Shown here: positions 1-64,000 of the stretch, one piece after another
Position numbering within the stretch: position 1 is the stretch's first letter
Layout of the letters: the number at the start of each line of letters is the position of its first letter
Source of the DNA: Mycobacteriales bacterium
GTDB taxonomy: Bacteria > Actinomycetota > Actinomycetes > JAFAQI01
Length of the DNA stretch: 64,000 bases
Direction of reading: 5' to 3'
Assembly (NCBI GenBank): GCA_035547035.1
Contig: DASZVL010000013.1
Span: forward strand, 66,503 to 130,502
Notes under the pieces: generated by a model
Databases searched by the model: none
Told to the model about the DNA's origin: nothing
Seen by the model: only the letters and a program-made list of their open reading frames with translations
Program-made: the position numbers and the translations under genes

Positions 1-56
1 GGCACTCACCGGCCGCCGCCGCGCGACCGGCATCGGCACGGCCGTCGTGACGGCGG

Positions 57-575
57 TCACGACAGCACCAGCAGGCTCGACGTTGCGGTGGCGAGAAGCG
101 AGCCGGTGTCCGCCTGGACCAACCGGCCTTCTGCGGTCGCGGTACGGCGACCGAGGTGGACGACCGTTCCGGTGGCCAGCACGATGCCGGTGCGAACGCT
201 GACCGGCTTCAGGTAGCGGACCTGCAGGTCCAAGGTCGTGTATCCGGTGCCGCGCGGAAGCCGGCAGTGCACGGCGCACCCGATCGCGGTGTCGAGCAGC
301 GTGGCGGCGATCCCGCCGTGCACCGACCCGATCGGGTTGTAGTGCTCGAGGCGTGGCCGCATCGCGACCATCACCCGGCCCGGCTCGATCTCGGTGATAT
401 CGAAGCCGACCAGCTCGGCGATCGGCGGCGCCGGGAGCTCGCCGGACGCGATGTCGCGCAGGAAGGCGATCCCGTCGTGGTCGCGGGCGAGCCGGGCGAG
501 CCGATCCGCCGCATGCTCGACGACGCCGGCCCGAAGTTCCGGGTCGGTTGGCCGGGTGTCGATCGTTGTGGTCAT
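57..575 (-). CDS. PaaI-family hotdog-fold acyl-CoA thioesterase
   Basis: 172-aa ORF; hotdog thioesterase-like core (GSVHGGIAATLLDTAIG), typical size of the PaaI/4HBT family. Confidence 0.75.
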   Translation of the reverse strand: MTTTIDTRPTDPELRAGVVEHAADRLARLARDHDGIAFLRDIASGELPAPPIAELVGFDITEIEPGRVMVAMRPRLEHYNPIGSVHGGIAATLLDTAIGCAVHCRLPRGTGYTTLDLQVRYLKPVSVRTGIVLATGTVVHLGRRTATAEGRLVQADTGSLLATATSSLLVLS

Positions 576-674
576 CGAGCCCTCCGGTATGAGTCAGTTT
601 GGTTTTCCAACTGATTAGTCGACACCGTAGAGCACTAGGTTGGATTTGCCAACCCACTATGCGACACTGATTAT

Positions 675-1106
675 GTGACTCCGGCAACAGCACCTCGTGA
701 GTGCTCGGTCGCCGCAGCACTCGAGGTCATCGGTGAGAAGTGGTCGCTGCTCGTCGTACGCGAGCTGATCCTCGGCACCGACAAGTTCAACGACATCGCG
801 GCGAACACCGGAGCGCCGCGCGACATTCTCACGGCGAGACTGCGCCGGCTCGAGGAGCTGGGAGTGATCGAACGCGAGGAGTACTCGTCGCGGCCGCCTC
901 GCTACTCCTATGTGCTCACCAAGAAGGGCAGAGATCTGCGGCCCGTGGTGATGGCGCTGAAGCACTGGGGCGACACCCACGTGATGGGCCGCACGATGCC
1001 CCCGGTCTACGAGCACAGCTGCGGCGAGATCTTCACACCCGCGACGCACTGCGCGGCGTGCGGTGAGAAGGCAGGCGGCGCGACGCTCACCCGCATCAAC
1101 CCCTAG
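675..1106 (+). CDS. HxlR-family winged-helix transcriptional regulator
   Basis: N-terminal CSVAAALEVIGEKWSLLVVRELILG...FNDI...TARLRRLEELGVIERE is the HxlR/MarR-like wHTH signature; C-terminal Cys pairs (CGEIFTPATHCAACGEKAGG) suggest an appended Zn ribbon. Confidence 0.8.
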   Translation: MTPATAPRECSVAAALEVIGEKWSLLVVRELILGTDKFNDIAANTGAPRDILTARLRRLEELGVIEREEYSSRPPRYSYVLTKKGRDLRPVVMALKHWGDTHVMGRTMPPVYEHSCGEIFTPATHCAACGEKAGGATLTRINP

Positions 1107-1140
1107 CGGACTGTGATGCCTCAGGTTTTAAAGTGCACCA

Positions 1141-2562
1141 GTGCTGGACCTGCGCACCGTCGCCGATGACCTGCTGGTCCGCGATCCCGACCGGCCTGCA
1201 TTGGTCGAGGCCGATACCAGCTGGACGTACGGCGACTATGCGGCAGCAGTTCGCGCGGCCGCCTCGCATCTGCGGGCCGCTGGGGCCGGCGTTGGTGACA
1301 AGGTCTATGTCATCGCCGGGCCCGGCCGCCTCGCCCTCACCGCCGCATTCGCCGCGCTTCGACTCGGCGCGACGCCGGCGCTGATCAACCCGCGGCTGAC
1401 GGCCGACGAGGTCGCGACGCTCGTCGAGCTGGCCGGCCAGGGCACCGCGGTCATGGTCGAACCACAGCGCAAGGACCGCGCCAGCGGGCTGTCGATGCCG
1501 GTACTGGGCATGGAAGCCCTCGAGTCGACGGCCGGCGATGACTCCCCTGGCGACGGCCAGGCCGCCGACGGCTTGGTGCTGTTCACGAGCGGCACCACCG
1601 GACTGCCCAAGCCGGTGCCGGTGCCGTGGGACACGCTGACCGCACGCCTCGAGCCGTACGTCCAGGTCGCCGATCCCCAGATGCGGTTGCTGTGCGTTCC
1701 GCTGCATCACGTCGGCGGCCTGATCGGGTCGATGGTGTGCCTGCTCGGCGGCCATAGCCTCGCGATCCAGGGCCGGTTCGACGCAGGCGAGTGGCTTCGG
1801 CTGATCGAGAGGCACCGCGTCCAGCTGACCTTCATGGTCCCGACGATGCTGGCCCGCGTCGTCGATCACCCCGACCTCGCGACGACCGACCTGTCGAGTC
1901 TGAAGATGATCACCTACGGCGCCAGCCCGATGTCCGGTGAGCTGGTGGAGCGGCTGACAGCCGCGATGCCGCACGTCGGACTGGTCAACACGTTCGGGCA
2001 GACCGAGACGCTCGGTGGCATCACCTTCACCACACCTGAGGACGCGCACGACCCGGTACACCGTGCATCGGTCGGCCGGCTCGTTCCCGGTGTCGAGATC
2101 CGCATCGTCGACTCCAGCACCGACGACGAGCTGCCTGCCGGCGAGATCGGCGAGCTGCTCGTGAAGTCGTCGCAGAACGTGGTCGACGGCTGGCTGCGAA
2201 CCGGTGACCTCGTGCGCGTCGACGCCGACGGCTACCTGTATCCCAACGGCCGGCTGGCGGACACGATCAACCGCGGTGGAGAGAAGTTCGGCCCGGTCGA
2301 GGTCGAAGCTGCGTTGCGATCACATCCGCTGGTAGTCGACTGCGCCGTTGCCGGCATCCCCGACCCGGAGATGAACGAAAGAGTCGGCGCCGTCGTGGTG
2401 ACCAGTGAGCCGGTCGATGTGGCCACGCTCCAACAGTGGTGCACGGATCGGATCGCGAAGTACAAGACGCCGGAGCTCGTCGTGTTCGCCGCCGAGGTCC
2501 CGCTGACCGACATGAGCAAGGTCGACCGCAAAGCGGTGGTCCGCATGGTGACAGGGGGCTGA
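1141..2562 (+). CDS. AMP-dependent acyl-CoA synthetase/ligase
   Basis: AMP-binding motif LFTSGTTGLPKPV, TFGQTET and DGYLY core motifs, about 470 aa. Confidence 0.85.
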   Translation: MLDLRTVADDLLVRDPDRPALVEADTSWTYGDYAAAVRAAASHLRAAGAGVGDKVYVIAGPGRLALTAAFAALRLGATPALINPRLTADEVATLVELAGQGTAVMVEPQRKDRASGLSMPVLGMEALESTAGDDSPGDGQAADGLVLFTSGTTGLPKPVPVPWDTLTARLEPYVQVADPQMRLLCVPLHHVGGLIGSMVCLLGGHSLAIQGRFDAGEWLRLIERHRVQLTFMVPTMLARVVDHPDLATTDLSSLKMITYGASPMSGELVERLTAAMPHVGLVNTFGQTETLGGITFTTPEDAHDPVHRASVGRLVPGVEIRIVDSSTDDELPAGEIGELLVKSSQNVVDGWLRTGDLVRVDADGYLYPNGRLADTINRGGEKFGPVEVEAALRSHPLVVDCAVAGIPDPEMNERVGAVVVTSEPVDVATLQQWCTDRIAKYKTPELVVFAAEVPLTDMSKVDRKAVVRMVTGG

Positions 2563-2570
2563 CAGTCGTA

Positions 2571-3272
2571 ATGCTGTTCATCCACGAGGTGCACGAGGTA
2601 AGAGGCCGCGCCGAAGACGACTTCGAGGCGGCGCTCCGCGACGAGTGGATGCCGACGCTCGCCAAGGAGGACGACGCGCGGTTGCTGTGGTACCTGCACT
2701 GGATCCACGGCACGGGCCCGGCGTACAACATCGTGACCGTCACCGCCGTCCGCGATGGCGCCGCCTGGCACCGGCTCGCGGACCGGTTGCAGCGCGGCGA
2801 TCTGCGCGACTGGCAGACCGGTCTCGACGCGATGCGTCACGGTGTGACGTCGAACATCATGCTGCCCGTGCCGTGGTCACCGCTGCAGGAAGCCGACTTC
2901 GCGACCGTACCGACGACACCGCAGGACCACGATCCGGTCGTCTACATGGAGGACACCGGCTGGCCGCATGCCTCCCTCATCGACTACACGACGTTCTGGG
3001 AGACCGGCTACTACACGCCGATGGCAGCGCGGCCGAAGGACTCGCGGTTGCTCGACATCGAGCTGTGCTTCCAGCCGGCGTACGGCGCAGGCCGCCGCAA
3101 GGAGGCGGTGCTCTGGCAGAAGGTGCTCGACAACAACCTGCTCATGACGCTCATCACGAAAGACACGCCTGCTGAGCTGAAGCAGCCCGGCATGTTCATG
3201 CACGAGGCGCTGAACTACCGCGACACGTGGCGCAGCCGCCTGCTGCGCACCGCAAGCTGGTCGCCGCTATAG
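2571..3272 (+). CDS. hypothetical protein (two-lobed alpha+beta protein, unknown function)
   Basis: Six-frame ORF 2436..3272 trimmed to internal ATG at 2571, directly after the ligase stop; protein-like composition; no family recognised. Confidence 0.5.
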   Translation: MLFIHEVHEVRGRAEDDFEAALRDEWMPTLAKEDDARLLWYLHWIHGTGPAYNIVTVTAVRDGAAWHRLADRLQRGDLRDWQTGLDAMRHGVTSNIMLPVPWSPLQEADFATVPTTPQDHDPVVYMEDTGWPHASLIDYTTFWETGYYTPMAARPKDSRLLDIELCFQPAYGAGRRKEAVLWQKVLDNNLLMTLITKDTPAELKQPGMFMHEALNYRDTWRSRLLRTASWSPL

Positions 3273-4574
3273 CCGGACGACGAGCCTGTCGTATCCGCGC
3301 AGCGCCTGAAGGTCTCGACGGCGACCCGAGTCGGGTACGACGGTGAGATCGGGGAAACGCTCGAAGAGCAACCGAAGGCCGAGCTGTCCTTCCATCCGCG
3401 CGAGGTTCGCGCCGAGGCAGTAGTGGATGCCGGCACTCAAGGCCAAGTGGTCGCGCGAGTTGGGTCGATCGAGGTCGAAGACGGTCGGGTTGTCGAAGAC
3501 TGCAGGATCTCGGTTCGCGCCGCCGAGCAAGCACAGCAACGGCGTCCCCTTCGGGATCTCCACGCCGTCGATCTCGGTGTCGGCCACCGCGAGCCGGCCG
3601 GTCATCTGCACCGGGCTCTCGAGCCGCAGGAGCTCTTCGACCGCCTGCTCCCACAGCGGGGGCTCAGCGGCCAGGCGCGACCGTGCCTTGTCGTCGTCGG
3701 CGATGACGGCAACGCCGCTGCCGAGCAGGTTCACCGTCGTCTCGAATCCTGCGCCGAGCAGCAACATCGCGGTGGCGCGCAGCTCGAGGTCGTTGAGCCG
3801 GTCGGCCGGGTCGGCGTTGACGAGCTGGCTGAGGATGTCCTCGCCTGGCTTGCGCCGGAGGTCAGCGAAGTGGCCCGCGAACCACTCGTTCATCGCCTTG
3901 AGCGCGCGGTTGACATCGCGGTACTCACGATGCGTGAGACCGACATCGAGCACCGGCGCGGCCGCGTGACCCCACTGCAGGAACTGGTCGCGCATGTCCA
4001 CGGGCACGCCGAGGATCTCCGCGATGACCGCAACCGGCAGCAGGTTCGCGTACTCGCGGACGATGTCGACCTGGTTGCGTCCCGCGAGCCCGTCCAGCAG
4101 CTCGACCGCGCGCTCCTCGACTCGTTCGGTGACCTTCTGCAAGGCACGCGGCGTGAACGGCTTGGAGACCAGTCGCCGATAGCGCGTATGAGCCGGCGGG
4201 TCGACGCCGAGCAACGCGGGCGCCTCGACAACGCTGGCAATGTCCGGATCGGGCGGACGGAACATCCACCGGACAGCTCGCGGCGTCTCGGACGACTCAC
4301 CGAAGTTGACGCTGAACGACGTCGCGTCGCGCAACGCGCCCGAGATGATCGCGTAGTCGACCGTCGCGTTTGCAATCGCGCCGCTCTTCACGATCCGGCC
4401 GCGGGCACGGAGCTCCTCGTAGAGCGGATACGGATTTGCGCGAGCACCCGGCGCAAAGAGCATTCGTTCGAGCGGCATGCCCTTGTTGGCATAGCGCTTG
4501 CTCACCGTCCGCGCGCCCCAGTGCAGGACCAACCAGCGGGCCTCGCGTCGTACGGCGATCGCGGCGCGGCTCAT
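3267..4574 (-). CDS. cytochrome P450 monooxygenase
   Basis: Heme-binding loop HLALSAGIHYCLGANLARMEG (FxxGxHxCxG type), I-helix AGFETT and ExxR motifs, 435 aa. Confidence 0.9.
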   Translation of the reverse strand: MSRAAIAVRREARWLVLHWGARTVSKRYANKGMPLERMLFAPGARANPYPLYEELRARGRIVKSGAIANATVDYAIISGALRDATSFSVNFGESSETPRAVRWMFRPPDPDIASVVEAPALLGVDPPAHTRYRRLVSKPFTPRALQKVTERVEERAVELLDGLAGRNQVDIVREYANLLPVAVIAEILGVPVDMRDQFLQWGHAAAPVLDVGLTHREYRDVNRALKAMNEWFAGHFADLRRKPGEDILSQLVNADPADRLNDLELRATAMLLLGAGFETTVNLLGSGVAVIADDDKARSRLAAEPPLWEQAVEELLRLESPVQMTGRLAVADTEIDGVEIPKGTPLLCLLGGANRDPAVFDNPTVFDLDRPNSRDHLALSAGIHYCLGANLARMEGQLGLRLLFERFPDLTVVPDSGRRRDLQALRGYDRLVVRL

Positions 4575-4637
4575 GACCTGAGACTAGGAGGGCACGCAAC
4601 TCGGCGCCGCGGCTAGGTTCCTACACATGGAGATGGC

Positions 4638-5564
4638 ATGAAGCTGTTCGTCACCGGCGCCTCCGGCTGGATCGGCGCGCCGACAGTCCGCAAGCTGATC
4701 GCAGCCGGACATGAGGTCATCGGCCTGGCTCGCTCCGACGAAGCGGCGTCGACGGTCGAGACTCTCGGCGCGCAGGTGGCGCGAGGCACCCTTGACGACG
4801 TCGACGTGCTTCGCGACGAAGCCACGAGATCCGATGGCGTCATCCACCTTGGCTTCCGCCACGACGTTGCGTTCACCGGCGACTTCGCCGCTGCCGCTGA
4901 CACCGATCGCCGCGCCATCGAGACGTTCGGGGAAGCCCTCGCCGGCACGGACCGGCCACTCCTGATCGCGTCGGGAACGCTCGGCCTTGCACCCGGCCGG
5001 ACTGCCAGCGAGACGGACATGCCCGACCCGCATTCGAATCCGCGGAGCGCGAACGCGCACACAGCGCTGGCACTTGCCGAGCGCGGCGTGCGTTCGATCC
5101 TCGTACGGTTCGCACCAACCGTGCACGGGGCGGGAGACCACGGCTTCGTCGCGACCCTTGTCGACGTCGCCCGCGAAGCCGGCTTCTCGGCGTACGTCGG
5201 CGACGGCAGCAACCGCTGGCCTGCCGTACACCGCGACGACGCCGCCGAGCTCGTGTTCCGGGCGATCGAGAACGCACCTACGGGCGCCCTGCTGCATGCG
5301 ACGGCCGAAGCGGGAGTCGAGCTCCGAGCCGTCGCTGAGGCGATCGGGCGCCAGCTCGATGTCCCCACACGGTCGATCGCCGCGAGTGACGTCGGCGGCC
5401 ACTTCCGCTTCCTGAGCGCCCTGGTCGGCTTGGACGCGCCGGCGTCGAGTGCGCTCACTCGGAGCCTGCTGGACTGGCGCCCGAGCGGGCCCGGGCTGGT
5501 CGAGGACCTCGACGCCGGGAGCTACACACCGCCCGGTCCAGTTCAAGGTCTCCCGCGCCGATAG
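4638..5564 (+). CDS. SDR-family NAD(P)-dependent epimerase/dehydratase
   Basis: N-terminal Rossmann motif MKLFVTGASGWIGAPTVRKLIAAGHEV, 308 aa. Confidence 0.8.
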   Translation: MKLFVTGASGWIGAPTVRKLIAAGHEVIGLARSDEAASTVETLGAQVARGTLDDVDVLRDEATRSDGVIHLGFRHDVAFTGDFAAAADTDRRAIETFGEALAGTDRPLLIASGTLGLAPGRTASETDMPDPHSNPRSANAHTALALAERGVRSILVRFAPTVHGAGDHGFVATLVDVAREAGFSAYVGDGSNRWPAVHRDDAAELVFRAIENAPTGALLHATAEAGVELRAVAEAIGRQLDVPTRSIAASDVGGHFRFLSALVGLDAPASSALTRSLLDWRPSGPGLVEDLDAGSYTPPGPVQGLPRR

Positions 5565-5579
5565 TTCAGATACGGCCAT

Positions 5580-6740
5580 ATGTGGTCGAAAGGGGCGCGG
5601 ACCGTGGCGAAGCTGCACGTCATCGTGCTCGGCGCTGGGTTCGGGGGTCTCGAAGTCGCCGCCCGCCTTTCCGACGCGGCGCCCGACCGGGTCGACGTCA
5701 CGATCATCGATCAGAGCGACTGCTTCGTGTTCGGCTATTCGAAGCTCGACGTGATGTTCGGCATCACCCGCGAGACGTGGCGGACCTACTACCGCGACCT
5801 TGCCCGCCCCGCGGTGACGTTCCGCCAGGAACGCATCACGGCGATCGACCCGGTCGCCAAATCCGTCGAGACAACTGGCGGCAGCTACTCCGGTGACGTG
5901 ATCGTCGCGGCGCTCGGCGCAGAACTCGACGTCGCGGCTACGCCCGGGCTCACGGTCAACGACGAGTTCTACTCGGTCGCTGGCGCGGAGGGCTTCGTGG
6001 ACCGGATTCGTGACTTCAGAGCGGGCCACGCGGTCATCGCCGTCGCGAGCACGCCGTACAAGTGCCCGCCCGCACCGAGCGAGGTCGCGCTGATGCTCGA
6101 CCACGTGCTCAGGCAGCGCGGCAAGCGAGGCGACACGCAGATCACGATCGTCAATCCGCTGCCGTCGCCGGTCCCGCCGTCGCCCGACACCTCCGCCGCG
6201 TTGCTGTCGGCGTTTGACGAGCGCGGGATCACGTTCCGCGGAGCGACGCGTATGACGGAGGTCGCGGGCGACCGGAAGGTCCTCACGCTCGACGGCGGGG
6301 AGCAGCTCGGTTACGACCTGCTACTCGCGGTGCCGCGACACAAGGCGCCCGATGCGTTGTCCAGCCTCCCGGTCGGCGCCGACGGCTGGGTGCGCGTCGA
6401 TCCACACACGCTGCAGACCGACTACCCCGACGTCTACGCGATCGGGGACTGCGCTGACGTTCCGGTACCGCGTGCCGGCGCCTTCGCGGAGCGAGCAGCG
6501 GTCGTCGTCGCCGATCGCATCCTGGCGCAGTTCGACGGGCGACCGGTGGCACCGTTCGACGGGCACGGCTCCTGTTACATCGACTTCGGTGGTGGGCGGG
6601 TCGCGCGGGTCGATGTCACGTTCGGGTCCGCCGAAGGCCCGAAGGGCGGCTCGTTCAGCGAGCCGTCATTGACGATCGGCCGGGAGAAGGAAGAGTCCGG
6701 GCCGGGGCGGATCGCCCACTGGTTCGGCGGCAGCGGTTAG
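5580..6740 (+). CDS. FAD/NAD(P)-binding oxidoreductase (pyridine-nucleotide-disulfide or sulfide:quinone oxidoreductase-like)
   Basis: FAD dinucleotide-binding motif HVIVLGAGFGGLEVAARL, second Rossmann-like AIGDCADV; alternative GTG start near 5607. Confidence 0.7.
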   Translation: MWSKGARTVAKLHVIVLGAGFGGLEVAARLSDAAPDRVDVTIIDQSDCFVFGYSKLDVMFGITRETWRTYYRDLARPAVTFRQERITAIDPVAKSVETTGGSYSGDVIVAALGAELDVAATPGLTVNDEFYSVAGAEGFVDRIRDFRAGHAVIAVASTPYKCPPAPSEVALMLDHVLRQRGKRGDTQITIVNPLPSPVPPSPDTSAALLSAFDERGITFRGATRMTEVAGDRKVLTLDGGEQLGYDLLLAVPRHKAPDALSSLPVGADGWVRVDPHTLQTDYPDVYAIGDCADVPVPRAGAFAERAAVVVADRILAQFDGRPVAPFDGHGSCYIDFGGGRVARVDVTFGSAEGPKGGSFSEPSLTIGREKEESGPGRIAHWFGGSG

Positions 6741-7855
6741 CCGGCTGCAGCCAGCGGGCGGCTGGCGCCCCAGTACTCCTTGTCGAGGTAGGAGTGCCGC
6801 AGGCTGACGATCTCGACCCGCGCACCCGTGTACGGCGACTGCAGCACCCGGCCTCGTCCGGCGTAGATCGCGACGTGGTGGATGTCGCCGCGCCGGTTCG
6901 TGTGCGAGAAGAAGACGAGGTCACCCGGGCGTAGCTTCCCGCGCGGAATCGGTGCGCCGATCAGCGACTGGTCCGCCGCATCGCGCGGCAGGGTGATGCC
7001 GAGCTGGGAGTACACCGCAGAGGTCAGGCCGGAGCAGTCGTAACCCCAGGCGGTCATCCCTGCCCACAGGTACGGCAAGCCGAGGAACCGCTTCGCCTGC
7101 GCCAGCACCTGGTGAGCGCTGGGGCGGATCGCCGGTGTGCCTGGCCGGTGCACCTTCACCGCGCTCGGGGACAGGTATCCGCGGCCGGCCGCGCCGGGCA
7201 CCGCGACGACGACGCGATGCGGGCGAACGCTGAGCACCGGCAGCGACGTGGCGTAGCTGATGGTGAGCGCATGGGCCGTTCCGGCAACCGTGCTGTGTAG
7301 CGTCGCCCACTTGCTCGTGACCGTGGCAACGTTCGCGGCGGAGGCCCAACCGGCCGGCTCCGGGGCCAGCTGGCTCGAAGCGATCCAGCCGATGATGCCG
7401 TCAGGGAACCGGCCGCCGGTCTGGTCCGGGATCCGAATCCGAGTGAGCGAGCCCCGCGTGCCGAGTACGACGACGTCCTCGCCGTACTTGACCTGCGTTG
7501 CCAGGCGCTGGAAGAGGTGGCTGCGCTGGTAGAAGGTCATGCCTCGCAGCCACGCGGAGATGTGGGCGGGGCGCTGCAGCGCCGGCGCGTCGTACGGCCG
7601 CACCTTGTGACGGCCAGCCCACACCTCGGCGACCGAGACGGCGACGACCGCCGTCTGCTCAGGTGCGGGCGCCGTCGCGGTGGGCGTCGGCGACGGGCTG
7701 ACGGCGGGACCGGCAGCTGCGTCGCGGATCGAGATCAGCGCGCCTGTCGCCGCTGCGACCGGCGCGGAGGTCGGCGGGTTGACGGCGACGAACACGGCAG
7801 TCCCGGCGACCGCAGCCAGGGCAGCCGAAAGCGCGAGGAAGCGTGTCTGGGGCAC
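6737..7855 (-). CDS. secreted NlpC/P60-family peptidoglycan endopeptidase
   Basis: Signal peptide, Pro/Thr/Ala-rich linker, C-terminal catalytic motif PYLWAGMTAWGYDCSGLTSAVY ... GDLVFF...HHVAIY (Cys-His NlpC/P60). Confidence 0.8.
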   Translation of the reverse strand: MPQTRFLALSAALAAVAGTAVFVAVNPPTSAPVAAATGALISIRDAAAGPAVSPSPTPTATAPAPEQTAVVAVSVAEVWAGRHKVRPYDAPALQRPAHISAWLRGMTFYQRSHLFQRLATQVKYGEDVVVLGTRGSLTRIRIPDQTGGRFPDGIIGWIASSQLAPEPAGWASAANVATVTSKWATLHSTVAGTAHALTISYATSLPVLSVRPHRVVVAVPGAAGRGYLSPSAVKVHRPGTPAIRPSAHQVLAQAKRFLGLPYLWAGMTAWGYDCSGLTSAVYSQLGITLPRDAADQSLIGAPIPRGKLRPGDLVFFSHTNRRGDIHHVAIYAGRGRVLQSPYTGARVEIVSLRHSYLDKEYWGASRPLAAAG

Positions 7856-7926
7856 CCGAACAAGGTGCCATGAATATCCCGTTTCAGGACGGGTAGGTAG
7901 GTGACTCCTTTTTCAGCCTCGATGGG

Positions 7927-8691
7927 TCAGGTGCCCGGCCCGCCCAGGATGTTGACCGCACGCGCTGCGACCACGCCGATCGTCACGAGAGCGGATCCCG
8001 ACTGCAGCAACATCAACATCTTCGCCCAGCTCGACAACGGCATCGTGTCGGTCGGGCTGAACGCCGTGGAGTTGGTGAACGACAGGAACAGGTAGTCGAT
8101 GAACGTCGGCCGCCAGTTGGGCCACTTCTCGCGCAAGTCGTCGGTCTGCTGCGGAAACAGGAAGTCGGCGCGCCCCTCGCCAGAGAGCCGCTTGAACGGA
8201 CCCCCTTGGTCGAGCTCGAAGAACGCGAGCGCGAAGACGATCACGTTGGTCAGCCACACGACGACGGCGACCCGGATCAAATCCTGACCGGTGAGCGCCG
8301 CGGCTGCCTTGGCCTTGTGGCCGTTGAGCAGCAGGTCGACCATGCGCACGATGCCGACGATGTCGTTGAACGCGATCGCACCGAGCATGACCAGGCCGAG
8401 CGTCCGGATCAACGGCGACTCCCGCGTGATCCGGAACGGGTTGCTGATGATGAGCGCGATCAGCAGGGCGATCTGGAACGCGGGAAGCAGCCACCGCTCG
8501 TGAATGATCACGATCGACCTCGGCAGCAGTAGCTGCAGGGCGATCGCGGCGACCAGCGCGAGCGTCAGCGGGATCCGGTTCTCCCCGACCACCGTCCCGT
8601 AGATGAGGTTGGCGCCCTTGTCGACGCTCTTGACGGTCGCGTCGACGATCTCCGTCGGACGAAGCCATCGTCGCCAACCGCGCTCAGCCAC
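7927..8691 (-). CDS. DUF1345-like integral membrane protein
   Basis: 254-aa polytopic hydrophobic protein; pattern resembles the DUF1345 family. Confidence 0.55.
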   Translation of the reverse strand: MAERGWRRWLRPTEIVDATVKSVDKGANLIYGTVVGENRIPLTLALVAAIALQLLLPRSIVIIHERWLLPAFQIALLIALIISNPFRITRESPLIRTLGLVMLGAIAFNDIVGIVRMVDLLLNGHKAKAAAALTGQDLIRVAVVVWLTNVIVFALAFFELDQGGPFKRLSGEGRADFLFPQQTDDLREKWPNWRPTFIDYLFLSFTNSTAFSPTDTMPLSSWAKMLMLLQSGSALVTIGVVAARAVNILGGPGT

Positions 8692-8741
8692 AACCGCAGT
8701 GTCCCGGCGCGAACCGATCCGACTGCGACGACGCGCGGTGA

Positions 8742-10196
8742 TCAGTCGCCCAGGTAGAGGAAGCCGACCGCTTCGTCTCGGAAGGGCACGCCCGCTTCCT
8801 GCAGCGGTGCGGTCCAGTCGCCGAGGCAGTCGACATCAGCGCCTTCCGACCCGTGGTCGGAGGTCAGCACGAAGGTCGTCTGGTCGAGCATGCCCATACG
8901 ATCAAGGTGGTCGAGGAAGACGCCGAGCCGCGCATCCGCGTCGCGCATCGCGGCATGGGCGACATCGGAGTGTGGGCCGCCCTCGTGGTGACCGGTGTCG
9001 GTGAGCAGCACGTTCCACCACGTGAGCGCCGGCGCCTGCGACGGCGACGCCCACTGCTCGAGCATCTGCACCAGACCGGCCGCGTCGACTGACGACGACC
9101 ACGCGTAGTCCTTGATGCCGACGAAATCTTGCGTCGTGTGCGGGTCGACCGTCGGATCGGGCAGCAGCGAGTTCATGTCGGACGCACCCCCGGAAGAGCC
9201 GGACTCGCGGATCAACCGGAACGTCGAGTACGACGCCCCCGAGTCGGCCGGCTCGTTGATGCACGCCGTCGGGCCGTCCACCCGCTCGAACGCCGTACGA
9301 ACTCCCGGCGCGAGCCACTCAGACCAGCGGTGCCAGGTGCGCGCATCGTTGGTGAGCCGCTGCACCGCCTCCGAGCGGTCGTAGTAGGCGTTGTTGACGA
9401 TGCCGTGTCTGCCGGGGCCGACACCGGTCAGAGCGCAGGTGTGGTTCACGAGCGTGACGCTGGGGAACTCCGCGATCGCGCCGCCCTGGAACGCACAGCC
9501 CTGTGTGAGCAGTCGCGCCACCGAAGGCAGCTCGCCTGCCGCGGCCAGCGCGTAGAGCGAGTTCGAGTTGCAGCCGTCCCACAGCAGACCGACCACCGGA
9601 CCGGGAGTCGGGACGAGGACGTCGACCAGCGCCTGACCTTCCATGTCGGCGAGGCCTGCGAGCGGGACGCCCGCGAGCCAAGCGAGCGTCGGCGCGACGT
9701 CAGGCACTCGTGCAGCGAGCGGGAGCATCCCGCGCGCCGTCACGGAAGGACCCGACAGCAGCAACGGCGCGCGGGACTGTACGACGTTCAACGAGCCGTG
9801 CTCGCCGCAGTGACCGCCGCGCTCCGGCCAGAAGTGCCTGCCCGTGTGCACTACCGCGATGTCGGGCGCCGCCGGTGCGGCAAACAGCGACGCAAGACGG
9901 CGACCCGCCCACGGGTAGGAGTTGCGCACGTTGGGCGGGGACAGGTCCGCGACCTCCTCGACGAGGGTCGAGTAGGCCAGTGGGTCCTGCCAGGCGACCG
10001 GGTCTCGACCGTGGATCACCTCCGCGGGCGAGTCGGGTTCGCTGCGGGAAAGTCGCGACGAGCCGTCGGAGTTCGCGACGACGATGCCGTCGCCATCGAC
10101 GTAGGCGACGAGGTCGACGACCTCGGCAAGGGATGCGTCGCAGAGCACGCCGACAGCGACGTCCCGCATCGCCAGCAGATCGGCCGTCGCGGTCAC
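8742..10196 (-). CDS. alkaline-phosphatase superfamily enzyme (nucleotide pyrophosphatase/phosphodiesterase-like)
   Basis: 484 aa; metal-site-like motif VLTSDHGSEGAD near the C-terminus typical of type I phosphodiesterase/AlkP-core enzymes. Confidence 0.6.
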   Translation of the reverse strand: MTATADLLAMRDVAVGVLCDASLAEVVDLVAYVDGDGIVVANSDGSSRLSRSEPDSPAEVIHGRDPVAWQDPLAYSTLVEEVADLSPPNVRNSYPWAGRRLASLFAAPAAPDIAVVHTGRHFWPERGGHCGEHGSLNVVQSRAPLLLSGPSVTARGMLPLAARVPDVAPTLAWLAGVPLAGLADMEGQALVDVLVPTPGPVVGLLWDGCNSNSLYALAAAGELPSVARLLTQGCAFQGGAIAEFPSVTLVNHTCALTGVGPGRHGIVNNAYYDRSEAVQRLTNDARTWHRWSEWLAPGVRTAFERVDGPTACINEPADSGASYSTFRLIRESGSSGGASDMNSLLPDPTVDPHTTQDFVGIKDYAWSSSVDAAGLVQMLEQWASPSQAPALTWWNVLLTDTGHHEGGPHSDVAHAAMRDADARLGVFLDHLDRMGMLDQTTFVLTSDHGSEGADVDCLGDWTAPLQEAGVPFRDEAVGFLYLGD

Positions 10197-10281
10197 ACGA
10201 CAAACCTAACGACGTCGAACCTGGCGGGCCGAGTGGGCGACCGTCCTTGTCGATCTTCGAAGGCCGGTGAATCCTCGATGA

Positions 10282-11544
10282 ATGAGGTTCGGCTCGGCTC
10301 GGTCGCGGGTGATCGCGGTCTCGCTTGTCGGTGTCGTCGTTGCCGACATCGTCGTGGCAGCGACGTCAGACCGTGGCTCAGCTCGAGATCGATCGGCGAC
10401 CCGGAGGACACCGGCCGCGGTGACCTGTCCGAGCTCGACTGCTCCGTCCGGCCCGATCCGCAGCACGCCTTTCGAAGGTCTGCCGCCCGGCCCGACCTTG
10501 GTCGCGATGTCCGCCACCGGCCCTCATGACGTCTGGGCACTAGGCGAGCGATCGAGCGGGGGATCCTCGGACCGCGTGTTCCTCATTCACTTCGACGGCA
10601 AGACGTGGTCCGTGACGAATGGCCCAACGCTCTACCAGCCAGTCGGCATCGCCGCGCCGACTCGGCGCGACGTGTGGGTCGTCGGTGCCTCTCGGACGAT
10701 CCTTCACTGGAACGGCACGGACTGGTCGCGAATCGCACTTCCAAAGGCACGCGGCGTCCAGCTCACCTCGGTTTCCGCGTCGGCGCCGGACAACGTCTGG
10801 GTTGTCGGCCAGCGCTACGGCGTCCGACTTCCAGCCAACAGCGTCGGCAGCCATACCCTGGCATACCGCTTCGACGGTCATCGCTGGTCGATCGTGCCGA
10901 CGCCAAACCCCGACTACGCCGCCAACTCACTCACGGCTGTCATGTCGATCTCCGACACCTACACCCTGGTCGCGGGATTCGCGGGTGAGGATGGCTACAC
11001 GTTGCAATGGGACGGAGCCACGTGGCGTCAGGCGTCCCTCCCCGCTCCAGAGCACCATCTGCATGTCATCGTCGTCGGCTTGGGCATGGCCGGTACACAG
11101 CCGTGGGCGGTCGGCGCGACCGGCGGCCCGGGCTTCGGCAACCCGGTGTACCTCAAATGGACGGGCGCACTTTGGCAGCTCGTGCCGATGAAGGCGATCG
11201 ACTACAACACACCTACCGCTCAGTCTGTCTCCGGCGGTACGCCGTTCGATGTGTGGGCGGTGGGCGCAGCCAACGGCGGTCGATACGTGCTCGCCCACAC
11301 CACGAACGCACGCGCGTTCGAGTACGTCCAGCTGCCTGTCCCCGCGCAGGTGGACCCGAACGAAGGCAGCCTCAACGCCGTGCGCGCCTTCAGTCCGGAC
11401 GACGTGTGGGCGGTGGGCGTCGCAACAACGATCTCACGGTCACCGTGCGCGACGAGCTCGGGCAACCTTGCACTGGTTGACCACTGGGACGGTCACTCCT
11501 GGACGCCAGTCCACATTCCGGGACTTGCCAGCGTGCGGCCGTAA
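10282..11544 (+). CDS. secreted beta-propeller repeat protein (Ycf48/BNR-like blades)
   Basis: N-terminal hydrophobic signal; five or more repeats of blade motif [DN]VW[AV][VL]G spaced about 45-60 aa apart (HDVWALGE, RDVWVVGA, DNVWVVGQ, FDVWAVGA, DDVWAVGV). Confidence 0.6.
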   Translation: MRFGSARSRVIAVSLVGVVVADIVVAATSDRGSARDRSATRRTPAAVTCPSSTAPSGPIRSTPFEGLPPGPTLVAMSATGPHDVWALGERSSGGSSDRVFLIHFDGKTWSVTNGPTLYQPVGIAAPTRRDVWVVGASRTILHWNGTDWSRIALPKARGVQLTSVSASAPDNVWVVGQRYGVRLPANSVGSHTLAYRFDGHRWSIVPTPNPDYAANSLTAVMSISDTYTLVAGFAGEDGYTLQWDGATWRQASLPAPEHHLHVIVVGLGMAGTQPWAVGATGGPGFGNPVYLKWTGALWQLVPMKAIDYNTPTAQSVSGGTPFDVWAVGAANGGRYVLAHTTNARAFEYVQLPVPAQVDPNEGSLNAVRAFSPDDVWAVGVATTISRSPCATSSGNLALVDHWDGHSWTPVHIPGLASVRP

Positions 11545-12114
11545 TCGAGCAAGACGACGACCGGTCGAAGGCCTTCTGGCGCTACTCCCGCCAGGTCGGG
11601 AGGTCCAGCCATTCGTAGATCTTGGCCTCGGATGCGCGGGAGTCTTTGCGAGGTTCCTGACCGCAGCGTCGATCCGCATGACGCCGCTCGGCGTCGGATT
11701 GCGCAGGCTCACCACGACGCCGCGGCCGGCGTTGCTGATAGACCCGCCGCCGTGTGCCTCGACGCTCTTCCATCGCCAGACTTCTCACTTTCCACTCATC
11801 TGAGTGGGATGGAACGGCCCCGTGGAGGCGTGATCCGCGGGGCCGTTCGGTGGTAACTCATCCCTTACCAAACCGAGAGCAGCTGGACGGCTCGGCGAGC
11901 GGCTTCTGCGCGTCGTTGCCGACGACGCATGACCGCCAACCGCCGTACGTACTCCTTACGCCGGTTCTCGTCGCTGACCCGTACTCGTTCACGGGTTTGC
12001 GCTTCAACCATCAGCTCTTGCAACATCTCGAAGACTCGTTTCTCGATTGCGGGCGGCGTCTGTGTAGACGACGGCCCGGCGTGGGCTTCATCGGGAGCGA
12101 GCCGCTGCGGCGCC

Positions 12115-12372
12115 TCAGGCGGCGATCACCTCGTCCTTACGAGGACGTCCGCGTGGCCGCTTGCGCGGCACGACTACGCCCTGAACGACGAGCTGGCCAC
12201 CCCACACACCCCACGGCTCGCGTCGCTCGAGCGCCTCGCTGAGGCAGGACAGCCGGAGGGGGCAGTCCAGACACAGCGCCTTGGCGCGCTCGACGTCAGC
12301 CGGCGACTCGGCGAAGAACAAATCCGGGTCTACCAGGTGACAGGGCAGTGCACATTCGATCGCGTGGGCCAT
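12115..12372 (-). CDS. whiB7: WhiB7-like transcriptional regulator (WhiB family with AT-hook)
   Basis: Four-Cys Fe-S motif (CALPC...CLDCPLRLSC), GVWGG turn, C-terminal AT-hook RKRPRGRPRK; ATG at 12372 with SD GGAGGTGG upstream; six-frame ORF has a spurious N-terminal extension. Confidence 0.8.
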   Translation of the reverse strand: MAHAIECALPCHLVDPDLFFAESPADVERAKALCLDCPLRLSCLSEALERREPWGVWGGQLVVQGVVVPRKRPRGRPRKDEVIAA

Positions 12373-12420
12373 CTGTACCCACCTCCTTCTCTCTCGTCGG
12401 GGGAAACGCTGTTGTTTCTT

Positions 12421-12461
12421 GGCAAACAAAAAGGCCGCGGACCCTTTCGGGTGCCGCGGCC
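12421..12461 (-). terminator. intrinsic terminator/attenuator in the whiB7 5' leader
   Basis: Minus-strand hairpin GGCCGCGGCACCCGAAAGGGTCCGCGGCC followed by TTTTTGTTTGCC, lying between the uORF stop (12488) and the whiB7 SD/start (12372). Confidence 0.65.
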
Positions 12462-12487
12462 TGTGGTTCGCCGGTCGTCGTACTGGT

Positions 12488-12685
12488 TCAGACCGGATCT
12501 CCGGAGGCTCTGGCACCCCTGCCGTGCTTGCGGTTGCGCTTTGCAGCAGCGGCGTTGGGTGCGATTGCGAGCTGGTCCATCCACTGGGACATGCCGAAGA
12601 CGGCGCCAGTCGCGCACGTCGACGTCGGCGATACCCACGTGGTGGCAGGGGTCGGCGCCGACGTCGAGATCGTGTAACCGCTCAT
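12488..12685 (-). CDS. whiB7 leader uORF (65-aa leader peptide, Thr/Ser/Ala-rich)
   Basis: ATG at 12685 preceded by strong SD AAGGAGGTG with 6-nt spacing; ends 27 nt before the attenuator hairpin; sequence MSGYTISTSAPTPATTWVSPTSTCATGAVFGMSQWMDQ... Confidence 0.5.
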   Translation of the reverse strand: MSGYTISTSAPTPATTWVSPTSTCATGAVFGMSQWMDQLAIAPNAAAAKRNRKHGRGARASGDPV

Positions 12686-12751
12686 CGTGGGCACCTCCTT
12701 CTTCTGCTCGCTTCCCGGCATGACGTGGTTGTCATTTCCGGTTGTCCTCGC

Positions 12752-12800
12752 ACGATAGAGGGCGGGCCAGACACTCGCAAAGGATTTATCGAAAGATCTT
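12752..12800 (-). promoter_or_regulatory. candidate whiB7 promoter with AT-rich upstream element
   Basis: Minus strand: -35 TTGCGA (12775-12780), 17-nt spacer, -10 TATCGT (12752-12757); AT-rich GATAAATCCTT directly upstream of the -35 in an otherwise 70% GC background, a plausible AT-hook binding site. Confidence 0.45.
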
Positions 12801-12828
12801 GGTCACAAGGTGATGTCGATGGGTCTGG

Positions 12829-13707
12829 TCACACTTGTTTGGAGCCGATGACGCGCAGCAGGCCCTCTTGCACCATAGAAACCACATGCGCGCCGTCTCG
12901 CGTGAACAGCCGCCCGATGCCGAGCCCGCGCCCGCCGGACACGCTCGGCGACTGCTGGTCGTAGAGCAACCAGTCGTCGGCGCGAAACGGCCGGTGGAAC
13001 CACATCGCATGGTCCAGGCTCGCGACCATCACCTCGCGGTCGTCGTCCCAGGTGAGCCCGCCGGCGAGCAGCGCCGAGTCCAGCAAGGTGAGGTCGCTGG
13101 CGTAGGTGACCGCGCAGACGTGGATCAGCGGGTCGTCGGGCATCTCGCCGGCCGCCTTCAGCCAGACCTGCTGGCGCTGGCGGTCCTTGGTGTCGCCGTT
13201 CGGCAGCCACGGCGGGTCGTCGACGTAGCGGAGGTCGACCGGCCGCGGCCTCGACCAGTGAGGTGACTCGGGCAGGCCCAGCGCCTTCGCCCGCTCGGTC
13301 AGCGTGGGGACGGTCTCCGGGTCCGGCGCGTCGGGCATCGGCGAGGCATAGTCCGCGCCCGGCTCGTCGACCTGGAACGACGCGGAGAGGTGGAAGATCG
13401 CCTCCCCGTGCTGTACGGCGACCACGCGTCGCGTCGTGAACGATCGGCCGTCGCGGATCCGGTCTACCTGGTAGACGATCGGGATCGTCGGGTCGCCGGG
13501 CCGCAGGAAGTAGGCGTGCAGCGAGTGCACGTGCCGCTGGTCCGGCACCGTCTTGCCAGCCGCTACCAGCGCTTGTCCGGCCACCTGCCCGCCGAAGACG
13601 CGCTGCACCGTCTCGTCAGGGCTCACACCGCGAAAGATGTTCACCTCGACCTGCTCGAGCTCGAGGATCGTCAGCAGGTTCGGCAGCTCGGCGGTCACGA
13701 AGCGCAA
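12829..13707 (-). CDS. tesB: acyl-CoA thioesterase II
   Basis: 292 aa, double hotdog; N-terminus MRFVTAELPNLLTILELEQVEVNIFRG and internal GGQVAGQALVAAG characteristic of TesB. Confidence 0.8.
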   Translation of the reverse strand: MRFVTAELPNLLTILELEQVEVNIFRGVSPDETVQRVFGGQVAGQALVAAGKTVPDQRHVHSLHAYFLRPGDPTIPIVYQVDRIRDGRSFTTRRVVAVQHGEAIFHLSASFQVDEPGADYASPMPDAPDPETVPTLTERAKALGLPESPHWSRPRPVDLRYVDDPPWLPNGDTKDRQRQQVWLKAAGEMPDDPLIHVCAVTYASDLTLLDSALLAGGLTWDDDREVMVASLDHAMWFHRPFRADDWLLYDQQSPSVSGGRGLGIGRLFTRDGAHVVSMVQEGLLRVIGSKQV

Positions 13708-13774
13708 CCTACCCAGGTAGCGCGAAGGTGCCCTACGCCGACCTATAGGGGGGTCCAGGGCACCTACGCCGACC

Positions 13775-15724
13775 TTAGCCGCGGATGACTTCCAAGACTT
13801 CGTCGGCGTACTGCTCGAGCTTCTTGGGGCCGACGCCCGACACCGCAGCGAGCTCGACGCGGTCCTGCGGTGCGCGCTCGGCGATCGCGACCAGCGTCTT
13901 GTTGTCGAACACCAGGAACGCCGCGATGCCGTCGTGTTGCGCCCGCTGCAGACGCCACTCGCGCAGTCGCGCGAACAGCGGATCGTCGGGCAGCTGCTGC
14001 TTCACCGACTTCGGTCGCTCGACGTACGCCGACGCCGGGCGGATGCCGTCGAGGAACCGCGACGGCTTGCGGCTGCGGCGGCCGCCGGGCGCGCGCGCGA
14101 GCGCCCAGGACAGGCTCAGATGACGGCGGGCGCGAGTGACGCCGACGTAGAGCAGGCGGCGTTCCTCCTCGACCTGCTCGGGAGTCGACGCGTGGGTGAT
14201 CGGCAGCGTGCCGTCGACCAGCCCGACGAGGTAGACCGCGTCCCACTCGAGACCCTTCGCGGCATGCAGCGAGGCGAGTGTCACGCCCTCGACGGGGGGC
14301 GCGTGCTGCGCATCCGCGCGGGCGACCAGCTCGGCGACGAACGCCGAGAGATCTGCATCGGGACGCGCGGCGGCGACCTCTTCGGCGAGACCGACGATCG
14401 CGCGCAGCGACTCCCACGCGTCGCGAAGCGCGCCGGCCCCGCTCGGCGGCGTGTCGGAGTAGCCCATCGCGGTCAGGACGTCAGCGACGACTGCCGGCAG
14501 CGAGTCACCCTCGGTCTCTGCTTCCGGCCGGGCCGCCCCGCGCAGGCGTGTCATCGCCTCGCGGACCTCGCGTCGCTCGAAGAACCGCTCGCCGCCGCGC
14601 ACGATGTACGGGATGCCGGCGTCGGCGAGCGCGGCTTCGTAGGCCTCCGACTGCGCGTTGACCCGGAACAGCACAGCCTGCTCGCGCAGCGGCACGCCGT
14701 CGTCGCGCAGCCGCGCAACCTGCCGCGCGACAGCCACCGCCTCCGCCGGCTCGTCGTCGTACGACGCGAACGTCGGTGCCGGGCCATCGCCCGCCTGCGC
14801 GCGCAGGCGCGACTCGGGCTCGACACGGTTGGCGAGGTCGACGACCTGGTTGGTCGAGCGGTAGTCACGGACCAGCCGGACGACGGCCGCGCCCGGGAAG
14901 CGGGAGCCGAATCGACGCAGGTACTGCGGCGATGCGCCGGTGAAGGAGTAGATGGTCTGGTTCGGGTCGCCGACGACGCACAAGTCGTCGCGGTCGCCGA
15001 GCCAGGCGTCGAGCAGCCGCTGTTGCAACGGGCTGACGTCCTGATACTCGTCGACCGTGAAGTTGCGGTAGCGCTCCCGCACCTCCCCGGCGACCGCCCG
15101 GTCGTTCTCGATCGCGGCGGCGGTCAGGAGCAGCAGGTCCTCGAAGTCGAGCTGGCCGCGGTCGGCGTTGACCTGCTCGTACGCCGCGAAGACCGCCTGC
15201 ACCGTCTCGAGCTCGAACGGCGGCTCCCGACCCGCGACCCGGGCCTGCCTCGCGTAGTCGGCCGGCTCGACGAGCGCCGCTTTCGCCCACTCGACCTCGC
15301 TCGCGAGGTCCCGTTGCTGCGGGGCGGCGACCGCCAGCTTGACCGACGCCGCCGCCGCGCGGATCGACGGCAGCTTGCTCTCGATCAGCGTGGGCCGTGC
15401 GCCGGAGGAGATCCGCGGCCAGAAGTAGGTGAGCTGGCGCAGCGCCGCGGAGTGGAAGGTGCGGGCCTGTACGCCGTCGGCGCCGAGCGCGCGCAACCGC
15501 GAGCGCAGCTCCCCCGCAGCGCGGGTGGTGAAGGTCACGGCGAGGACGTGCGTCGGTTTCACCTGACCGCCGAGCACCTGGTAGGCAATGCGGTGGGTGA
15601 CCGCGCGGGTCTTGCCGGTGCCGGCGCCGGCGAGGATGCAGACCGGTCCGCGCGGTGCCGTGACGGCCTCGCGCTGCTCGTCATCGAGACCCGCGAGCAC
15701 TCGCTCGAGTGGGTCGTCAGCCAC
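13775..15724 (-). CDS. uvrD2: UvrD2-like ATP-dependent DNA helicase with C-terminal HRDC domain
   Basis: Walker A AGAGTGKTRAVTHR, UvrD motifs, C-terminal HRDC-like LREWRLQRAQHDGIAAFLVFDNKTLVAIAER...VSGVGPKKLEQY; start trimmed to GTG 15724 preceded by GGAGGAC (ORF extends to 15883). Confidence 0.8.
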   Translation of the reverse strand: MADDPLERVLAGLDDEQREAVTAPRGPVCILAGAGTGKTRAVTHRIAYQVLGGQVKPTHVLAVTFTTRAAGELRSRLRALGADGVQARTFHSAALRQLTYFWPRISSGARPTLIESKLPSIRAAAASVKLAVAAPQQRDLASEVEWAKAALVEPADYARQARVAGREPPFELETVQAVFAAYEQVNADRGQLDFEDLLLLTAAAIENDRAVAGEVRERYRNFTVDEYQDVSPLQQRLLDAWLGDRDDLCVVGDPNQTIYSFTGASPQYLRRFGSRFPGAAVVRLVRDYRSTNQVVDLANRVEPESRLRAQAGDGPAPTFASYDDEPAEAVAVARQVARLRDDGVPLREQAVLFRVNAQSEAYEAALADAGIPYIVRGGERFFERREVREAMTRLRGAARPEAETEGDSLPAVVADVLTAMGYSDTPPSGAGALRDAWESLRAIVGLAEEVAAARPDADLSAFVAELVARADAQHAPPVEGVTLASLHAAKGLEWDAVYLVGLVDGTLPITHASTPEQVEEERRLLYVGVTRARRHLSLSWALARAPGGRRSRKPSRFLDGIRPASAYVERPKSVKQQLPDDPLFARLREWRLQRAQHDGIAAFLVFDNKTLVAIAERAPQDRVELAAVSGVGPKKLEQYADEVLEVIRG

Positions 15725-15882
15725 GTCCTCCGCCCCACCCACCACCCAAATCTCGTGCCGGCTCGCCGACCCCGTCGATGGCCATCCTCGCAGCCGCCTC
15801 GGACGCCCCCGCAGGGGAACATCCACGGAGGTGGAATGGTTGTTGAGGGTGCAACGACCAGGAACCCACTGAGGAGAGCGCA

Positions 15883-16128
15883 ATGTCGGGCCGGCTGACG
15901 ATGTACAGCACCAGCTGGTGCGGGGTTTGCGTGCGCCTGAAGCGTGGGCTGGAACGCGAGGGCGTCGAGTTCGACGAGGTCAACATCGAGGAGGACCCCG
16001 AGGCCGAGAAGTTCGTCCTCGAGACGAACAACGGCATGGCCCTGGTGCCGACGGTCGTGCTGCCGAACGGCGAGGTGCTGAGCAATCCACAGCTCCCCAC
16101 CCTCCTCGAGGCTCTCAGAGCCGCGTGA
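15883..16128 (+). CDS. glutaredoxin-like protein (NrdH/mycoredoxin type)
   Basis: 81 aa with CGVC active site (YSTSWCGVCVRLK), thioredoxin fold; divergent from uvrD2 as in mycobacteria. Confidence 0.8.
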   Translation: MSGRLTMYSTSWCGVCVRLKRGLEREGVEFDEVNIEEDPEAEKFVLETNNGMALVPTVVLPNGEVLSNPQLPTLLEALRAA

Positions 16129-16181
16129 TCTTGACGTAAGAGGCGCTTTGAGCCCCTCATAACGCCTTCCTCGTCAAGATC
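16127..16181 (+). terminator. stem-loop overlapping the glutaredoxin stop codon
   Basis: GATCTTGACGTAAGAGGCG ... CGCCTTCCTCGTCAAGATC, 10-bp perfect outer arms plus inner pairing; no U-tract. Confidence 0.35.
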
Positions 16182-16217
16182 ACCGCGGCTGCGTAGAGGC
16201 CCTGCTACGTTCCCGGC

Positions 16218-17006
16218 GTGGCTGACATCGCGGGAATGCTCGCCGATCTTCGGGCCGAGTCCGACGACCTCGATGCCGTGATCGCCGGCGTCGGACCTGA
16301 CGACCTGTCGCGCCCGACGCCCGCGGAAGGCTGGTCGGTCTCCGACACGCTGGGCCACCTGTGGTTCTTCGATCGCGAAGGCCGTCGTGCCCTGGAGGAC
16401 CCCGAGGGCTTCGCCGCGAGCATCGAGGCCCTGATGGCAGACCCGGCGGGCTATATGGAGCAGCACGTCGCGACGATCCGCGGTCTCGGCGATGCGCTCG
16501 TCCCGTCGTGGCAGGAGGAGCGCCGCAACATCATCGAGGCCCTCCGGGAGATCGACCCGAAGACGCGGGTGCCTTGGTACGGCCCGCCGATGTCTCCCAT
16601 GTCGTTCGGTACGGCGCGGCTCATGGAGACGTGGGCGCACGGCCAGGACATCGCGGACGCACTTGGGGTGCAGCGGGAGCCCACCGACCGGCTTCGTCAC
16701 ATCGCCTACCTGGGCGTCATCACCCGCGGCTTCTCCTACGTCGTACGAGGTCAGGAAGCACCTGATGTCCCGGTGTTCGTCGCACTCACCGCACCCAGCG
16801 GCGCGGAGTGGACCTGGGGTGACCCGTCGGCGCCGGACTCGGTCCGCGGCCCCGCGCTCGACTTCTGCCTGCGGGTTACCCAACGCCGGATGCTCGAGGA
16901 CCTCCAACTGGTCGTGACCGGCGACGCCGCGACGGAGTGGATGTCGATCGCTCAGGCCTTCGCCGGCGGCGCGACACTGACCGACGCGACCCGCCGCGGC
17001 CTCTAA
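16218..17006 (+). CDS. mycothiol-dependent maleylpyruvate isomerase N-terminal domain / DinB-like protein (TIGR03083-like)
   Basis: N-terminal MADIAGMLADLRAESDDLDAVIAGV...WSVSDTLGHLWFF pattern of the actinobacterial TIGR03083 family. Confidence 0.65.
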   Translation: MADIAGMLADLRAESDDLDAVIAGVGPDDLSRPTPAEGWSVSDTLGHLWFFDREGRRALEDPEGFAASIEALMADPAGYMEQHVATIRGLGDALVPSWQEERRNIIEALREIDPKTRVPWYGPPMSPMSFGTARLMETWAHGQDIADALGVQREPTDRLRHIAYLGVITRGFSYVVRGQEAPDVPVFVALTAPSGAEWTWGDPSAPDSVRGPALDFCLRVTQRRMLEDLQLVVTGDAATEWMSIAQAFAGGATLTDATRRGL

Positions 17007-17009
17007 GGC

Positions 17010-17084
17010 GGAAGCAATGTGGCATTGCCTCCGTAAATCGCGCGCTAAGAGCCGAAAAACCGGAGGCAATGCCACATTGCTTCC
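17010..17084. repeat. intergenic palindromic element copy A (24-bp perfect inverted-repeat arms, 27-nt spacer)
   Basis: GGAAGCAATGTGGCATTGCCTCCG ...27 nt... CGGAGGCAATGCCACATTGCTTCC; same element at 35818-35910 and 50671-50746. Confidence 0.8.
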
Positions 17085-17118
17085 GATGAGTTAGCGGGCG
17101 GGAGGACGTCGTACCGGT

Positions 17119-17649
17119 ATGCGATCGAAGAACCTCGGTGAGCTGTACAACCTGCCCCTCGTCGACTGGTCGACGATCACCGATCGGCTCGAGCGGGGCC
17201 TCACCGTCGCGCCGGGAACCGGTGGGCCCGATCACCACAGCCAGTGGCTGGTGACGACCAACGACGACGGCAGCCCGCATGTCAACGGCGTGGGCGCAGT
17301 CTGGCTCGACGGCACCTTCTGGTTCGTGACCGGCGCCACCAGCCGCAAAGGACGCAACCTCGCCCGCGACCCGCGATGCGCCATGAGTCTCGCCACGAGT
17401 GAGATGGAGCTCGTCGTCGAGGGCACCGCGCAGCGGGTCACCGACCATGCGACCGTCGCTCGCCTGTGCGCGCGGTACTCCGACGAGTGGCCGTGCAAGG
17501 TCGACGAGTCCGGCGAGGCGCTCACCGCTCCGTACAGTGCGCCTTCGGCCGGCCCTCCGCCGTGGGCGGTCTACCGCATGACCATCAGCAGCGCGCACGC
17601 GCTCACGATGGGAGACGGCGCCGGAGCAACCCGATGGGACTTCGACTAG
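17119..17649 (+). CDS. pyridoxamine 5'-phosphate oxidase-family (split-barrel, possibly F420/FMN-binding) protein
   Basis: 176 aa with GSPHVNGVGAVWLDGTFWFVTGATSRKGRNLARDPR motif of the PNPOx-like split-barrel family. Confidence 0.65.
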   Translation: MRSKNLGELYNLPLVDWSTITDRLERGLTVAPGTGGPDHHSQWLVTTNDDGSPHVNGVGAVWLDGTFWFVTGATSRKGRNLARDPRCAMSLATSEMELVVEGTAQRVTDHATVARLCARYSDEWPCKVDESGEALTAPYSAPSAGPPPWAVYRMTISSAHALTMGDGAGATRWDFD

Positions 17650-17650
17650 C

Positions 17651-19111
17651 TCAGTCGACAGCGGCAGCCAGCTCAGCCTCGGCCTGGCGCTCCTTGCCTT
17701 TCTTCACCCGCTTGACCATCGTCGGCGCAGCATCCGCGTCGACGACGGTGTAGGCGAAGCTCGCAGCGATCAACGCGATCCCCGCCGCGACGACGAACGC
17801 CCAGTGGAAGGCCGCGAGGTTCGGCCGCGGATGACCACCTACGACGTGTACGACGCCGACGGCGCTGATCACCGTCGTCAGGATCGCGACCCCGAGCGCG
17901 CTGCCGACCTGCCGAGCGGTGTTGAACAGCGTCGACCCCCGGCCGGTGGCAGCGTTGCTGATCGTCGCGAACGCCGCTGCCTGAGTCGGCGAGAAGACGT
18001 GTGCGATGGACACGCCGATGAAGAACATGATGATTCGCGGGACCCAGAGGCTGGTCGAGAAGCCCACCGCGGTCATCGCGAGTGCGAGCGCTGCCACGCC
18101 CGTCAAGCCGGCCATCATCAGCCGTCGAGGGCCGACATAGGGATAGGTCCGGGTGGCGATCTGGACGCCGACCATCACGCCGAGCGCCTCCGGGAAGGTG
18201 CTCAGTCCCGCGTTGAGCGCCGACAGGCCAAGTCCGTCCTGGAAGAACAGCGCGACGACGTACAACGTGCCGAGAAACGCCGCCATCGTGATGAACAAGA
18301 CGACTGTCGTCGAGCGGAACAACCGATTGCCCACGAGCCGCAGGTCGATCATCGGGGATTCCACACCTAGCTCGTAGCGCACGAGCACCGCCAGCAAGAC
18401 CAGCCCGGCGATCCCGATCCCGAGGATGAGCGGCGAGCTCCATCCTCTGCTCGGACCCTCTGACAGCGCGTACATCAGCGCCGGCAGCCCGGCGCCCGCG
18501 AGTAGGAAGCCGACGACGTCGAACCGGCCGGCGTCAGGCTCGCGGTGCTCCTTCAGGAACAGCGCCCCGAAGACGAGCGCCGCGACCCCGATCGGCAGGT
18601 TGACGAAGAACACCCAGCGCCACGAGACGTCGGTGACCAGCAAGCCGCCGAGAACCGGGCCGAGCGCAGGCGCGAACGCCGTGGGAATGATCAGGAGCCG
18701 CGCCGCTCTGACTCGCTCGGCAGGCGGAAACGTGCGATACAGCAACGCCATCCCGATCGGCGTCAGCATTCCGCCGCCGACGCCTTGCAGCACGCGGAAG
18801 ACAACGAGCTGCGGGAGCGACTGCGACGCTCCGCAGAGGGCCGATGCTCCGGTGAAGATCACGATCGCGAGCAGCAGCATCCGCTTCATCCCGAAGCGGT
18901 CACCGAGCCAGCCGGAAGCCGGGATGAAGATCGCCAGGCTCACCAGGAACCCGACGACAACCCCGTCGATGTGTGCCGGTGAGACACCGAACTGCTGGGC
19001 GAGCTTCGGCAACGTGACGTTGACGATGGTGATGTCCATGATCGCCATGAACATCGCCGAGACGTAGACCACGCTCACGGCGATCTTCTGCGGGATCCGG
19101 TCGGCGAGCAC
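17651..19111 (-). CDS. MFS transporter, DHA2 (EmrB/QacA) drug:H+ antiporter family
   Basis: 486 aa, 14 predicted TM segments; motif A GWLGDRFGMKRM, TM1 YVSAMFMAIMDITIVNVTLP. Confidence 0.85.
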   Translation of the reverse strand: MLADRIPQKIAVSVVYVSAMFMAIMDITIVNVTLPKLAQQFGVSPAHIDGVVVGFLVSLAIFIPASGWLGDRFGMKRMLLLAIVIFTGASALCGASQSLPQLVVFRVLQGVGGGMLTPIGMALLYRTFPPAERVRAARLLIIPTAFAPALGPVLGGLLVTDVSWRWVFFVNLPIGVAALVFGALFLKEHREPDAGRFDVVGFLLAGAGLPALMYALSEGPSRGWSSPLILGIGIAGLVLLAVLVRYELGVESPMIDLRLVGNRLFRSTTVVLFITMAAFLGTLYVVALFFQDGLGLSALNAGLSTFPEALGVMVGVQIATRTYPYVGPRRLMMAGLTGVAALALAMTAVGFSTSLWVPRIIMFFIGVSIAHVFSPTQAAAFATISNAATGRGSTLFNTARQVGSALGVAILTTVISAVGVVHVVGGHPRPNLAAFHWAFVVAAGIALIAASFAYTVVDADAAPTMVKRVKKGKERQAEAELAAAVD

Positions 19112-19180
19112 GTCTTAAGCCAACACCACCGACGCAACGGGGATTCCCGGCAGGTACGACGGCTCGCTGGACGAATCCTC

Positions 19181-20341
19181 GTGATCATGCGTCGGAGGGG
19201 ATGGCTGGCAGCGGCGTTCCTGCCTGCGCTGCTGGCAGGCCATGTTCCGACATCTGTTGCCGCGTCGCCGGCGGCGAAGAGTCCCTCGACCGCCGTGTCG
19301 TTGTGCCCGCCGGCAACGCCCACCGCCGACCCGACCCCGGCCGGCCCGATCCGGTTCGGCATCGACCCCGGCTTGGCGGGCAACCCGCTGCCCTCGCTCA
19401 ACGGCCCGGTCCCGATCAACCGACGGGGTGAGCGCGAGGCGCTGCACGCCCTCAAGCCGAAACACCGCGGGCTGGTGATCCGGCTGAACCGGCTCTTCTG
19501 GTCCGGCGGCGACACGCTGCTTCACACGTTCGCGCGTGAAGCCAGGTCCTACGCGAGGCAGGGATACGACGTCGAGGTCCAGGTGCGCTACCACCCGACC
19601 ACTGCCAACAACGGCAACCTGGACGGATGGTCGCGCTGGGTGCGCCACGTCGTCGACGTACTCGGCAAGAACAAGGCGCTCACCAGCTTGACGATCACCA
19701 ACGAGGTCAACCTCGCGATCTCGCCCAACACCTCGGACGGGTCGTTCAAGGCGGGCAAAGGCGCGCTGGTCCACGGCGTGGAGGCGGCGTACGACGAGCT
19801 TCGCGCGCACCACTGGGCGCATCGGGTGCTCGTCGGGTTCACCTTCGCCTACCGGCTCGACCCGACCGCCGACGCGCGACTGTTCGAGTTTCTGGCGAGC
19901 AACGGCGGCGCGAAGCTCCGCGCGGCGCTCGGCTTCGTGGGCCTCGACGCGTACCCGGGCACGGTGTATCCGCCGGCCCTGGTGCCACCGGTCGACACGG
20001 CCGAAACGGAGATGGCGTCCGCGATCGCGACGATGCGAACCTGCTACCTGCCGCTCGCGAAGATCCCGCCTACCACTCCGTTGTGGGTCACCGAGAACGG
20101 CTTCCCGTCCAACGGCAGCAGCAACACGTCACAGTCGAGCGCGCTGCGCGGCATGGTCGACGCGGTGCACGAGTACGGCGGCAGCTACAACGTCACCAAC
20201 TACCGCTGGTTCAACCTCCGCGACAACAGCTCACGCGGGAGCGGGTTGTTCGACCAGGACGGCCTGCTCCGCGACGACGACGTCAGAAAGCCGAGCTTCG
20301 CGCTCTACAAGAGCCTCATCGAGAAGTACGGCGCCCGCTAA
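19181..20341 (+). CDS. secreted TIM-barrel glycoside hydrolase-like protein (clan GH-A-like)
   Basis: Signal peptide MIMRRRGWLAAAFLPALLAGHV; putative acid/base ITNEVN and nucleophile WVTENGF spaced about 120 aa apart as in GH-A enzymes; family not assignable. Confidence 0.45.
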   Translation: MIMRRRGWLAAAFLPALLAGHVPTSVAASPAAKSPSTAVSLCPPATPTADPTPAGPIRFGIDPGLAGNPLPSLNGPVPINRRGEREALHALKPKHRGLVIRLNRLFWSGGDTLLHTFAREARSYARQGYDVEVQVRYHPTTANNGNLDGWSRWVRHVVDVLGKNKALTSLTITNEVNLAISPNTSDGSFKAGKGALVHGVEAAYDELRAHHWAHRVLVGFTFAYRLDPTADARLFEFLASNGGAKLRAALGFVGLDAYPGTVYPPALVPPVDTAETEMASAIATMRTCYLPLAKIPPTTPLWVTENGFPSNGSSNTSQSSALRGMVDAVHEYGGSYNVTNYRWFNLRDNSSRGSGLFDQDGLLRDDDVRKPSFALYKSLIEKYGAR

Positions 20342-20901
20342 CGCGCGACGCGGTAGCGGCTGTAGATGACGCCGCTGGTGAGCTCCGTGGATTCGACGAG
20401 CTCGAGATCCACGCGGCGTTCGTCCCGCGCGAAGAACGGGATGCCGCCGCCGAGCAGCACCGGGGACAGGCGGATCAGGTACTCATCGATCAGACCGAGC
20501 GCCGCGACCTGGGCCGCCAACCCGGCGCCACCGATTGCGATCGCACCCTCGCCCGGTTCGGCCCGCAATCGCTCGATCTCTTCGCCGACGCCGCCGGACG
20601 CAAGGCGGGCATTGCCGACAACGGCTGCCAGCGTCCTCGAGAAGACCACCTTCGGCAGTGGCTTCCACAACGACGTCCACTCCTGCTCCGGCTCGCTGAG
20701 CGCAGGATCCTGGTCGGCCGTCTCCCAGTAGAGCATCGTCTCGTAGAGGCGCCGCCCCATCAGGTGCACGTCGACCTGCTTGATCTCCTCGAGGGCGACG
20801 TTGAAGGCCTGCTCGTCCGGCGCCGTCCAGTCGATGGTGCCGTCCGATCCGACGATGTATCCGTCGAGCGAGACGCCCATCGAGTAGGTCACACGACGCA
20901 T
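20338..20901 (-). CDS. dihydrofolate reductase-family protein (RibD C-terminal domain)
   Basis: MRRVTYSMGVSLDGYIVGSDGTIDW... and C-terminal LIDEYLIRLSPVLLGGGIPFF typical of the RibD_C/DHFR-like family; start trimmed to the internal ATG. Confidence 0.75.
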   Translation of the reverse strand: MRRVTYSMGVSLDGYIVGSDGTIDWTAPDEQAFNVALEEIKQVDVHLMGRRLYETMLYWETADQDPALSEPEQEWTSLWKPLPKVVFSRTLAAVVGNARLASGGVGEEIERLRAEPGEGAIAIGGAGLAAQVAALGLIDEYLIRLSPVLLGGGIPFFARDERRVDLELVESTELTSGVIYSRYRVAR

Positions 20902-20914
20902 CGGTGCGACGCCA

Positions 20915-22282
20915 CTATCCCTGCGCGGCCGACAGGGCCCGCTTGCCACTGCCGGCGTCCAGCTCCGCGGGGTAGGTCTTGTGGTCGGTCGTGAACTCGG
21001 GTGTGCCGTAGGCCTTGAGCCGCTTCTTCAACACGCGGATCGCGTAGCGGTCGCAGACCCCGCGGAGCGCCGGCAGCTTGCTCGCGGCCGTGACGACCGT
21101 GTTGCGGCCGATGATGAACGGCGACGTGAGGCCGACCAGCGCGACGTCCCGGGCCCGCAGGCGCACCCCCATCCGTTCGGCCGCGCCCCGGTCACCGTTG
21201 CAGAACGCCCGGACGAACCCGACCCGGCTCCAGCTCTTCTCCACGGTCTCCAGCGCGCGATCGACCAAACCGTGCCCAGGGCGGACGTACGCCGCCATCG
21301 TTGAGCGCACCAGCTCACCGCACGTCGCATCGTCGAAGCCGTCGCGAAGCAGCGCGCCGCGGCCGTTGAAGACGTCGACGATCTCCCTCGGGTCACTCGG
21401 GAGCAGCTCGTCGGGCAGGCCGAGCAGGAAGCAGCGGTACCGGCTGAAGTCGACCACCGCGCGCTCGGCGTCGGTGAACTGCGTGTCGCCTCGCTTCAGC
21501 ACCTCGGCCGCCGCCATGTAGACGTTGATGAGTCCGGCCGGCATCTGGTCGACCTGCGGCACCGGCATGCCGTAGACCTCGGCATCCCACTTGTCCGAGC
21601 GCTTGAGCGCGTTGAAGCGGACCATCGAATGCATCAGCCGGACCATCGCTGCGGCAGCGAACCCGGGCCCGTAACGCTCCAGGGCGCCCGGCATCGTCGT
21701 CACCGAGAAGAAGCTCGAGGTCTCGTTGACCCGGTGCGCGGCGCGAGCCCCGGACAAAGCTCCGGTGAGCGCCATCGGCAGCGCGGCATAGCTGTTGATG
21801 AAGGTGCCGAGGAAGACCCCGCGGATGATGAACGGCGCGACGAATGCCGCAGGGATCCGGGCCTGGCGCGCGCCTTCCTCTACCACTCGCATGTCGACCC
21901 AGTCCGGCGTCGCCTCCATCGAGGCGATCAACGCCCGCAGCTCCTCCGGCGCATCGGGCACCGCGTCGATCCCCTCGCGGCAGGCCAGCGTGAGCATCGC
22001 GGTCAGTCCCCGGAGGCCGAACTCGTCCACTAGCGAGGCATACGGGTCCGCGACGACGTCACCCAGCATCGTCGCCGTGCGGATCAGCTCGACGACGCGC
22101 TCGTTGCGCAGGACCCGCTCGCGATCACCGAGCCACGACGGCAGCGCCGAGGGCACCGCCGGATCGGTCGTGTGACGGTACGGCGGTCGGGTGAAGTCGA
22201 TGCCACCGTAGAGGTCCGGTTGCAGCTCGGCCTGGCCGATGACTCGTTTCGCCAGCTCCGGGTAGTGCACCGTCACGAGCAC
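20915..22282 (-). CDS. MpaB/DUF2236-family oxygenase-like protein
   Basis: 455 aa; resembles the ER-bound oxygenase mpaB / rubber oxygenase-like family; weakly supported. Confidence 0.5.
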   Translation of the reverse strand: MLVTVHYPELAKRVIGQAELQPDLYGGIDFTRPPYRHTTDPAVPSALPSWLGDRERVLRNERVVELIRTATMLGDVVADPYASLVDEFGLRGLTAMLTLACREGIDAVPDAPEELRALIASMEATPDWVDMRVVEEGARQARIPAAFVAPFIIRGVFLGTFINSYAALPMALTGALSGARAAHRVNETSSFFSVTTMPGALERYGPGFAAAAMVRLMHSMVRFNALKRSDKWDAEVYGMPVPQVDQMPAGLINVYMAAAEVLKRGDTQFTDAERAVVDFSRYRCFLLGLPDELLPSDPREIVDVFNGRGALLRDGFDDATCGELVRSTMAAYVRPGHGLVDRALETVEKSWSRVGFVRAFCNGDRGAAERMGVRLRARDVALVGLTSPFIIGRNTVVTAASKLPALRGVCDRYAIRVLKKRLKAYGTPEFTTDHKTYPAELDAGSGKRALSAAQG

Positions 22283-22348
22283 CTCGCCTCATGTCCCTCT
22301 CAACGCGCCTGCTTGATATTGACAGATTGCCAGTACGGGCGCAGAAGG

Positions 22349-23206
22349 TCAGCCGTTGAGCCAGCCGGTGATCAACCAGTGAGCGATCGAGGTCGGGGGC
22401 GGCAGGATCGCATTCTCGGTGACCAGCTCGTCGCGGGTGAACCAGCGCACGTCTTCGAGCTCGTGGTCGCGGGTCGCGACGTCGCCCCCGACCACCCGCG
22501 CCTCGTAGCCGAGCATCAGCGACTGCGGGAACGGCCACGGCTGGCTCGCCTGGTAGGCCACCTCCTCGACGAGTACGCCGGTCTCCTCACGGACCTCGCG
22601 GTGCACCGCCTGCTCAGCGGACTCGCCCGCTTCGACGAAACCGGCAATCGTCGAGTAGCGGCCGCGTGGCCACGACGGCTGCCGGCCCAGCAGCGCGCGA
22701 TCTCCGCCGTCGTGCAGCAGGACGATGATCGCCGGATCCGTTCGCGGGAAGTGCTGCGAGCTGTCGACGTCGCACACCCGTGACCAGCCGGCCTGGGTGA
22801 TCCTCGTCTGGGCACCGCAGCGGGGACAGAACTGGTGTGAGGCGTGCCAGTTGCCCAGCGCGACCAACGTGACCAGCAAGCCCGCCTCGAGGTCTGACAA
22901 CGCGGCCCCGACCTCACGCAGACCCAGCAGCCGAGCGCCGAGCACGTTGCGCGGCGTACCGGTGGAGCCCCAGTAGGCGACCCCGTCGTCGCCGACGCCA
23001 AGGAGAACCCGCTCCCCCTCGCCGTCCCACGACGCGGGGCTGACGAACCGGAGCTCGGGACCGCCGTCCTCTGCGACCATCGCCCGGCCGTCGGCGTCGA
23101 GGACCAGCAGCTTGCCCGTCTCCCACGCCTCGGCAAGCCACTCGGCGTCGTCCCGCCGCTGTGCCGCACGATCGACCGCCGTGCGCGACAGCGCGGGAAT
23201 GCTCAC
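22349..23206 (-). CDS. nudC: NAD+ diphosphatase NudC (Nudix)
   Basis: Zn ribbon CPRCGAQT...C..D, Nudix box [23 protein letters not shown]; start ATG overlaps the adnB stop (ATGA). Confidence 0.9.
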   Translation of the reverse strand: MSIPALSRTAVDRAAQRRDDAEWLAEAWETGKLLVLDADGRAMVAEDGGPELRFVSPASWDGEGERVLLGVGDDGVAYWGSTGTPRNVLGARLLGLREVGAALSDLEAGLLVTLVALGNWHASHQFCPRCGAQTRITQAGWSRVCDVDSSQHFPRTDPAIIVLLHDGGDRALLGRQPSWPRGRYSTIAGFVEAGESAEQAVHREVREETGVLVEEVAYQASQPWPFPQSLMLGYEARVVGGDVATRDHELEDVRWFTRDELVTENAILPPPTSIAHWLITGWLNG

Positions 23207-26200
23207 GCAGTCACCGTAGAGCCCGACAGCAGGACGGCGAGCTCGTCGTGGCTCAGCAGGTGTCGCGGCCGCTCGACGTGGGAGTCGCGCACGTAGAGGA
23301 ATCCCGCGGTCACGACCTCCGGGGCGACCCCGGCCAGGTCAGCCCAGGCCAGCCGGTAGATCGACAGTTGCAGCGCCGCCGCTTCGAAGTCGGCGCCGGA
23401 CGGCTGCTTGCCGGTCTTGAAGTCGATGACGTCGAAGCCACCGCCGTCGGTCGGGTAGATCGCGTCGATGCGGCCGCGCAGGAGCCGCCCACCGACCGTC
23501 ATCTCGAACGGCGCCTCCACCTTGACCGGGATCCGCTGCGCCCAGCCGCTGGCGAGGAACTTCTCCTGCAGGCCGGTCAGCTCCGCGTCGCTGAGCTCCT
23601 CGTCGCCCGCGCCGGGAAGGTCGTCGGGGTCGAGCAGCGCGGCGCCGGCCACGCTGTAGAGACCCTCGACCCACTGATGGAACCGGGAGCCGCGCCGGGC
23701 CTGCGGCTGCGGCCGCGACGGCACCGGACGAGCGAGCGCCGCCGCGAACGCGTCCTCGTCGCGGGCGAGCGCCACCACCTGGCTCGTGGTGAGCCGCGCC
23801 GGGACCGCAACCGCGATGGTTCGCGAGCGGCGGCGATGGGCCTCGTCGATCAGCAGCGCCGTGTCGCGCCGCCAGTCAGCGGCGACGCCGGCGTCGTCGC
23901 CGGCCACTTCGACCATCGGCCGCAGCGCGCCGCGTGCCTGCTCGACGAGGCCGGCCGCCGCCCGCCGCCGCGCGGTCTCCGCCGGGTCCGGCAACGCCGG
24001 CCACGCGATGTCGATGACACCTGCCTCGACGATCGGGTTCGCGGTCGCGTCCTCAGGCATCTCGCACCACACGTCGACGCTGACGGTGGGCTCACCGAGC
24101 TCCGCGACCTCCGTGAGGAAAACCGACGTGGCGCACGGGTCCTTGCGCGTCGCGATCCAGGTGTACGCCGACAGCCACAGCCGGTGACGCGCGCGGGTGA
24201 AGGCGACGTAGGCGAGCCGCCGCTCCTCGTCGTCGGAGTCGGACTTGCACTCCTCCTTGAACGCCTTCTCGTCGGCGGTCGTCTCATACGCCCGCAGCAC
24301 CGGCAGATCCTCGCTGTCGCCACGGCAGGCGAACGGCAGCACGGCAGCGCCGGTGACCCAGCTCGACCGCGACAGACGCGTCGGGAAGACCTGGTCGACC
24401 AGTCCCGGCACCGCGACGACATCCCACTCGAGACCCTTCGCGGCATGGATCGTCATCAGCTTCACGGTGTCGGCGTCGGACACCGCACCGAGGTCGAGTC
24501 CGCGCTCGTTGTCCGCGGCTGCCTTGAGGTAGGCGAGGAACGCGACGAGATCGGCCTCCCCGTCGATGCCGTTGAACTGCGCGGTCACGTCGAGGAAGGC
24601 ATGGATGTTGGCGAGCCGGGCCGCGGCGAGGGCGGCATCGCCCGCTTCGACCTCGACGTCGAGACCTGATGCGGCGATCACCTCGGTGACCAGGTCGACG
24701 AGCGGCTGCCCGACGAGCCGCCGGAGCCGCCGGATCTCGGCGACGAAGCGCGCGAGCCGCTCGTACGCCTCCGGCGAGTACGCCGCGGGCGGGCCGGGCG
24801 ACTCGATCGCCTCGAGCAGGGACGGCGCCTCCACCGGGTCGGCCGTGCTGGTCGCCTGCGCCAGCACCTCGTTGAGTCCCTGCTTGACCGCCGGCTCGTC
24901 TGCGGGCGCCTCTTCCGCGCTGTCGATGACGAGACCATCGTCGGTTCCCGGTTGCTCGACCACGCGCAGCCGCGCGAGATGCCCGGCGCGCCGCCCGATC
25001 GCGGCCATGTCCCGCACGCCGATCCGCCAGCGCGGTCCGGTCAGCAACCGCACCGCCGATGCATTCGCGGTGCCGTCGGCGAGCAGTGTGAGCGTGGCGA
25101 CGATGTCACTGACCTCGGGCATCGCGAGCAGGCCGCCGAGTCCGACGACCTCGACCGGGATGTCGCGCAGCACCATCGCCTGGTGCAGCCGCGGGAAGTC
25201 GGTGCGACGCCGACCCAGGACCGCGATCTGGCCGGCCGGCGTACCGGCCTGCATCACCGCGACGATGCGCTGTGCGAGCCAGTCCGCCTCGTCGTGCGCC
25301 GTCGGCAGCCGGGCGATGCTCACCTCACCGGCGTCGTCGCGCCCTGCGACCGCCCGCAAGCCGGGCAGCACGAGGCGGGACCTGGCCTTGCGAACCAGCG
25401 AGTCGTGCAGCGGCGTCGCCACGACGTTCGCGACCGCGAGGATGCGCCCGTCGCAGCGGAAGCTCGTCATCAGCGGCATGGCCGCAACCTGCTTGCCTCG
25501 CACACCGAAGTGCTCCGAGAAGCGCGACAGGTTCGACGCGGACGCTCCGCGCCAGCCATAGATCGCCTGGTTCGCGTCACCGACCGCGGTGACCGCGTGC
25601 CCGTCGCCGAACAACGTCGAGAACAGCACGCGCTGAGCGACGCCGGTGTCCTGGTACTCGTCGAGCACCACCACCTGGTAGCGCTCCCGCTCGATCGTCG
25701 CGACCTCCGTGGACGCCTCGGCTACCGCACAGGCAAGCGCCACCTGGTCACCGAAGTCGATGAGGTCCAGCCGCGCCTTCTCCTCGCTGTAGAGCGAGAC
25801 CAGCGTGAGCAGCTCGTCGCGAGCGAGCGTCATCGAGACCATCTTCTTGGCCCACGCCAGCGGCTTCGCCAGCTCCTCGACGGCGCGGCGCACCGCTGCG
25901 TCGTGACGCCGGACGGCATCCGCCGTGCACAGGTGGTCTGACAGGTCGCCGGCGAGCGCGACAACCATCTCGGCGACGTACGGCGTGGTCCAGTCCAGGT
26001 TCGGGAACGGTCCGGGCGCGCGGCTCGCGACCCGCATCGCCAGCTGCCACTGCACGGCTTCGGTGAGCAGCGTGGCGCCGGGCTCGCGGCCGATCCGCAG
26101 CGCGTGGTCGCGCACGATCTGCGCGGCATAGGAGTTGTACGTCGCAACCGTCGGGAGGTCCTCGTGGTCCTCCACGTCGCTGCGCGCCGGGAGCGCCGCG

Positions 26201-26469
26201 AGACACAAGCGGACCCGCTCAGCCAGCTCAGCGGCTGCCTTGTTCGTGAAGGTCACGCCAAGGATCCGGTCCGCCGGCACCGCGTAGTGCGCAACCGCGT
26301 GGACGACGCGCGCCGCCATGACCATCGTCTTGCCCGAGCCCGCGCCTGCGATGACGAGCTGTGGCTCGAGCGGAGCGGTGATGACCGCCATCTGCTCGGC
26401 GGTGAAGTCCTTCCCGAGCAGGTCACGCAGGTAGGACCCGTCGGCCGTCGGCCGGATGCGCGCGCTCAC
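23203..26469 (-). CDS. adnB: AdnB-like helicase-nuclease subunit (UvrD-like motor plus RecB-like nuclease)
   Basis: Walker A IAGAGSGKTMVMAARVVH, UvrD helicase motifs, C-terminal PD-(D/E)XK nuclease GRIDAIY...DVIDFKTGK; start set to GTG 26469 overlapping the adnA stop (GTGA); six-frame ORF extends spuriously to 26709. Confidence 0.85.
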   Translation of the reverse strand: MSARIRPTADGSYLRDLLGKDFTAEQMAVITAPLEPQLVIAGAGSGKTMVMAARVVHAVAHYAVPADRILGVTFTNKAAAELAERVRLCLAALPARSDVEDHEDLPTVATYNSYAAQIVRDHALRIGREPGATLLTEAVQWQLAMRVASRAPGPFPNLDWTTPYVAEMVVALAGDLSDHLCTADAVRRHDAAVRRAVEELAKPLAWAKKMVSMTLARDELLTLVSLYSEEKARLDLIDFGDQVALACAVAEASTEVATIERERYQVVVLDEYQDTGVAQRVLFSTLFGDGHAVTAVGDANQAIYGWRGASASNLSRFSEHFGVRGKQVAAMPLMTSFRCDGRILAVANVVATPLHDSLVRKARSRLVLPGLRAVAGRDDAGEVSIARLPTAHDEADWLAQRIVAVMQAGTPAGQIAVLGRRRTDFPRLHQAMVLRDIPVEVVGLGGLLAMPEVSDIVATLTLLADGTANASAVRLLTGPRWRIGVRDMAAIGRRAGHLARLRVVEQPGTDDGLVIDSAEEAPADEPAVKQGLNEVLAQATSTADPVEAPSLLEAIESPGPPAAYSPEAYERLARFVAEIRRLRRLVGQPLVDLVTEVIAASGLDVEVEAGDAALAAARLANIHAFLDVTAQFNGIDGEADLVAFLAYLKAAADNERGLDLGAVSDADTVKLMTIHAAKGLEWDVVAVPGLVDQVFPTRLSRSSWVTGAAVLPFACRGDSEDLPVLRAYETTADEKAFKEECKSDSDDEERRLAYVAFTRARHRLWLSAYTWIATRKDPCATSVFLTEVAELGEPTVSVDVWCEMPEDATANPIVEAGVIDIAWPALPDPAETARRRAAAGLVEQARGALRPMVEVAGDDAGVAADWRRDTALLIDEAHRRRSRTIAVAVPARLTTSQVVALARDEDAFAAALARPVPSRPQPQARRGSRFHQWVEGLYSVAGAALLDPDDLPGAGDEELSDAELTGLQEKFLASGWAQRIPVKVEAPFEMTVGGRLLRGRIDAIYPTDGGGFDVIDFKTGKQPSGADFEAAALQLSIYRLAWADLAGVAPEVVTAGFLYVRDSHVERPRHLLSHDELAVLLSGSTVTA

Positions 26470-29400
26470 GACATGACCTGCGAGCCTTCGTCGGTTGCCG
26501 GGCACGAGGTCCGGAACCGGCAGTAGCCGCAGCCTTCGTTCGCTCTCGCCGGGAACGTCTCGGTGCGAATCCCGCCGGCGATGCCGTCCACGAGGTCGTC
26601 GACCCACTCGTCGCCTGCCTCGAGCGGGTCCTGTCGCTGCACCTTCACGGCGCCGCGAACCGACTTTCGCAGCTGCACCAGCTCCGCGCCGCCCGGGGTC
26701 GTCGACCAATCCTTGAACGCGCCGTGGCGGGTGACCAGCTGGTAGACGCCGAGCTGCGCGTCGGTCTTCACCCGCTCGTCGCTCGGAGGGTTGCGGCTCG
26801 TCTTGAGGTCGACGACGACGAGCCCGCCGTCGGCGTCGAGCTCGATGCGGTCGGCGCGACCGCGTACGACGACGTCGTCACCAACGGCGACCTCGAAGCC
26901 GACCTCCGCACTCGCGCACTCACGGTCGTTGAGGGCGTGCCAGGCGAGGAACCGCTCCAGCGCCGCGCGCGCCTCGACGTGGTCGCGCACCGCCTGCCAC
27001 TTCGCGTCGTACGGGAGCAGGTGCCAGACCTCGTCGAGGCGCTCGACCAGCACATCGATGTCAGCGGGGAGCTCGCCGACGACCACCGCCTCGGCGAGCG
27101 CATGAACGATCGACCCGAACCCCTGCGCGGTCGACGTCGACTCCGCCGCCTTGGCTTCGCGGTCGAGAAACCAGGCCCGCGGGCATCGGTCGAAAGCCGC
27201 GACGGCCGACGCGGACAGCTCGATCGGGCGGTCCGGGTCACGCACGGGTGCGGCGCCGGGAGTCGGCTCCGGCAGTCCCCACCAATGGTCCGGCGAGGCG
27301 GTCGGGACCAGCGGCGTGCCGTCCTCGTCGACCGCATCGGCAAGGTCGGCAAGACACTCTGCGGCCACCTGGCGGAGGCCCTCGCTGACGTCCGGGTCAC
27401 GCAAGGCCCGTCTCAGCCGCGCGACGAGAGACCCGACCGACAAGATCCCGGCCGTCGGGGTCACGGCGGCAGGGAGCACGACGCCGGTCTCCGTCAGCAA
27501 CCGCGAAGGGCGCTCTGCGAGGTCGTCGGTGCCCGACGTGGCGGTGAGCACGAGCCGCTTGCGCGCGCGGGTGACCGCGACATAGAAGAGGCGGCGCTCG
27601 TCGGTCAGCAGCGCGCCCGCGTCCGGCCCGGCCCCTGGCGAGTCCAACGCCAGGCCGTCGGCATCGAGCAGGCTGCCGCGCCGGCGCAGGTCGGGCCAGA
27701 CCGCCTCTTGCACGCCGGCCACGACGACGAGGTCCCACTCCAGGCCCTTGGACCGGTGAGCGGTCAGCAGGCGCACCGCGCCGAGCGCGCCGGCCTTCTC
27801 TTCGTACGGCGACGCCGGGATCTCTTGCGATGACACCTCGGCGAGGAGCGCACCCACCGTGGCCCTCGGCTGCTTGTCCTCCAATCGGCCCGCGAGCTCG
27901 AACAGAGCGAGGACTGCGTCGAGGTCGCGGTCAGCCGCCCGCCCCTCGGCGTCAGCCGACATCGCAGCGGCGCCGAGCCGGCGCGCCCAGTCCGAGCCGT
28001 CCCACAACGCCCACAGCACCTCTGCCGGGCTGCCGCCGCGTCGCTGCACCCCTGTGGCGGCGTCGAGCAAGCGCGTCAGTCTCACGACGGGCGCCGCGAT
28101 CCAGTCCTCGATCAGCGACGTCGCGGACGGGTCCTCCACCGCCTCGGCGATCAGCCTCGGCGACGGACGAGCGAGTCCGTCGTTCTCGATCCGGTCGAGC
28201 TCGCGCAACCGGCGACCCAGAGCGCGCAGCTGCGACGGCGTCGCGCCGGCCAGCGGGGACGTGAGCAGCATGCGCGCGATGTCCGGCGTCATCGGCTGCG
28301 CCGGGCGGACCTCTCGACCGACTGGTGCGCGCTCGCCGCGGGTCCGCTCATCGACGATCTCCAGTGCGCGCAACAGCGGTGCCACGGCGGGATCACGGGA
28401 CAGCGGAAGCTCGTCGGCGGCGACCGACACCGGGATGCCGGCCGACACCAGCGCCCGGCGAACCGTCGGGATGCTGCGGACACCGGAGCGGACCAGCACC
28501 GCCATCCGCGACCACGCGACGCCGTCGACCAGATGCGCACGGCGCAACAGGTCCGCGATGCCGGTGACCTCGGCCGCCACCGAGGCGTACAGCCGGATCT
28601 CGGGTGCCGCGTCGTCCGTCCCGGCGGCGCGCAGGTTGCGATGTGCTTCGCGCTTCGAGGTCAGCCGGCCGAGGGGGAGCTTCGTCGCGACCGCGCGCGA
28701 CAGCTTGACGAGCTCAGGACCCGAACGCCGGCAAACCTGGAGCTCGGTGACCGCAGCGGGCCGTCCGTCAGCCGTGCGGAACCGGTCCGGGAACTCGATG
28801 ATCCCGGTGACGTCGGCGCCGCGGAAGCCGTAGATGGACTGGTCCGGATCGCCGACCGCGACCAGCAGTCGTCCGTCGCCGGCCAGCATCCGCAGCAGCT
28901 GTTCCTGCGACGGGTCGGTGTCCTGGTACTCGTCGACGTACACCGCCTTGTACTTCTGGCAGACCGAGCTCGCGGATCCGGCGAGCAGGTCGAGGGCACG
29001 GTCGATGACACCCGAGTAGTCGACCTCGTTGCGAAGCGAGAGGACCTCGAGGTACTCCGCGAGAAAGTCGCCCGCGGCGACCCACGCGGGTCGGCCATGC
29101 GCCCGGCCGCGGGCGCGCAACGCAGCCGGGTCCAGGCCGCGCTCGCCGGCCCGGTCGAGCACATCGCAGACCTCTTTCGCGAACCCGCGCAGCCGCAGCG
29201 CCGGAGCCAGCTCGGCCGGCCATCTGGTCTTGCCCTCGCCGGCCGCGTCACCTTCGAGCAGCTCGCGCACCCGCAGTTCCCGCTCGGCCCCGGACAGCAG
29301 CCGCGGCAAGGTGTCACCGGGCGCGACGCCGTAGCTGCGCAGCAGCGAGTAGCAGTAGCTGTGAAAGGTCGCTGCGGACGGCTCGACGACCGTGCGGCCG

Positions 29401-29693
29401 AGCCGCCCGGCGATCCGGCTCCGCAGCTCGTCGGCGGCCTTCCGGCTGAACGTGAGGACGAGCACCTCGTCCGGCGCTGCGCCGCGTCGTACCCGCTCCA
29501 CTACGGACTCGACGAGCGTCGTCGTCTTGCCGGTGCCGGGTCCAGCCAGGACGAGCAGCGGACCCTGGTCGTGATCGACGACGCGCTGCTGAGTGGGGTC
29601 GAGCTCGGGAGCCGCGATCGGATCGACCGGTGGACGGACCAGTCGGTACGTCACGGCGGGCGGGCTCACGACGGCATCACAGCACGCCGGTAC
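26466..29693 (-). CDS. adnA: AdnA-like helicase-nuclease subunit (UvrD-like motor plus RecB-like nuclease with Cys cluster)
   Basis: Walker A LAGPGTGKTTTLVESVV, RecB-like nuclease GRADRIE...VVDLKTSR, C-terminal CGYCRFRTSC Cys cluster; start uncertain (GTG 29693 or 29654), ORF extends to 29870. Confidence 0.8.
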   Translation of the reverse strand, partial: VPACCDAVVSPPAVTYRLVRPPVDPIAAPELDPTQQRVVDHDQGPLLVLAGPGTGKTTTLVESVVERVRRGAAPDEVLVLTFSRKAADELRSRIAGRLGRTVVEPSAATFHSYCYSLLRSYGVAPGDTLPRLLSGAERELRVRELLEGDAAGEGKTRWPAELAPALRLRGFAKEVCDVLDRAGERGLDPAALRARGRAHGRPAWVAAGDFLAEYLEVLSLRNEVDYSGVIDRALDLLAGSASSVCQKYKAVYVDEYQDTDPSQEQLLRMLAGDGRLLVAVGDPDQSIYGFRGADVTGIIEFPDRFRTADGRPAAVTELQVCRRSGPELVKLSRAVATKLPLGRLTSKREAHRNLRAAGTDDAAPEIRLYASVAAEVTGIADLLRRAHLVDGVAWSRMAVLVRSGVRSIPTVRRALVSAGIPVSVAADELPLSRDPAVAPLLRALEIVDERTRGERAPVGREVRPAQPMTPDIARMLLTSPLAGATPSQLRALGRRLRELDRIENDGLARPSPRLIAEAVEDPSATSLIEDWIAAPVVRLTRLLDAATGVQRRGGSPAEVLWALWDGSDWARRLGAAAMSADAEGRAADRDLDAVLALFELAGRLEDKQPRATVGALLAEVSSQEIPASPYEEKAGALGAVRLLTAHRSKGLEWDLVVVAGVQEAVWPDLRRRGSLLDADGLALDSPGAGPDAGALLTDERRLFYVAVTRARKRLVLTATSGTDDLAERPSRLLTETGVVLPAAVTPTAGILSVGSLVARLRRALRDPDVSEGLRQVAAECLADLADAVDEDGTPLVPTASPDHWWGLPEPTPGAAPVRDPDRPIELSASAVAAFDRCPRAWFLDREAKAAESTSTAQGFGSIVHALAEAVVVGELPADIDVLVERLDEVWHLLPYDAKWQAVRDHVEARAALERFLAWHALNDRECASAEVGFEVAVGDDVVVRGRADRIELDADGGLVVVDLKTSRNPPSDERVKTDAQLGVYQLVTRHGAFKDWSTTPGGAELVQLRKSVRGAVKVQRQDPLEAGDEWVDDLVDGIAGGIRTETFPARANEGCGYCRFRTSCPATDEGSQVMS

Positions 29694-29703
29694 GACGGCA
29701 CAG

Positions 29704-30867
29704 TCATCTGTGTACGGCGAAGACGCTGACCTCGCGCAGCGAGGTGAAGAAGCCGCCGGTGTCGGTCTCGACGCGGACCGCGTCCACGCGCGTACCCGGC
29801 AGTGACGCGACCAGTACGTCGTCGGCGCTGCCGAACGGCTCCGTCGCGACGCGGGTGAACCGCCCGCCACCAGGACTGATCGACACTGTGCAGCTCAGAC
29901 ATCCGCGTACCACGAGCAAGGCGGCCGGTACCGGACGACGCAGGGTCACAGTGACATCGCGGTGGTCGTGCTGGGCAGACCCTGCGCACGGCCCGGCTGC
30001 GCATCGCGGGTCGTCAACCGGTTGCCAGTCCGAGTCGAGGACTCCGTCCGTCAGCCCGCACTTCGGCTGCCGGATCTGCTGACCGCGGCTGTCGGTGACG
30101 CTGCACCCAGCGCCTCGACTCGCGGGCACGTCCGTCCCTCGCAGCTCGAGACTGCTGCTGAACAACGCGTCCCGTCCGTGCAGCCGGCCGGACTGCGCCG
30201 TCGTCAGCAACAGGTGTTCGTCCTCGACGACGCGGGCGTCGTACCCGTTGGTGACAGTGAGGGCGTGGCCGTCAGCGACCGGTGGTGTGCCGGTCTCGGT
30301 CTCGAGTGAGGCTTCGAAACGCGACGGGCGATAACGGAGTGGAAGCGGCGGTGGCACGACGAAGCGACGGTTTCCGAGTGCCCGAACATGAGGCGCGCCC
30401 GCGGCCAACCGGATCCGCGCTTGCGTGGACCCGCGCCGCCAGGGCAGGACGACACTCGTCGCCACACGCGCCGGTCCACGAGCCGCGGCGGCGGTGATGT
30501 TGTAGTCGTCGTGCTCCGCGTTGCGTCCCGGCAGCGACAGCGCGAACGACCCATCTCGAGCCGTGAAGCCGCTGTCATGCGGAGCCGAGCAGCCGAGGAG
30601 GCAGTAGAAGCCGACTGTCGAGAAGGCTCCGATCGCGCGAACTGCCTGCTCTCCGCTCGACAGCGCGACTGAGACCACCACAGTCGCACCGGCGACCGGA
30701 TGGCCAGCCGTGTCGGTCACGAACCCGGTCACGGCACGGCCCTGCACCGGTTGCGCGTGCGGCGGCACCGACGGCGGTGTGGTTGCCGGAATCTGGCCCG
30801 CGGTTCGCGGCTGGGCGCATCCCGCCGCGAGCAGAAGCGCGGCAATCGAGGCGAGTCGCCACCGCAT
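29704..30867 (-). CDS. putative lipoprotein, function unknown
   Basis: Signal peptide with lipobox MRWRLASIAALLLAAGC; 387 aa Ser/Thr/Gly-rich, several Cys pairs. Confidence 0.5.
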   Translation of the reverse strand: MRWRLASIAALLLAAGCAQPRTAGQIPATTPPSVPPHAQPVQGRAVTGFVTDTAGHPVAGATVVVSVALSSGEQAVRAIGAFSTVGFYCLLGCSAPHDSGFTARDGSFALSLPGRNAEHDDYNITAAAARGPARVATSVVLPWRRGSTQARIRLAAGAPHVRALGNRRFVVPPPLPLRYRPSRFEASLETETGTPPVADGHALTVTNGYDARVVEDEHLLLTTAQSGRLHGRDALFSSSLELRGTDVPASRGAGCSVTDSRGQQIRQPKCGLTDGVLDSDWQPVDDPRCAAGPCAGSAQHDHRDVTVTLRRPVPAALLVVRGCLSCTVSISPGGGRFTRVATEPFGSADDVLVASLPGTRVDAVRVETDTGGFFTSLREVSVFAVHR

Positions 30868-31157
30868 CAGGTCAGGCCGTCCCAGCGGGCGCGGCGGAGA
30901 TCGACCCGCTCACCGTCCATCGGGACGCCCTCGGACCTGAGCAAGGCGACTTGCCGGTCGCGGACCTCGGGTGCGCAGGTGCCGTCGGCTCGCACCACGC
31001 GGTACCAGGGCACTTCGCCGCCGTACCGGCCCATCACCGTGCCCACCGTCCGACCGGTGCCCTTACCCATCCATTCGGCAACGTCGCCGTACACCATGAC
31101 CCTGCCCGCGGGGATCGAGTCGACGGCGTCGAGCACCTCGCGCGCGTAAGGCGTCAC
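30867..31157 (-). CDS. MGMT-family protein (methylated-DNA-protein-cysteine methyltransferase DNA-binding domain-like)
   Basis: C-terminal about 95 aa of ORF 30867..31979: IPAGRVMVYGDVAEWMG...GTVMGRYGGEVPWYRVVRADGT; upstream part of the long ORF is Arg-rich junk; start set to GTG 31157. Confidence 0.6.
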   Translation of the reverse strand: MTPYAREVLDAVDSIPAGRVMVYGDVAEWMGKGTGRTVGTVMGRYGGEVPWYRVVRADGTCAPEVRDRQVALLRSEGVPMDGERVDLRRARWDGLT

Positions 31158-31193
31158 GTCCAGAACAGTAGGGCGAACCACTAACGTTCGAGC

Positions 31194-32075
31194 ATGCGGA
31201 TTCTCGTGGTCGGAGGCACCCGGCTGGTCGGACGTCACATCGCGCAGGCTGCGCTCGACCGCGGCCACGAGGTGACGCTGTTCAACCGCGGCAAGACCGA
31301 TCCCGGCGCCTTTCCGAACGCAACCCATCTGGTCGGAGACCGCAACGGCGATCTGTCCGCTCTTGCCGAGGGCACCTGGGACGCCACGATCGACGTGAGC
31401 GCATACACCTCGAAGCAGGTCAGCTCGCTGCTTGCCGCGCTCGACGACCGCTCCGGCCACGTCACGTTCATCTCGACGATCAGCGTCTACAGCCCCGACA
31501 TCCCGAAGCGCGGCTTCACCGAGACGGCGCCCTTGCTCGCCGCTGACTTCGACGAGACGCCGAGCATGGAGAAGTACGGCGAGCTGAAGGTCGGCTGCGA
31601 GAAGACAGCGATGAAAGAGGCGCGACGGGCGCTGCTCACGATCCGCCCTGGATACGTCATCGGGCCCTACGACGAGACCGGCCGCTTCAACCACTGGGTG
31701 AAGGCGGTGGCGGCGGGCCGGCCGTTCATCGGTCCGGACCCCGAGCAGCCGCTGCAGACCGTCGACGGTCGCGACCTCGCCGCATTCACGATCGACGCGG
31801 TCGAACGCGGACGAGCCGGAGACTTCAACGTCACCGCGCCGCAGCAGCCGCCGACGTTCGCGCAGGTGCTCGACACGATCGCTGCGGCGCTCGACGTCAC
31901 GCTGCCCGAAGTCACATGGTCGGCGGCCGGCGACAAGCTGCCGCTGAGCGCCCCGCTCGACTGGTGGCCGTTCATGCACGCCGACGTGTCGAAGGCCGTC
32001 GGCGCCGGCTTCACCTGGCGGCCACTCGCGCAGACGGTCCGCGACATCGCGGACTACGCCGGCATCAAGACCTGA
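31194..32075 (+). CDS. SDR-family NAD-dependent epimerase/dehydratase
   Basis: MRILVVGGTRLVGRHIAQAALDRGHEVTLFNRGK Rossmann motif, 293 aa. Confidence 0.8.
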   Translation: MRILVVGGTRLVGRHIAQAALDRGHEVTLFNRGKTDPGAFPNATHLVGDRNGDLSALAEGTWDATIDVSAYTSKQVSSLLAALDDRSGHVTFISTISVYSPDIPKRGFTETAPLLAADFDETPSMEKYGELKVGCEKTAMKEARRALLTIRPGYVIGPYDETGRFNHWVKAVAAGRPFIGPDPEQPLQTVDGRDLAAFTIDAVERGRAGDFNVTAPQQPPTFAQVLDTIAAALDVTLPEVTWSAAGDKLPLSAPLDWWPFMHADVSKAVGAGFTWRPLAQTVRDIADYAGIKT

Positions 32076-32111
32076 CGTACGGCGGTCAGACCGCTGGTCG
32101 GCGGCTGAGCC

Positions 32112-33284
32112 TCAGTAGAGAGGTTCGTCTCCGACTACCTGGGTCTGCCAGGCGGTCACGCCGCCCTGCACGTGCTTCGCGTCACCGAAACCGGCGTTCT
32201 TCAGAAGCGCAAGCGCCTCCGCCGACCGCACACCGGACTTGCAATACAAGACCACCGGCTTGTTCTGCGGCAGCTCGGACAGCCGCGACGGCAGCTCACC
32301 CTTCGGGATGAGCACCGCGTCAGGAATGCGCACGATCTCCCACTCGGCAGGCTCGCGGACGTCGACGAGGTAAAGGTCGTCGCCGCGCTGCACCATCGCG
32401 TTGAGCTCTCCGGCGGTGATCGTCGAACCCGCAGCAGCCGCTGAGGCCTCCTCGGACACGACGCCGCAGAACGCCTCGTAGTCGATGAGCTCGGTGATCG
32501 TCGGGTTCTTGCCGCAGATCGCGCACTCCGGGTCCTTGCGGACCTTGACCGAGCGGTAGGTCATCTCGAGCGCGTCGTAGATCATCAGCCGGCCGACGAT
32601 CGGCTCACCGATGCCGGTGATGACCTTGATCGCCTCGTTGACCTGGATCGAGCCGATGGAGGCGCAGAGCACACCGAGCACCCCGCCCTCGGCGCACGAC
32701 GGCACCATGCCGGGCGGCGGCGGCTCCGGGTACAGGCAGCGGTAGCAGGGTCCGTGCTCCGACCAGAAGACCGACGCCTGGCCGTCGAACCGGTAGATCG
32801 AGCCCCACACGTAGGGCTTGTTGAGCAGCACGCACGCGTCGTTGACGAGGTAGCGGGTCGCGAAGTTGTCGGTGCCGTCGACGATCAGGTCGTACCGGCT
32901 GAAGATCTCCATGACATTGGAGGAGTCGAGCCGCTCCAGGTGCAGATCGACCTGCACGAGCGGGTTGATCTCAGCGACCGACGCCTTCGCACTCTCCGCC
33001 TTGGATCGACCGACGTCACTCTGGCCGTGGATGACCTGGCGCTGCAGGTTCGACTCGTCGACGACGTCGAAGTCGATGATGCCGAGCGTCCCGACACCGG
33101 CGGCGGCGAGGTACATGAGAGCGGGCGAGCCGAGGCCGCCGGCGCCGACGCAGAGGACCTTGGCGTTCTTCAGCCGCTTCTGCCCATCCATCGCGACGTC
33201 CGGGATGATCAAGTGCCGCGAATAGCGCCGGATCTCGTTCGGCGTCAGCTCAGCAGCAGGCGCAACGAGCGGGGGAAGCGGCAC
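32112..33284 (-). CDS. moeZ: adenylyltransferase/sulfurtransferase MoeZ (MoeB/ThiF E1-like plus rhodanese)
   Basis: YSRHLIIPDVAMDGQKRLKNAKVLCVGAGGLGSPALMYLAAAGVG ThiF motif, CxxC pairs, C-terminal rhodanese with CKSG active-site loop. Confidence 0.9.
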   Translation of the reverse strand: MPLPPLVAPAAELTPNEIRRYSRHLIIPDVAMDGQKRLKNAKVLCVGAGGLGSPALMYLAAAGVGTLGIIDFDVVDESNLQRQVIHGQSDVGRSKAESAKASVAEINPLVQVDLHLERLDSSNVMEIFSRYDLIVDGTDNFATRYLVNDACVLLNKPYVWGSIYRFDGQASVFWSEHGPCYRCLYPEPPPPGMVPSCAEGGVLGVLCASIGSIQVNEAIKVITGIGEPIVGRLMIYDALEMTYRSVKVRKDPECAICGKNPTITELIDYEAFCGVVSEEASAAAAGSTITAGELNAMVQRGDDLYLVDVREPAEWEIVRIPDAVLIPKGELPSRLSELPQNKPVVLYCKSGVRSAEALALLKNAGFGDAKHVQGGVTAWQTQVVGDEPLY

Positions 33285-33419
33285 AACGTCACCTCAGATG
33301 CAAGATCGGCCAACGGATCGGTACCCGCGGATTTTTCGGCGATCCGAGAAACCTCGGGGGTTCCAAGGGTTGCACAGCGAACAACCCCGCTGCCGAGGCG
33401 TTTCTTCCCGGTCGGGGAC

Positions 33420-35000
33420 CTACCAGGAGAACCAGCGACGGCGCCGCTCGGGCACGACGGTCGCGGGCGCGTCAGGTGAGGCCGGCATCGGCGGGGTTCC
33501 CCATACGGCTTCCTGGTCGAACGGCACTTCCACGCCGGACACCGGCGCCGGCCCTGGCGCGCCGCCCTCGTCAGCCGGGTGGCCGCCGTACGGCGGCTCG
33601 GGCACCCATCGCGCGGCGCGTTGCTCGGCATCGTCGACCGCGGGCCGCTCGATGGACGTCGTGTCGGCGTCATCGTCATCGCCGGCGTCATCGTCGTCGT
33701 CAAGACCGGCCCGGCTGAAGTCGATCTGCGCGACGTCGGCGGCGCCCTCGTCGTCCCCGTCGTCGCCGTACCTGTCGTCGACCTCGTCAGCGCGGGCATC
33801 GTCGCCGTGCCGGCTGTCGCCCTCGTCGTGGTGCGCGGCGGCGATGGGGGCCGGCGGCTCGGGCTGCGGCGGAGCAGGGGCATCGACGAGTGCGACTGCG
33901 CCCGCCCGGCCAAGCAGCGTCTGCGCTAGCGCGAAGACGGCGTCATCCACGTGGGTCGTGATCCGCTGCTCGAGGGCGTTGATCGCGGCGTCGAGGTCGC
34001 CGCTCGGCGCCGGCGACGCCTCGCCGCCGGCAGGCGGGGCGGCCGCCAGCGCGGCGAGCTGGTCGGACAGGCCGGAGAGCTGCTCGCTGATCGGCGACAG
34101 GTCGACCGGCTCGCTCCCGCCGTCGCTGCTCGCGCGGGCCGCGACCACGCCGGCCACGTCCGAGCGCAGCGTCTGCAGCTCGTCGGACAGCTCCGCGAGC
34201 TGCCTGGTCACCGGGGCCAGATCGACCGGGGCACCGGCCGGAGCCGAGGCGGAGCTTTCGCGGGCGGCGACGACGCCGGCCACGTCCGACCGCAGCGACT
34301 GGATCTCACCGGCGAGGGCGCTGAGCTTGGGCTCGAGGCCGGCAAGAGCGCCCTCGTCGATCGTGGCCGGCTGGGCGAGCGCGGCCTGAGTGCCCGCCGC
34401 AAGCGACTCGAGCTTGCCGTGAAGCGACTGCAGGGAGGCGGCGTGGTCGTTGTGCGCCTGCGCGAGGCGCTGCGCGAGCGGGCCCAGCATTCCCTCGATG
34501 GCGGACAGCCGCTCGCTGACCTGGGCGTCCGTCGGGCGCGCCAGGGCCTGTTCGATCCCGCCCAGGCGCTGGCCGAGCGAGCCCTCGATGCCGCCGAGGC
34601 GCTGTTGGAGGCCGTTGAGACTCTCCTGCACGGCCGAGACCTGCTGTCCGTACGACGGCAGCGCCTGCATACCCGTGGTGAGCACGCCGATCGTCTCCGC
34701 CTGGGACCGGACGTGGGCGTCGATCGCACCGAGTGCGCCGCGGGTGTCGGCAAGCTCCTCGCCTCGCTGCGCGACCATGCGGGCGACCCCGTCGAGCCGC
34801 TCGGCCAGGAACCGGACGGCCTCCCGCAGCTCGGCCGTGACCGAGTTGATCGCGTCAGGGTTCTGCGCGGGCTGCTCAGCGCGGAGGGCGGCGACCTCCT
34901 GCCCCAGCCGGATGACCTGGTTGCGAATGTCGACCAAGGCCGACATCGGGTCCGGCGCGGGCACCGGAGCACCCGTGGCGGGGTCAGTGGTCACCGACAT
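33420..35000 (-). CDS. acidic coiled-coil protein with internal tandem repeats (unknown function)
   Basis: Long heptad-like Leu/Ala/Gln-rich region; direct repeat L[AS]ELSDELQTLRSDVAGVVAAR[EA]SS twice; poly-Asp tract DDDDDAGDDDDAD; Pro-rich tail. Start ATG 35000 (or GTG 34994 with better SD spacing); ORF extends to 35231. Confidence 0.6.
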   Translation of the reverse strand: MSVTTDPATGAPVPAPDPMSALVDIRNQVIRLGQEVAALRAEQPAQNPDAINSVTAELREAVRFLAERLDGVARMVAQRGEELADTRGALGAIDAHVRSQAETIGVLTTGMQALPSYGQQVSAVQESLNGLQQRLGGIEGSLGQRLGGIEQALARPTDAQVSERLSAIEGMLGPLAQRLAQAHNDHAASLQSLHGKLESLAAGTQAALAQPATIDEGALAGLEPKLSALAGEIQSLRSDVAGVVAARESSASAPAGAPVDLAPVTRQLAELSDELQTLRSDVAGVVAARASSDGGSEPVDLSPISEQLSGLSDQLAALAAAPPAGGEASPAPSGDLDAAINALEQRITTHVDDAVFALAQTLLGRAGAVALVDAPAPPQPEPPAPIAAAHHDEGDSRHGDDARADEVDDRYGDDGDDEGAADVAQIDFSRAGLDDDDDAGDDDDADTTSIERPAVDDAEQRAARWVPEPPYGGHPADEGGAPGPAPVSGVEVPFDQEAVWGTPPMPASPDAPATVVPERRRRWFSW

Positions 35001-35125
35001 CTCCTCGATCGCGGCTGCTTGGCAAGAAGTATCTCTGTTCTCGCCGACTAACGCAGCCTTCTCCTCCGCAGCATCTGTAACTGGCGCTACGCCCCGATAT
35101 CGCGGATCGTAGTCGGGCGGGCGCG

Positions 35126-35142
35126 CCAGGTATACGACCTGG
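35126..35142. promoter_or_regulatory. candidate TetR operator palindrome in the divergent intergenic region
   Basis: CCAGGTATACGACCTGG (6-bp perfect arms) 44 bp upstream of the TetR start, between divergent genes. Confidence 0.3.
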
Positions 35143-35185
35143 CTGGCCCCGACCCGGGTGGCGAGTCGATACGCTTCGGACCACC

Positions 35186-35821
35186 GTGACCCAAAGCCCT
35201 GGCGCCACCGAGCGCAGCCGCAGGCTGCCACGCTCGGCCCGGCGGGAACAGCTGCTCGGCGCTGCGCAGGAGGTTTTCGTTGCGCACGGCTACCACGCGG
35301 CCGCCATGGACGACATCGCCGAGCGTGCCGGAGTCAGCAAGCCGGTCCTCTATCAGCACTTTCCCAGCAAGCTCGAGCTCTACCTTGCGCTGCTCGAGCT
35401 CCACGCCGACGCGCTGGAGCGCCAGGTTCGCCACGCGTTGGAGAGCACCAGCGACAACCACGACCGGGTGTTCCGCTGCGTCCAGGTCTACTTCGACTTC
35501 GTCGACGAGCCGGGCGGTGCGTTCCGGCTGGTCTTCGAGTCCGACCTGCGCAACGAGCCGATGGTCCGCGAGCGCGTCGACCGCGCCCTGCAACGTTCGG
35601 TCGAGGCGATCGCCGACACGATCGCGAGGGACACCGGTCTGGACCGGGAGCAGGCTGAGCTGCTGTCGTGCGGACTGGCGGGCGCAGCGGAGATCAGCGC
35701 CCGCTGGTGGCTCGACGCGGGCGGTCGGGTCGACAAGCAACGGGCGATCGAGCTGATCCAGGCCCTCGCCTGGCGAGGGATCAGCGGCTACCCCCTCGCC
35801 GCCTTCCCGCCGCTCTCCTAG
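35186..35821 (+). CDS. TetR/AcrR-family transcriptional regulator
   Basis: HTH AAMDDIAERAGVSKPVLYQHFPSKLELYLALLE; 211 aa; GTG start. Confidence 0.85.
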   Translation: MTQSPGATERSRRLPRSARREQLLGAAQEVFVAHGYHAAAMDDIAERAGVSKPVLYQHFPSKLELYLALLELHADALERQVRHALESTSDNHDRVFRCVQVYFDFVDEPGGAFRLVFESDLRNEPMVRERVDRALQRSVEAIADTIARDTGLDREQAELLSCGLAGAAEISARWWLDAGGRVDKQRAIELIQALAWRGISGYPLAAFPPLS

Positions 35822-35910
35822 AAGCAATGTGGCCTAGAAGCAATGTGGCATTGCGTTCGGTTTTCGGCCCGAAACAAGGCCGATCGCGGATGCAATGTGG
35901 CATTGCTTCC
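35818..35910. repeat. intergenic palindromic element copy B (with partial extra half-site)
   Basis: TAGAAGCAATGTGGCC + TAGAAGCAATGTGGCATTGCG ...37 nt... GCAATGTGGCATTGCTTCC; overlaps the TetR stop codon. Confidence 0.75.
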
Positions 35911-35963
35911 GGGGGATGGAGCGCCGTTCACCCTCGGCTGAGCGGTTTCAGCCGACACGATTC

Positions 35964-36215
35964 ATGTCGTCCACTAGCCTGACCGCCGTGGAGGTACGCA
36001 TCGGCGTCAAGGGCGCTCCCCGAGAGCTCACCATCGAAAGCGCGCAGAGTGCTGACGAGATCCAGCAGGCGGTCGAGGCCGCGCTGGTGAAGGGCGAGCC
36101 GATCGTCACGCTGATCGACGAGAAGGGCCGGCGCGTGATCATCTCCGCCGACAAGCTCGCGTACGTCGAGATCGCGGACACCGACTCCCGCAGGGTGGGC
36201 TTCGGCGCCCTCTAG
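35964..36215 (+). CDS. DUF3107-family small protein (TB9.4-like)
   Basis: VEVRIGVKGAPRELTIESAQSADEIQQAVEAAL...YVEIADTDSRRVGFGAL; real start may be GTG 35988 (MEVRIGV). Confidence 0.7.
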   Translation: MSSTSLTAVEVRIGVKGAPRELTIESAQSADEIQQAVEAALVKGEPIVTLIDEKGRRVIISADKLAYVEIADTDSRRVGFGAL

Positions 36216-36285
36216 AGACTGCCTATGCGGCCATCGGCGGTCTCGCTGAGCCCGCAGGGTGGGCTTCGGCGCCCTCTAGAGGCTG
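36187..36285 (+). repeat. 33-bp direct duplication of the DUF3107 gene 3' end
   Basis: CCCGCAGGGTGGGCTTCGGCGCCCTCTAGAG occurs at the gene end and again about 58 bp downstream, followed by an imperfect hairpin GCTGCTGAACAG...CTGTTTCAGCAG between convergent genes. Confidence 0.7.
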
Positions 36286-36331
36286 CTGAACAGCACACTG
36301 GCCCGCGGCCGGCCTGTTTCAGCAGACTCCT

Positions 36332-37006
36332 CTAGGCCCGCAAGCCGAGCGCTTCCATCCGCTCGCTGTGCCGATGCGTCAGTCGCGCCAGCAGCTCTCC
36401 GACCGCGGTCAGGTCGCCGACGCCGCCCACGATCAACCTCGCGAGCGCATCGCGGTCGACCGCGACCCGTTGCGCCTGCACCAGCGCCTCTCCCACCAGC
36501 CGGCGCGCCCAGAGCGCGAGCCGGCCGGCGACGGCGGGGTCCGCCTCGATCGCAGATCTCACGTGGGCGACCGCGAACTCCGCGTGGCCGGTGTCATCCA
36601 GCACGTCGCCGACCAGGGACTGGGTGCCGTCGTCCATCAGCTCCGCGATCTCGCGGTAGAAGTCCGCTGCGAACCCGTCGCCGACGTAGGCCTTGACCAA
36701 GCTCTCGAGCCAGTCCGCCGGCGTCGTCGAGTCGTGAAAGGTGTCCAGCGGCGCGACAAACGGCGCCATCGCCTCGTTCGAGTCGACGCCCAGCGCCGCG
36801 AGCCGCTCGTGGAGCACCTGGTAGTGCCCGAACTCCGCAACCGCCATGGCGCCGAGCGCGGCCTTGTCCGCCAGGCTCGGGGCGAGCGATGCATCCACCG
36901 CCAGGCGCTCGAACGCGGTCAGCTCGGCATAGGCGAGCACGGCCAGCAAGTCGACGTTGGCCTCGCGCCGATCCTCCTCGGTCATCGGATCGGTCCACTC
37001 GGCCAC
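36332..37006 (-). CDS. ferritin-like domain protein
   Basis: 224 aa, four-helix-bundle-like pattern with spaced E/H residues (AVAEFGHYQV..., DDTGHAEFAVAH). Confidence 0.55.
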   Translation of the reverse strand: MAEWTDPMTEEDRREANVDLLAVLAYAELTAFERLAVDASLAPSLADKAALGAMAVAEFGHYQVLHERLAALGVDSNEAMAPFVAPLDTFHDSTTPADWLESLVKAYVGDGFAADFYREIAELMDDGTQSLVGDVLDDTGHAEFAVAHVRSAIEADPAVAGRLALWARRLVGEALVQAQRVAVDRDALARLIVGGVGDLTAVGELLARLTHRHSERMEALGLRA

Positions 37007-37165
37007 CAGGGAACCTTAGTGGAGCGAGATCACTACACTTGACGGCGCAAGACCCGAATCACCGCGGAGAGCCGTGTGGTGTGTCGGCCCCCCGCGCAGA
37101 TCGCGGGCGCGGGCCCACCAAAGGCAAGTTGACGGACTCCGCACGTAGCCAGGAGTCCGCTCACC

Positions 37166-38731
37166 ATGAAGACCTTTGCCGAACTGGGCGTCGCCGACGA
37201 CATCGTCGCGACCCTCGCGAGTCACGACATCAACGCTCCATTCCCGATCCAAGCGCTCGCCGTACCCCTGGCCATCAAGGGCCACGACCTGATCGGCCAG
37301 GCCCGTACCGGCACCGGCAAGACCCTTGCCTTCACGATCCCACTGCTGCATCGAGTCACGCCTGGAAATGACAGCGGCAAGCCTCAGGCACTCGTCGTCG
37401 TGCCCACCCGCGAGCTCGCTTCCCAGGTTGCGCGAGACGTCGACCTTGCCGGCGGTCCCCGCGGCACACGGGTCCTCGTCATCTACGGCGGGCGCTCGTA
37501 CGAGCCACAGCTCGAGGCACTGCGCAAGGGCGTCGACATCGTCGTCGGCACCCCGGGCCGTTTGCTCGACCTCGCCAACCAGAAGGCGCTCGACCTTTCC
37601 GAGGTCAAGGCCCTCGTCCTGGACGAGGCCGACGAGATGCTCGACCTCGGGTTCCTGCCGGACGTCGAGCGCATCGTGTCGCTGCTGCCGGAAGCGCGGC
37701 AGACGATGCTGTTCTCGGCGACCATGCCGGGCCCGGTGGTCACGCTGGCGCGGCGCTACCTCAGGCACCCCACGCACGTCCGTGCCGAGTCGCCGGACGA
37801 GAGCGCGACCGTCCCGACAACCAGCCAGTTCGTCTTCCGCGCCCATCACCTCGACAAGCCCGAGGTGCTCGCCCGGGTGATGCAGGCCGAAGGTCGGGGG
37901 CTCGCCATGGTCTTCACCCGCACCAAGCGCTCGGCCGATCGGATCGCCGCCGACCTCAGCGAGCGCGGTTTCGCCGCCGCGGCCGTACACGGCGACCTCG
38001 GGCAGGGCGCTCGGGAGCGCGCGCTTCGGGCCTTCCGCAACGGCAAGGTGGACATCCTCGTCGCGACCGACGTCGCGGCACGCGGCATCGACGTCCAGGG
38101 CGTCACGCACGTAGTGAACTACGAGTGCCCGGACGACGAGAAGACCTACCTGCATCGGATCGGCCGCACCGGGCGCGCCGGCGAGACCGGATCGGCGATC
38201 ACCTTCGTCGACTGGGAAGACGGCTATCGCTGGGGAATGATCAACAAGGCGCTCGACCTGCCGTTCCCTGAGCCGGAGGAGACCTACTCCACCTCCGACG
38301 TCCTCTACGAGGAGCTCGACATCCCGCGCAACGCGACCGGGCGGTTGTCAGCGGCGGAGCGCACGCGCGCCGGTCTCGAGGCCGAAGAGCTCGAGGACCT
38401 CGGTGAGACCGGCCGCCGTACGGCGCCCCGCAAGCCCGCCGGTAGCGGGGGGAAGTCGAGTGCACTGGGGCAGCGCAAGAGCGAGAGCGCAGGCGGCAGC
38501 CGGAGCGCCGGCGGCGCGCCACGACAGCGGCAGCGAACCCGCGGCGGCGTCGCGAACAGTGCGGGCAGCGCGGAGCCGGCCGCGCCACGTCCGCGCGCAA
38601 CGACGCCGAGCGAGAGCGAGGCAGGCGACGGCGTCCGCCGCCGCCGTCGGCGCCGGCGCCGCCCGAGCGGATCGAGCGCAGCGAGCGGCGAGGCTAGGCC
38701 AGAAGGCGGAGCAAGCGAGCTCGGTTCCTAG
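37166..38731 (+). CDS. rhlE: DEAD-box ATP-dependent RNA helicase (RhlE-like) with Arg/Gly/Ser-rich C-terminal tail
   Basis: Q motif FPIQA, Walker A ARTGTGKT, DEAD (VLDEADEM), SAT, HRIGRTGRAG motifs. Confidence 0.9.
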   Translation: MKTFAELGVADDIVATLASHDINAPFPIQALAVPLAIKGHDLIGQARTGTGKTLAFTIPLLHRVTPGNDSGKPQALVVVPTRELASQVARDVDLAGGPRGTRVLVIYGGRSYEPQLEALRKGVDIVVGTPGRLLDLANQKALDLSEVKALVLDEADEMLDLGFLPDVERIVSLLPEARQTMLFSATMPGPVVTLARRYLRHPTHVRAESPDESATVPTTSQFVFRAHHLDKPEVLARVMQAEGRGLAMVFTRTKRSADRIAADLSERGFAAAAVHGDLGQGARERALRAFRNGKVDILVATDVAARGIDVQGVTHVVNYECPDDEKTYLHRIGRTGRAGETGSAITFVDWEDGYRWGMINKALDLPFPEPEETYSTSDVLYEELDIPRNATGRLSAAERTRAGLEAEELEDLGETGRRTAPRKPAGSGGKSSALGQRKSESAGGSRSAGGAPRQRQRTRGGVANSAGSAEPAAPRPRATTPSESEAGDGVRRRRRRRRRPSGSSAASGEARPEGGASELGS

Positions 38732-38784
38732 GGCAGACTGGACGCCGGCAGACCGTCACCCAACGGCACGCGAAGGGAACCATC

Positions 38785-39228
38785 GTGGTCGTGCGATCCG
38801 TCGGCCCACGGCTGATCAGCGAGAGCGTCGACGATGTCGTCGACTGGGTGAAGACGCTCGAGGGCTGCCCACCCGTCACTCGGACCAAGGTCGCCCTCTG
38901 CCAGCACCCGAGCCATGGCGCCGATCCCGCAAACTGGTTCTACATCGAGGCTGACGTCCACGAGGGCGTCGCCCGGTTGCGATGCCTCGCCGGCGGTCAC
39001 GTGAACGACCTGCTCGACTCGACGGAGCACTGGACGTATCCGGGCGTGTGGGCGTGTCCAGGCTGCGGTCAGTCCATCGCCGAAGCAGTCTTCGGGATCA
39101 GCGAATCAGGCGGAATCGGCCGCTGGCTCGCCCTCGTGGCGCGCTGCGTCGAGTGCGGCGAGGTCGCCGGCGTCGCGGACATGGTCGTCGGCGACCTGCC
39201 GATCGACGAGCTCCTCGCCAAGCTCTAG
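38785..39228 (+). CDS. hypothetical Zn-ribbon protein
   Basis: 147 aa; two CxxC pairs (CPGCGQ...CVECGE). Confidence 0.45.
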   Translation: MVVRSVGPRLISESVDDVVDWVKTLEGCPPVTRTKVALCQHPSHGADPANWFYIEADVHEGVARLRCLAGGHVNDLLDSTEHWTYPGVWACPGCGQSIAEAVFGISESGGIGRWLALVARCVECGEVAGVADMVVGDLPIDELLAKL

Positions 39229-39352
39229 CTCGCCGCTCCGCCCAGCAATGCGACATCGCTGGGCGTCTTCCGCCGGGAACACGGCGTGTCCCGCCAGCAA
39301 TGTCACATCGCCGGCGCGAGGAGCCGGGAGCCCGTGAGTTGCGCTCTTCGCT

Positions 39353-39697
39353 CTAGATCTGCCAGGTGAATCTGACCCAGCTGGGTCGGTTGCAGGCCGG
39401 GCAGCGCATGTATGTCGGATAGTCGCGCTCGCCCAGTCCGATCGAGCGCACGGCGTCGCGGTGACCCACGCGCAGCGCAAGGTGCAGCGACGGAAGCGAC
39501 GCGCGCAGGGCACGCATCGGGCCGAGCACGGTGCGCTCGCCGCATCGCGAGCACTCGACAAGCGCCGAGCCCACGCTCGGCACGGCCATCTCTGCCGCAG
39601 ACGAGAACAACGCGCGCTTGCCCTCCGCGTCGACGGCAGCCGGCGGCGAAGCCGGGCGTGGCGCCGTGCGAGGTCGGACCCGGTCGAAGCTCGTCAT
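39353..39697 (-). CDS. hypothetical Zn-ribbon protein
   Basis: 114 aa; CSRCGERT ... CPACNRPSW; 4-nt overlap with the parA-like stop. Confidence 0.4.
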   Translation of the reverse strand: MTSFDRVRPRTAPRPASPPAAVDAEGKRALFSSAAEMAVPSVGSALVECSRCGERTVLGPMRALRASLPSLHLALRVGHRDAVRSIGLGERDYPTYMRCPACNRPSWVRFTWQI

Positions 39698-40707
39698 GCC
39701 GGGTCACCGCCAACCTGCCCGAGCTCGGCGTACGCCGAGACCCCGCCCTGGGTGAGCTCGATCGTGCGCGGTGACGCGGCCTCGGGCGGCAAGCCGACCA
39801 GCGACCGCGCGAAGCTGCGGTAAGCAAGGGCCCCGGGCGTACGACGACCCGCCCGCATGATCGTCTTGCCGGCGGCCGGAGCCTCGGCGAACCGGACCGA
39901 CCGTGGGATCGGCGGCTCGAGCACGTCGACGCCGTAACGCGTCGCGATGTCGGACAGCACGGCCTTCGCGTGCAGCGTGCGGGCGTCGAACAACGTCGGC
40001 AGCACACCGCGCACCTTCAGCGACGGGTTGGTCAGCCGCTGCACGTCCTGGACGGTGTCGAGCAGCTGGCCGACACCGCGGTGGGAAAGCGTCTCGCACT
40101 GCAAAGGCACGATGACCTCGTCCGCCGCAGTCAGCGCATTGAGCGTCAGGACGCCCAACGTCGGGGCGCAGTCGAAGAGGATGACGTCGTACCCGGAGCG
40201 GATCTCGTCGAGCGCCTGCCGCAGGACGTACTCCCGACCGGTGCGCATCAGGAGCTGCGCCTCGCAGCCCGCGAGGTCGATCGTCGAGGGCAGCAGGTCC
40301 GGGCCCTCCGCAGTCGTCTGCACGGCCATCCGCGCCGAGACCCGGCCGAGCAGCACGTCGTGGACCGACAGCTCGAGGTTGTCAGGGTCGAGACCGAGCG
40401 AGAACGTCAGGCATGCCTGCGGGTCGAGGTCGACGACCAGCACCGACTTGCCGAGCTCGGCCAGCGCCGCCGCCACCGAGGCGACAGTCGTCGTCTTCGC
40501 GACACCGCCCTTCTGATTGGCGACGGCGTACGTGCGGCAGATCGTCACAACTTCCTGCCATTGGCTCGGGGTCGGCGGACCTTCGCGAAGCGTCCCCAGG
40601 CTACCGGTAGCGTCCGTGCGTGCCTGAAGGCCAGGAAACCGACCGGCGACGCCGGCTCCGCTATTGGGCGGCGGGTGGGGCGGTGGACGTGCGGTGAGCG
40701 TCCCCAA
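39694..40707 (-). CDS. ParA/Soj-family ATPase (orphan partition-type)
   Basis: Deviant Walker A AVANQKGGVAKTT, DLDPQ motif; Pro-rich N-terminal extension may be spurious (alternative GTG about 40548). Confidence 0.75.
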   Translation of the reverse strand: MGTLTARPPPHPPPNSGAGVAGRFPGLQARTDATGSLGTLREGPPTPSQWQEVVTICRTYAVANQKGGVAKTTTVASVAAALAELGKSVLVVDLDPQACLTFSLGLDPDNLELSVHDVLLGRVSARMAVQTTAEGPDLLPSTIDLAGCEAQLLMRTGREYVLRQALDEIRSGYDVILFDCAPTLGVLTLNALTAADEVIVPLQCETLSHRGVGQLLDTVQDVQRLTNPSLKVRGVLPTLFDARTLHAKAVLSDIATRYGVDVLEPPIPRSVRFAEAPAAGKTIMRAGRRTPGALAYRSFARSLVGLPPEAASPRTIELTQGGVSAYAELGQVGGDPA

Positions 40708-41548
40708 GCACCTGGATCCGGACCCGCAGGTGGCGCGGGCAAGAGTGTCAGCGCCCTCAGGTGAGCTCGCCGCCCTGGTGGCGTCGGCCGCGCCTGGGAT
40801 CCCGGTACGCCGCGGCGCCCTGCTCGTCCCCGGCTACACGGGAAGCAAGGAGGACTTCTGGCACCTCCTGCCCCTGCTGGCTCACGCCGGCAGGCCGGCA
40901 ACCGCCATCGACCTGCGGGGTCAGTGCGACTCGGGCGGACCCGAGGATCTCACCACCTACACGATCGACGCGTTGGCCGCTGACGTCTCCGCTGTGCTCA
41001 ACGCGGCCGACGAGCCCCTTCACCTCGTCGGGCACTCCTTCGGCGGCCTGGTCTGCCGAGCCGCCGTTCTTTCCGGCGCGCCGGTCCGGTCCTTGACCTT
41101 GCTGGGGTCCGGTCCGGGTGCACTTGGCGGGTATCGCGCCTCGCTGGTCGAGGCGATGCGCCCGATCCTGCTCGGCGGCGGCGGGGTGCCCGAGCTGTGG
41201 CAGATCACCGCCGAGCTCAACGCCGCCGCGACCGCCCTCCAACCTCCCGCGGTCCAGGAGTACGTCAGGCGCCGCTTTCTTGCCTCACCCGCCGCAGCCT
41301 TGCTCGGCATGGGCGAGGCGGTCACGCAAGCAGCCGACCGCACCGACGAGCTCGCGAAGACCGACGTGCCGGTGCTCGTCGCGTGCGGTGAGAACGACGA
41401 CGCGTGGTCGCCGGCAGAACAGCAAGACATGGCCGACCGCCTCGGCACGGAGCTCGTGACCTTCCCCGGTACGGGCCACTCCCCCAACGTCGACACACCC
41501 GAAGCCGTAGCCGACACGCTCACGTCGTTCTGGAACGCCGTCGACTGA
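40664..41548 (+). CDS. alpha/beta-fold hydrolase
   Basis: Nucleophile elbow LVGHSFGG, 294 aa; likely true start GTG about 40697. Confidence 0.75.
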   Translation: MGGGWGGGRAVSVPKHLDPDPQVARARVSAPSGELAALVASAAPGIPVRRGALLVPGYTGSKEDFWHLLPLLAHAGRPATAIDLRGQCDSGGPEDLTTYTIDALAADVSAVLNAADEPLHLVGHSFGGLVCRAAVLSGAPVRSLTLLGSGPGALGGYRASLVEAMRPILLGGGGVPELWQITAELNAAATALQPPAVQEYVRRRFLASPAAALLGMGEAVTQAADRTDELAKTDVPVLVACGENDDAWSPAEQQDMADRLGTELVTFPGTGHSPNVDTPEAVADTLTSFWNAVD

Positions 41549-41650
41549 GCAAGCGCCGCGATGACCGGAAGGCCGAGCGAACGGCGTAGGAACTATCGAC
41601 GCGAAGCGGCGGTCGTTCCTCGAGCCGCGAGCCGGGCTCCGGTCAACGCC

Positions 41651-42538
41651 CTACTCGACGACGTCGTCCACGTGCGACGCGATGTCGGGGGCGAGGCCCG
41701 CCCACGGCTTGAGACGTTGGGGCGCCGCCTGCTTCCCTTCAGAACAGTGCTCGACGAAGTCGCACCACTTGCACAGCGGTCCGGATCGCGCCGGGAACAA
41801 CGAATCCAGGGCGTCCGCGTCGCCGCCTGCCGCGTCGAGCTGAGCGTGCATCTCCGACGCCTCGATGCCGATCGACTCGATCCGCTCGAGATGGCGAGTA
41901 AGCGACGCCTCGGTGTACTCCCACTCGATCACCTCGCCGGTCGGCAAGTGGTGCAGCTCGACCCGGTTGCACGGCATCCGGAACATCCGCGCGGAGGCGG
42001 CGGCGTACACCGCGAGCGCCAGCGAGCCGCGGGCATCATCCGTGCTCAGCAGATGCCGTCCGGTCTTGTAGTCGACGACCACCAGCTCGTCGCCTCGCCG
42101 GTCGAGCCGGTCGATCCGCCCTGACAACGCCAGCCGCGGTGTTCGCATCGCGACGGTGCGCTCCACGCCCAGGGGCTCGTCGGTCGGGTCCAGCGTCGCG
42201 ACGTACCGCTCGACCATGTCGCAGGCGCGGTCACGCCACTCGTCAGCCTGCTGGTCGTCACGAAAGCCGTTGGTCACCCACTTCTCATGGAGCAGCCGGC
42301 GCGCCGCGGAGACGGTGCGGTCCTGGACCGGCAGCGCCCACCACCCGGCCAGCGCGGTGTGGACGGCGGCGCCGAGGGAGTTGTGCGCCCACGGCGGTCC
42401 CTTGGGCGGCGTCGGCCGGTCGACGTAGGAGAACCGGTAACGACGGGGACAGTCGAGCCAGGTGTCGAGCTTCGACGGCGTCGCGGTGAACAAGCGAGGC
42501 GGCAACTCGACGGCAAGCTCGCCTTGCACCGGGGTCAC
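41651..42538 (-). CDS. RecB-family PD-(D/E)XK nuclease (Cas4-like fold with C-terminal Cys cluster)
   Basis: VVVDYKTGR (D..EVK-type) nuclease motif; C-terminal CKWCDFVEHC Cys cluster. Confidence 0.7.
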   Translation of the reverse strand: MTPVQGELAVELPPRLFTATPSKLDTWLDCPRRYRFSYVDRPTPPKGPPWAHNSLGAAVHTALAGWWALPVQDRTVSAARRLLHEKWVTNGFRDDQQADEWRDRACDMVERYVATLDPTDEPLGVERTVAMRTPRLALSGRIDRLDRRGDELVVVDYKTGRHLLSTDDARGSLALAVYAAASARMFRMPCNRVELHHLPTGEVIEWEYTEASLTRHLERIESIGIEASEMHAQLDAAGGDADALDSLFPARSGPLCKWCDFVEHCSEGKQAAPQRLKPWAGLAPDIASHVDDVVE

Positions 42539-43221
42539 CCGGTCAGTGTCTCGGGGACCTCCGACAATCGCGGGGAGACGCTCCCGAAGTCGATGTCCGG
42601 CTCGTTCTCGGCGTCACGCAGGTCGGTGAGCACGACGCCGTCGTACATCAGCACCCCTGCGGTCTCCGGCCACACGAGCGCCCACAGCCACAGCCCCTTC
42701 GCCTCGCCGACGAACGCCGCGCTCCGCCAGGCCTCCGGCAGGCACCACAGCGCGGTGGGATGGCCGGCCGCGATGACCTTGGCGTCGGCGGCGGCGCTGT
42801 CGAAGCCGTTGCCGGGATCGGCCTCAGTGAGTCCCGCGTGGCGCGCCCCGAGCCCGACGCCGGGCTCTTCGGCGATGACGAACAGCTCGGCCGGGCCACC
42901 GAGCGGGCTCGGCCCCGACATCGCGGTCACTGTCGCTCGCGCCCCCGACCTGTCGTCGCCGGCGTAGGCGAAGCCGCTGCACACCCAGCCGGGGGGCAGG
43001 CCGCCCGCGAGCCACAGCGGTACGCCGGCCCGGCCGACCACATGGGAGACGGCGTCCGGCCCGGTGTGGGCGAGGACGCTGTAAGGCGCGACGGCGCCGT
43101 GTCTCGGACACCGCCACTCGCTGGACCACAACCCCGGTTCGCGCAGGTCGCTGCCGCATCGTGGGCACGTGGGAAGGGCGTGCACCCTTGAACAGTCCTC
43201 ACCGGAAAGGGACAGAGTCAA
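42535..43221 (-). CDS. hypothetical protein with N-terminal Zn ribbon
   Basis: CPRCGS...CPRHG at N-terminus; 4-nt overlap with the downstream nuclease gene start (same operon). Confidence 0.5.
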
Positions 43222-43224
43222 TAC

Positions 43225-43647
43225 GTGACTTCCCCTGATGCCTCAAATCAACACGGCGAACCGGGCGAACCCGTCGTTTGTGCCGGCGCGGTGATCCGTG
43301 ACGGCGCAGGCCGCGTGCTGCTGGTCCGGCGCGGGCGGCCGCCGGCAGAGGGCACCTGGTCGCTGCCCGGGGGCCGGGTCGAGCCGGGCGAGACGCCACC
43401 GGAGGCTGCCGCCCGGGAGGTGCGCGAGGAGACCGGGCTCGACGTCGTCGTGGGCGTGCTGCTGCAGAGCGTGACGATCTGGGATGGCCGCTACCTCGTC
43501 CACGACTTCGCCGCCACCGTTTCCGGGGGCACGTTGCGAGCCGGCGACGACGCGGCCGACGTCAGGTGGTGTCACCCGGCCGAGGTCGAGTCGTTGCCGC
43601 TTTCTCCGGGATTGCTCACGGAGCTTCGAAGGATGGGCGTGCTGTGA
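43225..43647 (+). CDS. NUDIX hydrolase
   Basis: Nudix box [24 protein letters not shown]. Confidence 0.85.
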
Positions 43648-43653
43648 GCCGAC

Positions 43654-44118
43654 CTACGACGCGGCGGTCGCCGGAACCTTCACGGTGCAGAAGGCACACC
43701 GGGTTGCCTCTTCGGGGATCGAGCTCTTGCACTCCGGGCAGATCTTGGTCGGCGTGGCCGGCTCCGGGCTCGGCTTGAACCGCTCCATCAGCACGTTCAC
43801 CGGTCGCACCACGAAGTAGTAGACGACGAAGCCGATCAGGATCAGTGAGAGCACCGAGTTCAGGAAGTCGCCGTAGAAGAACTTCGCACCGCCGAGACTC
43901 CAGTGGCGAGTGGCGAAGTCCGACGCCTTGCCGAGCGGGATGCTGACGAGCGGCGTGATGAAGTCCTTCACCAGCGACTGCACGACTGCGGTGAAGGCAG
44001 CACCGATGACGATGCCGACGGCAAGGTCGACGACATTGCCGCGCAGGATGAAGCTGCGGAAGCCGGACAGGTCCAGCCGACGTACGCCGTGGCGCACAAC
44101 GCTTTCCAACCGTTCCAT
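43654..44118 (-). CDS. mscL: large-conductance mechanosensitive channel MscL
   Basis: LDLSGFRSFILRGNVVDLAVGIVIGAAFTAVVQSL TM1 signature; C-terminal CPEC...CAFC Zn-ribbon-like tail; start trimmed from ORF 43654..44448. Confidence 0.75.
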   Translation of the reverse strand: MERLESVVRHGVRRLDLSGFRSFILRGNVVDLAVGIVIGAAFTAVVQSLVKDFITPLVSIPLGKASDFATRHWSLGGAKFFYGDFLNSVLSLILIGFVVYYFVVRPVNVLMERFKPSPEPATPTKICPECKSSIPEEATRCAFCTVKVPATAAS

Positions 44119-44213
44119 CGGGTCAGGATCAGTCACGTCCACCACCCCGCCATCCGCCTGTAGAAGGAGCCGGCTACTCCGGCACTGACAGCGGGAGGCT
44201 ATTCCCCTTGCAG

Positions 44214-44975
44214 TCAGGTGATCGTTACGCCCCCGTCGACCGCGATGGTCTGGCCCGTGACGTAGCCACCCGCGTCGGAGACGAGCCACACGAGCGTCGC
44301 CGCCAGCTCCTCGGGGTCGCCCATGCGACCTGCGACGACGCGGTCCATCACCGACTCGATGTAGCCGGGCTTGTACTGGTCGCTCATCTCGGACTTGAAG
44401 AAGCCCGGCGCGATGCAGTTGACCCGGACCCCCTTCCGGCTGCCCCACTGCTGTGCAAGATCGCGAGTCAGCCCGACCAACCCCGCCTTCGACGCGGAGT
44501 ACGCCGCCTGCGGCAGGCCGGCGGTGGTGAGGCCCAGGATGCTCCCGATGTTGACGATCGCGCCGCCTCGGGTCGAGGCGCGAGCGAAGGCCTGTGCCAT
44601 CCAGTAGCAGCCGTTGAGATTGATCTCGATGACGTTGCGGAACTCCTCCGGTGTCTCTCGGGTGCTCGGCACCGCTGCCCCGACGCCGGCGTTGTTGACG
44701 AGGATGTCGACGCCGCCCAGCTCACTCACAGCCGCCGCGACAAGCGCCTCGCAGTCCTCGGGCTTCGCGACATCGGTCGCCACGGCAATCGCGCGACGGC
44801 CCAGCGACGCGACCATCGCGCGTATCTCCTCGAGCTTGTCGACGCGGCGGGCACCGAGGACGACATCGGCACCGGCTTCGGCGAGGGCTTTCGCGAATGC
44901 GACACCGAGCCCCGACGAGGCGCCGGTGACGATCGCGACCTTGCCGTCCAGGGCGAACCGATCCATCACCGTCAT
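44214..44975 (-). CDS. SDR-family oxidoreductase (3-oxoacyl-ACP reductase-like)
   Basis: GKVAIVTGASSGLG, NNAG, YSASKAG catalytic tetrad region. Confidence 0.85.
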   Translation of the reverse strand: MTVMDRFALDGKVAIVTGASSGLGVAFAKALAEAGADVVLGARRVDKLEEIRAMVASLGRRAIAVATDVAKPEDCEALVAAAVSELGGVDILVNNAGVGAAVPSTRETPEEFRNVIEINLNGCYWMAQAFARASTRGGAIVNIGSILGLTTAGLPQAAYSASKAGLVGLTRDLAQQWGSRKGVRVNCIAPGFFKSEMSDQYKPGYIESVMDRVVAGRMGDPEELAATLVWLVSDAGGYVTGQTIAVDGGVTIT

Positions 44976-45117
44976 ACGTCCTCCACCCCACCCCACCGCC
45001 CAACACGGGTGCCGGCTCCGCCGGCGCTGCCCGAGACCTTATTTGGCTTGAGATCACACGCGTCCGACGGGCGCAGCGTCCCGGGTTTCAGGGGACGGCG
45101 GCGGTAACCTCCGGAGC

Positions 45118-46386
45118 ATGGCGACGGGTACGACCACGCGGGTTTTCCTTGCGCGCCTCGCGGATCTGACCGTCCTCGATCCGCAGGCCGACCAGGTCGG
45201 CCGAGTCCGCGACGCCGTGGTCGCGCTGCGCGGTGCCGGGGTCCAGCCGCGGGTGCTCGGGCTGGTCGTCGAGGTTCAGCCACGTCGCCGGGTCTTCGTT
45301 CCGATCGGACAGGTCACGAGCATCGACGCGGATGCGGTGATCGTCCGCGGCCGGATCAACCTGCGCCGGTTCGAGCGCCGCGCCGGCGAGACGCTGGCGA
45401 TCACCGAGCTGCTCGACCGCAAGGTCACCGTCATCGAGGACGGCAGTGCCGTCACCGTGGTCGACGTCGCCATGGAGCAGAGCCGCACCCGTGACTGGTT
45501 CATCACCCGCGTCGCGGTTCGGTCGCACGGGTCCGGGTTTCGCCGCCGCGGTCCGCTGCGCACCCTTGACTGGGAGGCGGTCAGCGGCTTCGCCCAGCAC
45601 GAGGAGGAGCAGGGCGCGGCGAACCTGCTCGCCGCCTTCGACCAGCTGTCGGCGCCCGACCTCGCCCACGTGCTGCACGAGCTGTCCGACAAGCGCCGCC
45701 ACGAGGTCGTCGCGGCACTCGACGACGCCCGCCTCGCCGATGTCCTCGAGGAGCTGCCCGAGGACGACCAGGTGGAGATCCTGGCGAGGCTGGAAGGCGA
45801 GCGAGCCGCTGACGTGCTCGAGGCCATGGGTCCGGACGACGCCGCCGACCTCCTCGGCGACCTCCCGTCGGATGAGGCGGAGCGCCTGCTCGGTCTGATG
45901 GAACCTGATGAGGCCGAGCCGGTGCGACGGCTGCTGAAGTACGCCGACAACTCGGCCGGCGGCATGATGACGAGCGAACCGGTGATCCTCCCTCCGGACG
46001 CGACAGTCGCTGAAGCCCTCGCGCGGGTTCGCGATCCGGAGCTGAGCCCGGCCCTCGCGGCACAGGTCTACGTGTGCCGGCCGCCGACGGAGACCCCGAC
46101 CGGGAAGTACGTCGGCACGGCTCACATTCAACGGCTGCTGCGAGAGCCGCCGTCCTCCCTCGTCTCCGGCGTCGTCGACACCCAGATCGACCCGCTCGGT
46201 CCGGACTGCTCGCTGCAGGAGGTCACTGCCTACCTGGCGACCTACAACCTCGTCGCCGTACCAATCGTGGACGACGCCGACCACCTGCTCGGGTCGGTGA
46301 CCGTCGACGACGTGCTCGACCACCTGCTGCCGGAGGACTGGCGCGAGCGTCCGACCGATGAGGCCGGAGCTGCGCATGGCACGTGA
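45118..46386 (+). CDS. MgtE N-terminal domain plus tandem CBS-domain protein (no transmembrane domain)
   Basis: MgtE_N-like acidic helical repeats followed by two CBS motifs; lacks the MgtE pore domain. Confidence 0.75.
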   Translation: MATGTTTRVFLARLADLTVLDPQADQVGRVRDAVVALRGAGVQPRVLGLVVEVQPRRRVFVPIGQVTSIDADAVIVRGRINLRRFERRAGETLAITELLDRKVTVIEDGSAVTVVDVAMEQSRTRDWFITRVAVRSHGSGFRRRGPLRTLDWEAVSGFAQHEEEQGAANLLAAFDQLSAPDLAHVLHELSDKRRHEVVAALDDARLADVLEELPEDDQVEILARLEGERAADVLEAMGPDDAADLLGDLPSDEAERLLGLMEPDEAEPVRRLLKYADNSAGGMMTSEPVILPPDATVAEALARVRDPELSPALAAQVYVCRPPTETPTGKYVGTAHIQRLLREPPSSLVSGVVDTQIDPLGPDCSLQEVTAYLATYNLVAVPIVDDADHLLGSVTVDDVLDHLLPEDWRERPTDEAGAAHGT

Positions 46387-46888
46387 GCGCCGCGCAACCT
46401 CTCGCCTCGACCAACCGCAGGAAACCCGGCGCGGCATCGTGCTGCCCCGCTACAACCCCGAGTCGATGGGACGGCTCTCCGAGCGGGTAGCGCGGTTCCT
46501 CGGCACCTGGCGGTTCATCGGCTACATGACGCTGTTCATCGGCGTCTGGCTGCTCTGGAACGTCGTCGCGCCGCACGGCTGGCGGTTCGACCCGCGATCG
46601 AAGAACTTCACGCTCCTCACGCTGCTGCTCTCGCTCCAGGCGTCGTACGCCGCACCCCTGATCCTGCTGGCGCAGAACCGGCAGGCCGACCGAGACCGAG
46701 TCCAGTACGAGCAGGACCGCGCGCTGTCCGAGCGGGCGGTCGACGACACGGAGTACCTCGCTCGCGAGATCGCGGCGGTCCGCGTGTCCTTGGGCGAGGT
46801 CGCGACGCGCGACTACCTCCGTGGCGAGCTGCAGCGCCTGTTGGAGGAGCTCAAACCCGACGACAACGAAGCGGATCCGAACGGGTAG
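46358..46888 (+). CDS. DUF1003-family membrane protein
   Basis: Two TM helices (FIGYMTLFIGVWLLWNVV, LLTLLLSLQASYAAPLILLA) plus charged coiled tail; overlaps the upstream gene (operon). Confidence 0.7.
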   Translation: MRPELRMARERRATSRLDQPQETRRGIVLPRYNPESMGRLSERVARFLGTWRFIGYMTLFIGVWLLWNVVAPHGWRFDPRSKNFTLLTLLLSLQASYAAPLILLAQNRQADRDRVQYEQDRALSERAVDDTEYLAREIAAVRVSLGEVATRDYLRGELQRLLEELKPDDNEADPNG

Positions 46889-46959
46889 CTGGCCGGGCCG
46901 CCGCAGAGTCCTGAGCGAAGCGAATGGCTTTGTGGGGTTGGACGTAATCTGGACTCATC

Positions 46960-48099
46960 ATGAGTGAGTCCACCTTGCCGAGCGTCGACGCCGTCACTGC
47001 CGCCCTCGCCACGGTCAAGGATCCCGAGATCCACCGCCCGATCACCGATCTCGGAATGGTCGATGACGTCGCGATCGCACTCGACGGGACGGTCGACGTC
47101 AAGATCCTGCTGACGACAGCGGGCTGCCCGCTGCGCGATCGCATCACCAACGACGTGACGACCGCGGTCGCTGCCGTCGCCGGAGTGACCAGCGTCCGGG
47201 TCGCACTCGACGTGATGAGCGACGAGCAGAAGCAGGCGCTGCGCAGCAAGCTGCAGGGCGGCCGGCCGCAACGCGAGATCAGCTTCGCCAAGGCCGGCTC
47301 GTTGACGAGGGTCTACGCCATCGCGAGCGGCAAGGGCGGGGTCGGCAAGTCCTCGACCACCGTCAACCTCGCGGCCGCGATGGCGCAGCAGGGTTTCACG
47401 GTCGGCATCGTCGATGCGGACGTCTACGGCCACTCGATGCCGCGCATGCTCGGGATCGAGACGCCCCCCGCCATCGTCGACGGCATGATCGTGCCTCCGG
47501 AGGCGCACGGCGTGCGCGTCGTGTCGCCTGGCATGTTCGTCGAAGGCAACCGGCCGATCGCCTGGCGCGGACCGATGCTGCACCGCGCTCTCGAGCAGCT
47601 GCTCGCCGACGTCTTCTGGGGCGACCTGGACGTGCTGCTGCTCGACCTCCCGCCGGGGACCGGCGACATCGCCATCTCGACCGCGCAGCTGCTTCCGGGT
47701 TGCGAGGTCGTCGTGGTCACCACTCCGCAGCTTGCCGCGCGTGAGGTGGCAGAGCGCGCCGGCGCCATCGCGACGCAGACCCGGCAACGACTGGCGGGCG
47801 TCATCGAGAACATGGCCGGCTTCGCCTGCCCGCACTGCGGTGAGCTCGTCGAGGTGTTCGGCTCAGGGGGCGGCCAAGCGGTTGCCGACAGCCTCACTCG
47901 GCTGATCGGCGCGCCGGTCCCGCTGCTCGGTTCCGTGCCGATCGAGCCGACAGTGCGTGAGGGCGGCGACTCCGGCACGCCTGTCGTCGTGAGCCACCCG
48001 GACTCGGCGGCGGCAAGGATGTTCGCTCAGATCGCGAGCACCCTCGCCGGCAAGGCCCGCGGCCTGGCCGGGCGTCCGCTGACCCTCACCCCGGTCTGA
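46960..48099 (+). CDS. mrp: Mrp/ApbC Fe-S cluster carrier ATPase with N-terminal DUF59
   Basis: IASGKGGVGKSSTTVNLAAAMA deviant Walker A, CPHCG Fe-S ligand motif. Confidence 0.9.
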   Translation: MSESTLPSVDAVTAALATVKDPEIHRPITDLGMVDDVAIALDGTVDVKILLTTAGCPLRDRITNDVTTAVAAVAGVTSVRVALDVMSDEQKQALRSKLQGGRPQREISFAKAGSLTRVYAIASGKGGVGKSSTTVNLAAAMAQQGFTVGIVDADVYGHSMPRMLGIETPPAIVDGMIVPPEAHGVRVVSPGMFVEGNRPIAWRGPMLHRALEQLLADVFWGDLDVLLLDLPPGTGDIAISTAQLLPGCEVVVVTTPQLAAREVAERAGAIATQTRQRLAGVIENMAGFACPHCGELVEVFGSGGGQAVADSLTRLIGAPVPLLGSVPIEPTVREGGDSGTPVVVSHPDSAAARMFAQIASTLAGKARGLAGRPLTLTPV

Positions 48100-48236
48100 C
48101 CTTCTTCAGCAACTTGGCCAACCGCTGGAGCATCCCACCCAACGATCCGGTGCTATCGCCCCTTCGTTGAGTTCGAGGTAGCACACAGAGGTGCGGGGGT
48201 GGAGCGCTCCAGCAACGTGACATTGCTGGGCAAGGT

Positions 48237-48566
48237 TCAGGTCGCGTCAGCGTCGTACGGCGGGCGCTCGCCCGGCTCGAGCACGGCGGTCACCGCCCGC
48301 CCCTGCGCTGCGGCTCTCGGCTCGTCGTCACCGAACAGCGCGTCCTCGACGAAGCGGCGCGGGTGCAGACCGCGCAGGTCGAGGTCGGCGAGCTCCGGGC
48401 CGAGCTCGGCCTTGAGGTCGGTCGCCGCGCCACGTGCCATCGCGCGCAGCTCACGCAACATCTTCGCCGCATCAGCGGCAGCCTTTGGGAGACGCTCGGG
48501 CCCGAAGACGATCAGACCGATGATCGCAAGCAGGAGGACCTCTTCCCAGCCGAGGTTCCCGAGCAC
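48237..48566 (-). CDS. tatB: Sec-independent translocase subunit TatB/TatA-like
   Basis: N-terminal TM plus amphipathic helix WEEVLLLAIIGLIVFGPERLPKAAADAAKMLREL. Confidence 0.75.
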   Translation of the reverse strand: MLGNLGWEEVLLLAIIGLIVFGPERLPKAAADAAKMLRELRAMARGAATDLKAELGPELADLDLRGLHPRRFVEDALFGDDEPRAAAQGRAVTAVLEPGERPPYDADAT

Positions 48567-48632
48567 GCCCTGAGCCTACGCGGGCTGCCTCGCCGGATCA
48601 CAGCAGCGCCGGACCGCAGCGGCGCCGAAGTA

Positions 48633-49892
48633 CTAACTGCTGCGCTGCGAGCCCAGCACCACGCTGACGGTCGACCGGTGCCCGTTCCGCAGGTAGGACA
48701 CCTGGATGGTCGAGCCCGGCAACCGCCGGCGGATCGCGACGATCAGCTCGTCCGCACTCGTGATTCGCTCGCCGTCCACCGCGACGATGACGTCACCCGG
48801 CTTGAGGCCCGCCCTGGCAGCCGGTCCGCCCGTCTTGATCGCCGAGCTGCCCGCGGTGCTGATCTTCGCGCCCTCACCGGCGTAGCCGGGGTCGAGGCTC
48901 ACACCGATGATCGCGTGGGTCGCGAACCCGCTGGTGATGATCTGCTCGGCGATGCGCTTCGCCTCGTTGATGGGAATGGCGAAGCCGAGCCCGATGCTTC
49001 CCGACTGCTGGTTCGTCAGCGACGCCGTGGACAGCGAGGCGATGGCCGAGTTGACGCCGACGACGCGACCTTGGTCATCGACAAGGGGCCCGCCGGAGTT
49101 GCCGGGATTGATCGCGGCGTCGGTCTGGATCGCATCGATGACGTCGTCGGCAACACCGGGTGCGCCACCTGCCTCCACCGGCCGGTTGAGTGCAGACACG
49201 ATTCCGCTGGTCACGGTGCCGGCGAGGCCGAGTGGTGAGCCGACCGCAACGACGGTGTCGCCGACCGCGAGGTCATCGGAGTTGCCGAGCGCGGCCGGCA
49301 TCAGGCCGCTGACGCCGGAGACCTTGATGACCGCGATGTCATCAACCGTGTCCGGCTCGCCGACAACTGTCGCGTGCACCTTCGACTTGTCGGGCAGAAC
49401 AACCGAGAGCGATCCGCCCTGCTTCGCCGCGGCGATCACGTGGTTGTTCGTCATGATGTAGCCGGACTTGCTCATCACGATCCCCGAGCCGGTGTCGCCG
49501 CCGGGGCCGAGCTTCACCTCGATCGACACGACGCTGGGCAGAATCCGGCTCGCGACAGCAGCGACCGAGTTGTCGGCACGGCCGGTCCGACCGACCGGTG
49601 CGGAGCTGGCGCCGAGGGTGATGGTCGTGACGTTTCCGTGCGCCGAACCATCGTGGTTGCGGGAGATCAACCCACCGATCGCTCCGCCGAGCACGGCGCA
49701 CAACAGTGCCATCAGGGCGGCGACGGTCCATGGGATGCCGACCGGGGACGGCTTCGAGCCCGGTTGCCGCGACGCGGGTTGGTGGGACTCCCACCACTGC
49801 GGCGGCGGCGGTTGAACCGCCGGAGGCGTCGGCGGCGGCAGCTGCGGGGGCGGCACGGGCGTCGGCGGCGGCCAGCTCCCCTGGTCTGTCAT
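48633..49892 (-). CDS. htrA: HtrA/DegP-family trypsin-like serine protease with PDZ domain
   Basis: Pro-rich cytoplasmic N-terminus, TM, catalytic GNSGGPL, His/Asp motifs (NNHV, DIAVIKV), C-terminal PDZ. Confidence 0.9.
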   Translation of the reverse strand: MTDQGSWPPPTPVPPPQLPPPTPPAVQPPPPQWWESHQPASRQPGSKPSPVGIPWTVAALMALLCAVLGGAIGGLISRNHDGSAHGNVTTITLGASSAPVGRTGRADNSVAAVASRILPSVVSIEVKLGPGGDTGSGIVMSKSGYIMTNNHVIAAAKQGGSLSVVLPDKSKVHATVVGEPDTVDDIAVIKVSGVSGLMPAALGNSDDLAVGDTVVAVGSPLGLAGTVTSGIVSALNRPVEAGGAPGVADDVIDAIQTDAAINPGNSGGPLVDDQGRVVGVNSAIASLSTASLTNQQSGSIGLGFAIPINEAKRIAEQIITSGFATHAIIGVSLDPGYAGEGAKISTAGSSAIKTGGPAARAGLKPGDVIVAVDGERITSADELIVAIRRRLPGSTIQVSYLRNGHRSTVSVVLGSQRSS

Positions 49893-49937
49893 GCGTACAT
49901 TCTCGCAACCGTCGCATCGGTCGTTACGCTGACGTCC

Positions 49938-50672
49938 GTGACCGAGCGCAGCGAGGCCGAGATCGCGCTTGCCAACTGGCAGTACGTCGAGGCGTGGCTC
50001 GAGGAGGACGCGCCCGCCACACAGGCACGCCCGAAGGGCCAGAGTCTGGGTGCGGTGCCGGTCGGCGCCGGTGGTGGCGCGATGCTGCGGTTCCTGGCAG
50101 CCAGCATCAACGCCCGCGCCGTCGTCGAGATCGGCACCGGAGCGGGCGTGTCCGGCACCTGGCTGCTACGCGGCATGGCGCCGGACGGCCTGCTGACATC
50201 GATCGACATCGAGCCCGAGCACCAGCGCGTCGCGAAGCAGACCTTCTTGTCGGCGGGCTTTCAGCTGTCCCGGTTCCGGCTGATCGCCGGCAACGCACTC
50301 GACGTACTGCCGCGCCTGACCGACGGCGCCTACGACATGGTGTTCGGCGACGCCAGCAAGGAGGAGTACGTCGGCTACTTCGACGAGGCGATCCGACTGC
50401 TCCGGCCAGGCGGCGTCGTCGCGTTCGACAACGCGCTGTGGCACGGTCGGGTCGCCGATCTCGGCAACCGCGACGCACCGACCGTCGCGGTGCGGGAGCT
50501 GCTCAAGCGAGTCCGCGACGACGAGCGCCTCATCCCGCTCCTCGTCCCGAACGGCGACGGGCTGCTCGCCGCGATCGTCCGCGGCGAGCCGGGCAACGCC
50601 GAGCCGGCGATCACGTCAGACCCAAAGAGCGCAGTTACAGAAGACCCGGCCACAGGCTCGCTCACCTTGTGA
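49938..50672 (+). CDS. class I SAM-dependent O-methyltransferase (caffeoyl-CoA OMT-like)
   Basis: VVEIGTGAGVSGTWLL SAM motif, DMVFGDASKEEY, VAFDNALW; GTG start at 49938, 45 bp from the divergent htrA start; six-frame ORF extends spuriously upstream. Confidence 0.7.
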   Translation: MTERSEAEIALANWQYVEAWLEEDAPATQARPKGQSLGAVPVGAGGGAMLRFLAASINARAVVEIGTGAGVSGTWLLRGMAPDGLLTSIDIEPEHQRVAKQTFLSAGFQLSRFRLIAGNALDVLPRLTDGAYDMVFGDASKEEYVGYFDEAIRLLRPGGVVAFDNALWHGRVADLGNRDAPTVAVRELLKRVRDDERLIPLLVPNGDGLLAAIVRGEPGNAEPAITSDPKSAVTEDPATGSLTL

Positions 50673-50746
50673 AAGCAATGTGGCATCGCATCCGCTTTTA
50701 GGCGCTGAAACAGCGAAAAAACGGAGTCAATGCCACATTGCTTCGG
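50671..50746. repeat. intergenic palindromic element copy C
   Basis: GAAAGCAATGTGGCATCGCATCCG ...27 nt... CGGAGTCAATGCCACATTGCTTCGG between the convergent OMT and glgC genes. Confidence 0.8.
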
Positions 50747-50750
50747 CAAC

Positions 50751-51989
50751 TCAGGTGGTGGGGATGATCTGACCCTTGCCGACGACGACGATTCCGCCCT
50801 CACTGACATAGAACCCGCGAGCGCGGTCCGCGGCGTGGTCGACGCCGACGTGCACACCGGGTGGGACGACGACGCCCTTGTCGATGATCGTCTTGCGCAA
50901 CACCGCGCCGCGCCCCACGTCGACGCCGTCGAGCAGGATGCTCTCGTCGACCTCGGAACCGGAGTGGATGTCGACCTTCGGCGACAGTACCGAGCGCCGA
51001 ACTCGAGCACCCGACACGACACATCCGGGCGACACGAGCGACTCGATCGCGCTTCCGATCCGGCCCGGCTCGTCGTACACGAACTTCGCCGGCGGCAGCG
51101 GCGGCGTTGCGGTGAGGATCGGCCACTGCGCGTTCCACAGGTTGAACGCCGGCCGCGCCGAGACCAGGTCCATGTGCGCATCGTGGTAGGAGTCGATGCT
51201 TCCGACGTCCCGCCAATAGCCGGCGTCACGTTCAGTCGCACCTGGGATGATGTTCGACGCGAAGTCGTACACGCCGACCTCGCCCGTCGCGACCAGAGCC
51301 GGGATGACGTCACCGCCGAGGTCGTGGTTGGACCGCTCGTCGAAGGCATCGCGTTTGACCGCGTCGACGAGCAACCGGGCGTCGAAGACGTAGTTGCCCA
51401 TCGATGCCAGCGTCATGTCGGGGTCGTCGGACAGTCCGGGTGGGTCGGCCGGCTTCTCCAGGAAGCTGTCGACCTTGCGGCCGTCGCTCGTGTGGATCAC
51501 ACCGAACGCGCTCGCTTGCTCGCGAGGCACCCGCAACCCGGCGACCGTGACACCAGCGCCCGATGCGATGTGGGCCTCGAGCATCTGGCGCGCGTCCATG
51601 CGATAGACGTGATCGGCGCCGAACACGACAACGTGTCGAGGCTGCTCGTCGTACACGAGGTTCAGCGACTGGTAGATCGCGTCGGCGGAGCCGGCGAACC
51701 AACGCGGGCCGAGGCGTTGCTGGGCCGGCACCGGCGTGACGTAGGTGCCGAGCATCGACGACATTCGCCAGTTCATCGAGATGTGGCGGTTGAGCGAGTG
51801 CGACTTGTACTGCGTGAGTACGACGATGCGTAACAGGTCGGAGTTGACCAGGTTGGACAGGACCATGTCGATCAGCCGGTAGATCCCGCCGAACGGCACC
51901 GCGGGCTTCGCCCGGTCCGCGGTCAGCGGCCACAACCGCTTGCCCTCACCGCCGGCGAGGACCATTCCCAGCACCCCGCGTGCCGCCAT
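50751..51989 (-). CDS. glgC: glucose-1-phosphate adenylyltransferase
   Basis: [42 protein letters not shown] motif; start trimmed from ORF end 52085. Confidence 0.9.
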
Positions 51990-52047
51990 CTGATCATCTT
52001 TGCAGGTGACGACGCCACATCGCGGTTTACTACCGACGTGGTCGGCA

Positions 52048-52419
52048 ATGCGAAAGGAAGTCATGATCACTTGTCGAAGCGCCACGCCGCGCTACCTTGC
52101 CGTTGCCGCAGCGCTGGGCGTCGCGGTCCTCACTGGTTGCTCGAGCGCGTCGTCGGGCGGCAATCTGTCCCAGCACACCGGGTCCGCTGACAGCTCAGAG
52201 ACGTTCCACAACATCTCGCCGCGCGCCAACCACCTGATCCAGCGCACGCTGCCCCTGATGCGCGGGGTGGCGAGCAACACCTACCAGAATCGCGACCTGG
52301 TCGTGCGGTTCACCTCGTCCGCGGCCAAGGTCGACCAGACGAACGTGGAGAACGTCGTACACAACGACATCCAGGCCGCGCTCGCCAAACCCACCTCGAC
52401 GAGCAGCAAGAAGAAATGA
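52048..52419 (+). CDS. putative small lipoprotein
   Basis: Signal peptide with lipobox AVLTGCSS; 124 aa. Confidence 0.5.
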
Positions 52420-52420
52420 G

Positions 52421-53935
52421 CTAGGCGGACTCGAGCCAGCGCAGGAAGGTCCGCACGCCGAAGCCTGTGGCGCCTTTCGTCACCTCGTCCTCGTCGCCGT
52501 CGGCTCGGGCCGGTCCAGCGACGTCGAAGTGCGCCCACGGCAGGCGGCCGGCGAACTCGCGGAGGAACAACGCTGCGGAGATCGACCCTCCGCTGTAGTG
52601 CTTGGCGGGATCGCCGATGTTGCGCAGGTCCGCGATCTCGGAGTCGAGGCCGTCGCGGTAGTCCTCGACGAGCGGCATCTGCCAGACCCGCTCACCGGCA
52701 TCAGCAGCAGCGGCGAGGAGCTCGTCGCGCAGGCCGCCCGCCGTCGCGTAGAAGGCGGCGTGCCGCTTGCCCAAGCCCAGGTACGCCGCTCCGGTCAGCG
52801 TCGCAATGTCCACCACGGCGTCGGGATTCAGCTCCGCTGCGGCGTAGGCGAGAGCGTCGGCAAGGACGAGCCGGCCCTCGGCATCGGTGTTGAGCACCTC
52901 ACTGGTCCGGCCGCCGTAGTGACGCAACACGTCGCCCGGCCGCATCGACGCCGCACCCGGCATGTTCTCGGCCATGGGCACCAGCGCGGTGACCCTCACC
53001 CCGATCTCGAGCGCGGCGAGTGCTGTCATGGTCGCGATCACCGCGGCGCCGCCTGCCATGTCGGTCTTCATGCTCGGCATGCCGTCGGGCGGCTTGATCG
53101 ACAGGCCGCCGCTGTCGAAGGTGATGCCCTTGCCGATCAGGACGACATGGCGGGTCGCGCCCTCCGGCGACCAGCTCGCTTCGAGCAGCCGCGGCGGCCG
53201 GGCCGAGCCCTGGCCCACGCCGACGATGCCGCCGAACCCCTCGGCTTGCAGCTCTGCCTCGTCGCGGACCCGGACCGTCACGCCGGCTGCCCGGCAGAGC
53301 TCTCCGGCGCGCATCGCGAGCCAGTCAGGAGACTTCTCCAGCGACGGCGTGTTGGCCAGGTCACGCGCGAGGTGTACGGCGTCGACGACAGCCGGTGCCT
53401 GGCGAAGCGCGGTGCGCACCGCGCGAGGATCTTCGACAAGGAGCTTCACGCGACGCAGCACGGGCGCCTCGGCCGCCTTGGCGACCGAGAACCGGTACGC
53501 CGCCAGCCCGATGCCCTCAGCCACGGCGCGCACGCCGGCGGCATCACGGCCGTCGGCGAGCGTCGTCGCGAGGGAGCGCGAAGCCTTCGCCCGCCGTACG
53601 ACGGCGGCAGCCGCCTTGCGCAACGCCCCCGTCGAGCCCTCGCCCGTTCCGGCGAGCAGGACGACGTCGACGCCGTCGCGGTGGACCGGGATGGCGACGA
53701 TCTCCCCGGGCTTGCCTGTCGCCTTCTCGGCCTTGAGGAACGCCGCGGCGTCGAGCTTGAGCGCTTTCAGCGCATCCGCGCCGCTTCCCAGCTCGGGGAG
53801 CCCGCGCTGCCGCGGGCTCGTGGGGATGGCGAGGACCGCGCCCGCGCCGAGGAGCGGGCCGCGGGCAGCGGTGATCGAAGGCGCGCCTGCCACCGGAGAG
53901 CGGCTAGCCGACTGCGGTCTTGAGGGCGTCTCCAA
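52421..53935 (-). CDS. pepA: leucyl aminopeptidase (M17 family)
   Basis: NTDAEGRL motif and M17 metal-ligand pattern, 504 aa; true start may lie downstream of 53935. Confidence 0.9.
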   Translation of the reverse strand: METPSRPQSASRSPVAGAPSITAARGPLLGAGAVLAIPTSPRQRGLPELGSGADALKALKLDAAAFLKAEKATGKPGEIVAIPVHRDGVDVVLLAGTGEGSTGALRKAAAAVVRRAKASRSLATTLADGRDAAGVRAVAEGIGLAAYRFSVAKAAEAPVLRRVKLLVEDPRAVRTALRQAPAVVDAVHLARDLANTPSLEKSPDWLAMRAGELCRAAGVTVRVRDEAELQAEGFGGIVGVGQGSARPPRLLEASWSPEGATRHVVLIGKGITFDSGGLSIKPPDGMPSMKTDMAGGAAVIATMTALAALEIGVRVTALVPMAENMPGAASMRPGDVLRHYGGRTSEVLNTDAEGRLVLADALAYAAAELNPDAVVDIATLTGAAYLGLGKRHAAFYATAGGLRDELLAAAADAGERVWQMPLVEDYRDGLDSEIADLRNIGDPAKHYSGGSISAALFLREFAGRLPWAHFDVAGPARADGDEDEVTKGATGFGVRTFLRWLESA

Positions 53936-54071
53936 GTGCGGTTGCCTCGTCGGGAGTCATCGCGACGACCAGACGGCCACCACCCTCGAGGGGCACGCGC
54001 ATGAGGATGTCACGTCCCTCCTTGGTCACCTCGAGCGGACCATCGCCCGTCCGCGGCTTCATGGCAGCCAT
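53904..54071 (-). CDS. DUF3117-family small protein
   Basis: MAAMKPRTGDGPLEVTKEGRDILMRVPLEGGGRLVVAMTPDEATALGDAL, conserved actinobacterial small protein; 3' end overlaps the annotated pepA start. Confidence 0.6.
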   Translation of the reverse strand: MAAMKPRTGDGPLEVTKEGRDILMRVPLEGGGRLVVAMTPDEATALGDALKTAVG

Positions 54072-54279
54072 GCGCGTGCTCCTTCGTTCGTCAGCTCGTC
54101 TGCGGGCCCGCAAGGGCCGGAGACCTCCATTATCGCGGACATTTGGGCCGCCTAGCGTCCTGAGTCAGAAGTTCGCCACCCAGGACACAAGCCGGCCGGC
54201 GTCACCGTCGGGCCCTGAACTGCGTCGGCCGGCACCACGCAGATGCGCGATACCGGCCGATGCAGAACTCAGTCGAGTG

Positions 54280-57200
54280 CTACTTGACGTGCACCTTCAC
54301 CACGTTGCTGTAGCCGCTACGAACCCCGGCACGGCCCTTGACCTTGGCCTGGAACCTCAGGTGCAGGCCCTTCGCGGCCTTCAGCGTGCCCTTGACCTTG
54401 CCCTTCGGGCCGGTGACGCCGGTCCCGATCTTGTGGCGGGCTCCGCTCTTGCTGAGCTGGTAGAAGACCACCTTCGCGGCAACGAGCTTCGGGTGGCTCG
54501 TGACGGTCAGCGTGAGCTTCTCCCGGTGGTGGGCCGCCCGCTTCTGGCTGACCGTAAGCGCCGGCTTCTCCTTCGTGCTGCTGCCGCCGCAGTTCGACGT
54601 GCAGCCGCTGCCGCCTGAGCCGAACGTCACTACCGCCGTCGCCGGGTTGTGGCTGCCGACGCCGCTCGGGGCGTTGGTGCTCGCGTCGAGCACCGTCACC
54701 GTGTCACTGCCGCTGCTTCCGGTGTCGAGGTAGTTGAACGACGCGGTTCCGGCCGAGCCGGTCGTCGCCGTGCCCGACTGACTGTTGCGGCCGCTGACGG
54801 CCCACTGGAGCGTCTGGCCGGACACGCCCACACCGAACTGGTCGACCACCCGACCGGTGAGGCTGACCTCGCCGCCTGGCGCGACCTTCTGGGACGCCGG
54901 AGTCACGCCGACCGCCGCGGGGTGAGGCGCCTGGAACGTCGCCACTGCCGTATCCGGTCCCAGGCCGCCCTTCGTCGGGTCGCCCACGCTCGCCTGGACG
55001 GTGACCTTGTTGCCGGCAGCCGGGCTGGGCACGCTCACGACGAACAGCGCGTTGCCCTTGGCGTTGGTGTTGACCTGCGTCGCGGTCGTGGTGGACCCGC
55101 TCGGCGAGCCGCTCATCACGAACGTCACGGGAATGTTCGCCAGCGCAGCGTTGCTCGCGTCAGCGACATGCGCAGCGAAGATGATCGACTGCACGCCGCC
55201 ACTGCCTGTCGTGACGGTGCAGGCCGGGACGATCTGATTGGCGTCACTGGTCAGCTCGTCCGGGCAGCCGAACGTCAGAGTGCTGCCGGCCGGCGGAAGT
55301 GCCTGAACCGTGACCGTGGTGGTGGTCTGCGGGTCATTCGTGGCCGGAGCAGTCTCGTTGGCCGCCAGCGGGGAGAAGAACGTCACGTGGTCCACACCGA
55401 CGTTCTGGTTGTTGATCAATGAGCACTTCGCCTGACCGAACTGGTCGGCGGCCTGGCAGGCGACCGCCTTCGACGTGGCGTCCGGGCCCCCCGACGCGAC
55501 GACGTAGGAGACTGCCGCACCCGGCAGCGGTGTGCCGTTTGCGTCCTGCACGAGGACCGTGAACGTCGCCGTGCCGCCTTGCGCGATCGTCGGGTTTGCC
55601 GGCGTCACCGTCACCGTGTGCGCGGGACCCGGGGTCACGACGGTGAGCGTCTGGTTCGAGCTCACCTTGTTGTTGGCGCTGGTCGCCAGCGTCGTCTGGG
55701 CGAAGACGTTGACGGTTCCGGCGGTCTTTCCGCTGATCCCGACGATGATCTGGCCGGGATGCGCCGGGTCCTGAGCCGAGGTGCTGTTGATCGTGAGGGT
55801 GTCGGTCCAGGTCGGGTTGGTCAGCGGCGGCAGGCCCCCGCTCGACTTGACGCTGTTCGTCGAAGACTCGGTGGAGCCGCCGGGAACAGCGCACGTCGAC
55901 AGCGATGCCGCCGGCGCGCTGGCTGCCGTGCCGAGGCCCTGCGTGGCGACGATCGCCACCGGGTACTGCACGCCGGGTGCAACGGTGACCGTGTACGCCT
56001 GGCAACCGCCAGTGGCGATCTGCGCCTGACCTTGACCGGGCGAGAGGTCCGGGGCGAGCGTCACAGACGACGGGTTCGCAAAGGTGATGGTCACGGTCGC
56101 CTTCTGCGATGCAGGAAGCGTCGTCGGGTCCGTGACAGTCCCGCTCGGGTCGTTGTAGATCAGGACTGTGTCGGTTCCGGCGGTCCCGCTGTTGGCGACG
56201 TCGCAGACCCAGCTCGTGGTGCCGCCGCTGCTCGTGCAGGCGTGCGAGACATTGGCGCCGTCGAGATCCGATCCGGTGCTGGCCGTGACCTTGTAGCGCA
56301 CGTTGGGCGTCTGGGCGCTGCCGCTCGTGACGGTCACGTTGATCCGGCCGATGCCGCTGCCGGAGTTGGCGGAGTCCTTGGTCGGGAACGTCGTCGCCGT
56401 CGGCGTAGCGGTCACCGAGTCGCCGAACGTCACGTTCAACGTCGTCATCGGCTCGGGAAGCGGGTTCGTCGGGTTGTTGCCGTCGTAGACGCCGTTGTTG
56501 TTGGCGTCGTCGAAGATCGTGAGGTGGTCGGTGCCGCCCGTCCCGTTGTTCTTCAAGGTGCACGTGAACGTCGAGCCGGTCTGCGGGCAGATCACGGAGG
56601 TCGTCGTGTGGTCCGGGTCGCCGGCCGGCGTGATGACGTAGTCGATGTTCGCGGTCTGACCGGACGGGACACCCGCGGCCGTGACCGTGATGGTTGCGGT
56701 GCTGCCGGCCGAGTGGTTCGGGCCACCCGCGTCCTGTGCCGTCAGGACCTCGAAGTTGGCGGTCGCGGTCGCCGACGGCTCGGTGCTGCTGGGCGCCTTG
56801 TTCTGGTCGAGGTCGTCGTAGACCTCGACCGTCGCCGAGTCAGCGCGGCCGTTGTTGACGACGCTGCACGTCCAGGACGTCATCGGGTCGGGGTTCTTGC
56901 CCGCGTCGTTGTCGGTGCAGGTGCCGGGGCTGCTGAACTGGCCGCCGACGATCACCTCACGCAGGTGCGGCTGCCAGGTCGCGAGCCTCCCTGTGAGCTC
57001 GACGTCGAAGGCCGCCGAGCCTGCCGGCGAGGTGTTGCTGCGCGGGAGAAGCGGCGTGGAGGTCATCCCCTCGAAGCTGATCGTGATGGTCGTCTTGGCC
57101 TCGTCGGTGTCCGCCTGGTTTGGCGTCCCGTTCGCCGAGTCGTCGTCGAAGAGCTGGACGGTGTCCGTGCCGGCGGTGCCGCCGTTGGTAAGCGGGCAGG

Positions 57201-57786
57201 CCCAGTTGGCGGGCTGGGTCTGCGACTGGGTGCACTGGATCAGCGTGCCGTTGTCCGGTCCGGCAGTGACCAGGCCCTTGAGGGCCGGGGTGGTCGAGGC
57301 GCCCGTGAAGGTCACGTTGATGGTGGCCTTCTCGCCCGCGCCGTAGAGGTACGTCGGCGTTCCGGCAGGCGTGACGTTCTGGTCCGCCGTCGCCACCATC
57401 GTCTCGAAGCTGATCGCGGTAGGTGCCGAGGACACGTTCTGGGTGGGGTCGGTGACCACGACCTGGTCGGTGCCCGCGCCGCCGGTGTTGGTGAGCGAGC
57501 AGGTCGCGCCGCTCGCGCTGATGGTCGTGCAGCTGGCGCTCGGCGCGGCGTGGTCCGGGCCGCTCACCACGCTCAGGACGAGCGCGTCACCAGCCACCGG
57601 GTTCGTCACCGAGACGGTGATGACCGCGGTCTGGCCCACCGGGTACCGCGCCTGCTGACCGACTGCGGAGATGCTCTCCGAGCCGGCCGCCGAGGCGGCG
57701 GTGGCAAGGGGGACTGTCGACCCCAACGTGGCAGCCGCGATCGCCGCGACCGAACTCAGCCACCGCACCGCCCGCTTCGTGTGCAT
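54280..57786 (-). CDS. giant secreted repeat protein 1: Cys-pair/DxDxNG modules, Big_1-type Ig-like domain array, basic C-terminal domain
   Basis: Signal peptide MHTKRAVRWLSSVAAIAAATLGSTVPLATAASA; six or more modules C..C.[LV].N.G.AGTD.[VL].[IVL][FY]DD..NG; Big_1 signatures (VQDANGTPLPGAAVSY, VVDQFGVGVSGQTLQW); antisense frame is Arg-rich junk. Confidence 0.75.
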   Translation of the reverse strand: MHTKRAVRWLSSVAAIAAATLGSTVPLATAASAAGSESISAVGQQARYPVGQTAVITVSVTNPVAGDALVLSVVSGPDHAAPSASCTTISASGATCSLTNTGGAGTDQVVVTDPTQNVSSAPTAISFETMVATADQNVTPAGTPTYLYGAGEKATINVTFTGASTTPALKGLVTAGPDNGTLIQCTQSQTQPANWACPLTNGGTAGTDTVQLFDDDSANGTPNQADTDEAKTTITISFEGMTSTPLLPRSNTSPAGSAAFDVELTGRLATWQPHLREVIVGGQFSSPGTCTDNDAGKNPDPMTSWTCSVVNNGRADSATVEVYDDLDQNKAPSSTEPSATATANFEVLTAQDAGGPNHSAGSTATITVTAAGVPSGQTANIDYVITPAGDPDHTTTSVICPQTGSTFTCTLKNNGTGGTDHLTIFDDANNNGVYDGNNPTNPLPEPMTTLNVTFGDSVTATPTATTFPTKDSANSGSGIGRINVTVTSGSAQTPNVRYKVTASTGSDLDGANVSHACTSSGGTTSWVCDVANSGTAGTDTVLIYNDPSGTVTDPTTLPASQKATVTITFANPSSVTLAPDLSPGQGQAQIATGGCQAYTVTVAPGVQYPVAIVATQGLGTAASAPAASLSTCAVPGGSTESSTNSVKSSGGLPPLTNPTWTDTLTINSTSAQDPAHPGQIIVGISGKTAGTVNVFAQTTLATSANNKVSSNQTLTVVTPGPAHTVTVTPANPTIAQGGTATFTVLVQDANGTPLPGAAVSYVVASGGPDATSKAVACQAADQFGQAKCSLINNQNVGVDHVTFFSPLAANETAPATNDPQTTTTVTVQALPPAGSTLTFGCPDELTSDANQIVPACTVTTGSGGVQSIIFAAHVADASNAALANIPVTFVMSGSPSGSTTTATQVNTNAKGNALFVVSVPSPAAGNKVTVQASVGDPTKGGLGPDTAVATFQAPHPAAVGVTPASQKVAPGGEVSLTGRVVDQFGVGVSGQTLQWAVSGRNSQSGTATTGSAGTASFNYLDTGSSGSDTVTVLDASTNAPSGVGSHNPATAVVTFGSGGSGCTSNCGGSSTKEKPALTVSQKRAAHHREKLTLTVTSHPKLVAAKVVFYQLSKSGARHKIGTGVTGPKGKVKGTLKAAKGLHLRFQAKVKGRAGVRSGYSNVVKVHVK

Positions 57787-57977
57787 CGTGTTGCGCTCCT
57801 CCCGGAAAGCCTTCATCTGATCGGCTCTTCGTCGTAACCCCAGCGCACCGGTGCCCTGAAGCCCAGCAATGCGAATCCACCCAAATGGGCGGATATCCCA
57901 ACCGGGACATCATACGGGCGCGCGTCGCGCCACGCTGGGAAGGTTGGGCGGTTAGTTGTCACTGTCTCCGGCCGCCG

Positions 57978-60900
57978 TCAGGCCTTGACTCGGATCGACT
58001 TCGTCCGCGACTTCCCCGACCGCACGCCGGACTTGCCCGACACCTTCGCGCGGAACTTGAGCTTCTTGCCGACCTTCGCGTGGACGAACAGGTGCGCCCG
58101 TCCGGCCGAGCCCGTCCGGCTCACCCCGATCTTGTGGAAGTGCCCGAGCCGCTCGACGTAGTACGTCACCTTCGCGTGGGCCAGAGCCGGGTGGCTCGAG
58201 ACGTGGATCGTGACGACGCCCGCGTGAGAGGTCAGGCGGATGCCCGGGTGCTCCTTGGCCCCGCCCGCGACCGAGACGTTCAACGTGCCGCTGGGCTCGC
58301 CGCTGCCGGCGCTGCCGTTGTTGTTGACGTCGTCGTAGGCGAACACGTGGTCGGTCCCGCCAACGACCGGGGTGTAGGCGAAGAACGCCACGCCCTTCGG
58401 CGTCGTCGTACCGGACCCGGAGGCGGAGTTCGCTCCGGTGATCCGGAACCGGACGAGCTGACCGACCGCGGGGGTGCCGTCGGAGTTCGTCACGGTTGCC
58501 GCGATCAGCTCCTGGTCGCCGACCTTGCGCGGGCCGGCGGCCTGGACCACGACGCTGGTCGCCACGACCGGGGCGCTCACGGTGTACGTCGCGGTCGCGG
58601 TGCACGCGCCCGCGGTGGCAGCGGGCGGCGTGCCCTGGTTGGCAAGCTGGCCGCACTGGCTTCCCGCGCCCCCGGCGGAGATCGTGGCGACGACCGAGCC
58701 GGGCCCGCTGTCCGTCGCCGCGGTCGTGACCGTCACGCTCGCCGTACCGTCCGCGGCGGTCGTCAGCGTCGCCGACGACGAGCCCGCGATGTTGCCGGGC
58801 CCGCTCTGGGTGAACTGCAGTCCGACGTTCGCCACCGGGTTGCCGAAGGCATCCGTGACGGTGGCGGTGAACTTGCCCGAGGTCCCGCGGGTGATGGTCG
58901 TCGATGCCGGCGCGATCTTGATCGTGCGCGCCTTGTCGGACGTCGGCGTCTGGTAGGTCACCGTGCTCGAGGCGGTCGCCGAGTCGGCACTGGCGGTGAC
59001 GGTGTGGGCGCCCGACTTCGTCGACGTCACGTCCGCGAACGCAAAGCCTGCGGCATCCGCGGCGACGGTGACACTCGTCGTGCTCGTCGGTGTGAGGGCG
59101 CCCTGCTTGGCGACCTGGCCGTTCGACATGGTGAAGGTCACCGGCTTGCCGGCGAGCACCTCGCCGGTCGAGTTCTTCACGAGCGCACACACGGTGGTCG
59201 TGGTCCCGAGCGCGACGTTGGTCGCCGCCGTGTGGCCCGTCGCGGTGCAGGTGGCGTCCGACGTGCCACTCCCGCTCGTGTCGATCGTGATCACCGACGC
59301 GGCGGTCGAGCCGTTGACGTACTGCACGGTCGCGGAGCCGTTGAACGGGTGCGTGGTGTCGATGACGCTGATCGTGTCCGACGTGGACGCGGCGTTCACG
59401 CCGGTGTCGGTGTAGCTGATCGTCGCAGTGCCGGCGGGACCGGTCGTGACGGTTCCGCCCTTGCCGTTGTTGCGCCCCACCACGGAGTAGTTCAGGGCCT
59501 CCGACCCGGACACCCCGGCGCCGAACTGGTCGGTGACCTGTGCGGTCACCGTGACCACGCCGCCCTTCGTGACGGTCTGAAGCTGAGGTGTCACAGCCAG
59601 CGCGGTCGCCACTGGTGTCTGCCAGCTTGCGCTGGAGGTTCCGGCGGATGTCGCACCAACCTTCGCCTGAATGATCGCGCCGTCGCCGGCGGCCGGGTTC
59701 GGATCGTTGATCGTGAAGGTCGCGATGCCGTTCACGTCGGTCGTGGCGCTCCCGGACGGCAGGTTCGCCGCGCTGATCGCCTGACCACCGACCACCGCTG
59801 CGGTCGCGGTGAAGTCGACGATGGCACCGGAGACCGGCGTCCCGTTGTTCTTGAGGATCTCGGCGAACGTCACCGACTTCTGCGTGGTCGGCACGGTGCA
59901 GTTCTGGACGCCGGTGCCCTGGTTCGCACCGGCCAGCTGCTGGACGCAAGTGAGGGCATCGCTGGTGAAGGTGGGTTGCGCGTTGAAGACAGCGGTTGCC
60001 GTGGTCTGCGGCTCGTTCGAGTCCGGGCCCGTCGTGTGGTTGCCCGGCGCGTTGTTGTCCACCCAGAAAGTGATCGCATCGGTTCCGGGGCTGCCACCGT
60101 TCGGCACCGAGCATGTGGTGGTGCCGTCGGCGTGCGTGGTGCCACACGCCGCAGGGGTCAGGCTGTCCGGCCCGCTCGTGGTCTCACGGTTGACTTGGAC
60201 GCCCTCGATCGGGTTGTTGGTCGAGTCGGTGACGCCGACGGTGTAGGACGCGACGGTGCTGGTGTACTGCGTCCGGCTCGCCGGTACCGCGAGCAGCTTC
60301 GCCGCTCCCGCGACGCCGCCGACGCTCCAGTTCATCGGCTGGGAGCCGCTGATGTTGCCCGCGGCGGTAGCCGTCACGCTCCCGGGACCGGCGTTCCCGG
60401 CCGCAACGCCGATCTTGACCGTGCCGTCGCTGCCGGTCTGGACCGTCTTCGTCTGGCTGACCGTAAACGTGCCGTCGCCGTTGTCGGTAGCCCCGGTCCG
60501 CTGGTCGGCACCCGTCGAGCAGTCGGCGTTGAAGAACGTCACCTCAGGAGCGCTCGGCGTGCCGGTGACGGTCTGGTTCATGGTCACCGTGATCGGATCG
60601 CCGGCCGACGCCCGCCCCCCGGCGTCGGTCGCGGTGATCGTGTAGACGATGCAGGTTCCCGTGGTGGCGGAGTTGCTCGGGGCGGTGATGGTCACCCCGG
60701 CCGCCGCGCCCGAGAACGTCACGAGCGTGGAGGGCGACACCACGTCGGCGGGCGCGGGCGTCGCGTCGTCCACGCCGTCGTTGTTGTTGTCGGCCAACGC
60801 CTCGACCGTGTCCTGGCCGGCGCCGTTGGCGTTGCGCAACGAGCAGGTGGCCGTGCCATCAAGCCTGGTCAGGCACGGCGCTCCCGCGGGGAACGCGGTG

Positions 60901-61514
60901 CCGTCGGTGCCGCTGGGATTCGGGCCGCCGAGGTTCGTGAGCCGGATCAGCGGCGCATCCTGCCCGGCGACGACGGGCGAGTAGTGCACGTTGAGGGTCG
61001 CGGTGGAGCCGGCCGGCTGGTTGGTGTTCTGGCTGTTCGCGTCGATGGTGACCGACGTGTCGGTCGTCTCGGCGCCGGTGAGCGCAACCGTGGCGTCCGC
61101 GTGCTGCGCGCCGTTCGTGATGCGCAGCACGTCAGGGCCTGCCCCGGCGTAGACGTTGGTGAAGGTGCAGCTGCCGCTGAAGACGTTGGCCACCGGGGCC
61201 GTCTCCGAACAGCTCAGGGTCGGGTTGGGCCCGGCGCCGTCGGGGCCGCTGGCGAACGCGAACGTCGAGGCACCCGTCTCCGTGCCGTCCGTGGTGACGG
61301 TGTAGTTGACGGTCGCCGTGCCGCCGTGAGCCATCGTCGTGGTGGTGCCGGCGGGGTTGATCGTCACTGCCGTCGTGGCGGCCGCCGCCGTTCCGAGCGA
61401 CAGCGGAGAGGCCAGTACGGCGGTCGTCGCGCCGATCACCGTGGCGGCGGAGGCCCACCGCTTCAGCGCACGACGAAGACTCCCCGTACCGGTCATGTGC
61501 ATCCCTTCCGACAC
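57978..61514 (-). CDS. giant secreted repeat protein 2 (paralog): Cys-pair modules plus Big_1 array plus basic C-terminal domain
   Basis: Signal peptide; Big_1 signatures VTDQFGAGVSGSEALNY, VKNSTGEVLAGKPVTF, VTDAFGNPVANVGLQF, VTNSDGTPAVGQLVRF; C-terminal domain alignable to proteins 1 and 3. Confidence 0.75.
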   Translation of the reverse strand: MSEGMHMTGTGSLRRALKRWASAATVIGATTAVLASPLSLGTAAAATTAVTINPAGTTTTMAHGGTATVNYTVTTDGTETGASTFAFASGPDGAGPNPTLSCSETAPVANVFSGSCTFTNVYAGAGPDVLRITNGAQHADATVALTGAETTDTSVTIDANSQNTNQPAGSTATLNVHYSPVVAGQDAPLIRLTNLGGPNPSGTDGTAFPAGAPCLTRLDGTATCSLRNANGAGQDTVEALADNNNDGVDDATPAPADVVSPSTLVTFSGAAAGVTITAPSNSATTGTCIVYTITATDAGGRASAGDPITVTMNQTVTGTPSAPEVTFFNADCSTGADQRTGATDNGDGTFTVSQTKTVQTGSDGTVKIGVAAGNAGPGSVTATAAGNISGSQPMNWSVGGVAGAAKLLAVPASRTQYTSTVASYTVGVTDSTNNPIEGVQVNRETTSGPDSLTPAACGTTHADGTTTCSVPNGGSPGTDAITFWVDNNAPGNHTTGPDSNEPQTTATAVFNAQPTFTSDALTCVQQLAGANQGTGVQNCTVPTTQKSVTFAEILKNNGTPVSGAIVDFTATAAVVGGQAISAANLPSGSATTDVNGIATFTINDPNPAAGDGAIIQAKVGATSAGTSSASWQTPVATALAVTPQLQTVTKGGVVTVTAQVTDQFGAGVSGSEALNYSVVGRNNGKGGTVTTGPAGTATISYTDTGVNAASTSDTISVIDTTHPFNGSATVQYVNGSTAASVITIDTSGSGTSDATCTATGHTAATNVALGTTTTVCALVKNSTGEVLAGKPVTFTMSNGQVAKQGALTPTSTTSVTVAADAAGFAFADVTSTKSGAHTVTASADSATASSTVTYQTPTSDKARTIKIAPASTTITRGTSGKFTATVTDAFGNPVANVGLQFTQSGPGNIAGSSSATLTTAADGTASVTVTTAATDSGPGSVVATISAGGAGSQCGQLANQGTPPAATAGACTATATYTVSAPVVATSVVVQAAGPRKVGDQELIAATVTNSDGTPAVGQLVRFRITGANSASGSGTTTPKGVAFFAYTPVVGGTDHVFAYDDVNNNGSAGSGEPSGTLNVSVAGGAKEHPGIRLTSHAGVVTIHVSSHPALAHAKVTYYVERLGHFHKIGVSRTGSAGRAHLFVHAKVGKKLKFRAKVSGKSGVRSGKSRTKSIRVKA

Positions 61515-61699
61515 CCCCGCGGGCGCCGTGGCAGGCGTTGACGCACGCGTGCGCTACCTCTATCGACGCCGAGAACCGGTGTTGGTCGCGGCCAGTTGTC
61601 GACTTCGTACCACATCGCAGGCAGGCGATCGGGGAGGCTGAACGCAGTTCGGGATGACCAGTGCCGCAAACCGGGAGTTTTGTCCTGGTCTGCGAAAAC

Positions 61700-61735
61700 G
61701 CTGAAGGCCGGCCCCTGATGGGACCGGCCTTCAGC
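61700..61735 (-). terminator. intrinsic terminator downstream of giant gene 3
   Basis: GCTGAAGGCCGG-(12 nt)-CCGGCCTTCAGC, 12-bp perfect stem; on the minus strand followed by CGTTTTCG. Confidence 0.55.
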
Positions 61736-61751
61736 GTTACTTGCGGGTGAG

Positions 61752-63995
61752 CTACCGCTTGACGTGGATCGACCGCGCCGGCGACGTGCCCGACGTCGTG
61801 ATCGACGTGGCGCTCACCTTCACCCGGAACTTGCGGTGCGAGCCGCGCTTCTCCGCGAAGGAGTGCGAGGCCTTGCCGCTGAGCGAGCCCGTCCGGTTGT
61901 GGTGGATCAGCACCCACGACCCGTGGCGCTTCACGTAGTAGCGCACGTTGGCCTGGAAGGCCTTCGGGTGCGTCGTGACGTGAACCCGCACGTGGCCAGG
62001 CGTCGAGCTGAGCGAGATCGACGGGTGCTCGATGCCGTGCACATGCCCGGTCGCGAACGCCTGCGGCTCGTCAGCCTGACGGATCTGGTCGTCGTTGGTG
62101 TCGACGAACGCCGCGAGGTGAACCGTGCCGTGGTGGGTGACCAGGATCGACACGTGGGTGTTGCCCAGCGGACCGGTCGTCGCGCTTGCAGCGGCCGTGT
62201 CCGCACCCTTCATGTAGAACCGGACGACCTGGTGGGCCGCCGGCGTGCCGTCGGAGTTCGTCGCGTTGGCCTCGATCCGCATGTGCGTACCGGACCTGAC
62301 GCTCTTCTCAGGCGTGATCGTCAGACCGCTCGGCGTCACCGTGGTGCCCACGGTGTACGTCGAGGTCGCGGTGCAGGTGCTCGCCGGCGTCCCGGTCGGG
62401 GCGCTCGAGCACTGCGTGCCCGTCGTGGCGATGGTCGCCGTGACGGAACCCGAGCCCTTGTCCGTCGCCGCCGTACCGAGCGTCACACTCGCGGTGCCGT
62501 CGGATGCGGTGGTGACCGAAGCGGACGACGCGCCGCCGATCGAGCCCGGGCCGCTCTGCGTGAAGCTCACGCTCACGCCGGGGACCGGGTTGCCGAACTT
62601 GTCGGTAACCGTGGCGGTGAACTTCTGCTGACCGGCCGGCGCCACCGTCGCGGTGGCCGGAGCCAACGCGATGGCGTAGGCCTGGCTTGCGGCCGGTCCC
62701 GCGTAGGTCACGGTGCCCGTGCCGCTCACGCCATCAGCAGTCGCCGTGACGGTCTGCGCGCCGGCCTTCGTCGAGGTGACGTCAGCGAACGCGACACCTG
62801 CGGCATCGGTCGTCGCCTGGTAGGTCGTGCCGCTGCTGCTGGTCAGCCCGCCATGAGCCGCCACCTGGCCGTTGCTGACCGTGAAGGTCACGGCCTTGCC
62901 CGCCAGCACCTCACCTGTCGAGTTCTTCACCACGGCGCAGACCTCGGTCGTGTGCTGCAGCGCGACGTTGGTCGCCGCAGTGTTGCCACTCAGGCCACAC
63001 GTCGCGTCGCTGACGCCGAGACCGCTCGTGTCAACCGTGACGGTGCCGGCCGATGTAGAGCCGGTCACGTAGTCGACCGTCGCGGTGCCGTTGAAGTGGT
63101 CAGTGTTGTCCGTCACCTGGATGGTGTCGGTCTTCTGAGTCGGCACGGTGCCTGCGTCAGTGTAGGTGATGGTGCCGTCGGCCGCCGCCGTACCCGTCTT
63201 GGCGTTGTTGCGCCCGGTGACGAAGTACGTGATGTTCGGCGAACCTGCCACCGCGGTCCCGAACTGGTCGGTGACCGTTGCCTTGACCGTCACGGTGCCG
63301 CCCACCTGGACCGTCTGCAGCGCAGGCGTGACCGTGAGGCCGGTGGCCGTCGGCGATGCCCAGTGTGCAGTGGCGGACCCGATGTTGGTCGCACCGACCG
63401 CCGCGGACACCGTGACGTTGTCACCGTTGGCCGGCGTCGGGTCATTGACGACGTACGTCGCGGTCCCGTCAGCACCGGTCGTCTTGGTGGCCGACGCCGG
63501 CAGGTTGGACCCGGTCAGGGTCGTGCCACCGAGCTTCGCCGAGGTCGCCGTGAAAGTGACCGGAGCGCCCGAGATCGGGTTGCCGTTGGCGTCCTTGACC
63601 GTCGCCGTGAACGTCACCGACGTGGTGCTCGTCGGGACGGTGCAGTCGGTCTGCGCGGTGCCCTTGTTGGCACCTGACAGCTGCTGCGTGCAGGTCACCG
63701 AGCTCTTCGCCGCAGACACCGCCGGCGCGGCGTTGAACGTCGCAGTTGCGGTGCCCTTCGGCTCACAAGTGTCGGCACCGCTGGTGTGGCTGCAGCCCGA
63801 GGCCGTGTTGTCCACCCAGAAGACGAGCGAGTCGGTGCCCGCCGTGCCGCCGTTGTGGACCGTGCAGGTGGCCTGACCGGAGGAGTTCGTCGTCCCGCAC
63901 GAGGTCACGGGAACGTTGTCCGGGTTGGTGGTGCCGGTCGTCGCCTCGTTGATGGTGACGCCCTGCACCGGGCTGGTGCCGTTGGTGGCGGTCAC
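61752..63995 (-). CDS. giant secreted repeat protein 3 (paralog, 5' end beyond window)
   Basis: Big_1 signatures VKDANGNPISGAPVTF, VTDQFGTAVAGSPNITY, VKNSTGEVLAGKAVTF, VTDKFGNPVPGVSVSF; long blocks about 80% identical to protein 2; same basic C-terminal domain. Confidence 0.75.
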   Translation of the reverse strand: MTATNGTSPVQGVTINEATTGTTNPDNVPVTSCGTTNSSGQATCTVHNGGTAGTDSLVFWVDNTASGCSHTSGADTCEPKGTATATFNAAPAVSAAKSSVTCTQQLSGANKGTAQTDCTVPTSTTSVTFTATVKDANGNPISGAPVTFTATSAKLGGTTLTGSNLPASATKTTGADGTATYVVNDPTPANGDNVTVSAAVGATNIGSATAHWASPTATGLTVTPALQTVQVGGTVTVKATVTDQFGTAVAGSPNITYFVTGRNNAKTGTAAADGTITYTDAGTVPTQKTDTIQVTDNTDHFNGTATVDYVTGSTSAGTVTVDTSGLGVSDATCGLSGNTAATNVALQHTTEVCAVVKNSTGEVLAGKAVTFTVSNGQVAAHGGLTSSSGTTYQATTDAAGVAFADVTSTKAGAQTVTATADGVSGTGTVTYAGPAASQAYAIALAPATATVAPAGQQKFTATVTDKFGNPVPGVSVSFTQSGPGSIGGASSASVTTASDGTASVTLGTAATDKGSGSVTATIATTGTQCSSAPTGTPASTCTATSTYTVGTTVTPSGLTITPEKSVRSGTHMRIEANATNSDGTPAAHQVVRFYMKGADTAAASATTGPLGNTHVSILVTHHGTVHLAAFVDTNDDQIRQADEPQAFATGHVHGIEHPSISLSSTPGHVRVHVTTHPKAFQANVRYYVKRHGSWVLIHHNRTGSLSGKASHSFAEKRGSHRKFRVKVSATSITTSGTSPARSIHVKR

Positions 63996-64000
63996 GGTGA

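Follow-up and report, generated by a model that had tools for sequence, protein, structure and literature searches.

Three consecutive paralogous genes (P1, P2, and P3) were found on the minus strand in the open reading frame list of the window, which is the whole 64,000-nucleotide stretch of DNA that was analyzed. P1 (54280 to 57816) and P2 (57978 to 61514) each encode 1178 amino acids, and the public record P0002 gives P2 as 1172 amino acids from the ATG at 61496. P3 extends on the same strand from 61752 to beyond 64000; the C-terminal 747 residues of this 1061-residue paralog are visible, and its start lies about 940 nt past the window end. The full P3 was taken from an overlapping contig (L060, 1546 to 4731), in which the part visible in the window recurs without any difference. 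A previous sequence-only reading had described three same-strand genes, the third leaving the window, and this description held. Its length of about 1180 residues applies to P1 and P2 but not to P3; likewise, the signal peptide it assigned to each protein lies outside the window in P3 and was recovered with the N-terminus from L060.

The three reading frames are uninterrupted over 3.2 to 3.5 kb, with a GC3 of 0.90 to 0.92. The window GC is about 69%, and the host's own protein is recorded from a Mycobacteriales metagenome-assembled genome (MAG), in agreement with the high-GC Gram-positive host proposed earlier. In the public annotation, P1, P2, and P3 are "hypothetical", and their orthologs are solely "hypothetical" or "Ig-like domain-containing protein".

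The terminators were searched by direct folding, and scans for sigma-70 promoters and T-run terminators were uninformative at such GC. A terminator hairpin with a GC-rich 19-bp stem followed by UUUU begins 14 nt past the P3 stop codon (61697 to 61738, minus strand; -42.8 kcal/mol, z = -8.2, equaled by none of 200 shuffles). Just past the P1 stop codon lies a terminator-like hairpin (54215 to 54272, minus strand; -43.3 kcal/mol, z = -6.3). No comparable hairpin was detected by direct folding 3' of P2 (z = -0.1), and a shared transcript for P2 and P1 is therefore possible.

The cluster is larger than the three-gene array proposed earlier, as it also contains a stand-alone protein composed of a signal peptide and a tail, together with a conserved lipoprotein, which lies at 616 to 1287 of L060. 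Relatives carry one additional large paralog. A scan anchored on pepA recovered the array, complete and syntenic beside this gene, in at least four related MAGs. Full-length orthologs with 52 to 72% identity occupy the same position in several genomes; the P1 ortholog in L001, for instance, is 52% identical and adjoins pepA. In one relative (L005), the middle paralog is seemingly truncated. Scanning species-representative genomes with P2 patterns returned zero relatives, which reflects the limit of back-translated peptide patterns and not absence.

A recent duplication of P2 and P3 had been suggested from a near-identical block, which is indeed present. However, the two proteins share 51% amino-acid identity overall, their best DNA blocks are about 70 to 76% identical, and each has separate orthologs in other genomes. 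The comparison of DNA blocks revealed no gene-conversion-like tracts. As a result, recent duplication or gene conversion was rejected, and the P2/P3 duplication appears to be old.

The disulfide-stapled Ig stalk

P1 (54280 to 57816, minus strand) comprises a signal peptide (about residues 1 to 43), five disulfide-stapled Ig modules (residues 42 to 581), about four Ig/Big_1-like domains, a Gly/Cys-rich linker, and a basic tail. The five tandem Cys-pair modules (56074 to 57693, minus strand) are about 100 to 115 residues each and adopt a Big_1/MG-type Ig sandwich with one conserved disulfide; an acidic DDxNxNG...EP loop comes after every module. The module HMM matched P1 at residues 42-139, 141-250, 250-356, 357-466, 467-581, and 726-839. 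In P2 (57978 to 61514, minus strand), three Cys-pair modules are combined with a Big_1 array and a basic tail. The motif C-x8-16-C-x-[LV]-x-N-x-G-x-x-G-T-D occurs five times in P1, three in P2, and two in P3. The Cys pairs are conserved and the cysteine counts are even (18 in P1, 14 in P2, and 14 in P3). Ig-type modules number about nine per protein, and Thr, Ala, and Gly are abundant in all three.

The Big_1 arrays noted earlier were recovered with Pfam (PF02369, cutoff 34.9 bits) above the cutoff in P2 (7.7e-15, 55.2 bits) and P3 (4.6e-24, 84.8 bits) and slightly under it in P1 (8.7e-08, 32.6 bits). An Invasin_D3 Ig match was restricted to P3 and weak (2.6e-06). The repeat unit is the invasin/intimin-type Ig fold, and the predicted domains fold confidently. 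The Cys-pair modules of the sequence-only reading exist, but they do not form a class apart from the Ig array, being disulfide-stapled invasin/intimin (Big_1/MG) Ig domains. DUF11 was rejected because its match was weak and sub-threshold (16.6 against 24.6 bits).

The signal peptides were recognized by visual inspection and from their hydrophobicity. Their n-regions look Sec-type and P3 lacks a twin arginine, so a Tat signal was rejected, and we infer that the three proteins are Sec-exported. The mature protein opens directly with an Ig module, and neither Pfam nor the module HMM found a non-Ig domain at the N-terminus of P1, P2, or P3 that could serve as an adhesive tip. The proteins thus have the repeated stalk domains of fibrillar adhesins (PMC8286594) but not a recognizable adhesive tip. 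They also differ from the Big_1 arrays of the invasin/intimin/FdeC type in lacking the N-terminal LysM and IAT_beta barrel and the C-type-lectin tip (no IAT_beta, LysM, or Intimin_C in P1, P2, or P3 at Pfam E<=0.1). Further differences are the monoderm actinobacterial host, the conserved disulfide and acidic DDxNxNG loop found in many modules, and the basic FN3-like domain at the C-terminus.

The basic C-terminal tail and its family

The Lys/Arg/His-rich C-terminus of about 95 residues was confirmed in all three proteins. It contains 27 to 29 K/R/H against 1 to 2 D/E and has a pI of 11.8 to 11.9, whereas the remainder of the mature proteins has a pI of 4.3 to 4.7, so each protein is a charge dipole. 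The P1 tail (residues 1084 to 1178; 54283 to 54567, minus strand) has a pI of 11.8, a net charge of +21, and 6 His; the P2 tail (residues 1084 to 1178; 57981 to 58265, minus strand), whose sequence was used for modeling, has a pI of 11.8, a net charge of +18, and 9 His; and the P3 tail (61755 to 62039, minus strand) has a pI of 11.9, a net charge of +14, and 11 His.

Structure prediction gave Ig folds for single modules and, for the P2 tail, a seven-strand FN3/Ig-like sandwich (AlphaFold2, pLDDT 93.9). The tail is therefore predicted to be an autonomous, confidently folded domain whose fold, judged by the model, is not new but a generic FN3/Ig-like sandwich. Foldseek with this model returned zero matches at E<=0.001, the tail shares 5 to 20% sequence identity with FN3 domains, and the Pfam fn3 model did not match the window tails. 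By comparison, FN3 domains ordinarily act as internal spacers and have neither such charge nor terminal position. In line with the earlier description of the tail as uncharacterized, Pfam and NCBIfam hold no model for it, and it recurs in other proteins; neither a known wall-binding family nor a defined adhesin class was found to cover the array.

In the family alignment, 34 tail columns are 30 to 70% basic and only 5 reach at least 70%. The basic residues lie on outward-facing strand positions of both sheets around a hydrophobic core. Because they are spread over the outward-facing positions, selection seems to act on surface charge and not on a pocket; the generic Ig/FN3 fold is uninformative about the ligand. 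An E-[KH]-P motif is conserved at the tail boundary, after the Gly-rich linker. Across related arrays, the tail is at least as conserved as the stalk, and between P1 and its L001 ortholog it is the most conserved segment (72% against 41 to 65% elsewhere).

For the wider family, the tail alone was submitted to an exhaustive HMMER search of 1.84 billion proteins, which resulted in 101 matches. The 79 complete tails that were scored end no more than 3 residues from the protein end, almost always at the last residue, in proteins of about 75 to 2160 residues. These tails have a mean net charge of +15 (range 7 to 25), a mean of 7.5 His, and a mean pI of 11.3 (minimum 10.0), whereas their passengers have a mean net charge of -29 and a mean pI of 4.5 (maximum 5.66). 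The passenger domains vary (Big_1, CarboxypepD_reg, Calx-beta, and NHL). The tail is thus a modular, portable unit confined strictly to the C-terminus, which is what a retention module would show. From these sequence features, we propose a putative family of basic C-terminal FN3-like tails, defined by a profile match ending at the C-terminus, a pI of at least 10, and an acidic secreted passenger; P1, P2, and P3 fit this definition, scoring 95 to 106 bits against the profile.

The named carriers are all Actinomycetota (Mycobacteriales MAGs, a Frankiaceae MAG, and the cultured Actinoplanes couchii, WP_203794632.1), and all sources are soil metagenomes or soil actinomycetes. Many tail-bearing proteins elsewhere are single, with unrelated neighbors. 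Compared with the exhaustive search, word-indexed searches were less informative. The three-tail alignment matched the single fragment P0001, a 1-kb contig that looks like a chimera of a SecF N-terminus and the last 40 residues of a P1-like tail, and the 58-tail alignment gave no match.

Proposed function of the tail

The sequence-only reading had seen no LPXTG signal, hydrophobic anchor, or SLH repeat and had named the tail as the only retention candidate, and both statements were sustained. The motifs LPxT[GA], LAxTG, NPxTG, and LPxGA do not occur anywhere in P1, P2, or P3, and the last 120 residues have no hydrophobic or transmembrane C-terminus (maximum 19-residue Kyte-Doolittle value <=0.94). 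Gram_pos_anchor was not detected (Pfam E<=0.1). The proteins therefore differ from sortase-anchored (LPXTG) proteins in both motif and hydrophobic segment. SLH, LysM, GW, SLAP, and CWB-type families were absent from the full proteins (Pfam E<=0.1), the isolated tails (E<=10), and the NCBIfam results. No sortase or secretion genes are common to the five genomic contexts examined.

Among the explanations considered, a non-covalent cell-wall anchor is the most likely one for the tail. This proposal, in which fibrillar surface proteins are retained on the cell envelope by an electrostatic anchor not described before, is made tentatively, as somewhat short of probable. P1, P2, and P3 would be Sec-exported, rod-like surface proteins in which a chain of some nine acidic Ig domains of the Big_1/MG type (pI about 4.4), several with a disulfide staple, is followed by a short Gly-rich linker and a 92-residue FN3/Ig-like foot (pI about 11.8). 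After cleavage of the signal peptide, the polycationic foot would settle, non-covalently and largely electrostatically, onto anionic envelope polymers; wall teichoic or teichuronic acids, phosphorylated glycans, and lipoglycans are candidate ligands. Charge repulsion would then drive the acidic Ig stalk off the wall into the surroundings. With the foot bound to the wall and the stalk pushed outward, the tail would therefore serve as a portable retention module, analogous in function to the GW, SLAP, or CWB2 modules of Firmicutes, and would display Big_1 rods here and CarboxypepD_reg, Calx-beta, or NHL-propeller passengers elsewhere.

In Listeria GW, Lactobacillus S-layer SLAP, and C. difficile CWB2 proteins, a positively charged module tethers secreted proteins that otherwise vary to the anionic polymers of the wall, and paralogs with such Firmicutes modules are often clustered at one locus. 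The tail follows the same logic of a shared basic module and clustered paralogs, its binding being our proposal. However, it has no sequence relationship to these modules, as none of their Pfam families was detected, and it is a single seven-strand FN3/Ig sandwich from another phylum, as opposed to the SH3-like GW or the tandem SLAP/CWB2 repeats. Nearly half of the predicted fibrillar-adhesin-like proteins lack a recognizable anchor, and anchors of new types are to be expected (PMC8286594).

So basic a domain might just as well bind extracellular DNA, minerals, acidic polysaccharides, or the acidic stalks of paralogous proteins. In one alternative, the tail would be a substrate-binding end, and the proteins, once released, would serve in a matrix or biofilm by gluing cells or matrix onto polyanions outside the cell. 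Clay or silica surfaces, humic acids, pectin-like polysaccharides, and extracellular DNA are polyanions of this kind. The tail and passenger charges fit this explanation equally, the soil origin of every carrier and the lack of any known cell-side anchor agree with it, and the mean of 7.5 His per tail could make binding pH-tunable in acidic soils. Nevertheless, we consider it unlikely, since the C-terminus of Gram-positive fibrillar proteins is normally cell-proximal (PMC8286594) and modules for retention or sorting typically end, as the tail does, at the final residue of the protein. Substrate binding and wall binding are not mutually exclusive.

Simple anchoring does not account for the stand-alone tail protein. 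An extension of the anchor proposal, possible but doubtful, is that the tail represents an Actinomycetota-specific class of non-covalent anchor and that the paralogs, the tail-only protein, and the lipoprotein form a fibrillar outer coat, sheath- or S-layer-like. The earlier label of an adhesin, sheath, or S-layer-like system may likewise fit the locus.

Somewhat less likely still than substrate binding is that the tails drive protein-protein assembly, with the feet docking on paralog stalks, the lipoprotein, or the tail-only protein in a heteromeric sheath, fibril bundle, or S-layer-like coat. Several paralogs occur together in every genome along with the lipoprotein and the tail-only protein, tail and stalk charges are complementary, and the strong terminators suggest strongly expressed units; on the other hand, many tail-bearing proteins are single, with unrelated neighbors. 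A weak local match to the Sulfolobus S-layer beta-sandwich stalk subunit SlaB (8qox_B, E 3.8e-05) covers 47 residues of a short generic sandwich motif, and homology to SlaB was rejected. In addition, 14 to 18 cysteines per protein are atypical of classical S-layer proteins, and the beads-on-a-string architecture is also unlike theirs.

The C-terminal domain (CTD) of type IX secretion system (T9SS) substrates in Bacteroidota (Por_Secre_tail) resembles the tail as a strictly C-terminal beta-sandwich of about 80 to 100 residues on many unrelated secreted passengers. A secretion or sorting signal of this type, recognized and then removed or processed by a dedicated machine, would suit the strict C-terminal position, the length of about 90 residues, the diverse passengers, and the E-[KH]-P motif conserved at the boundary after the Gly-rich linker. 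We regard it as improbable: the proteins already bear N-terminal signal peptides, Por_Secre_tail was not detected in P1, P2, P3, or the isolated tails, T9SS CTDs lack extreme charge, and the host is monoderm. The five contexts examined share no conserved machinery genes, none of the neighborhoods examined contains T9SS-like genes, and we know of no T9SS-like sorting system in Actinomycetota. An N-terminal Sec signal with passive binding would be enough as an explanation here.

Finally, decaying or silent pseudogenes, or a low-complexity artefact of high GC, might be suspected from the Thr-, Ala-, and Gly-rich composition, the large number of spurious, overlapping ORFs on the other strand, and the seemingly truncated L005 paralog, but this explanation is essentially refuted by the intact frames and their GC3, the full-length orthologs at the same position, the confident domain folds, and the conserved Cys pairs.

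Non-covalent display mechanisms are poorly known in Actinomycetota relative to Firmicutes. The tail has a clear signature, being strictly C-terminal, with a pI of about 11 and an acidic passenger, in a compact and confidently folded module that has no database model. The family is rare, and neither its fold nor its general logic is unfamiliar, which makes the finding useful rather than startling. The anchor proposal is testable in the cultured A. couchii. If the tail is a wall anchor, there would be a new rule for annotating the surface proteins of soil actinomycetes, industrial actinomycetes would gain a small portable tag for surface display, and the outer surface of an uncultured Mycobacteriales lineage would come into view for the first time.

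Gene array and transcription units

The three paralogous secreted Ig-repeat proteins near the window end (P1, P2 and P3) are all encoded on the minus strand. P1 (54280-57816) and P2 (57978-61514) are ORFs of 1178 aa each, P2 being counted from the first GTG (1172 aa from the ATG of the public record), and the window shows 747 aa of P3, which extends from 61752 past position 64000. L060, a contig overlapping the window end, carries this P3 segment exactly and continues past it; from this contig, full P3 comprises 1061 aa with its own signal peptide. The three same-strand genes of about 1180 aa described in the sequence-only reading were therefore confirmed in strand and, for P1 and P2, in length, whereas P3 is shorter. 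A public protein collection lists P2 under the name 'hypothetical protein VHC43_02965' (Mycobacteriales MAG, 164-kb contig). GC3 in the three frames is 0.90-0.92, which is typical for real genes at the window's GC content, and the numerous opposite-strand ORFs over P1-P3 are common high-GC artefacts.

Transcription proceeds from P3 through P2 to P1 and toward pepA (M17 leucyl aminopeptidase, about 52421-53935). RNA folding resulted in a strong hairpin after P3 (-42.8 kcal/mol, z -8.2), followed by UUUU, and another after P1 (-43.3 kcal/mol, z -6.3), whereas the same folding found none after P2, pointing to P3 as one transcription unit and P2-P1 as another. Between P1 and pepA lies a 55-aa ORF, MAAMKPRTGDGPLEVTKEGRDILMRVPLEGGGRLVVAMTPDEATALGDALKTAVG (53907-54071, minus), which presumably resembles DUF3117, a small conserved actinobacterial protein family; an almost identical copy is encoded at the equivalent site of L002, a Frankiaceae MAG. 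Because this ORF overlaps the mechanical pepA ORF start at 53935, pepA itself probably begins downstream of that position.

Ig-like arrays and age of the paralogs

The Big_1-type Ig arrays (PF02369) were recovered in all three proteins by Pfam, with P2 and P3 above the gathering cutoff but P1 just below it. MG4 and Invasin_D3 appeared as side-hits; no other substantial Pfam domain was found in P1-P3, and their NCBIfam search returned no match. The N-terminal Cys-pair modules do exist: each spans about 100-115 aa and has an invariant C...C-x3-N core, then G-T-D and an acidic DDxNxNG...EP loop. However, they do not form a separate module class, as had been proposed. An HMM built from the five P1 modules also matches Cys-containing Big_1-type modules in P2 and P3 and, weakly, the Cys-free module before the P2 C-terminal domain (10.6 bits, E 0.0035), so the Cys-pair modules are disulfide-stapled variants of the same Ig type as the rest of the array. 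Judging from spacing and HMM matches, each protein would consist almost wholly of Ig domains, about nine in a row, and no non-Ig 'tip' domain was detected in P1-P3. Acidic DDxNxNG..D..EP loops recur after the G-T-D strand in many of these modules (for example, P1 aa 222-240 and 436-452; P2 aa 241-250 and 1061-1072); their similarity to calcium-binding loops of the DxDxDG type raises the possibility that they stiffen the rod.

P2 and P3 share 51% identity over about 750 aa, whereas P1 is 31% identical to P2 in the C-terminal 350 aa and 34% identical to P3 over 280 aa. The near-identical P2/P3 peptide block is present, but the recent duplication read from it did not hold: the best P2/P3 DNA blocks are merely 70-76% identical, and block comparison found no conversion-like tracts. 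Additionally, every paralog has its own orthologs in other genomes: P2-type (P0003-P0007, 60-65% identical), P3-type (72% in the related locus L001) and P1-type (52% in L001 and 46% in L005, another related locus). The duplication thus predates the divergence of these species.

A basic C-terminal domain family

The last ~95 aa of P1-P3 (the tail) contain 27-29 K/R/H against 1-2 D/E (pI 11.8-11.9), as the sequence-only reading had noted, whereas the remainder of the mature proteins has a pI of 4.3-4.7. Non-overlapping 95-aa windows were strongly positive only where the tail was included. A Gly-rich linker precedes it (GSGGSGCTSNCGGSS in P1). The tail had no Pfam match even at E<=10, in line with its description as uncharacterised. 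A three-tail profile, run exhaustively with HMMER against 1.84 billion representative proteins, gave 101 matches at E<=1e-3 (35 at E<=1e-10). By local re-scoring, all 79 complete high-scoring tails end within 3 residues of the protein C-terminus, usually at the last residue, in proteins of about 75 to 2160 aa; the other matches, with low scores in multiple stretches, are ordinary uncharged Ig-repeat proteins. Family-wide, tails have a mean net charge of +15 (range 7-25), 7.5 His on average and a mean pI of 11.3 (minimum 10.0), against a mean net charge of -29 and a mean pI of 4.5 (maximum 5.66) for the passengers, that is, the rest of each protein. Most passengers are Big_1 arrays; others are fifteen CarboxypepD_reg/SdrD_B repeats, Calx-beta, an NHL propeller with He_PIG, and a glycine-rich domain, and several small members consist of a signal peptide and tail alone. 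Two independent in-frame fusions are curious: a P1-type tail is joined to a SecF N-terminus in P0001 (153 aa, 1058-bp ENA contig) and to a phosphoglycerate kinase N-terminus in P0019 (474 aa). Both are most likely chimeric metagenome contigs.

The AF2 model of the tail, based on a 58-sequence alignment, was very confident (pLDDT 93.9, pTM 0.81) and has seven strands. Foldseek returned generic Ig/FN3 sandwiches only, with 0 at E<=0.001, so the predicted fold is ordinary. A profile search of PDB sequences gave one marginal local match, to a sandwich domain in SlaB, the stalk protein of the Sulfolobus S-layer, which was taken for a generic motif. By column statistics, inward-facing positions are strictly hydrophobic, a few structural residues are conserved (E4, P6, T/S23-H24-P25, G54 and G65), and basic residues occur at nearly all outward-facing positions of both sheets. 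With 34 columns at 30-70% basic residues and just 5 at >=70%, selection acts on surface charge, not on a defined pocket.

Conserved locus and putative anchoring

The array sits in a core chromosomal region with ordinary actinobacterial genes, which show this region to be conserved. UvrD-helicase plus PD-(D/E)XK nuclease proteins (AdnA/AdnB-like) are the products of two adjoining genes, each of about 1150 aa, and a UvrD-type helicase has an HRDC domain (helicase gene regions 23203-29870 and 13775-15883, both minus); a MoeB-like ThiF-rhodanese protein, a DEAD helicase, ParA-like and Mrp-like ATPases, a GlgC-like gene and pepA are also present. Among other genomes, uncultured soil Mycobacteriales MAGs, in which pepA is 67-83% identical, and the Frankiaceae MAG are nearest; L001, L002, L003 and L005 carry tail-bearing Ig proteins at the same site upstream of pepA, with one additional large tail-bearing paralog upstream in L005 and the P0059 contig. 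The middle L005 paralog (3970-5980) matches only P2 residues ~612-1083, has no detectable tail, and may have decayed or been misassembled.

Upstream of P3, a divergently transcribed lipoprotein-like gene (L060 616-1287, minus) encodes a LAAC lipobox, a Ser/Ala/Pro-rich linker and a small C-terminal domain without a Pfam match. At least three genomes keep it within the array (L001 1570-2055, minus, 66%; L005 4039-4275, minus, partial), where it may take part in the system or be just a syntenic neighbour. Beyond it, just past the window end, a tail-only ORF (L060 ~185-619, plus; L001 ~1074-1499, 75% conserved) encodes 145 aa, comprising a signal peptide, a single tail-like domain and a short extension at the C-terminus, and has no Pfam family.

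Named family members are all Actinomycetota, and no partner genes common to the contexts of distant members were found. The only cultured carrier is Actinoplanes couchii, where a 235-aa collagen-triple-helix-repeat protein (L063 8933-9640), directly upstream of a tail-bearing Calx-beta protein, could be another surface-fibre component.

Consistent with the earlier claim that conventional anchors are missing, P1-P3 have no sortase motif or hydrophobic C-terminus, Pfam detected no SLH, LysM, GW, SLAP, CWB or Por_Secre_tail domains in them or in the tails, and the 64-kb window has no sortase or secretion genes. The tail appears to behave like a retention or sorting module, autonomous, portable and always at the very protein end; its charge is opposite to that of whatever passenger it carries, and no neighbouring machinery is needed. 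The most economical mechanism would be that the Ig-repeat proteins are exported by Sec, that their polycationic foot then binds electrostatically to anionic polymers of the wall, and that the acidic rod is repelled outward. Binding of external polyanions by the tail and co-assembly of tails and stalks into a coat both rank below wall anchoring, as does a cleaved sorting signal. As a wall anchor, the tail would parallel GW, SLAP and CWB2 modules in Firmicutes, to which it is unrelated.

Secreted proteins with many Ig domains are a known kind, and so are basic anchors of the non-covalent type. The novelty lies in one particular C-terminal domain family of Actinomycetota, which is rare, unmodelled and has a putative anchor function, and in a conserved locus with several paralogs in an uncultured lineage.

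Follow-up and report, generated by a model that had tools for sequence, protein, structure and literature searches.

To our knowledge, little is known about how large secreted proteins are retained on the surface of high-GC Gram-positive soil bacteria beyond the sortase/LPXTG pathway and lipoproteins. The T9SS CTD of Bacteroidota lacks polycationic character and is removed by cleavage, and we know of no T9SS in Actinomycetota. Lactobacillus S-layer proteins concentrate their positive charge in a conserved C-terminal wall-binding region of ~125 aa, which binds teichoic acids electrostatically (PMC3666127). The catalogued non-covalent wall-binding domains include GW (SH3-8) of Listeria InlB/Ami, LysM, SLH, CWB1, CWB2 and WxL, the WxL proteins being encoded in clusters, and SLAP is possibly SH3-related (PMC5817068).

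In the window (the whole 64-kb stretch of DNA analyzed here) three tandem genes of the minus strand encode secreted Big_1-repeat proteins, each of which ends in a strongly basic tail of ~92 aa. Judged by its sequence, the tail represents a separate domain family for which no annotation exists yet, and literature searches found no earlier description of such a C-terminal domain.

The three genes and their basic C-terminal domain

The features of the locus are listed in Table 1. Gene 1 closes the cluster and adjoins a DUF3117 ORF and pepA. For gene 2 two start codons are possible, GTG at 61514 and ATG at 61502, and the ORF of gene 3 spans 61752 to 63998 of the minus strand with the N-terminus lying beyond the window. 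The three reading frames are real coding sequence, since GC3 is high (0.94–0.98 in the tails and 0.89–0.92 in the bodies, 0.90 in gene 1 overall), and Lys is always encoded by AAG and His always by CAC. The hairpin behind gene 3 suggests that the genes form separate transcription units; it was not called by the terminator consensus scan because it has no long T run.

Table 1. Features of the three-gene cluster in the window
Feature	Position	Strand	Description
Hairpin behind gene 1	54227..54258	-	GC-rich, terminator-like; downstream of gene 1 stop codon; read from sequence
Gene 1	54280..57816	-	1178-aa secreted protein, Big_1-like Ig repeats and basic tail; ORF and translation
Tail domain of protein 1	54283..54573	-	Residues 1082-1178, 97 aa, net +21, pI 11.5, 6 His; family HMM 95.6 bits over profile positions 1-92
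Signal peptide of protein 1	57688..57816	-	Predicted Sec signal, ~residues 1-43, cleavage between ...PLATAASA and AGS; from sequence, site inferred by eye
Gene 2	57978..61514	-	1178-aa secreted Big_1-repeat protein with basic tail; ORF and translation
Tail domain of protein 2	57981..58256	-	Residues 1087-1178, 92 aa, net +18, pI 11.8, 9 His; family HMM 103.6 bits
Signal peptide of protein 2	61377..61514	-	Predicted, cleavage between ...KRWASAATVIGATTAVLASPLSLGTAAA and A; from sequence, site inferred
Hairpin behind gene 3	61697..61738	-	GC-rich, perfect, terminator-like; directly downstream of gene 3 stop codon; read from sequence
Gene 3	61752..64000	-	C-terminal part, at least 748 aa, of Big_1-repeat protein with basic tail; ORF and translation
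Tail domain of protein 3	61755..62030	-	92-93 aa, net +14, pI 11.9, 10-11 His; family HMM 97.8 bits

According to an iterated repeat profile, proteins 1 and 2 each contain 8 body repeats ahead of the tail. Pfam recognizes Big_1 in the body of protein 2 (E 7.7e-15, 5 stretches) and of protein 3 (E 1.1e-23, together with a weak Invasin_D3 match), while protein 1 stays below the threshold (32.6 bits against the cut-off of 34.9, 3 stretches). Protein 1 has no lipobox and no TM stretch after its signal peptide, and neither LPXTG nor a TM segment was found in the protein translations of the window. The signal-peptide pattern of protein 2, KRW..VIGS..AVLASPLA.GTA.A, occurs also in the homologs P0002, P0008, P0015, P0017, P0030 and L001b/c. 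Looked up exactly, from either of two alternative starts, protein 1 matched no public record, and full-length protein 2 had 0 relatives among 185,579 species genomes.

The initial annotation had described giant proteins sharing homologous tails of about 95 aa at their extreme C-termini. The lengths were found to be 1178, 1178 and >748 aa and the domain measures ~92 aa; in protein 1 an insertion of 5 residues between strands A and B extends it to 97 aa. The homology and the location at the exact ends of the three ORFs are confirmed: pairwise composition-adjusted BLASTP of tail against tail gives E values of 2e-16 (39% identity), 3e-18 (46%) and 1e-07 (29%), the similarity being therefore far beyond chance and more than a common basic composition. 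The HMM limits differ by a few bases from those given earlier, which include the stop codon. A six-frame HMM scan shows these three as the only tail copies in the window.

The tail had also been called basic against a neutral-to-acidic remainder, which agrees with our calculation: the net charge of the tails is +14 to +21 versus -9 to +2 in all other 95-aa windows of the three proteins. The bodies as a whole have pI values of 4.46/4.49/5.12 and a net charge of -15 to -37, and the K/R/H content is 11.2/7.6/7.7% in the tails versus 1.8/1.5/1.2% in the bodies.

Fold and relation to Ig-like domains

The AF2 models of the tail are of high confidence, with pLDDT 88.1 for protein 1 and 93.3 for protein 2 (the latter with the 78-sequence alignment), and show a discrete seven-stranded domain. 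The models have the seven strands, two sheets and ~90 residues of an Ig-like/E-set sandwich, in line with the small beta-sandwich proposed earlier from strand periodicity. A Foldseek search against the PDB retrieved Ig V, FN3-type receptor domains, PKD, CARDB and SoxYZ at TM 0.55–0.73, none of them with E<1e-3.

The three tails have no match in Pfam even at E<=10, and tail 1 has none in NCBIfam. The PDB sequence search gave no assignment either; its only match, 8qox_B (46 aa, E 2.4e-05), was rejected as non-specific because it covers just the central V..Y....G....T..G.A pattern common to many sandwich domains. In the wider set of 78 family tails, 21 have a sub-threshold match to Big_1 (PF02369), the best reaching 30.5 bits (E 3.8e-07) against the cut-off of 34.9, and 9 have a weak match to Big_3_5 (PF16640), the best with 24.1 bits against 35.5. 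These weak matches are in register across nearly the full domain (tail 14–80 with Big_1 21–86, tail 8–92 with Big_3_5 10–87). Since even the best Big_1 score stays below the cut-off, the tail should be regarded as an Ig-like family of its own, remotely related to Big_1. The earlier suggestion of a novel domain is supported as to the family, to which neither Pfam, NCBIfam nor PDB sequences gave an assignment, but not as to the fold. The tail shares with Big_1/Big_3_5 the ~90-aa seven-stranded Ig-like sandwich, and Big_1 arrays make up the bodies of the window proteins. These repeats lie internally, have an acidic or neutral character and often contain Cys pairs; the tail is always terminal, and it is rich in His, free of Cys and polycationic.

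The tail family, its passengers and gene neighborhoods

The family could be detected only by an exhaustive HMM search, which covered 1.84 billion proteins. The word-index protein search was nearly blind to the tail, returning one chimeric fragment for the 3-tail profile and one 87-aa protein for the 78-tail profile. The HMM search yielded 101 cluster representatives at E<=1e-3, and the stricter limit of E<=1e-10 leaves 35. A full domain ending no more than 5 residues from the C-terminus is present in 82/102 representatives. The named hosts are Mycobacteriales soil MAGs (SMAG) and Actinoplanes couchii, whose protein WP_203794632.1 bears the tail. The motif VT[VI]HV[TS]SHP matched two MAG loci in genomes and had no match in JGI metagenome contigs.

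The charge of the tail is conserved despite the divergence of its sequence: mean column identity of the alignment is only 38%, yet the pI is nowhere below 10.0 (median 11.25), with a median net charge of +14. The bodies across the family have a median pI of 4.5 and a net charge of -20. In 19/92 columns of the tail alignment at least 50% of the residues are K/R/H, and these columns alternate on the strands with those of the hydrophobic core. There are ~7 His per tail, near-invariant at two positions, 22 and 41 of the alignment, and an E-x-P motif is conserved at the domain start.

The passengers found ahead of the tail are diverse and include Big_1 arrays, NHL+He_PIG, the ALK/LTK glycine-rich domain, Calx-beta and 15x CarboxypepD_reg+SdrD_B, and the tail behaves as a portable C-terminal module on unrelated proteins. 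The minimal member (L003, 9500-10264) consists of a signal peptide, a bare S/T/P linker and the tail only. Signal peptides are borne by the 38 complete members, in which no lipobox, no LPxT[GAS] in the last 150 aa and no TM-like stretch after the signal peptide was found. Two representatives with apparently cytoplasmic N-termini, P0001 (SecF followed by the tail) and P0009 (phosphoglycerate kinase followed by Ig repeats and the tail), had been considered as evidence of tail mobility onto cytoplasmic proteins; both lie on short metagenome contigs and were rejected as assembly chimeras.

Tandem clusters of 3–4 paralogs occur in the window and at loci L001/L002. The clusters are flanked by the housekeeping genes pepA, glgC-like, htrA, tatB and mrp. 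The neighboring genes were checked for a sortase-like enzyme, a glycosyltransferase, a receptor or a wall-polymer gene, and only housekeeping genes were found on the side downstream of the cluster at the three loci surveyed. In positional orthologs adjoining pepA the bodies are 30–33% identical and the tails 63–72%, the latter coming close to the housekeeping PepA with its 75–78%, a sign of selection. The tail is not always the better conserved part: between gene 3 and L001b the body is 66% identical and the tail 49%. The two outcomes that would have spoken against the initial annotation, namely a confident assignment to an existing Pfam domain and absence of the tail from orthologs, were not observed; the tail is present in orthologs and in ~100 clusters of relatives, and lineage-specific drift is thereby excluded.

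Putative role of the tail and comparison with known anchors

The best-supported reading, with a probability of about 0.45 in our estimate, is that the tail retains its protein on the cell envelope by non-covalent electrostatic interaction. We infer this from its charge and position, from analogy with known anchors, and from the absence of LPXTG, lipobox and TM segment in the members. The tail, an Ig-like sandwich remotely related to Big_1/Big_3_5, is specialized as an obligately C-terminal polycationic module, in which surface positions of the strands, those of F and G above all (K/R at alignment positions 65-71 and 86-91), are taken by K/R/H and provide the net charge of ~+14 and the ~7 His. 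The proteins that carry it at their end are acidic, composed of several domains and exported by Sec, and they come from soil Actinomycetota (GTDB Mycobacteriales including Actinoplanes). After export the cationic tail may adhere electrostatically to anionic polymers of the envelope, the candidate partners being teichoic/teichuronic-type wall glycopolymers, phosphorylated glycans and lipoglycans. The acidic Ig-repeat stalk would be repelled by the wall and would project outward as an adhesin or another displayed passenger. Some Mycobacteriales possess a mycomembrane, which would alter this picture of retention.

The same contrast of basic tail and acidic body would fit a tail that is the business end of a released matrix or adhesive protein, i.e. 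a cationic adhesion module for external polyanions such as clay/silicate, humic matter, pectin/acidic polysaccharides or extracellular DNA. The hosts are soil-dwelling (SMAG soil MAGs), release is possible as no other anchor is present, and the minimal protein with its S/T/P linker agrees with intrinsic binding. We nevertheless consider this unlikely: the large, adhesin-like arrays of Big_1 would be unlinked to the cell if they are not attached at a second point, and the strict location at the extreme C-terminus of varied passengers is a signature of targeting or anchoring, whereas ligand-binding tips vary in position. The complementary charges of tail (+14 to +21) and body (-15 to -37) within the same proteins also admit docking or self-assembly, in which the tail binds acidic Ig bodies or an acidic receptor in a cohesin-dockerin-like or S-layer-like manner and the tandem paralogs build fibers, a lattice or a multi-protein surface complex. 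Clusters of 3–4 paralogs, in the window and at L001/L002, and the frequent involvement of Ig-like domains in protein-protein contacts are in favor of such assembly, which we still regard as quite improbable, because the tail is found on non-Big_1 passengers and on a protein with no passenger at all, no conserved candidate receptor gene adjoins the clusters, and many positions, at which K, R and H are interchangeable, share the positive charge, as is typical of non-specific polyanion binding.

Size, beta-sandwich fold, strict C-terminal location, diverse cargo and the N-terminal signal peptides conserved alongside the tails are all comparable to what would be expected of a C-terminal secretion or sorting signal recognized and removed by dedicated machinery, as the T9SS CTD is. 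It is very hard to reconcile this with the actinobacterial hosts, with an extreme cationic charge foreign to known sorting domains, with the lack of any T9SS or other sorting model among the Pfam/NCBIfam matches (T9SS models were searched in Pfam with the window and family tails, in NCBIfam with tail 1), and with neighborhoods in which no processing or secretion candidate gene is linked; no conserved cleavage-like motif was seen save E-x-P at the domain start. That the tail is merely the last Ig repeat, drifted to a basic composition and having no special role, is largely refuted. It would agree with the weak similarity that the tail shows, in register, to Big_1/Big_3_5 and the body repeats, although hhalign of the tail with the body repeats gives a probability of only 4% and on the tail's own profile the tails score 95–104 bits but the body repeats <10 bits. 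It is contradicted by charge and C-terminal position kept across ~80 divergent representatives, by the tails on non-Big_1 passengers and by tails outconserving the bodies in positional orthologs.

Several points weigh against electrostatic retention as formulated above. Conserved partner genes and wall-polymer genes are missing from the neighborhoods surveyed, and in the pair of gene 3 and L001b the body is better conserved than the tail. The protein made up of signal peptide, linker and tail only hints at a possible intrinsic activity of the tail beyond holding a passenger, and the strong enrichment in His with two near-invariant positions is not accounted for by simple polyanion binding. A broader and rather doubtful proposal is that the tail may be a general surface-display/retention tag of mycolate-free Mycobacteriales-type actinomycetes, an Ig-fold, polycationic and His-rich module that would direct whatever passenger is exported by Sec to an anionic glycopolymer of the wall and might be tunable by pH or metal via protonation of its ~7 His. 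Such a tag, if real, would be an actinobacterial counterpart of the GW, SLAP and SLH anchors on another fold.

If the tail does retain proteins on the envelope, an Ig-fold charge-based anchor joins the short list of non-covalent wall-binding modules, the surface proteome of mostly uncultured lineages becomes predictable from sequence, and a compact 92-aa display tag becomes available for actinomycete biotechnology. Irrespective of function, a new Pfam/NCBIfam model could be built from the family alignment and give a defined C-terminal domain to ~100 clusters labelled hypothetical, Ig-like or adhesin/invasin.

Comparison with the described systems places the tail near the electrostatic wall-binding class, in which a high-pI terminus is conserved versus a variable exposed part; the same is seen here (pI 10–12 vs ~4.5; identity 63–72% vs 30–33%, one pair being reversed). 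The T9SS CTD of Bacteroidota likewise forms an Ig-like beta-sandwich of 80–100 aa with which secreted cargo of diverse kinds ends, but it belongs to another phylum, and the tail has neither a match to its models nor linked machinery. With GW, LysM, SLH, CWB1, CWB2 and WxL the tail would have in common the C-terminal non-covalent retention of secreted proteins devoid of LPXTG, and its genes are clustered like those of WxL proteins. These domains have other folds and are usually repeated, whereas the tail is present in a single copy; Pfam gave no match to LysM, SLH, GW/SH3-8, SH3b, CWB1, CWB2, WxL, SPOR or SLAP in the full proteins or in the tails. SLAP also differs in its possibly SH3-related fold from the Ig-like tail. 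An analogy is also seen with the Lactobacillus S-layer anchors, where a conserved charged terminal region is joined to a more variable exposed part just as in the proteins described here; those anchors are unrelated to the tail in sequence (Pfam) and belong to Firmicutes rather than Actinomycetota, and the binding that was tested there is predicted here.

The tail-bearing genes and their basic C-termini

The three giant genes at the right end of the window (G+C of about 69%) are arranged head to tail, and their third-position G+C of about 0.9 indicates that they are real genes. Genes 3 and 1 each have a GC-rich hairpin 3' of the stop codon, so that the genes look like separate transcription units. 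Sec-type signal peptides are predicted at the N-termini of proteins 1 and 2; the N-terminus of protein 3 falls outside the window. The bodies, i.e. the parts preceding the tails, contain Big_1 (intimin/invasin-type Ig-like) repeats, which exceed the curated Pfam cut-off in proteins 2 and 3 and stay just under it in protein 1 (32.6 vs 34.9 bits). An iterated repeat profile finds 8 body repeats in each of the full-length proteins 1 and 2. Only across these genes (54000-64000) does the plus-strand AT skew become strongly negative, with values of -0.17 to -0.215 vs about 0 in the rest of the window, probably because the minus strand encodes proteins rich in Thr/Ala/Ser/Gly.

Coordinates of the tail-bearing genes, their tails (HMM-defined limits) and other genes of the window
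Feature	Position	Strand	Remarks
UvrD helicase with HRDC domain	13775-15883	minus	near the AdnA/AdnB-like pair
AdnA/AdnB-like pair	23203-29870	minus	two adjacent ~1150-aa proteins with UvrD-type helicase and PD-(D/E)XK nuclease domains
moeZ-like gene	32112-33284
Coiled-coil-like protein	33420-35231	minus	603 aa
DUF3117-type ORF	53904-54071	minus	55 aa (MAAMKPRTGDGPLEVTKEGRDILMRVPLEGGGRLVV...), between gene 1 and pepA
Gene 1	54280-57816	minus	1178 aa
Tail of protein 1	54283-54573	minus
Gene 2	57978-61514	minus	1178 aa
Tail of protein 2	57981-58256	minus
Gene 3	61752 to past window end	minus	at least 748 aa
Tail of protein 3	61755-62030	minus

The initial annotation had proposed that the three proteins share a basic C-terminal domain joined to a neutral-to-acidic remainder, and both parts of this proposal are confirmed. 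The tails it quoted are the exact C-termini of the three ORFs, related pairwise with E = 2e-16, 3e-18 and 1e-07 (composition-adjusted BLASTP). Their net charges are +21, +18 and +14, with 6-11 histidines each, vs -9 to +2 for all other 95-residue segments of these proteins. The codon usage of the tails is wholly host-like (GC3 0.94-0.98, Lys encoded by AAG only and His by CAC only); the basic composition is therefore genuinely encoded, and a frame artefact is ruled out.

The window also holds htrA-like, tatB-like and mrp-like genes, which together with the AdnA/AdnB-like and moeZ-like genes place this region in the core actinobacterial chromosome rather than in an island. The 603-aa protein contains repeated coiled-coil-like segments (LRSDVAGVVAAR... 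is present twice) and ends in a very acidic region rich in Asp; its sole Pfam match, Baculo_PEP_C, is sub-threshold.

Fold and extent of the tail family

The beta-sandwich proposed earlier is upheld by AlphaFold2, which predicts seven strands (pLDDT 88.1 from three sequences, 93.3 from 78), but the fold is an ordinary Ig-like one and not novel. A Foldseek search of the PDB yields nothing beyond generic Ig-like sandwiches at TM 0.55-0.73 (antibody V domains, cytokine-receptor FN3 domains, PKD, CARDB, SoxYZ), none with an E-value <1e-3. The three window tails have no match in Pfam or in PDB sequences, and tail 1, the one compared with NCBIfam, has none there. Pfam scans of 78 tails taken singly give weak matches to Big_1 in 21 and to Big_3_5 in 9, in register across almost the whole domain and all below the cut-offs (best 30.5 vs 34.9 and 24.1 vs 35.5 bits). 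A body-repeat profile built without any tails matches 13 of the 78 at 13-20 bits, and hhalign of tail against body repeats gives a probability of 4%; the converse comparison, with the tail profile, gives 95-104 bits for the tails and <10 bits for any body repeat. We therefore regard the tail as remotely related to bacterial Ig-like domains, yet as a distinct unmodelled family.

The tail is a real domain family. It is nearly missed by word-index search and is seen by exhaustive hmmsearch with the three-tail profile, which finds 101 proteins at E<=1e-3, of which 35 reach E<=1e-10, among 1.84 billion cluster representatives. Of 102 sequences examined, 82 have the complete domain ending <=5 residues from the C-terminus, the others being fragments or long repetitive proteins that collect weak partial matches. 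Mean column identity over the 78 tails is just 38%, with few near-invariant polar positions (Glu2, His22-Pro23, His41, Thr48). Tail pI has a minimum of 10.0 and a median of 11.25, median net charge is +14 and median His count 7; the attached bodies have a median pI of 4.5 and net charge of -20. K/R/H account for 11.2/7.6/7.7% of residues in the tails vs 1.8/1.5/1.2% in the bodies; the tails are also depleted in Asp and lack Cys. At least half of the residues are K/R/H in 19 of the 92 alignment columns, which alternate with hydrophobic core columns and reach their highest density on the final two long strands (positions 65-71 and 86-91).

Passengers, hosts and genomic context

The passengers preceding the tail are diverse: Big_1 arrays, an NHL propeller with He_PIG, an ALK/LTK-type glycine-rich domain, Calx-beta repeats, and fifteen CarboxypepD_reg repeats with SdrD_B. 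The earlier view of the tail as an anchoring module is borne out in part: it is a portable, unannotated C-terminal module and a putative anchor. One 254-aa member (locus L003, 9500-10264, plus strand) has no passenger: an S/T/P-rich linker (~110 aa) joins its signal peptide directly to the tail. Its signal peptide is Arg-rich (RRRRSARVVIG) and possibly Tat-type, its gene adjoins a sedolisin-like peptidase, and in the public annotation the gene (87 aa) begins within the tail. Of 38 complete members, none has a lipobox, an LPXTG motif or, after the signal peptide, a transmembrane segment.

Within subgroups the signal peptides show unusual conservation, while passengers up to the tail vary. One group (KRW.S.A.VIGS..AVLASPLA.GTA.AA) comprises window 61377-61514, the family members P0002, P0008, P0015, P0017 and P0030 and proteins L001b/c of a soil MAG; another (MNRT.KALARLGTLAV.AGTALSAPFAIGTASA) comprises P0047, P0048, P0049, P0069, P0074, P0093 and P0102. 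Conserved export and tail ends thus enclose variable middles. In the metagenome ORF P0001 (contig L005, 178-639) a SecF N-terminus is in frame with a type-1 tail, and in a second one, P0009, a phosphoglycerate kinase N-terminus with Ig repeats and a tail. Most likely both are chimeras that arose in the assembly of short contigs; that such housekeeping fusions occur twice with the same tail subtype is curious.

Species-genome matches are confined to L001 and L002, two soil MAGs that both bear the label Mycobacteriales bacterium. From cluster look-ups come a third MAG of this kind and one cultured organism, Actinoplanes couchii, whose distant member WP_203794632.1 is annotated as Calx-beta domain-containing; the remaining members are all metagenomic, labelled hypothetical, Ig-like or adhesin/invasin. 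Four tandem tail-bearing genes in L001 and two in L002 are followed, as in the window, by pepA and a glgC-like gene (identity 75-78% and 88-93%), so the cluster is syntenic and lies in a housekeeping chromosomal region. The DUF3117-type gene, shorter than the ORF-length cut-offs applied, also follows a tail fragment on metagenome contig L005 (806-973), confirming the synteny. No linked sortase-like, glycosyltransferase or receptor gene is found in the three loci, each of which is truncated on the upstream side of the cluster. The L001 cluster opens with a gene (3-2759, plus strand) whose body is unrelated to those of window genes 1-3 and whose Lys-rich tail is of a subtype otherwise found in more distant members; tail subtypes are therefore mixed within one cluster.

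Putative function of the tail

The simplest reading, to which we give a probability of about 0.45, is that of a putative non-covalent retention module. The proteins are exported and have no other means of cell attachment, and the conserved, strictly terminal polycationic domain, joined to an acidic stalk, would hold them electrostatically on anionic envelope polymers; charge repulsion may help the stalk to project outward. It is unlikely that the tail serves instead as a cationic adhesive tip for external polyanions, and somewhat less probable that it mediates protein-protein docking or self-assembly, for which the oppositely charged bodies would be used. A sorting signal that is cleaved off, in analogy to the C-terminal domain of T9SS, appears very improbable.

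A functionless, drifted terminal repeat is largely excluded: C-terminal position and basic charge are kept across the family, the tail also occurs on unrelated passengers, and in the pepA-adjacent genes of the window and MAGs tails are 63-72% identical vs just 30-33% for bodies. Gene 3 and L001b display the opposite pattern (body 66%, tail 49%), so it is not in every case the tail that evolves slowest. His is strongly enriched and conserved in position, which is not explained by plain charge binding and suggests pH or metal dependence.

A catalogue of known non-covalent wall-binding domains contains none with the fold or sequence of the tail (PMC5817068). The documented precedent for such electrostatic retention comes from Lactobacillus S-layer proteins, in which a conserved, high-pI region at the C-terminus attaches to the wall by binding teichoic acids (PMC3666127). 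It is plausible that the tail represents this known kind of charge-based C-terminal retention module, with putative anchoring, the new elements being its Ig-like scaffold and its occurrence in Actinomycetota.

Follow-up and report, generated by a model that had tools for sequence, protein, structure and literature searches.

What kind of domain makes up the Cys-containing repeat of three tandem genes (p1, p2, and p3) on the minus strand of the window (i.e., the whole 64,000-nucleotide stretch of DNA analyzed here), and what do its Cys pair and its Asp/Asn/Gly-rich loop contribute? These genes encode secreted multidomain proteins of approximately 1,180 amino acids (aa). The p1 product exactly matches the NCBI entry HVV74969.1 from a Mycobacteriales metagenome-assembled genome (MAG), which PGAP labels "hypothetical protein." A second Mycobacteriales MAG contains the same tandem array with the same genes beside it, and the tandem paralogues number three to four per genome. 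In p1, a signal peptide is followed by five Cys-pair modules, a middle domain of ~150 aa, a sixth Cys-pair module, two Big_1-like domains without Cys, and a basic C-terminal domain (Table 1); module M1 directly follows the putative signal peptide in both p1 and p2. Judging from their sequences, p1 to p3 probably lie at the cell surface of their host, an uncultured Mycobacteriales bacterium from soil. The joint explanation that we favor, with a probability of roughly two in three, is that the repeats are disulfide-stapled, divergent Big_1 modules with a decayed calcium-type loop, arrayed in a surface rod.

Table 1. Features of the three tandem genes in the window
Feature	Coordinates	Strand	Residues (aa)	Remarks
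p1	54280..57816	-	1178	ORF and translation; GC3 0.90; Pfam Big_1 in C-terminal half
p1 putative signal peptide region	57682..57816	-	1-45	End ...ATAASA|AGSE; no lipobox Cys; assigned by eye from the translation
p1 M1	57403..57681	-	46-138	Cys96/Cys106; short F-G loop TQNVS
p1 M2	57070..57402	-	139-249	Cys195/Cys207; F-G loop FDDDSANGTPNQADTDEA
p1 M3	56752..57069	-	250-355	Cys300/Cys317; longest D-E loop, 16 residues
p1 M4	56422..56751	-	356-465	Cys410/Cys419; F-G loop DANNNGVYD...; AF2-modelled
p1 M5	56080..56421	-	466-579	Cys527/Cys538
p1 M6	55303..55605	-	738-838	Cys787/Cys798; Pfam Big_1 match in N-terminal half
p1 C-terminal basic domain	54283..54588	-	1077-1178	pI 11.5; presumed anchor; outside repeat, same protein architecture
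p2	57978..61514	-	1178	p1 paralogue; three Cys-pair modules in N-terminal half, then Big_1 domains and basic C-terminal domain
p2 M1	61077..61379	-	46-146	Cys102/Cys116; weakest member
p2 M2	60711..61076	-	147-268	Cys214/Cys224; F-G loop DNNNDGVDD
p2 M3	59982..60317	-	400-511	Cys457/Cys468; Pfam Big_1 match below cut-off
p2 Cys-less sister domain	58266..58580	-	979-1083	Best-preserved calcium-type loop of the window, at p2 1062
p3	61752..63998	-	C-terminal 748	p2 paralogue; N-terminus past window end
p3 module	63732..63998	-	Visible 1-89	Cys34/Cys45; N-terminus cut by window end

The repeat is real and stands far above the chance level. We delimited six Cys-pair modules in p1, three in p2, and at least one in p3, which agrees with a preliminary description of this DNA that had counted six or more in p1 and recognized the same module in the other two proteins; their lengths (93 to 122 aa) exceed the ~90 aa given there. 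An HMM built only from the modules of two outside orthologues scored the p1 modules at 27 to 98 bits, p2 M2 and M3 at 27 to 30 bits, and the p3 module at 13.8 bits, compared with a maximum of 8.7 bits among 900 shuffled proteins. The sole module under this maximum was p2 M1 (6.0 bits), which reaches 50.7 bits with the module profile A1, but that profile includes p2 M1 itself. All nine peptides quoted in the preliminary description were found exactly on the minus strand (p1 residues 94-123, 205-233, 315-343, 417-449, 536-559, and 796-824; p2 residues 220-250 and 465-494; and p3 residues 43-68). The region assigned to the modules (56200-57700) spans p1 residues ~39-539 and thus captures M1 to M5, whereas M6 and the modules of p2 and p3 lie outside it. 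The consensus pattern of that description matches only p1 M4 among the ten modules. The spacing between the two Cys residues, given as 5 to 9, is 8 to 16 residues in the window and 7 to 18 in the wider family, and the Asp/Asn/Gly run, presented as a general feature, occurs in the form [DN]x[DN]x[DN]G in two of the ten (DANNNG in p1 M4 and DNNNDG in p2 M2).

An Ig-like beta-sandwich fold is predicted for the module. Structure prediction of one module, as had been suggested, yielded a seven-stranded Ig sandwich for p1 M4 (AF2; pLDDT, 90.8; pTM, 0.83). The AF2 model of the tandem M3-M4, which is of moderate confidence (pTM, 0.68; pLDDT, 73), has a single residue from strand G to the next strand A; the modules would thus be joined with essentially no linker, one strand leading almost at once into the other. 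Foldseek matched the tandem model to other Ig domains in tandem, among them CD4 D1D2 and the intimin pairs D00-D0 and D0-D1 (E ~5e-4), and the single module to generic Ig V domains (E > 0.01), the best being V-type domains (nanobodies; TM ~0.6). From the strand register and Ig topology, two features specific to this lineage, the D-E disulfide and the F-G loop, are predicted to lie at the N-terminal pole of the modules, each toward the preceding module.

These V-type matches, and an Ig topology that puts the B-C, D-E, and F-G loops at one pole, would also suit a ligand-binding face resembling the CDR pole of an antibody, formed by the D-E and F-G (and B-C) loops, with the disulfide as a brace and Ca2+ possibly bound in a lectin-like manner; the modules would then be adhesive, and the paralogues would diversify their specificity. 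The D-E loop length, which varies from 8 to 16 residues among modules, the presence of tandem paralogues, and the F-G loops, which are conserved among orthologues and therefore under constraint, are compatible with such a face. However, the loops are not hypervariable, their identity among orthologues being similar to or above that of the framework; no diversity-generating element came to light; the Foldseek E values are weak; and the loop pole would be largely buried on the preceding module because no linker separates the two. We therefore consider a ligand-binding face unlikely, although it is the alternative that fares best.

The favored reading assigns the two Cys residues to a structural intradomain disulfide, as the preliminary description had proposed, and the model register and the co-occurrence of the residues indicate that they probably form one. 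In both AF2 models, C410 lies opposite C419 in the register of the D-E hairpin, as read from the strands. Among 311 related domains, 100 contain no Cys, 169 contain two, 18 contain four, and 24 contain an odd number (i.e., the number is even in 287/311). Both D-E positions are occupied by Cys in 167 cases and neither in 97; the 49 apparent singles correspond to an alternative B-E pair, alignment shifts, or I-set false positives. This both-or-neither distribution agrees with the expectation for a disulfide, and exported proteins of aerobic Actinobacteria show a bias toward even Cys numbers and are disulfide bonded (PMC2823432). The Cys totals are likewise even in every protein (18 in p1, 14 in p2, and 10 in the visible part of p3). 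They overturn the earlier statement that these proteins have no cysteines outside the modules, since p1 has further pairs at 605/642, 851/866, and 1072/1076; the p3 module has an additional pair (Cys69/Cys78) within its F-G loop. The proposed bond would run from a Cys where strand D ends to a Cys in strand E, closing the variable D-E hairpin, and would be introduced once the protein is exported, by the thiol-disulfide oxidoreductase system of Actinobacteria. Free thiols serving as metal (Cu or Zn) ligands or as a redox switch could be imagined from the proximity of both residues in the hairpin and the acidic loops close by, but we judge them improbable: the pair is surrounded by no conserved His, Met, or additional Cys partners; the proteins carry an export signal and belong to an actinobacterial host, where exported proteins are oxidized; and strict pairing, with B-E alternatives in relatives, is typical of structural disulfides.

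On the evidence of profile homology, the modules are divergent Big_1-type (intimin/invasin-class; PF02369) bacterial Ig-like domains of ~100 to 110 residues. In an hhalign comparison, profile A1 matched a profile of bona fide Big_1 domains (A5) over its full length (96.8%; E = 2.2e-10), the F-G loop being among the 97 collinear columns; the source proteins of A5 have Pfam Big_1 scores of 89 to 321 bits (P0033, 321 bits in 10 stretches). The chain of homology runs on to intimin structures, given that A5 matched 6tpl (E = 1.5e-8) and 1f00 (E = 1e-4) and that profile A3 matched structures of intimin (4e-9), FdeC, and invasin. Pfam Big_1 independently matches 42 of the 87 diverse domains that the module profile retrieved, and Invasin_D3 matches 20. 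Within the window, Pfam Big_1 matched p1 M6 (E = 7e-6; 26.5 bits) and p2 M3 (E = 1e-6; 29.2 bits, the best Cys module); no module of the ten reaches the gathering threshold of 34.9 bits, and the other eight have no Big_1 match. At the level of whole proteins, p1 remains below the threshold (32.6 bits), whereas p2 (55.2 bits) and p3 (83.5 bits) exceed it because of their Cys-less C-terminal domains, not their Cys modules. The Cys-less domains of the three proteins are collinear with the Cys modules; hhalign of the modules against the window's own Cys-less domains gave a probability of only 34%.

The preliminary description had recognized no named domain here, and a new family that has a fold and a Cys-pair/calcium signature of its own, unrelated to named domains, would account for several observations: eight of the ten modules were reported, in connection with this reading, to lack any Pfam match at E values up to 10; NCBIfam gave no match and PGAP no name; a search of PDB sequences with profile A1 was empty; and the module profile matches only 127 of 1.84 billion representatives. 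The Big_1 profile homology, which extends to intimin structures and includes the two direct Pfam matches, and the predicted seven-stranded Ig sandwich largely refute this reading and leave it a very small probability. The smallest falls to a divergent DUF11, CARDB, or cadherin-like domain, for which the Pfam search suggested earlier returned a single DUF11 (PF01345) match on p1 M3 (E = 0.01; 16.6 bits over 39 residues; cut-off, 24.6 bits), with DUF11 matching 1/87 family members against 42/87 for Big_1, and no CARDB or cadherin match at any threshold used in the window modules or the 87 members. The preliminary description had itself named, as a counter-explanation, a divergent Big_1 or CARDB domain in which the Cys pair is a known feature; half of this applies, because the module is a divergent Big_1 domain, yet the pair does not belong to canonical Big_1.

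The Asp/Asn/Gly run had been likened to a calcium-binding loop. Sequence alignment indicates that it is the F-G loop and a decayed copy of the Dx[DN]x[DN]GxxDxxEP calcium-type loop of relatives; the homology to such loops thus stands, whereas no Cys module of the window (0/10) has the complete 12-residue ligand pattern, defined (after PMC3123361) by Asp/Asn at positions 1, 3, and 5, Gly at 6, a polar residue at 9, and an acidic residue at 12. In the family of 311 domains, the 6-residue core Dx[DN]x[DN]G is present in 108 and the 12-residue form in 88; the core occurs in the window at p1 437 (M4), p2 242 (M2), and p2 1062 (Cys-less domain). The last of these (DVNNNGSAGSGEP / DVNNNGSAGSGE) keeps D1, N3, N5, G6, and E12, with Gly at position 9. 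By raw counts that ignore kinship, the core is found in 16% of domains with the D-E Cys pair, compared with 60% of those lacking Cys and 75% of those of the B-E type. The F-G loops of p1 M2 and M4 are conserved among orthologues at least as well as the framework, that of M2 (FDDDSANGTPNQADTDEA) even better (14 to 16 of 18). Short Pfam matches link loops of relatives to the beginning of SdrD_B (profile positions 6 to 31), which is the location of the EF-hand-like site of SdrD (PMC13174682). The long Asp/Asn-rich F-G loop would accordingly descend from the Dx[DN]x[DN]GxxDxxEP loop, and the disulfide appears to have assumed most of the stabilizing role while the calcium loop decayed in this Mycobacteriales lineage. 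Residual Ca2+ binding is likely confined to a few modules at most (p1 M4, p2 M2, p2 979-1083, and perhaps p1 M2).

Comparison with known systems places the module within a known domain, as a rare subtype that lacks annotation and a modest variation on a familiar theme. With the Big_1 domains of intimin, invasin, and FdeC (PDB 6tpl, 6tqd, 1f00, 4e9l, and 5n40), it shares a seven-stranded Ig-like sandwich of ~95 to 110 aa, a common strand pattern (...tATVtd..G.P..g..V.F.v..G........T...G.A...l......G...v.A.), and an arrangement in tandem arrays of the extracellular-stalk type, with profile links of E = 1e-8 to 1e-10. It differs from intimin Big domains in the Cys pair of its D-E hairpin, an E-F turn of conserved sequence N-x-G-x-[AG]-G-x-D, an F-G loop that is long and acidic, and scores below the Pfam cut-off; intimin has Ala and Val where the modules have the Cys pair and so lacks the disulfide, and its integrity is calcium independent (PMC7718877). 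Unlike the inverse autotransporters intimin and invasin, the window proteins belong to an actinobacterial host, and Pfam scans of p1 and p2 revealed neither an IAT_beta barrel nor LysM (the N-terminus of p3 lies outside the window). The Cys-less "SGPN...GTDTI.AW.DxDxDG..D..EP" Big_1 repeats of uncharacterized metagenomic proteins such as P0007, P0013, P0032, and P0033, which the module profile retrieves directly, represent the same domain with the same G-T-D strand F and F-G loop position. They have the canonical Dx[DN]x[DN]GxxDxxEP loop in 60 to 75% of domains and no Cys or a B-E pair, whereas in the window modules the pair is D-E and most loops are degenerate.

Dx[DN]xDG or EF-hand-like calcium loops exist outside EF-hands (Rigden et al. 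2011, PMC3123361), and those such as the A-B site of the SdrD B domain show the same strand-loop-strand context and ligand spacing (1, 3, 5, Gly6, 9, and acidic 12); the module loop instead connects strands F and G of a Big_1 domain, with an incomplete pattern in every Cys module of the window. In calcium-rigidified Ig-like stalks (i.e., SiiE BIg domains and cadherins), acidic sites stiffen the rod (PMC5466336, PMC7718877). The window proteins resemble them in having long Ig-like arrays with acidic sites near domain junctions, but the SiiE and cadherin sites differ in sequence and position, their secretion is by T1SS or eukaryotic, and a disulfide is probably the main stabilizer in the window proteins. 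In the latter, the bodies have a pI of 4.3, compared with 11.5 to 11.9 for the C-terminal domains. The module array would make up the outer portion of an acidic, rod-shaped surface protein that is exported by Sec and attached to the envelope, probably via the very basic C-terminal domain; the protein would serve as a stalk or adhesin.

These results demonstrate no new fold, system, or mechanism. They give a fold and a family (Big_1) to about half of three large "hypothetical" surface proteins whose module subtype is at present missed by Pfam and NCBIfam models, and their practical use lies in improved annotation (e.g., a dedicated HMM) and in a candidate scaffold built of small bacterial Ig domains with a disulfide staple. 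They also suggest a testable case of interchangeable stiffening of Ig domains, by a calcium loop or a hairpin disulfide. A bolder and quite tentative proposal is that a Big_1 subfamily specific to a lineage of uncultured Mycobacteriales swapped the EF-hand-like Ca2+ site that its ancestors had in the F-G loop for a disulfide in the D-E hairpin at the same pole. If true, this would be a natural "calcium-to-disulfide" exchange of stabilizing devices in a new Pfam-level subfamily, and the proteins would be stiff surface rods of a new class, one that does not depend on calcium and has a novel basic C-terminal anchor domain.

Three tandem minus-strand genes (products p1, p2, and p3) with a GC3 of approximately 0.9 occupy the last 10 kb of the window, whose G+C content is 68 to 71%. 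The repeated module with a Cys pair recognized in the preliminary description was resolved into ten copies of 93 to 122 amino acids (aa) by anchoring on the second Cys and then aligning: six in p1 (M1 to M6), three in p2 (M1 to M3), and one in p3 (truncated by the window end). All nine quoted peptides were found in these proteins. An HMM built solely from modules of two orthologs outside the window scored 27 to 98 bits on the p1 modules, 27 to 30 bits on p2 M2 and M3, and approximately 14 bits on the p3 module. Because these scores exceed the maximum of 900 shuffles (8.7 bits), the repeat is beyond chance; p2 M1 (6 bits) is the sole module not separated from the shuffles by this HMM. The earlier observation is real but over-specified: its written consensus matches only one module, the Cys-Cys spacing is 8 to 16 residues rather than 5 to 9, the Asp/Asn/Gly run takes its canonical form in two modules and not in the others, and the paired Cys are not otherwise the only ones (totals of 18 in p1, 14 in p2, and 10 in p3, all even).

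p1 matches HVV74969.1 exactly, a record from a Mycobacteriales metagenome-assembled genome (MAG) annotated as "hypothetical protein". The genes form a paralogous tandem array of at least three members in the window (positions 54280 to 63998) versus four in a related Mycobacteriales MAG (locus L001, positions 1 to 13673). In both MAGs, the array is followed by the same M17 aminopeptidase (pepA), GlgC-like, HtrA, Mrp, and MgtE genes, and its chromosomal position beside them is conserved. The p1 and p2 translations start with a signal-peptide-like segment (the p3 start lies beyond the window), and the protein bodies are acidic (pI 4.3). A candidate Tat signal in p2 (LRRALKR) was rejected, as it is not conserved in the homologs P0009 and P0010. 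Elsewhere in the window are two adjacent large UvrD-helicase/PD-(D/E)XK nuclease proteins (AdnA/AdnB-like) and an additional stand-alone PDDEXK_1 protein; these are ordinary actinobacterial repair genes with no relation to the Cys-pair modules.

Features of the tandem genes and other loci in the window
Feature	Window position	Strand	Protein position or length	Remark
p1	54280-57816	-	1178 aa	
p2	57978-61514	-	1178 aa	
p3	61752 to window end	-	748 aa visible	
p1 middle domain	55606-56079	-	p1 aa 580-737	Own Cys pair 605/642
p2 middle domain		-	p2 aa 269-400	Own Cys pair 288/332
CxxxC mini-motif (GCTSNCGG)	~54589-54618	-	p1 aa 1067-1076	Between last Big_1-like and basic domains
Basic C-terminal domain	54283-54588	-	p1 aa 1077-1178; p2 aa 1085-1178; p3 aa 655-748	Conserved in all three
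Second Cys pair of p3 module	63762-63791	-	p3 aa 69-78	Inside F-G loop
UvrD-helicase/PD-(D/E)XK proteins	23203-29894	-		Two adjacent
PDDEXK_1 protein	41651-42538			Stand-alone

Pfam scans of the proteins matched Big_1 (PF02369) in their C-terminal halves. When modules were scanned singly, p1 M6 and p2 M3 matched Big_1 (E of approximately 1e-6, under the cutoff), one module had a weak DUF11 match, and the others had no Pfam match. The NCBIfam scan gave no matches, and a PDB sequence search with a module-only profile returned nothing at E values up to 10. Word-index homolog searches yielded only two orthologs with the N-terminal half as the query and nothing with the module alignment, and an exhaustive profile search was therefore needed. 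Across 1.84 billion representatives, this search retrieved 127 proteins (32 at an E value of 1e-10 or better); the module family is rare. Many matches are bona fide Big_1 proteins in which the Pfam Big_1 stretch overlaps the profile match, as in P0033 (Big_1 with 321 bits at 781 to 862; profile match at 781 to 879) and P0014 (83 to 159 and 70 to 168, respectively). Scanned by member, 87 diverse retrieved domains matched Big_1 (42 domains), Invasin_D3 (20), Big_3_5 (17), and DUF11 (1), with no match to CARDB or cadherin. The DUF11, CARDB, and cadherin families put forward in the preliminary description were rejected on these scans of proteins, modules, and relatives.

In a profile-profile comparison (hhalign), the Cys-module profile matched an alignment of bona fide Big_1 domains, taken from proteins with strong Pfam matches, with a probability of 96.8% and an E value of 2.2e-10; the 97 aligned columns are collinear and take in the F-G loop. 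The bona fide alignment matched the intimin structures 6tpl (E = 1.5e-8) and 1f00 (E = 1e-4), and a broader family profile matched Big_1 domains of intimin, FdeC, invasin, and phage tail-tube proteins. AlphaFold2 predicted a seven-strand sandwich for p1 M4 (aa 356 to 465; pLDDT, 90.8; pTM, 0.83) and, with a pLDDT of 73 and a pTM of 0.68, an M3-M4 tandem in which strand G of one module nearly abuts strand A of the next. Foldseek searches with the single module returned just nanobody/V-domain matches (E > 0.01), which indicate a generic Ig fold and assign no family; those with the tandem model returned tandem Ig arrays, among them CD4 D1D2 as well as D00-D0 and D0-D1 of intimin. The profile chain to Big_1 and intimin and the predicted Ig sandwich argue against the earlier claim of an unnamed domain, and we conclude that the module belongs to Big_1 as a divergent subtype and has no unnamed fold.

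The M4 model places Cys55 (C410) after strand D and Cys64 (C419) within strand E, and a small bridge (57-58/61-62) sets a hairpin register (i + j = 119) with both Cys opposite each other. The tandem model has the identical register (161/170), in which 163-164 pairs with 167-168. Of 311 domains detected in 129 proteins, 100 contain no Cys, 169 contain two, 18 contain four, and 24 contain an odd number. At the two aligned positions, 167 domains have Cys at both and 97 at neither. A further 49 seem to have just one; this group consists of domains with an alternative pairing of strand B with strand E (QHCVTATV...FCYTG), domains that possess two Cys but are shifted in the alignment, and false positives that are I-set-like and unrelated. 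Among aerobic Actinobacteria, exported proteins are biased toward even Cys numbers and are disulfide bonded (PMC2823432). Given the register of the models, the paired Cys counts, and this export bias, the proposed intradomain disulfide, predicted to close the D-E hairpin, is well supported. The corresponding residues of intimin are Ala and Val, and the Cys pair is therefore no feature of canonical Big_1. Some Big_1 domains bear additional Cys pairs at their N-terminal edges (p1 851/866; p2 523/539, 756/776, and 954/971). The p3 module has a second pair, C69/C78 (DNTASGCSHTSGADTCEP), shared with the homolog P0025, that may represent a disulfide-closed version of the F-G loop, which is acidic elsewhere.

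The Asp/Asn/Gly run, previously likened to a calcium-binding loop, forms the long F-G loop (residues 81 to 101 in the M4 model). In relatives, this loop has the consensus D-x-[DN]-x-[DN]-G-x-x-D-x-x-E-P, in which the ligands are spaced as in EF-hand-like Dx[DN]xDG loops (PMC3123361), and gives short Pfam matches to the start of SdrD_B, where the EF-hand-like site of SdrD is located (PMC13174682). Of the 311 domains, 108 contain the 6-residue core and 88 contain the 12-residue form. None of the Cys modules in the window has the full calcium-type pattern; the best copies are in p1 M4 (DANNNGVYD), p2 M2 (DNNNDGVDD), and a Cys-less p2 domain at aa 979 to 1083 (DVNNNGSAGSGEP). The calcium interpretation receives partial support: the loop appears to be an ancestral feature, mostly decayed in the window modules. 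Among orthologs, the F-G loops are conserved (14 to 16 of 18 positions in p1 M2 and 9 of 12 in p1 M4), which indicates that they are constrained; the D-E and F-G loops are not hypervariable in the manner of CDRs, since their identity equals or exceeds that of the framework. In raw counts that ignore relatedness, the core motif occurs in 16% of domains with the D-E Cys pair versus 60% of domains lacking Cys and 75% of those with the B-E pair. The D-E pair is, on these family-wide counts, anticorrelated with the canonical Dx[DN]x[DN]G loop. This pattern suggests alternative stabilizers, a disulfide in some domains and a calcium loop in others.

The basic C-terminal domain (approximately 95 aa; pI 11.5 to 11.9) is beta-rich, has the pattern HP.L..A.V.FY....G..H.IG...TG..G..., and is present in at least 15 homologs. 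It has no Pfam match, is unrelated to Big_1 by hhalign, and gives weak hints of transthyretin-like sandwiches against PDB (E of approximately 0.03). The C-terminal ends of the proteins contain neither an LPXTG motif nor a transmembrane segment, and the basic domain is a candidate cell-envelope anchor. The CxxxC mini-motif also occurs in the homologs P0002 and P0003 and is duplicated in orthologs (GGCTTNCGGCTTNCG). The p1 middle domain has no Pfam match, and that of p2 has a weak partial Big_1 match (E = 0.003).

The N-terminal pole of a seven-strand Ig sandwich bears the B-C, D-E, and F-G loops, and its C-terminal pole bears the A-B, C-D, and E-F loops; in the module, the E-F loop corresponds to the conserved N-x-G-x-[AG]-G turn. 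As almost nothing separates strand G from the next strand A, module n+1 would pack with its stapled D-E hairpin and its acidic F-G loop onto the E-F turn of module n and thereby stiffen the junction. The likely product would be an acidic rod, rigid and protease resistant, that projects from the envelope with the basic C-terminal domain as its anchor and may serve in adhesion or surface architecture. Such a rod would resemble the stalks of intimin and invasin as well as adhesins rigidified by Ca2+, SiiE among them (PMC5466336). The integrity of intimin is independent of calcium (PMC7718877); unlike intimin, the window modules appear to bear a disulfide and the remnant of a calcium loop. Pfam scans of the proteins found no beta-barrel domain, and the proteins are therefore not inverse autotransporters. 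The module is a rare and so far unannotated variant of an established domain family, in a lineage represented solely by metagenomes, and its most interesting point is a possible calcium-to-disulfide swap.
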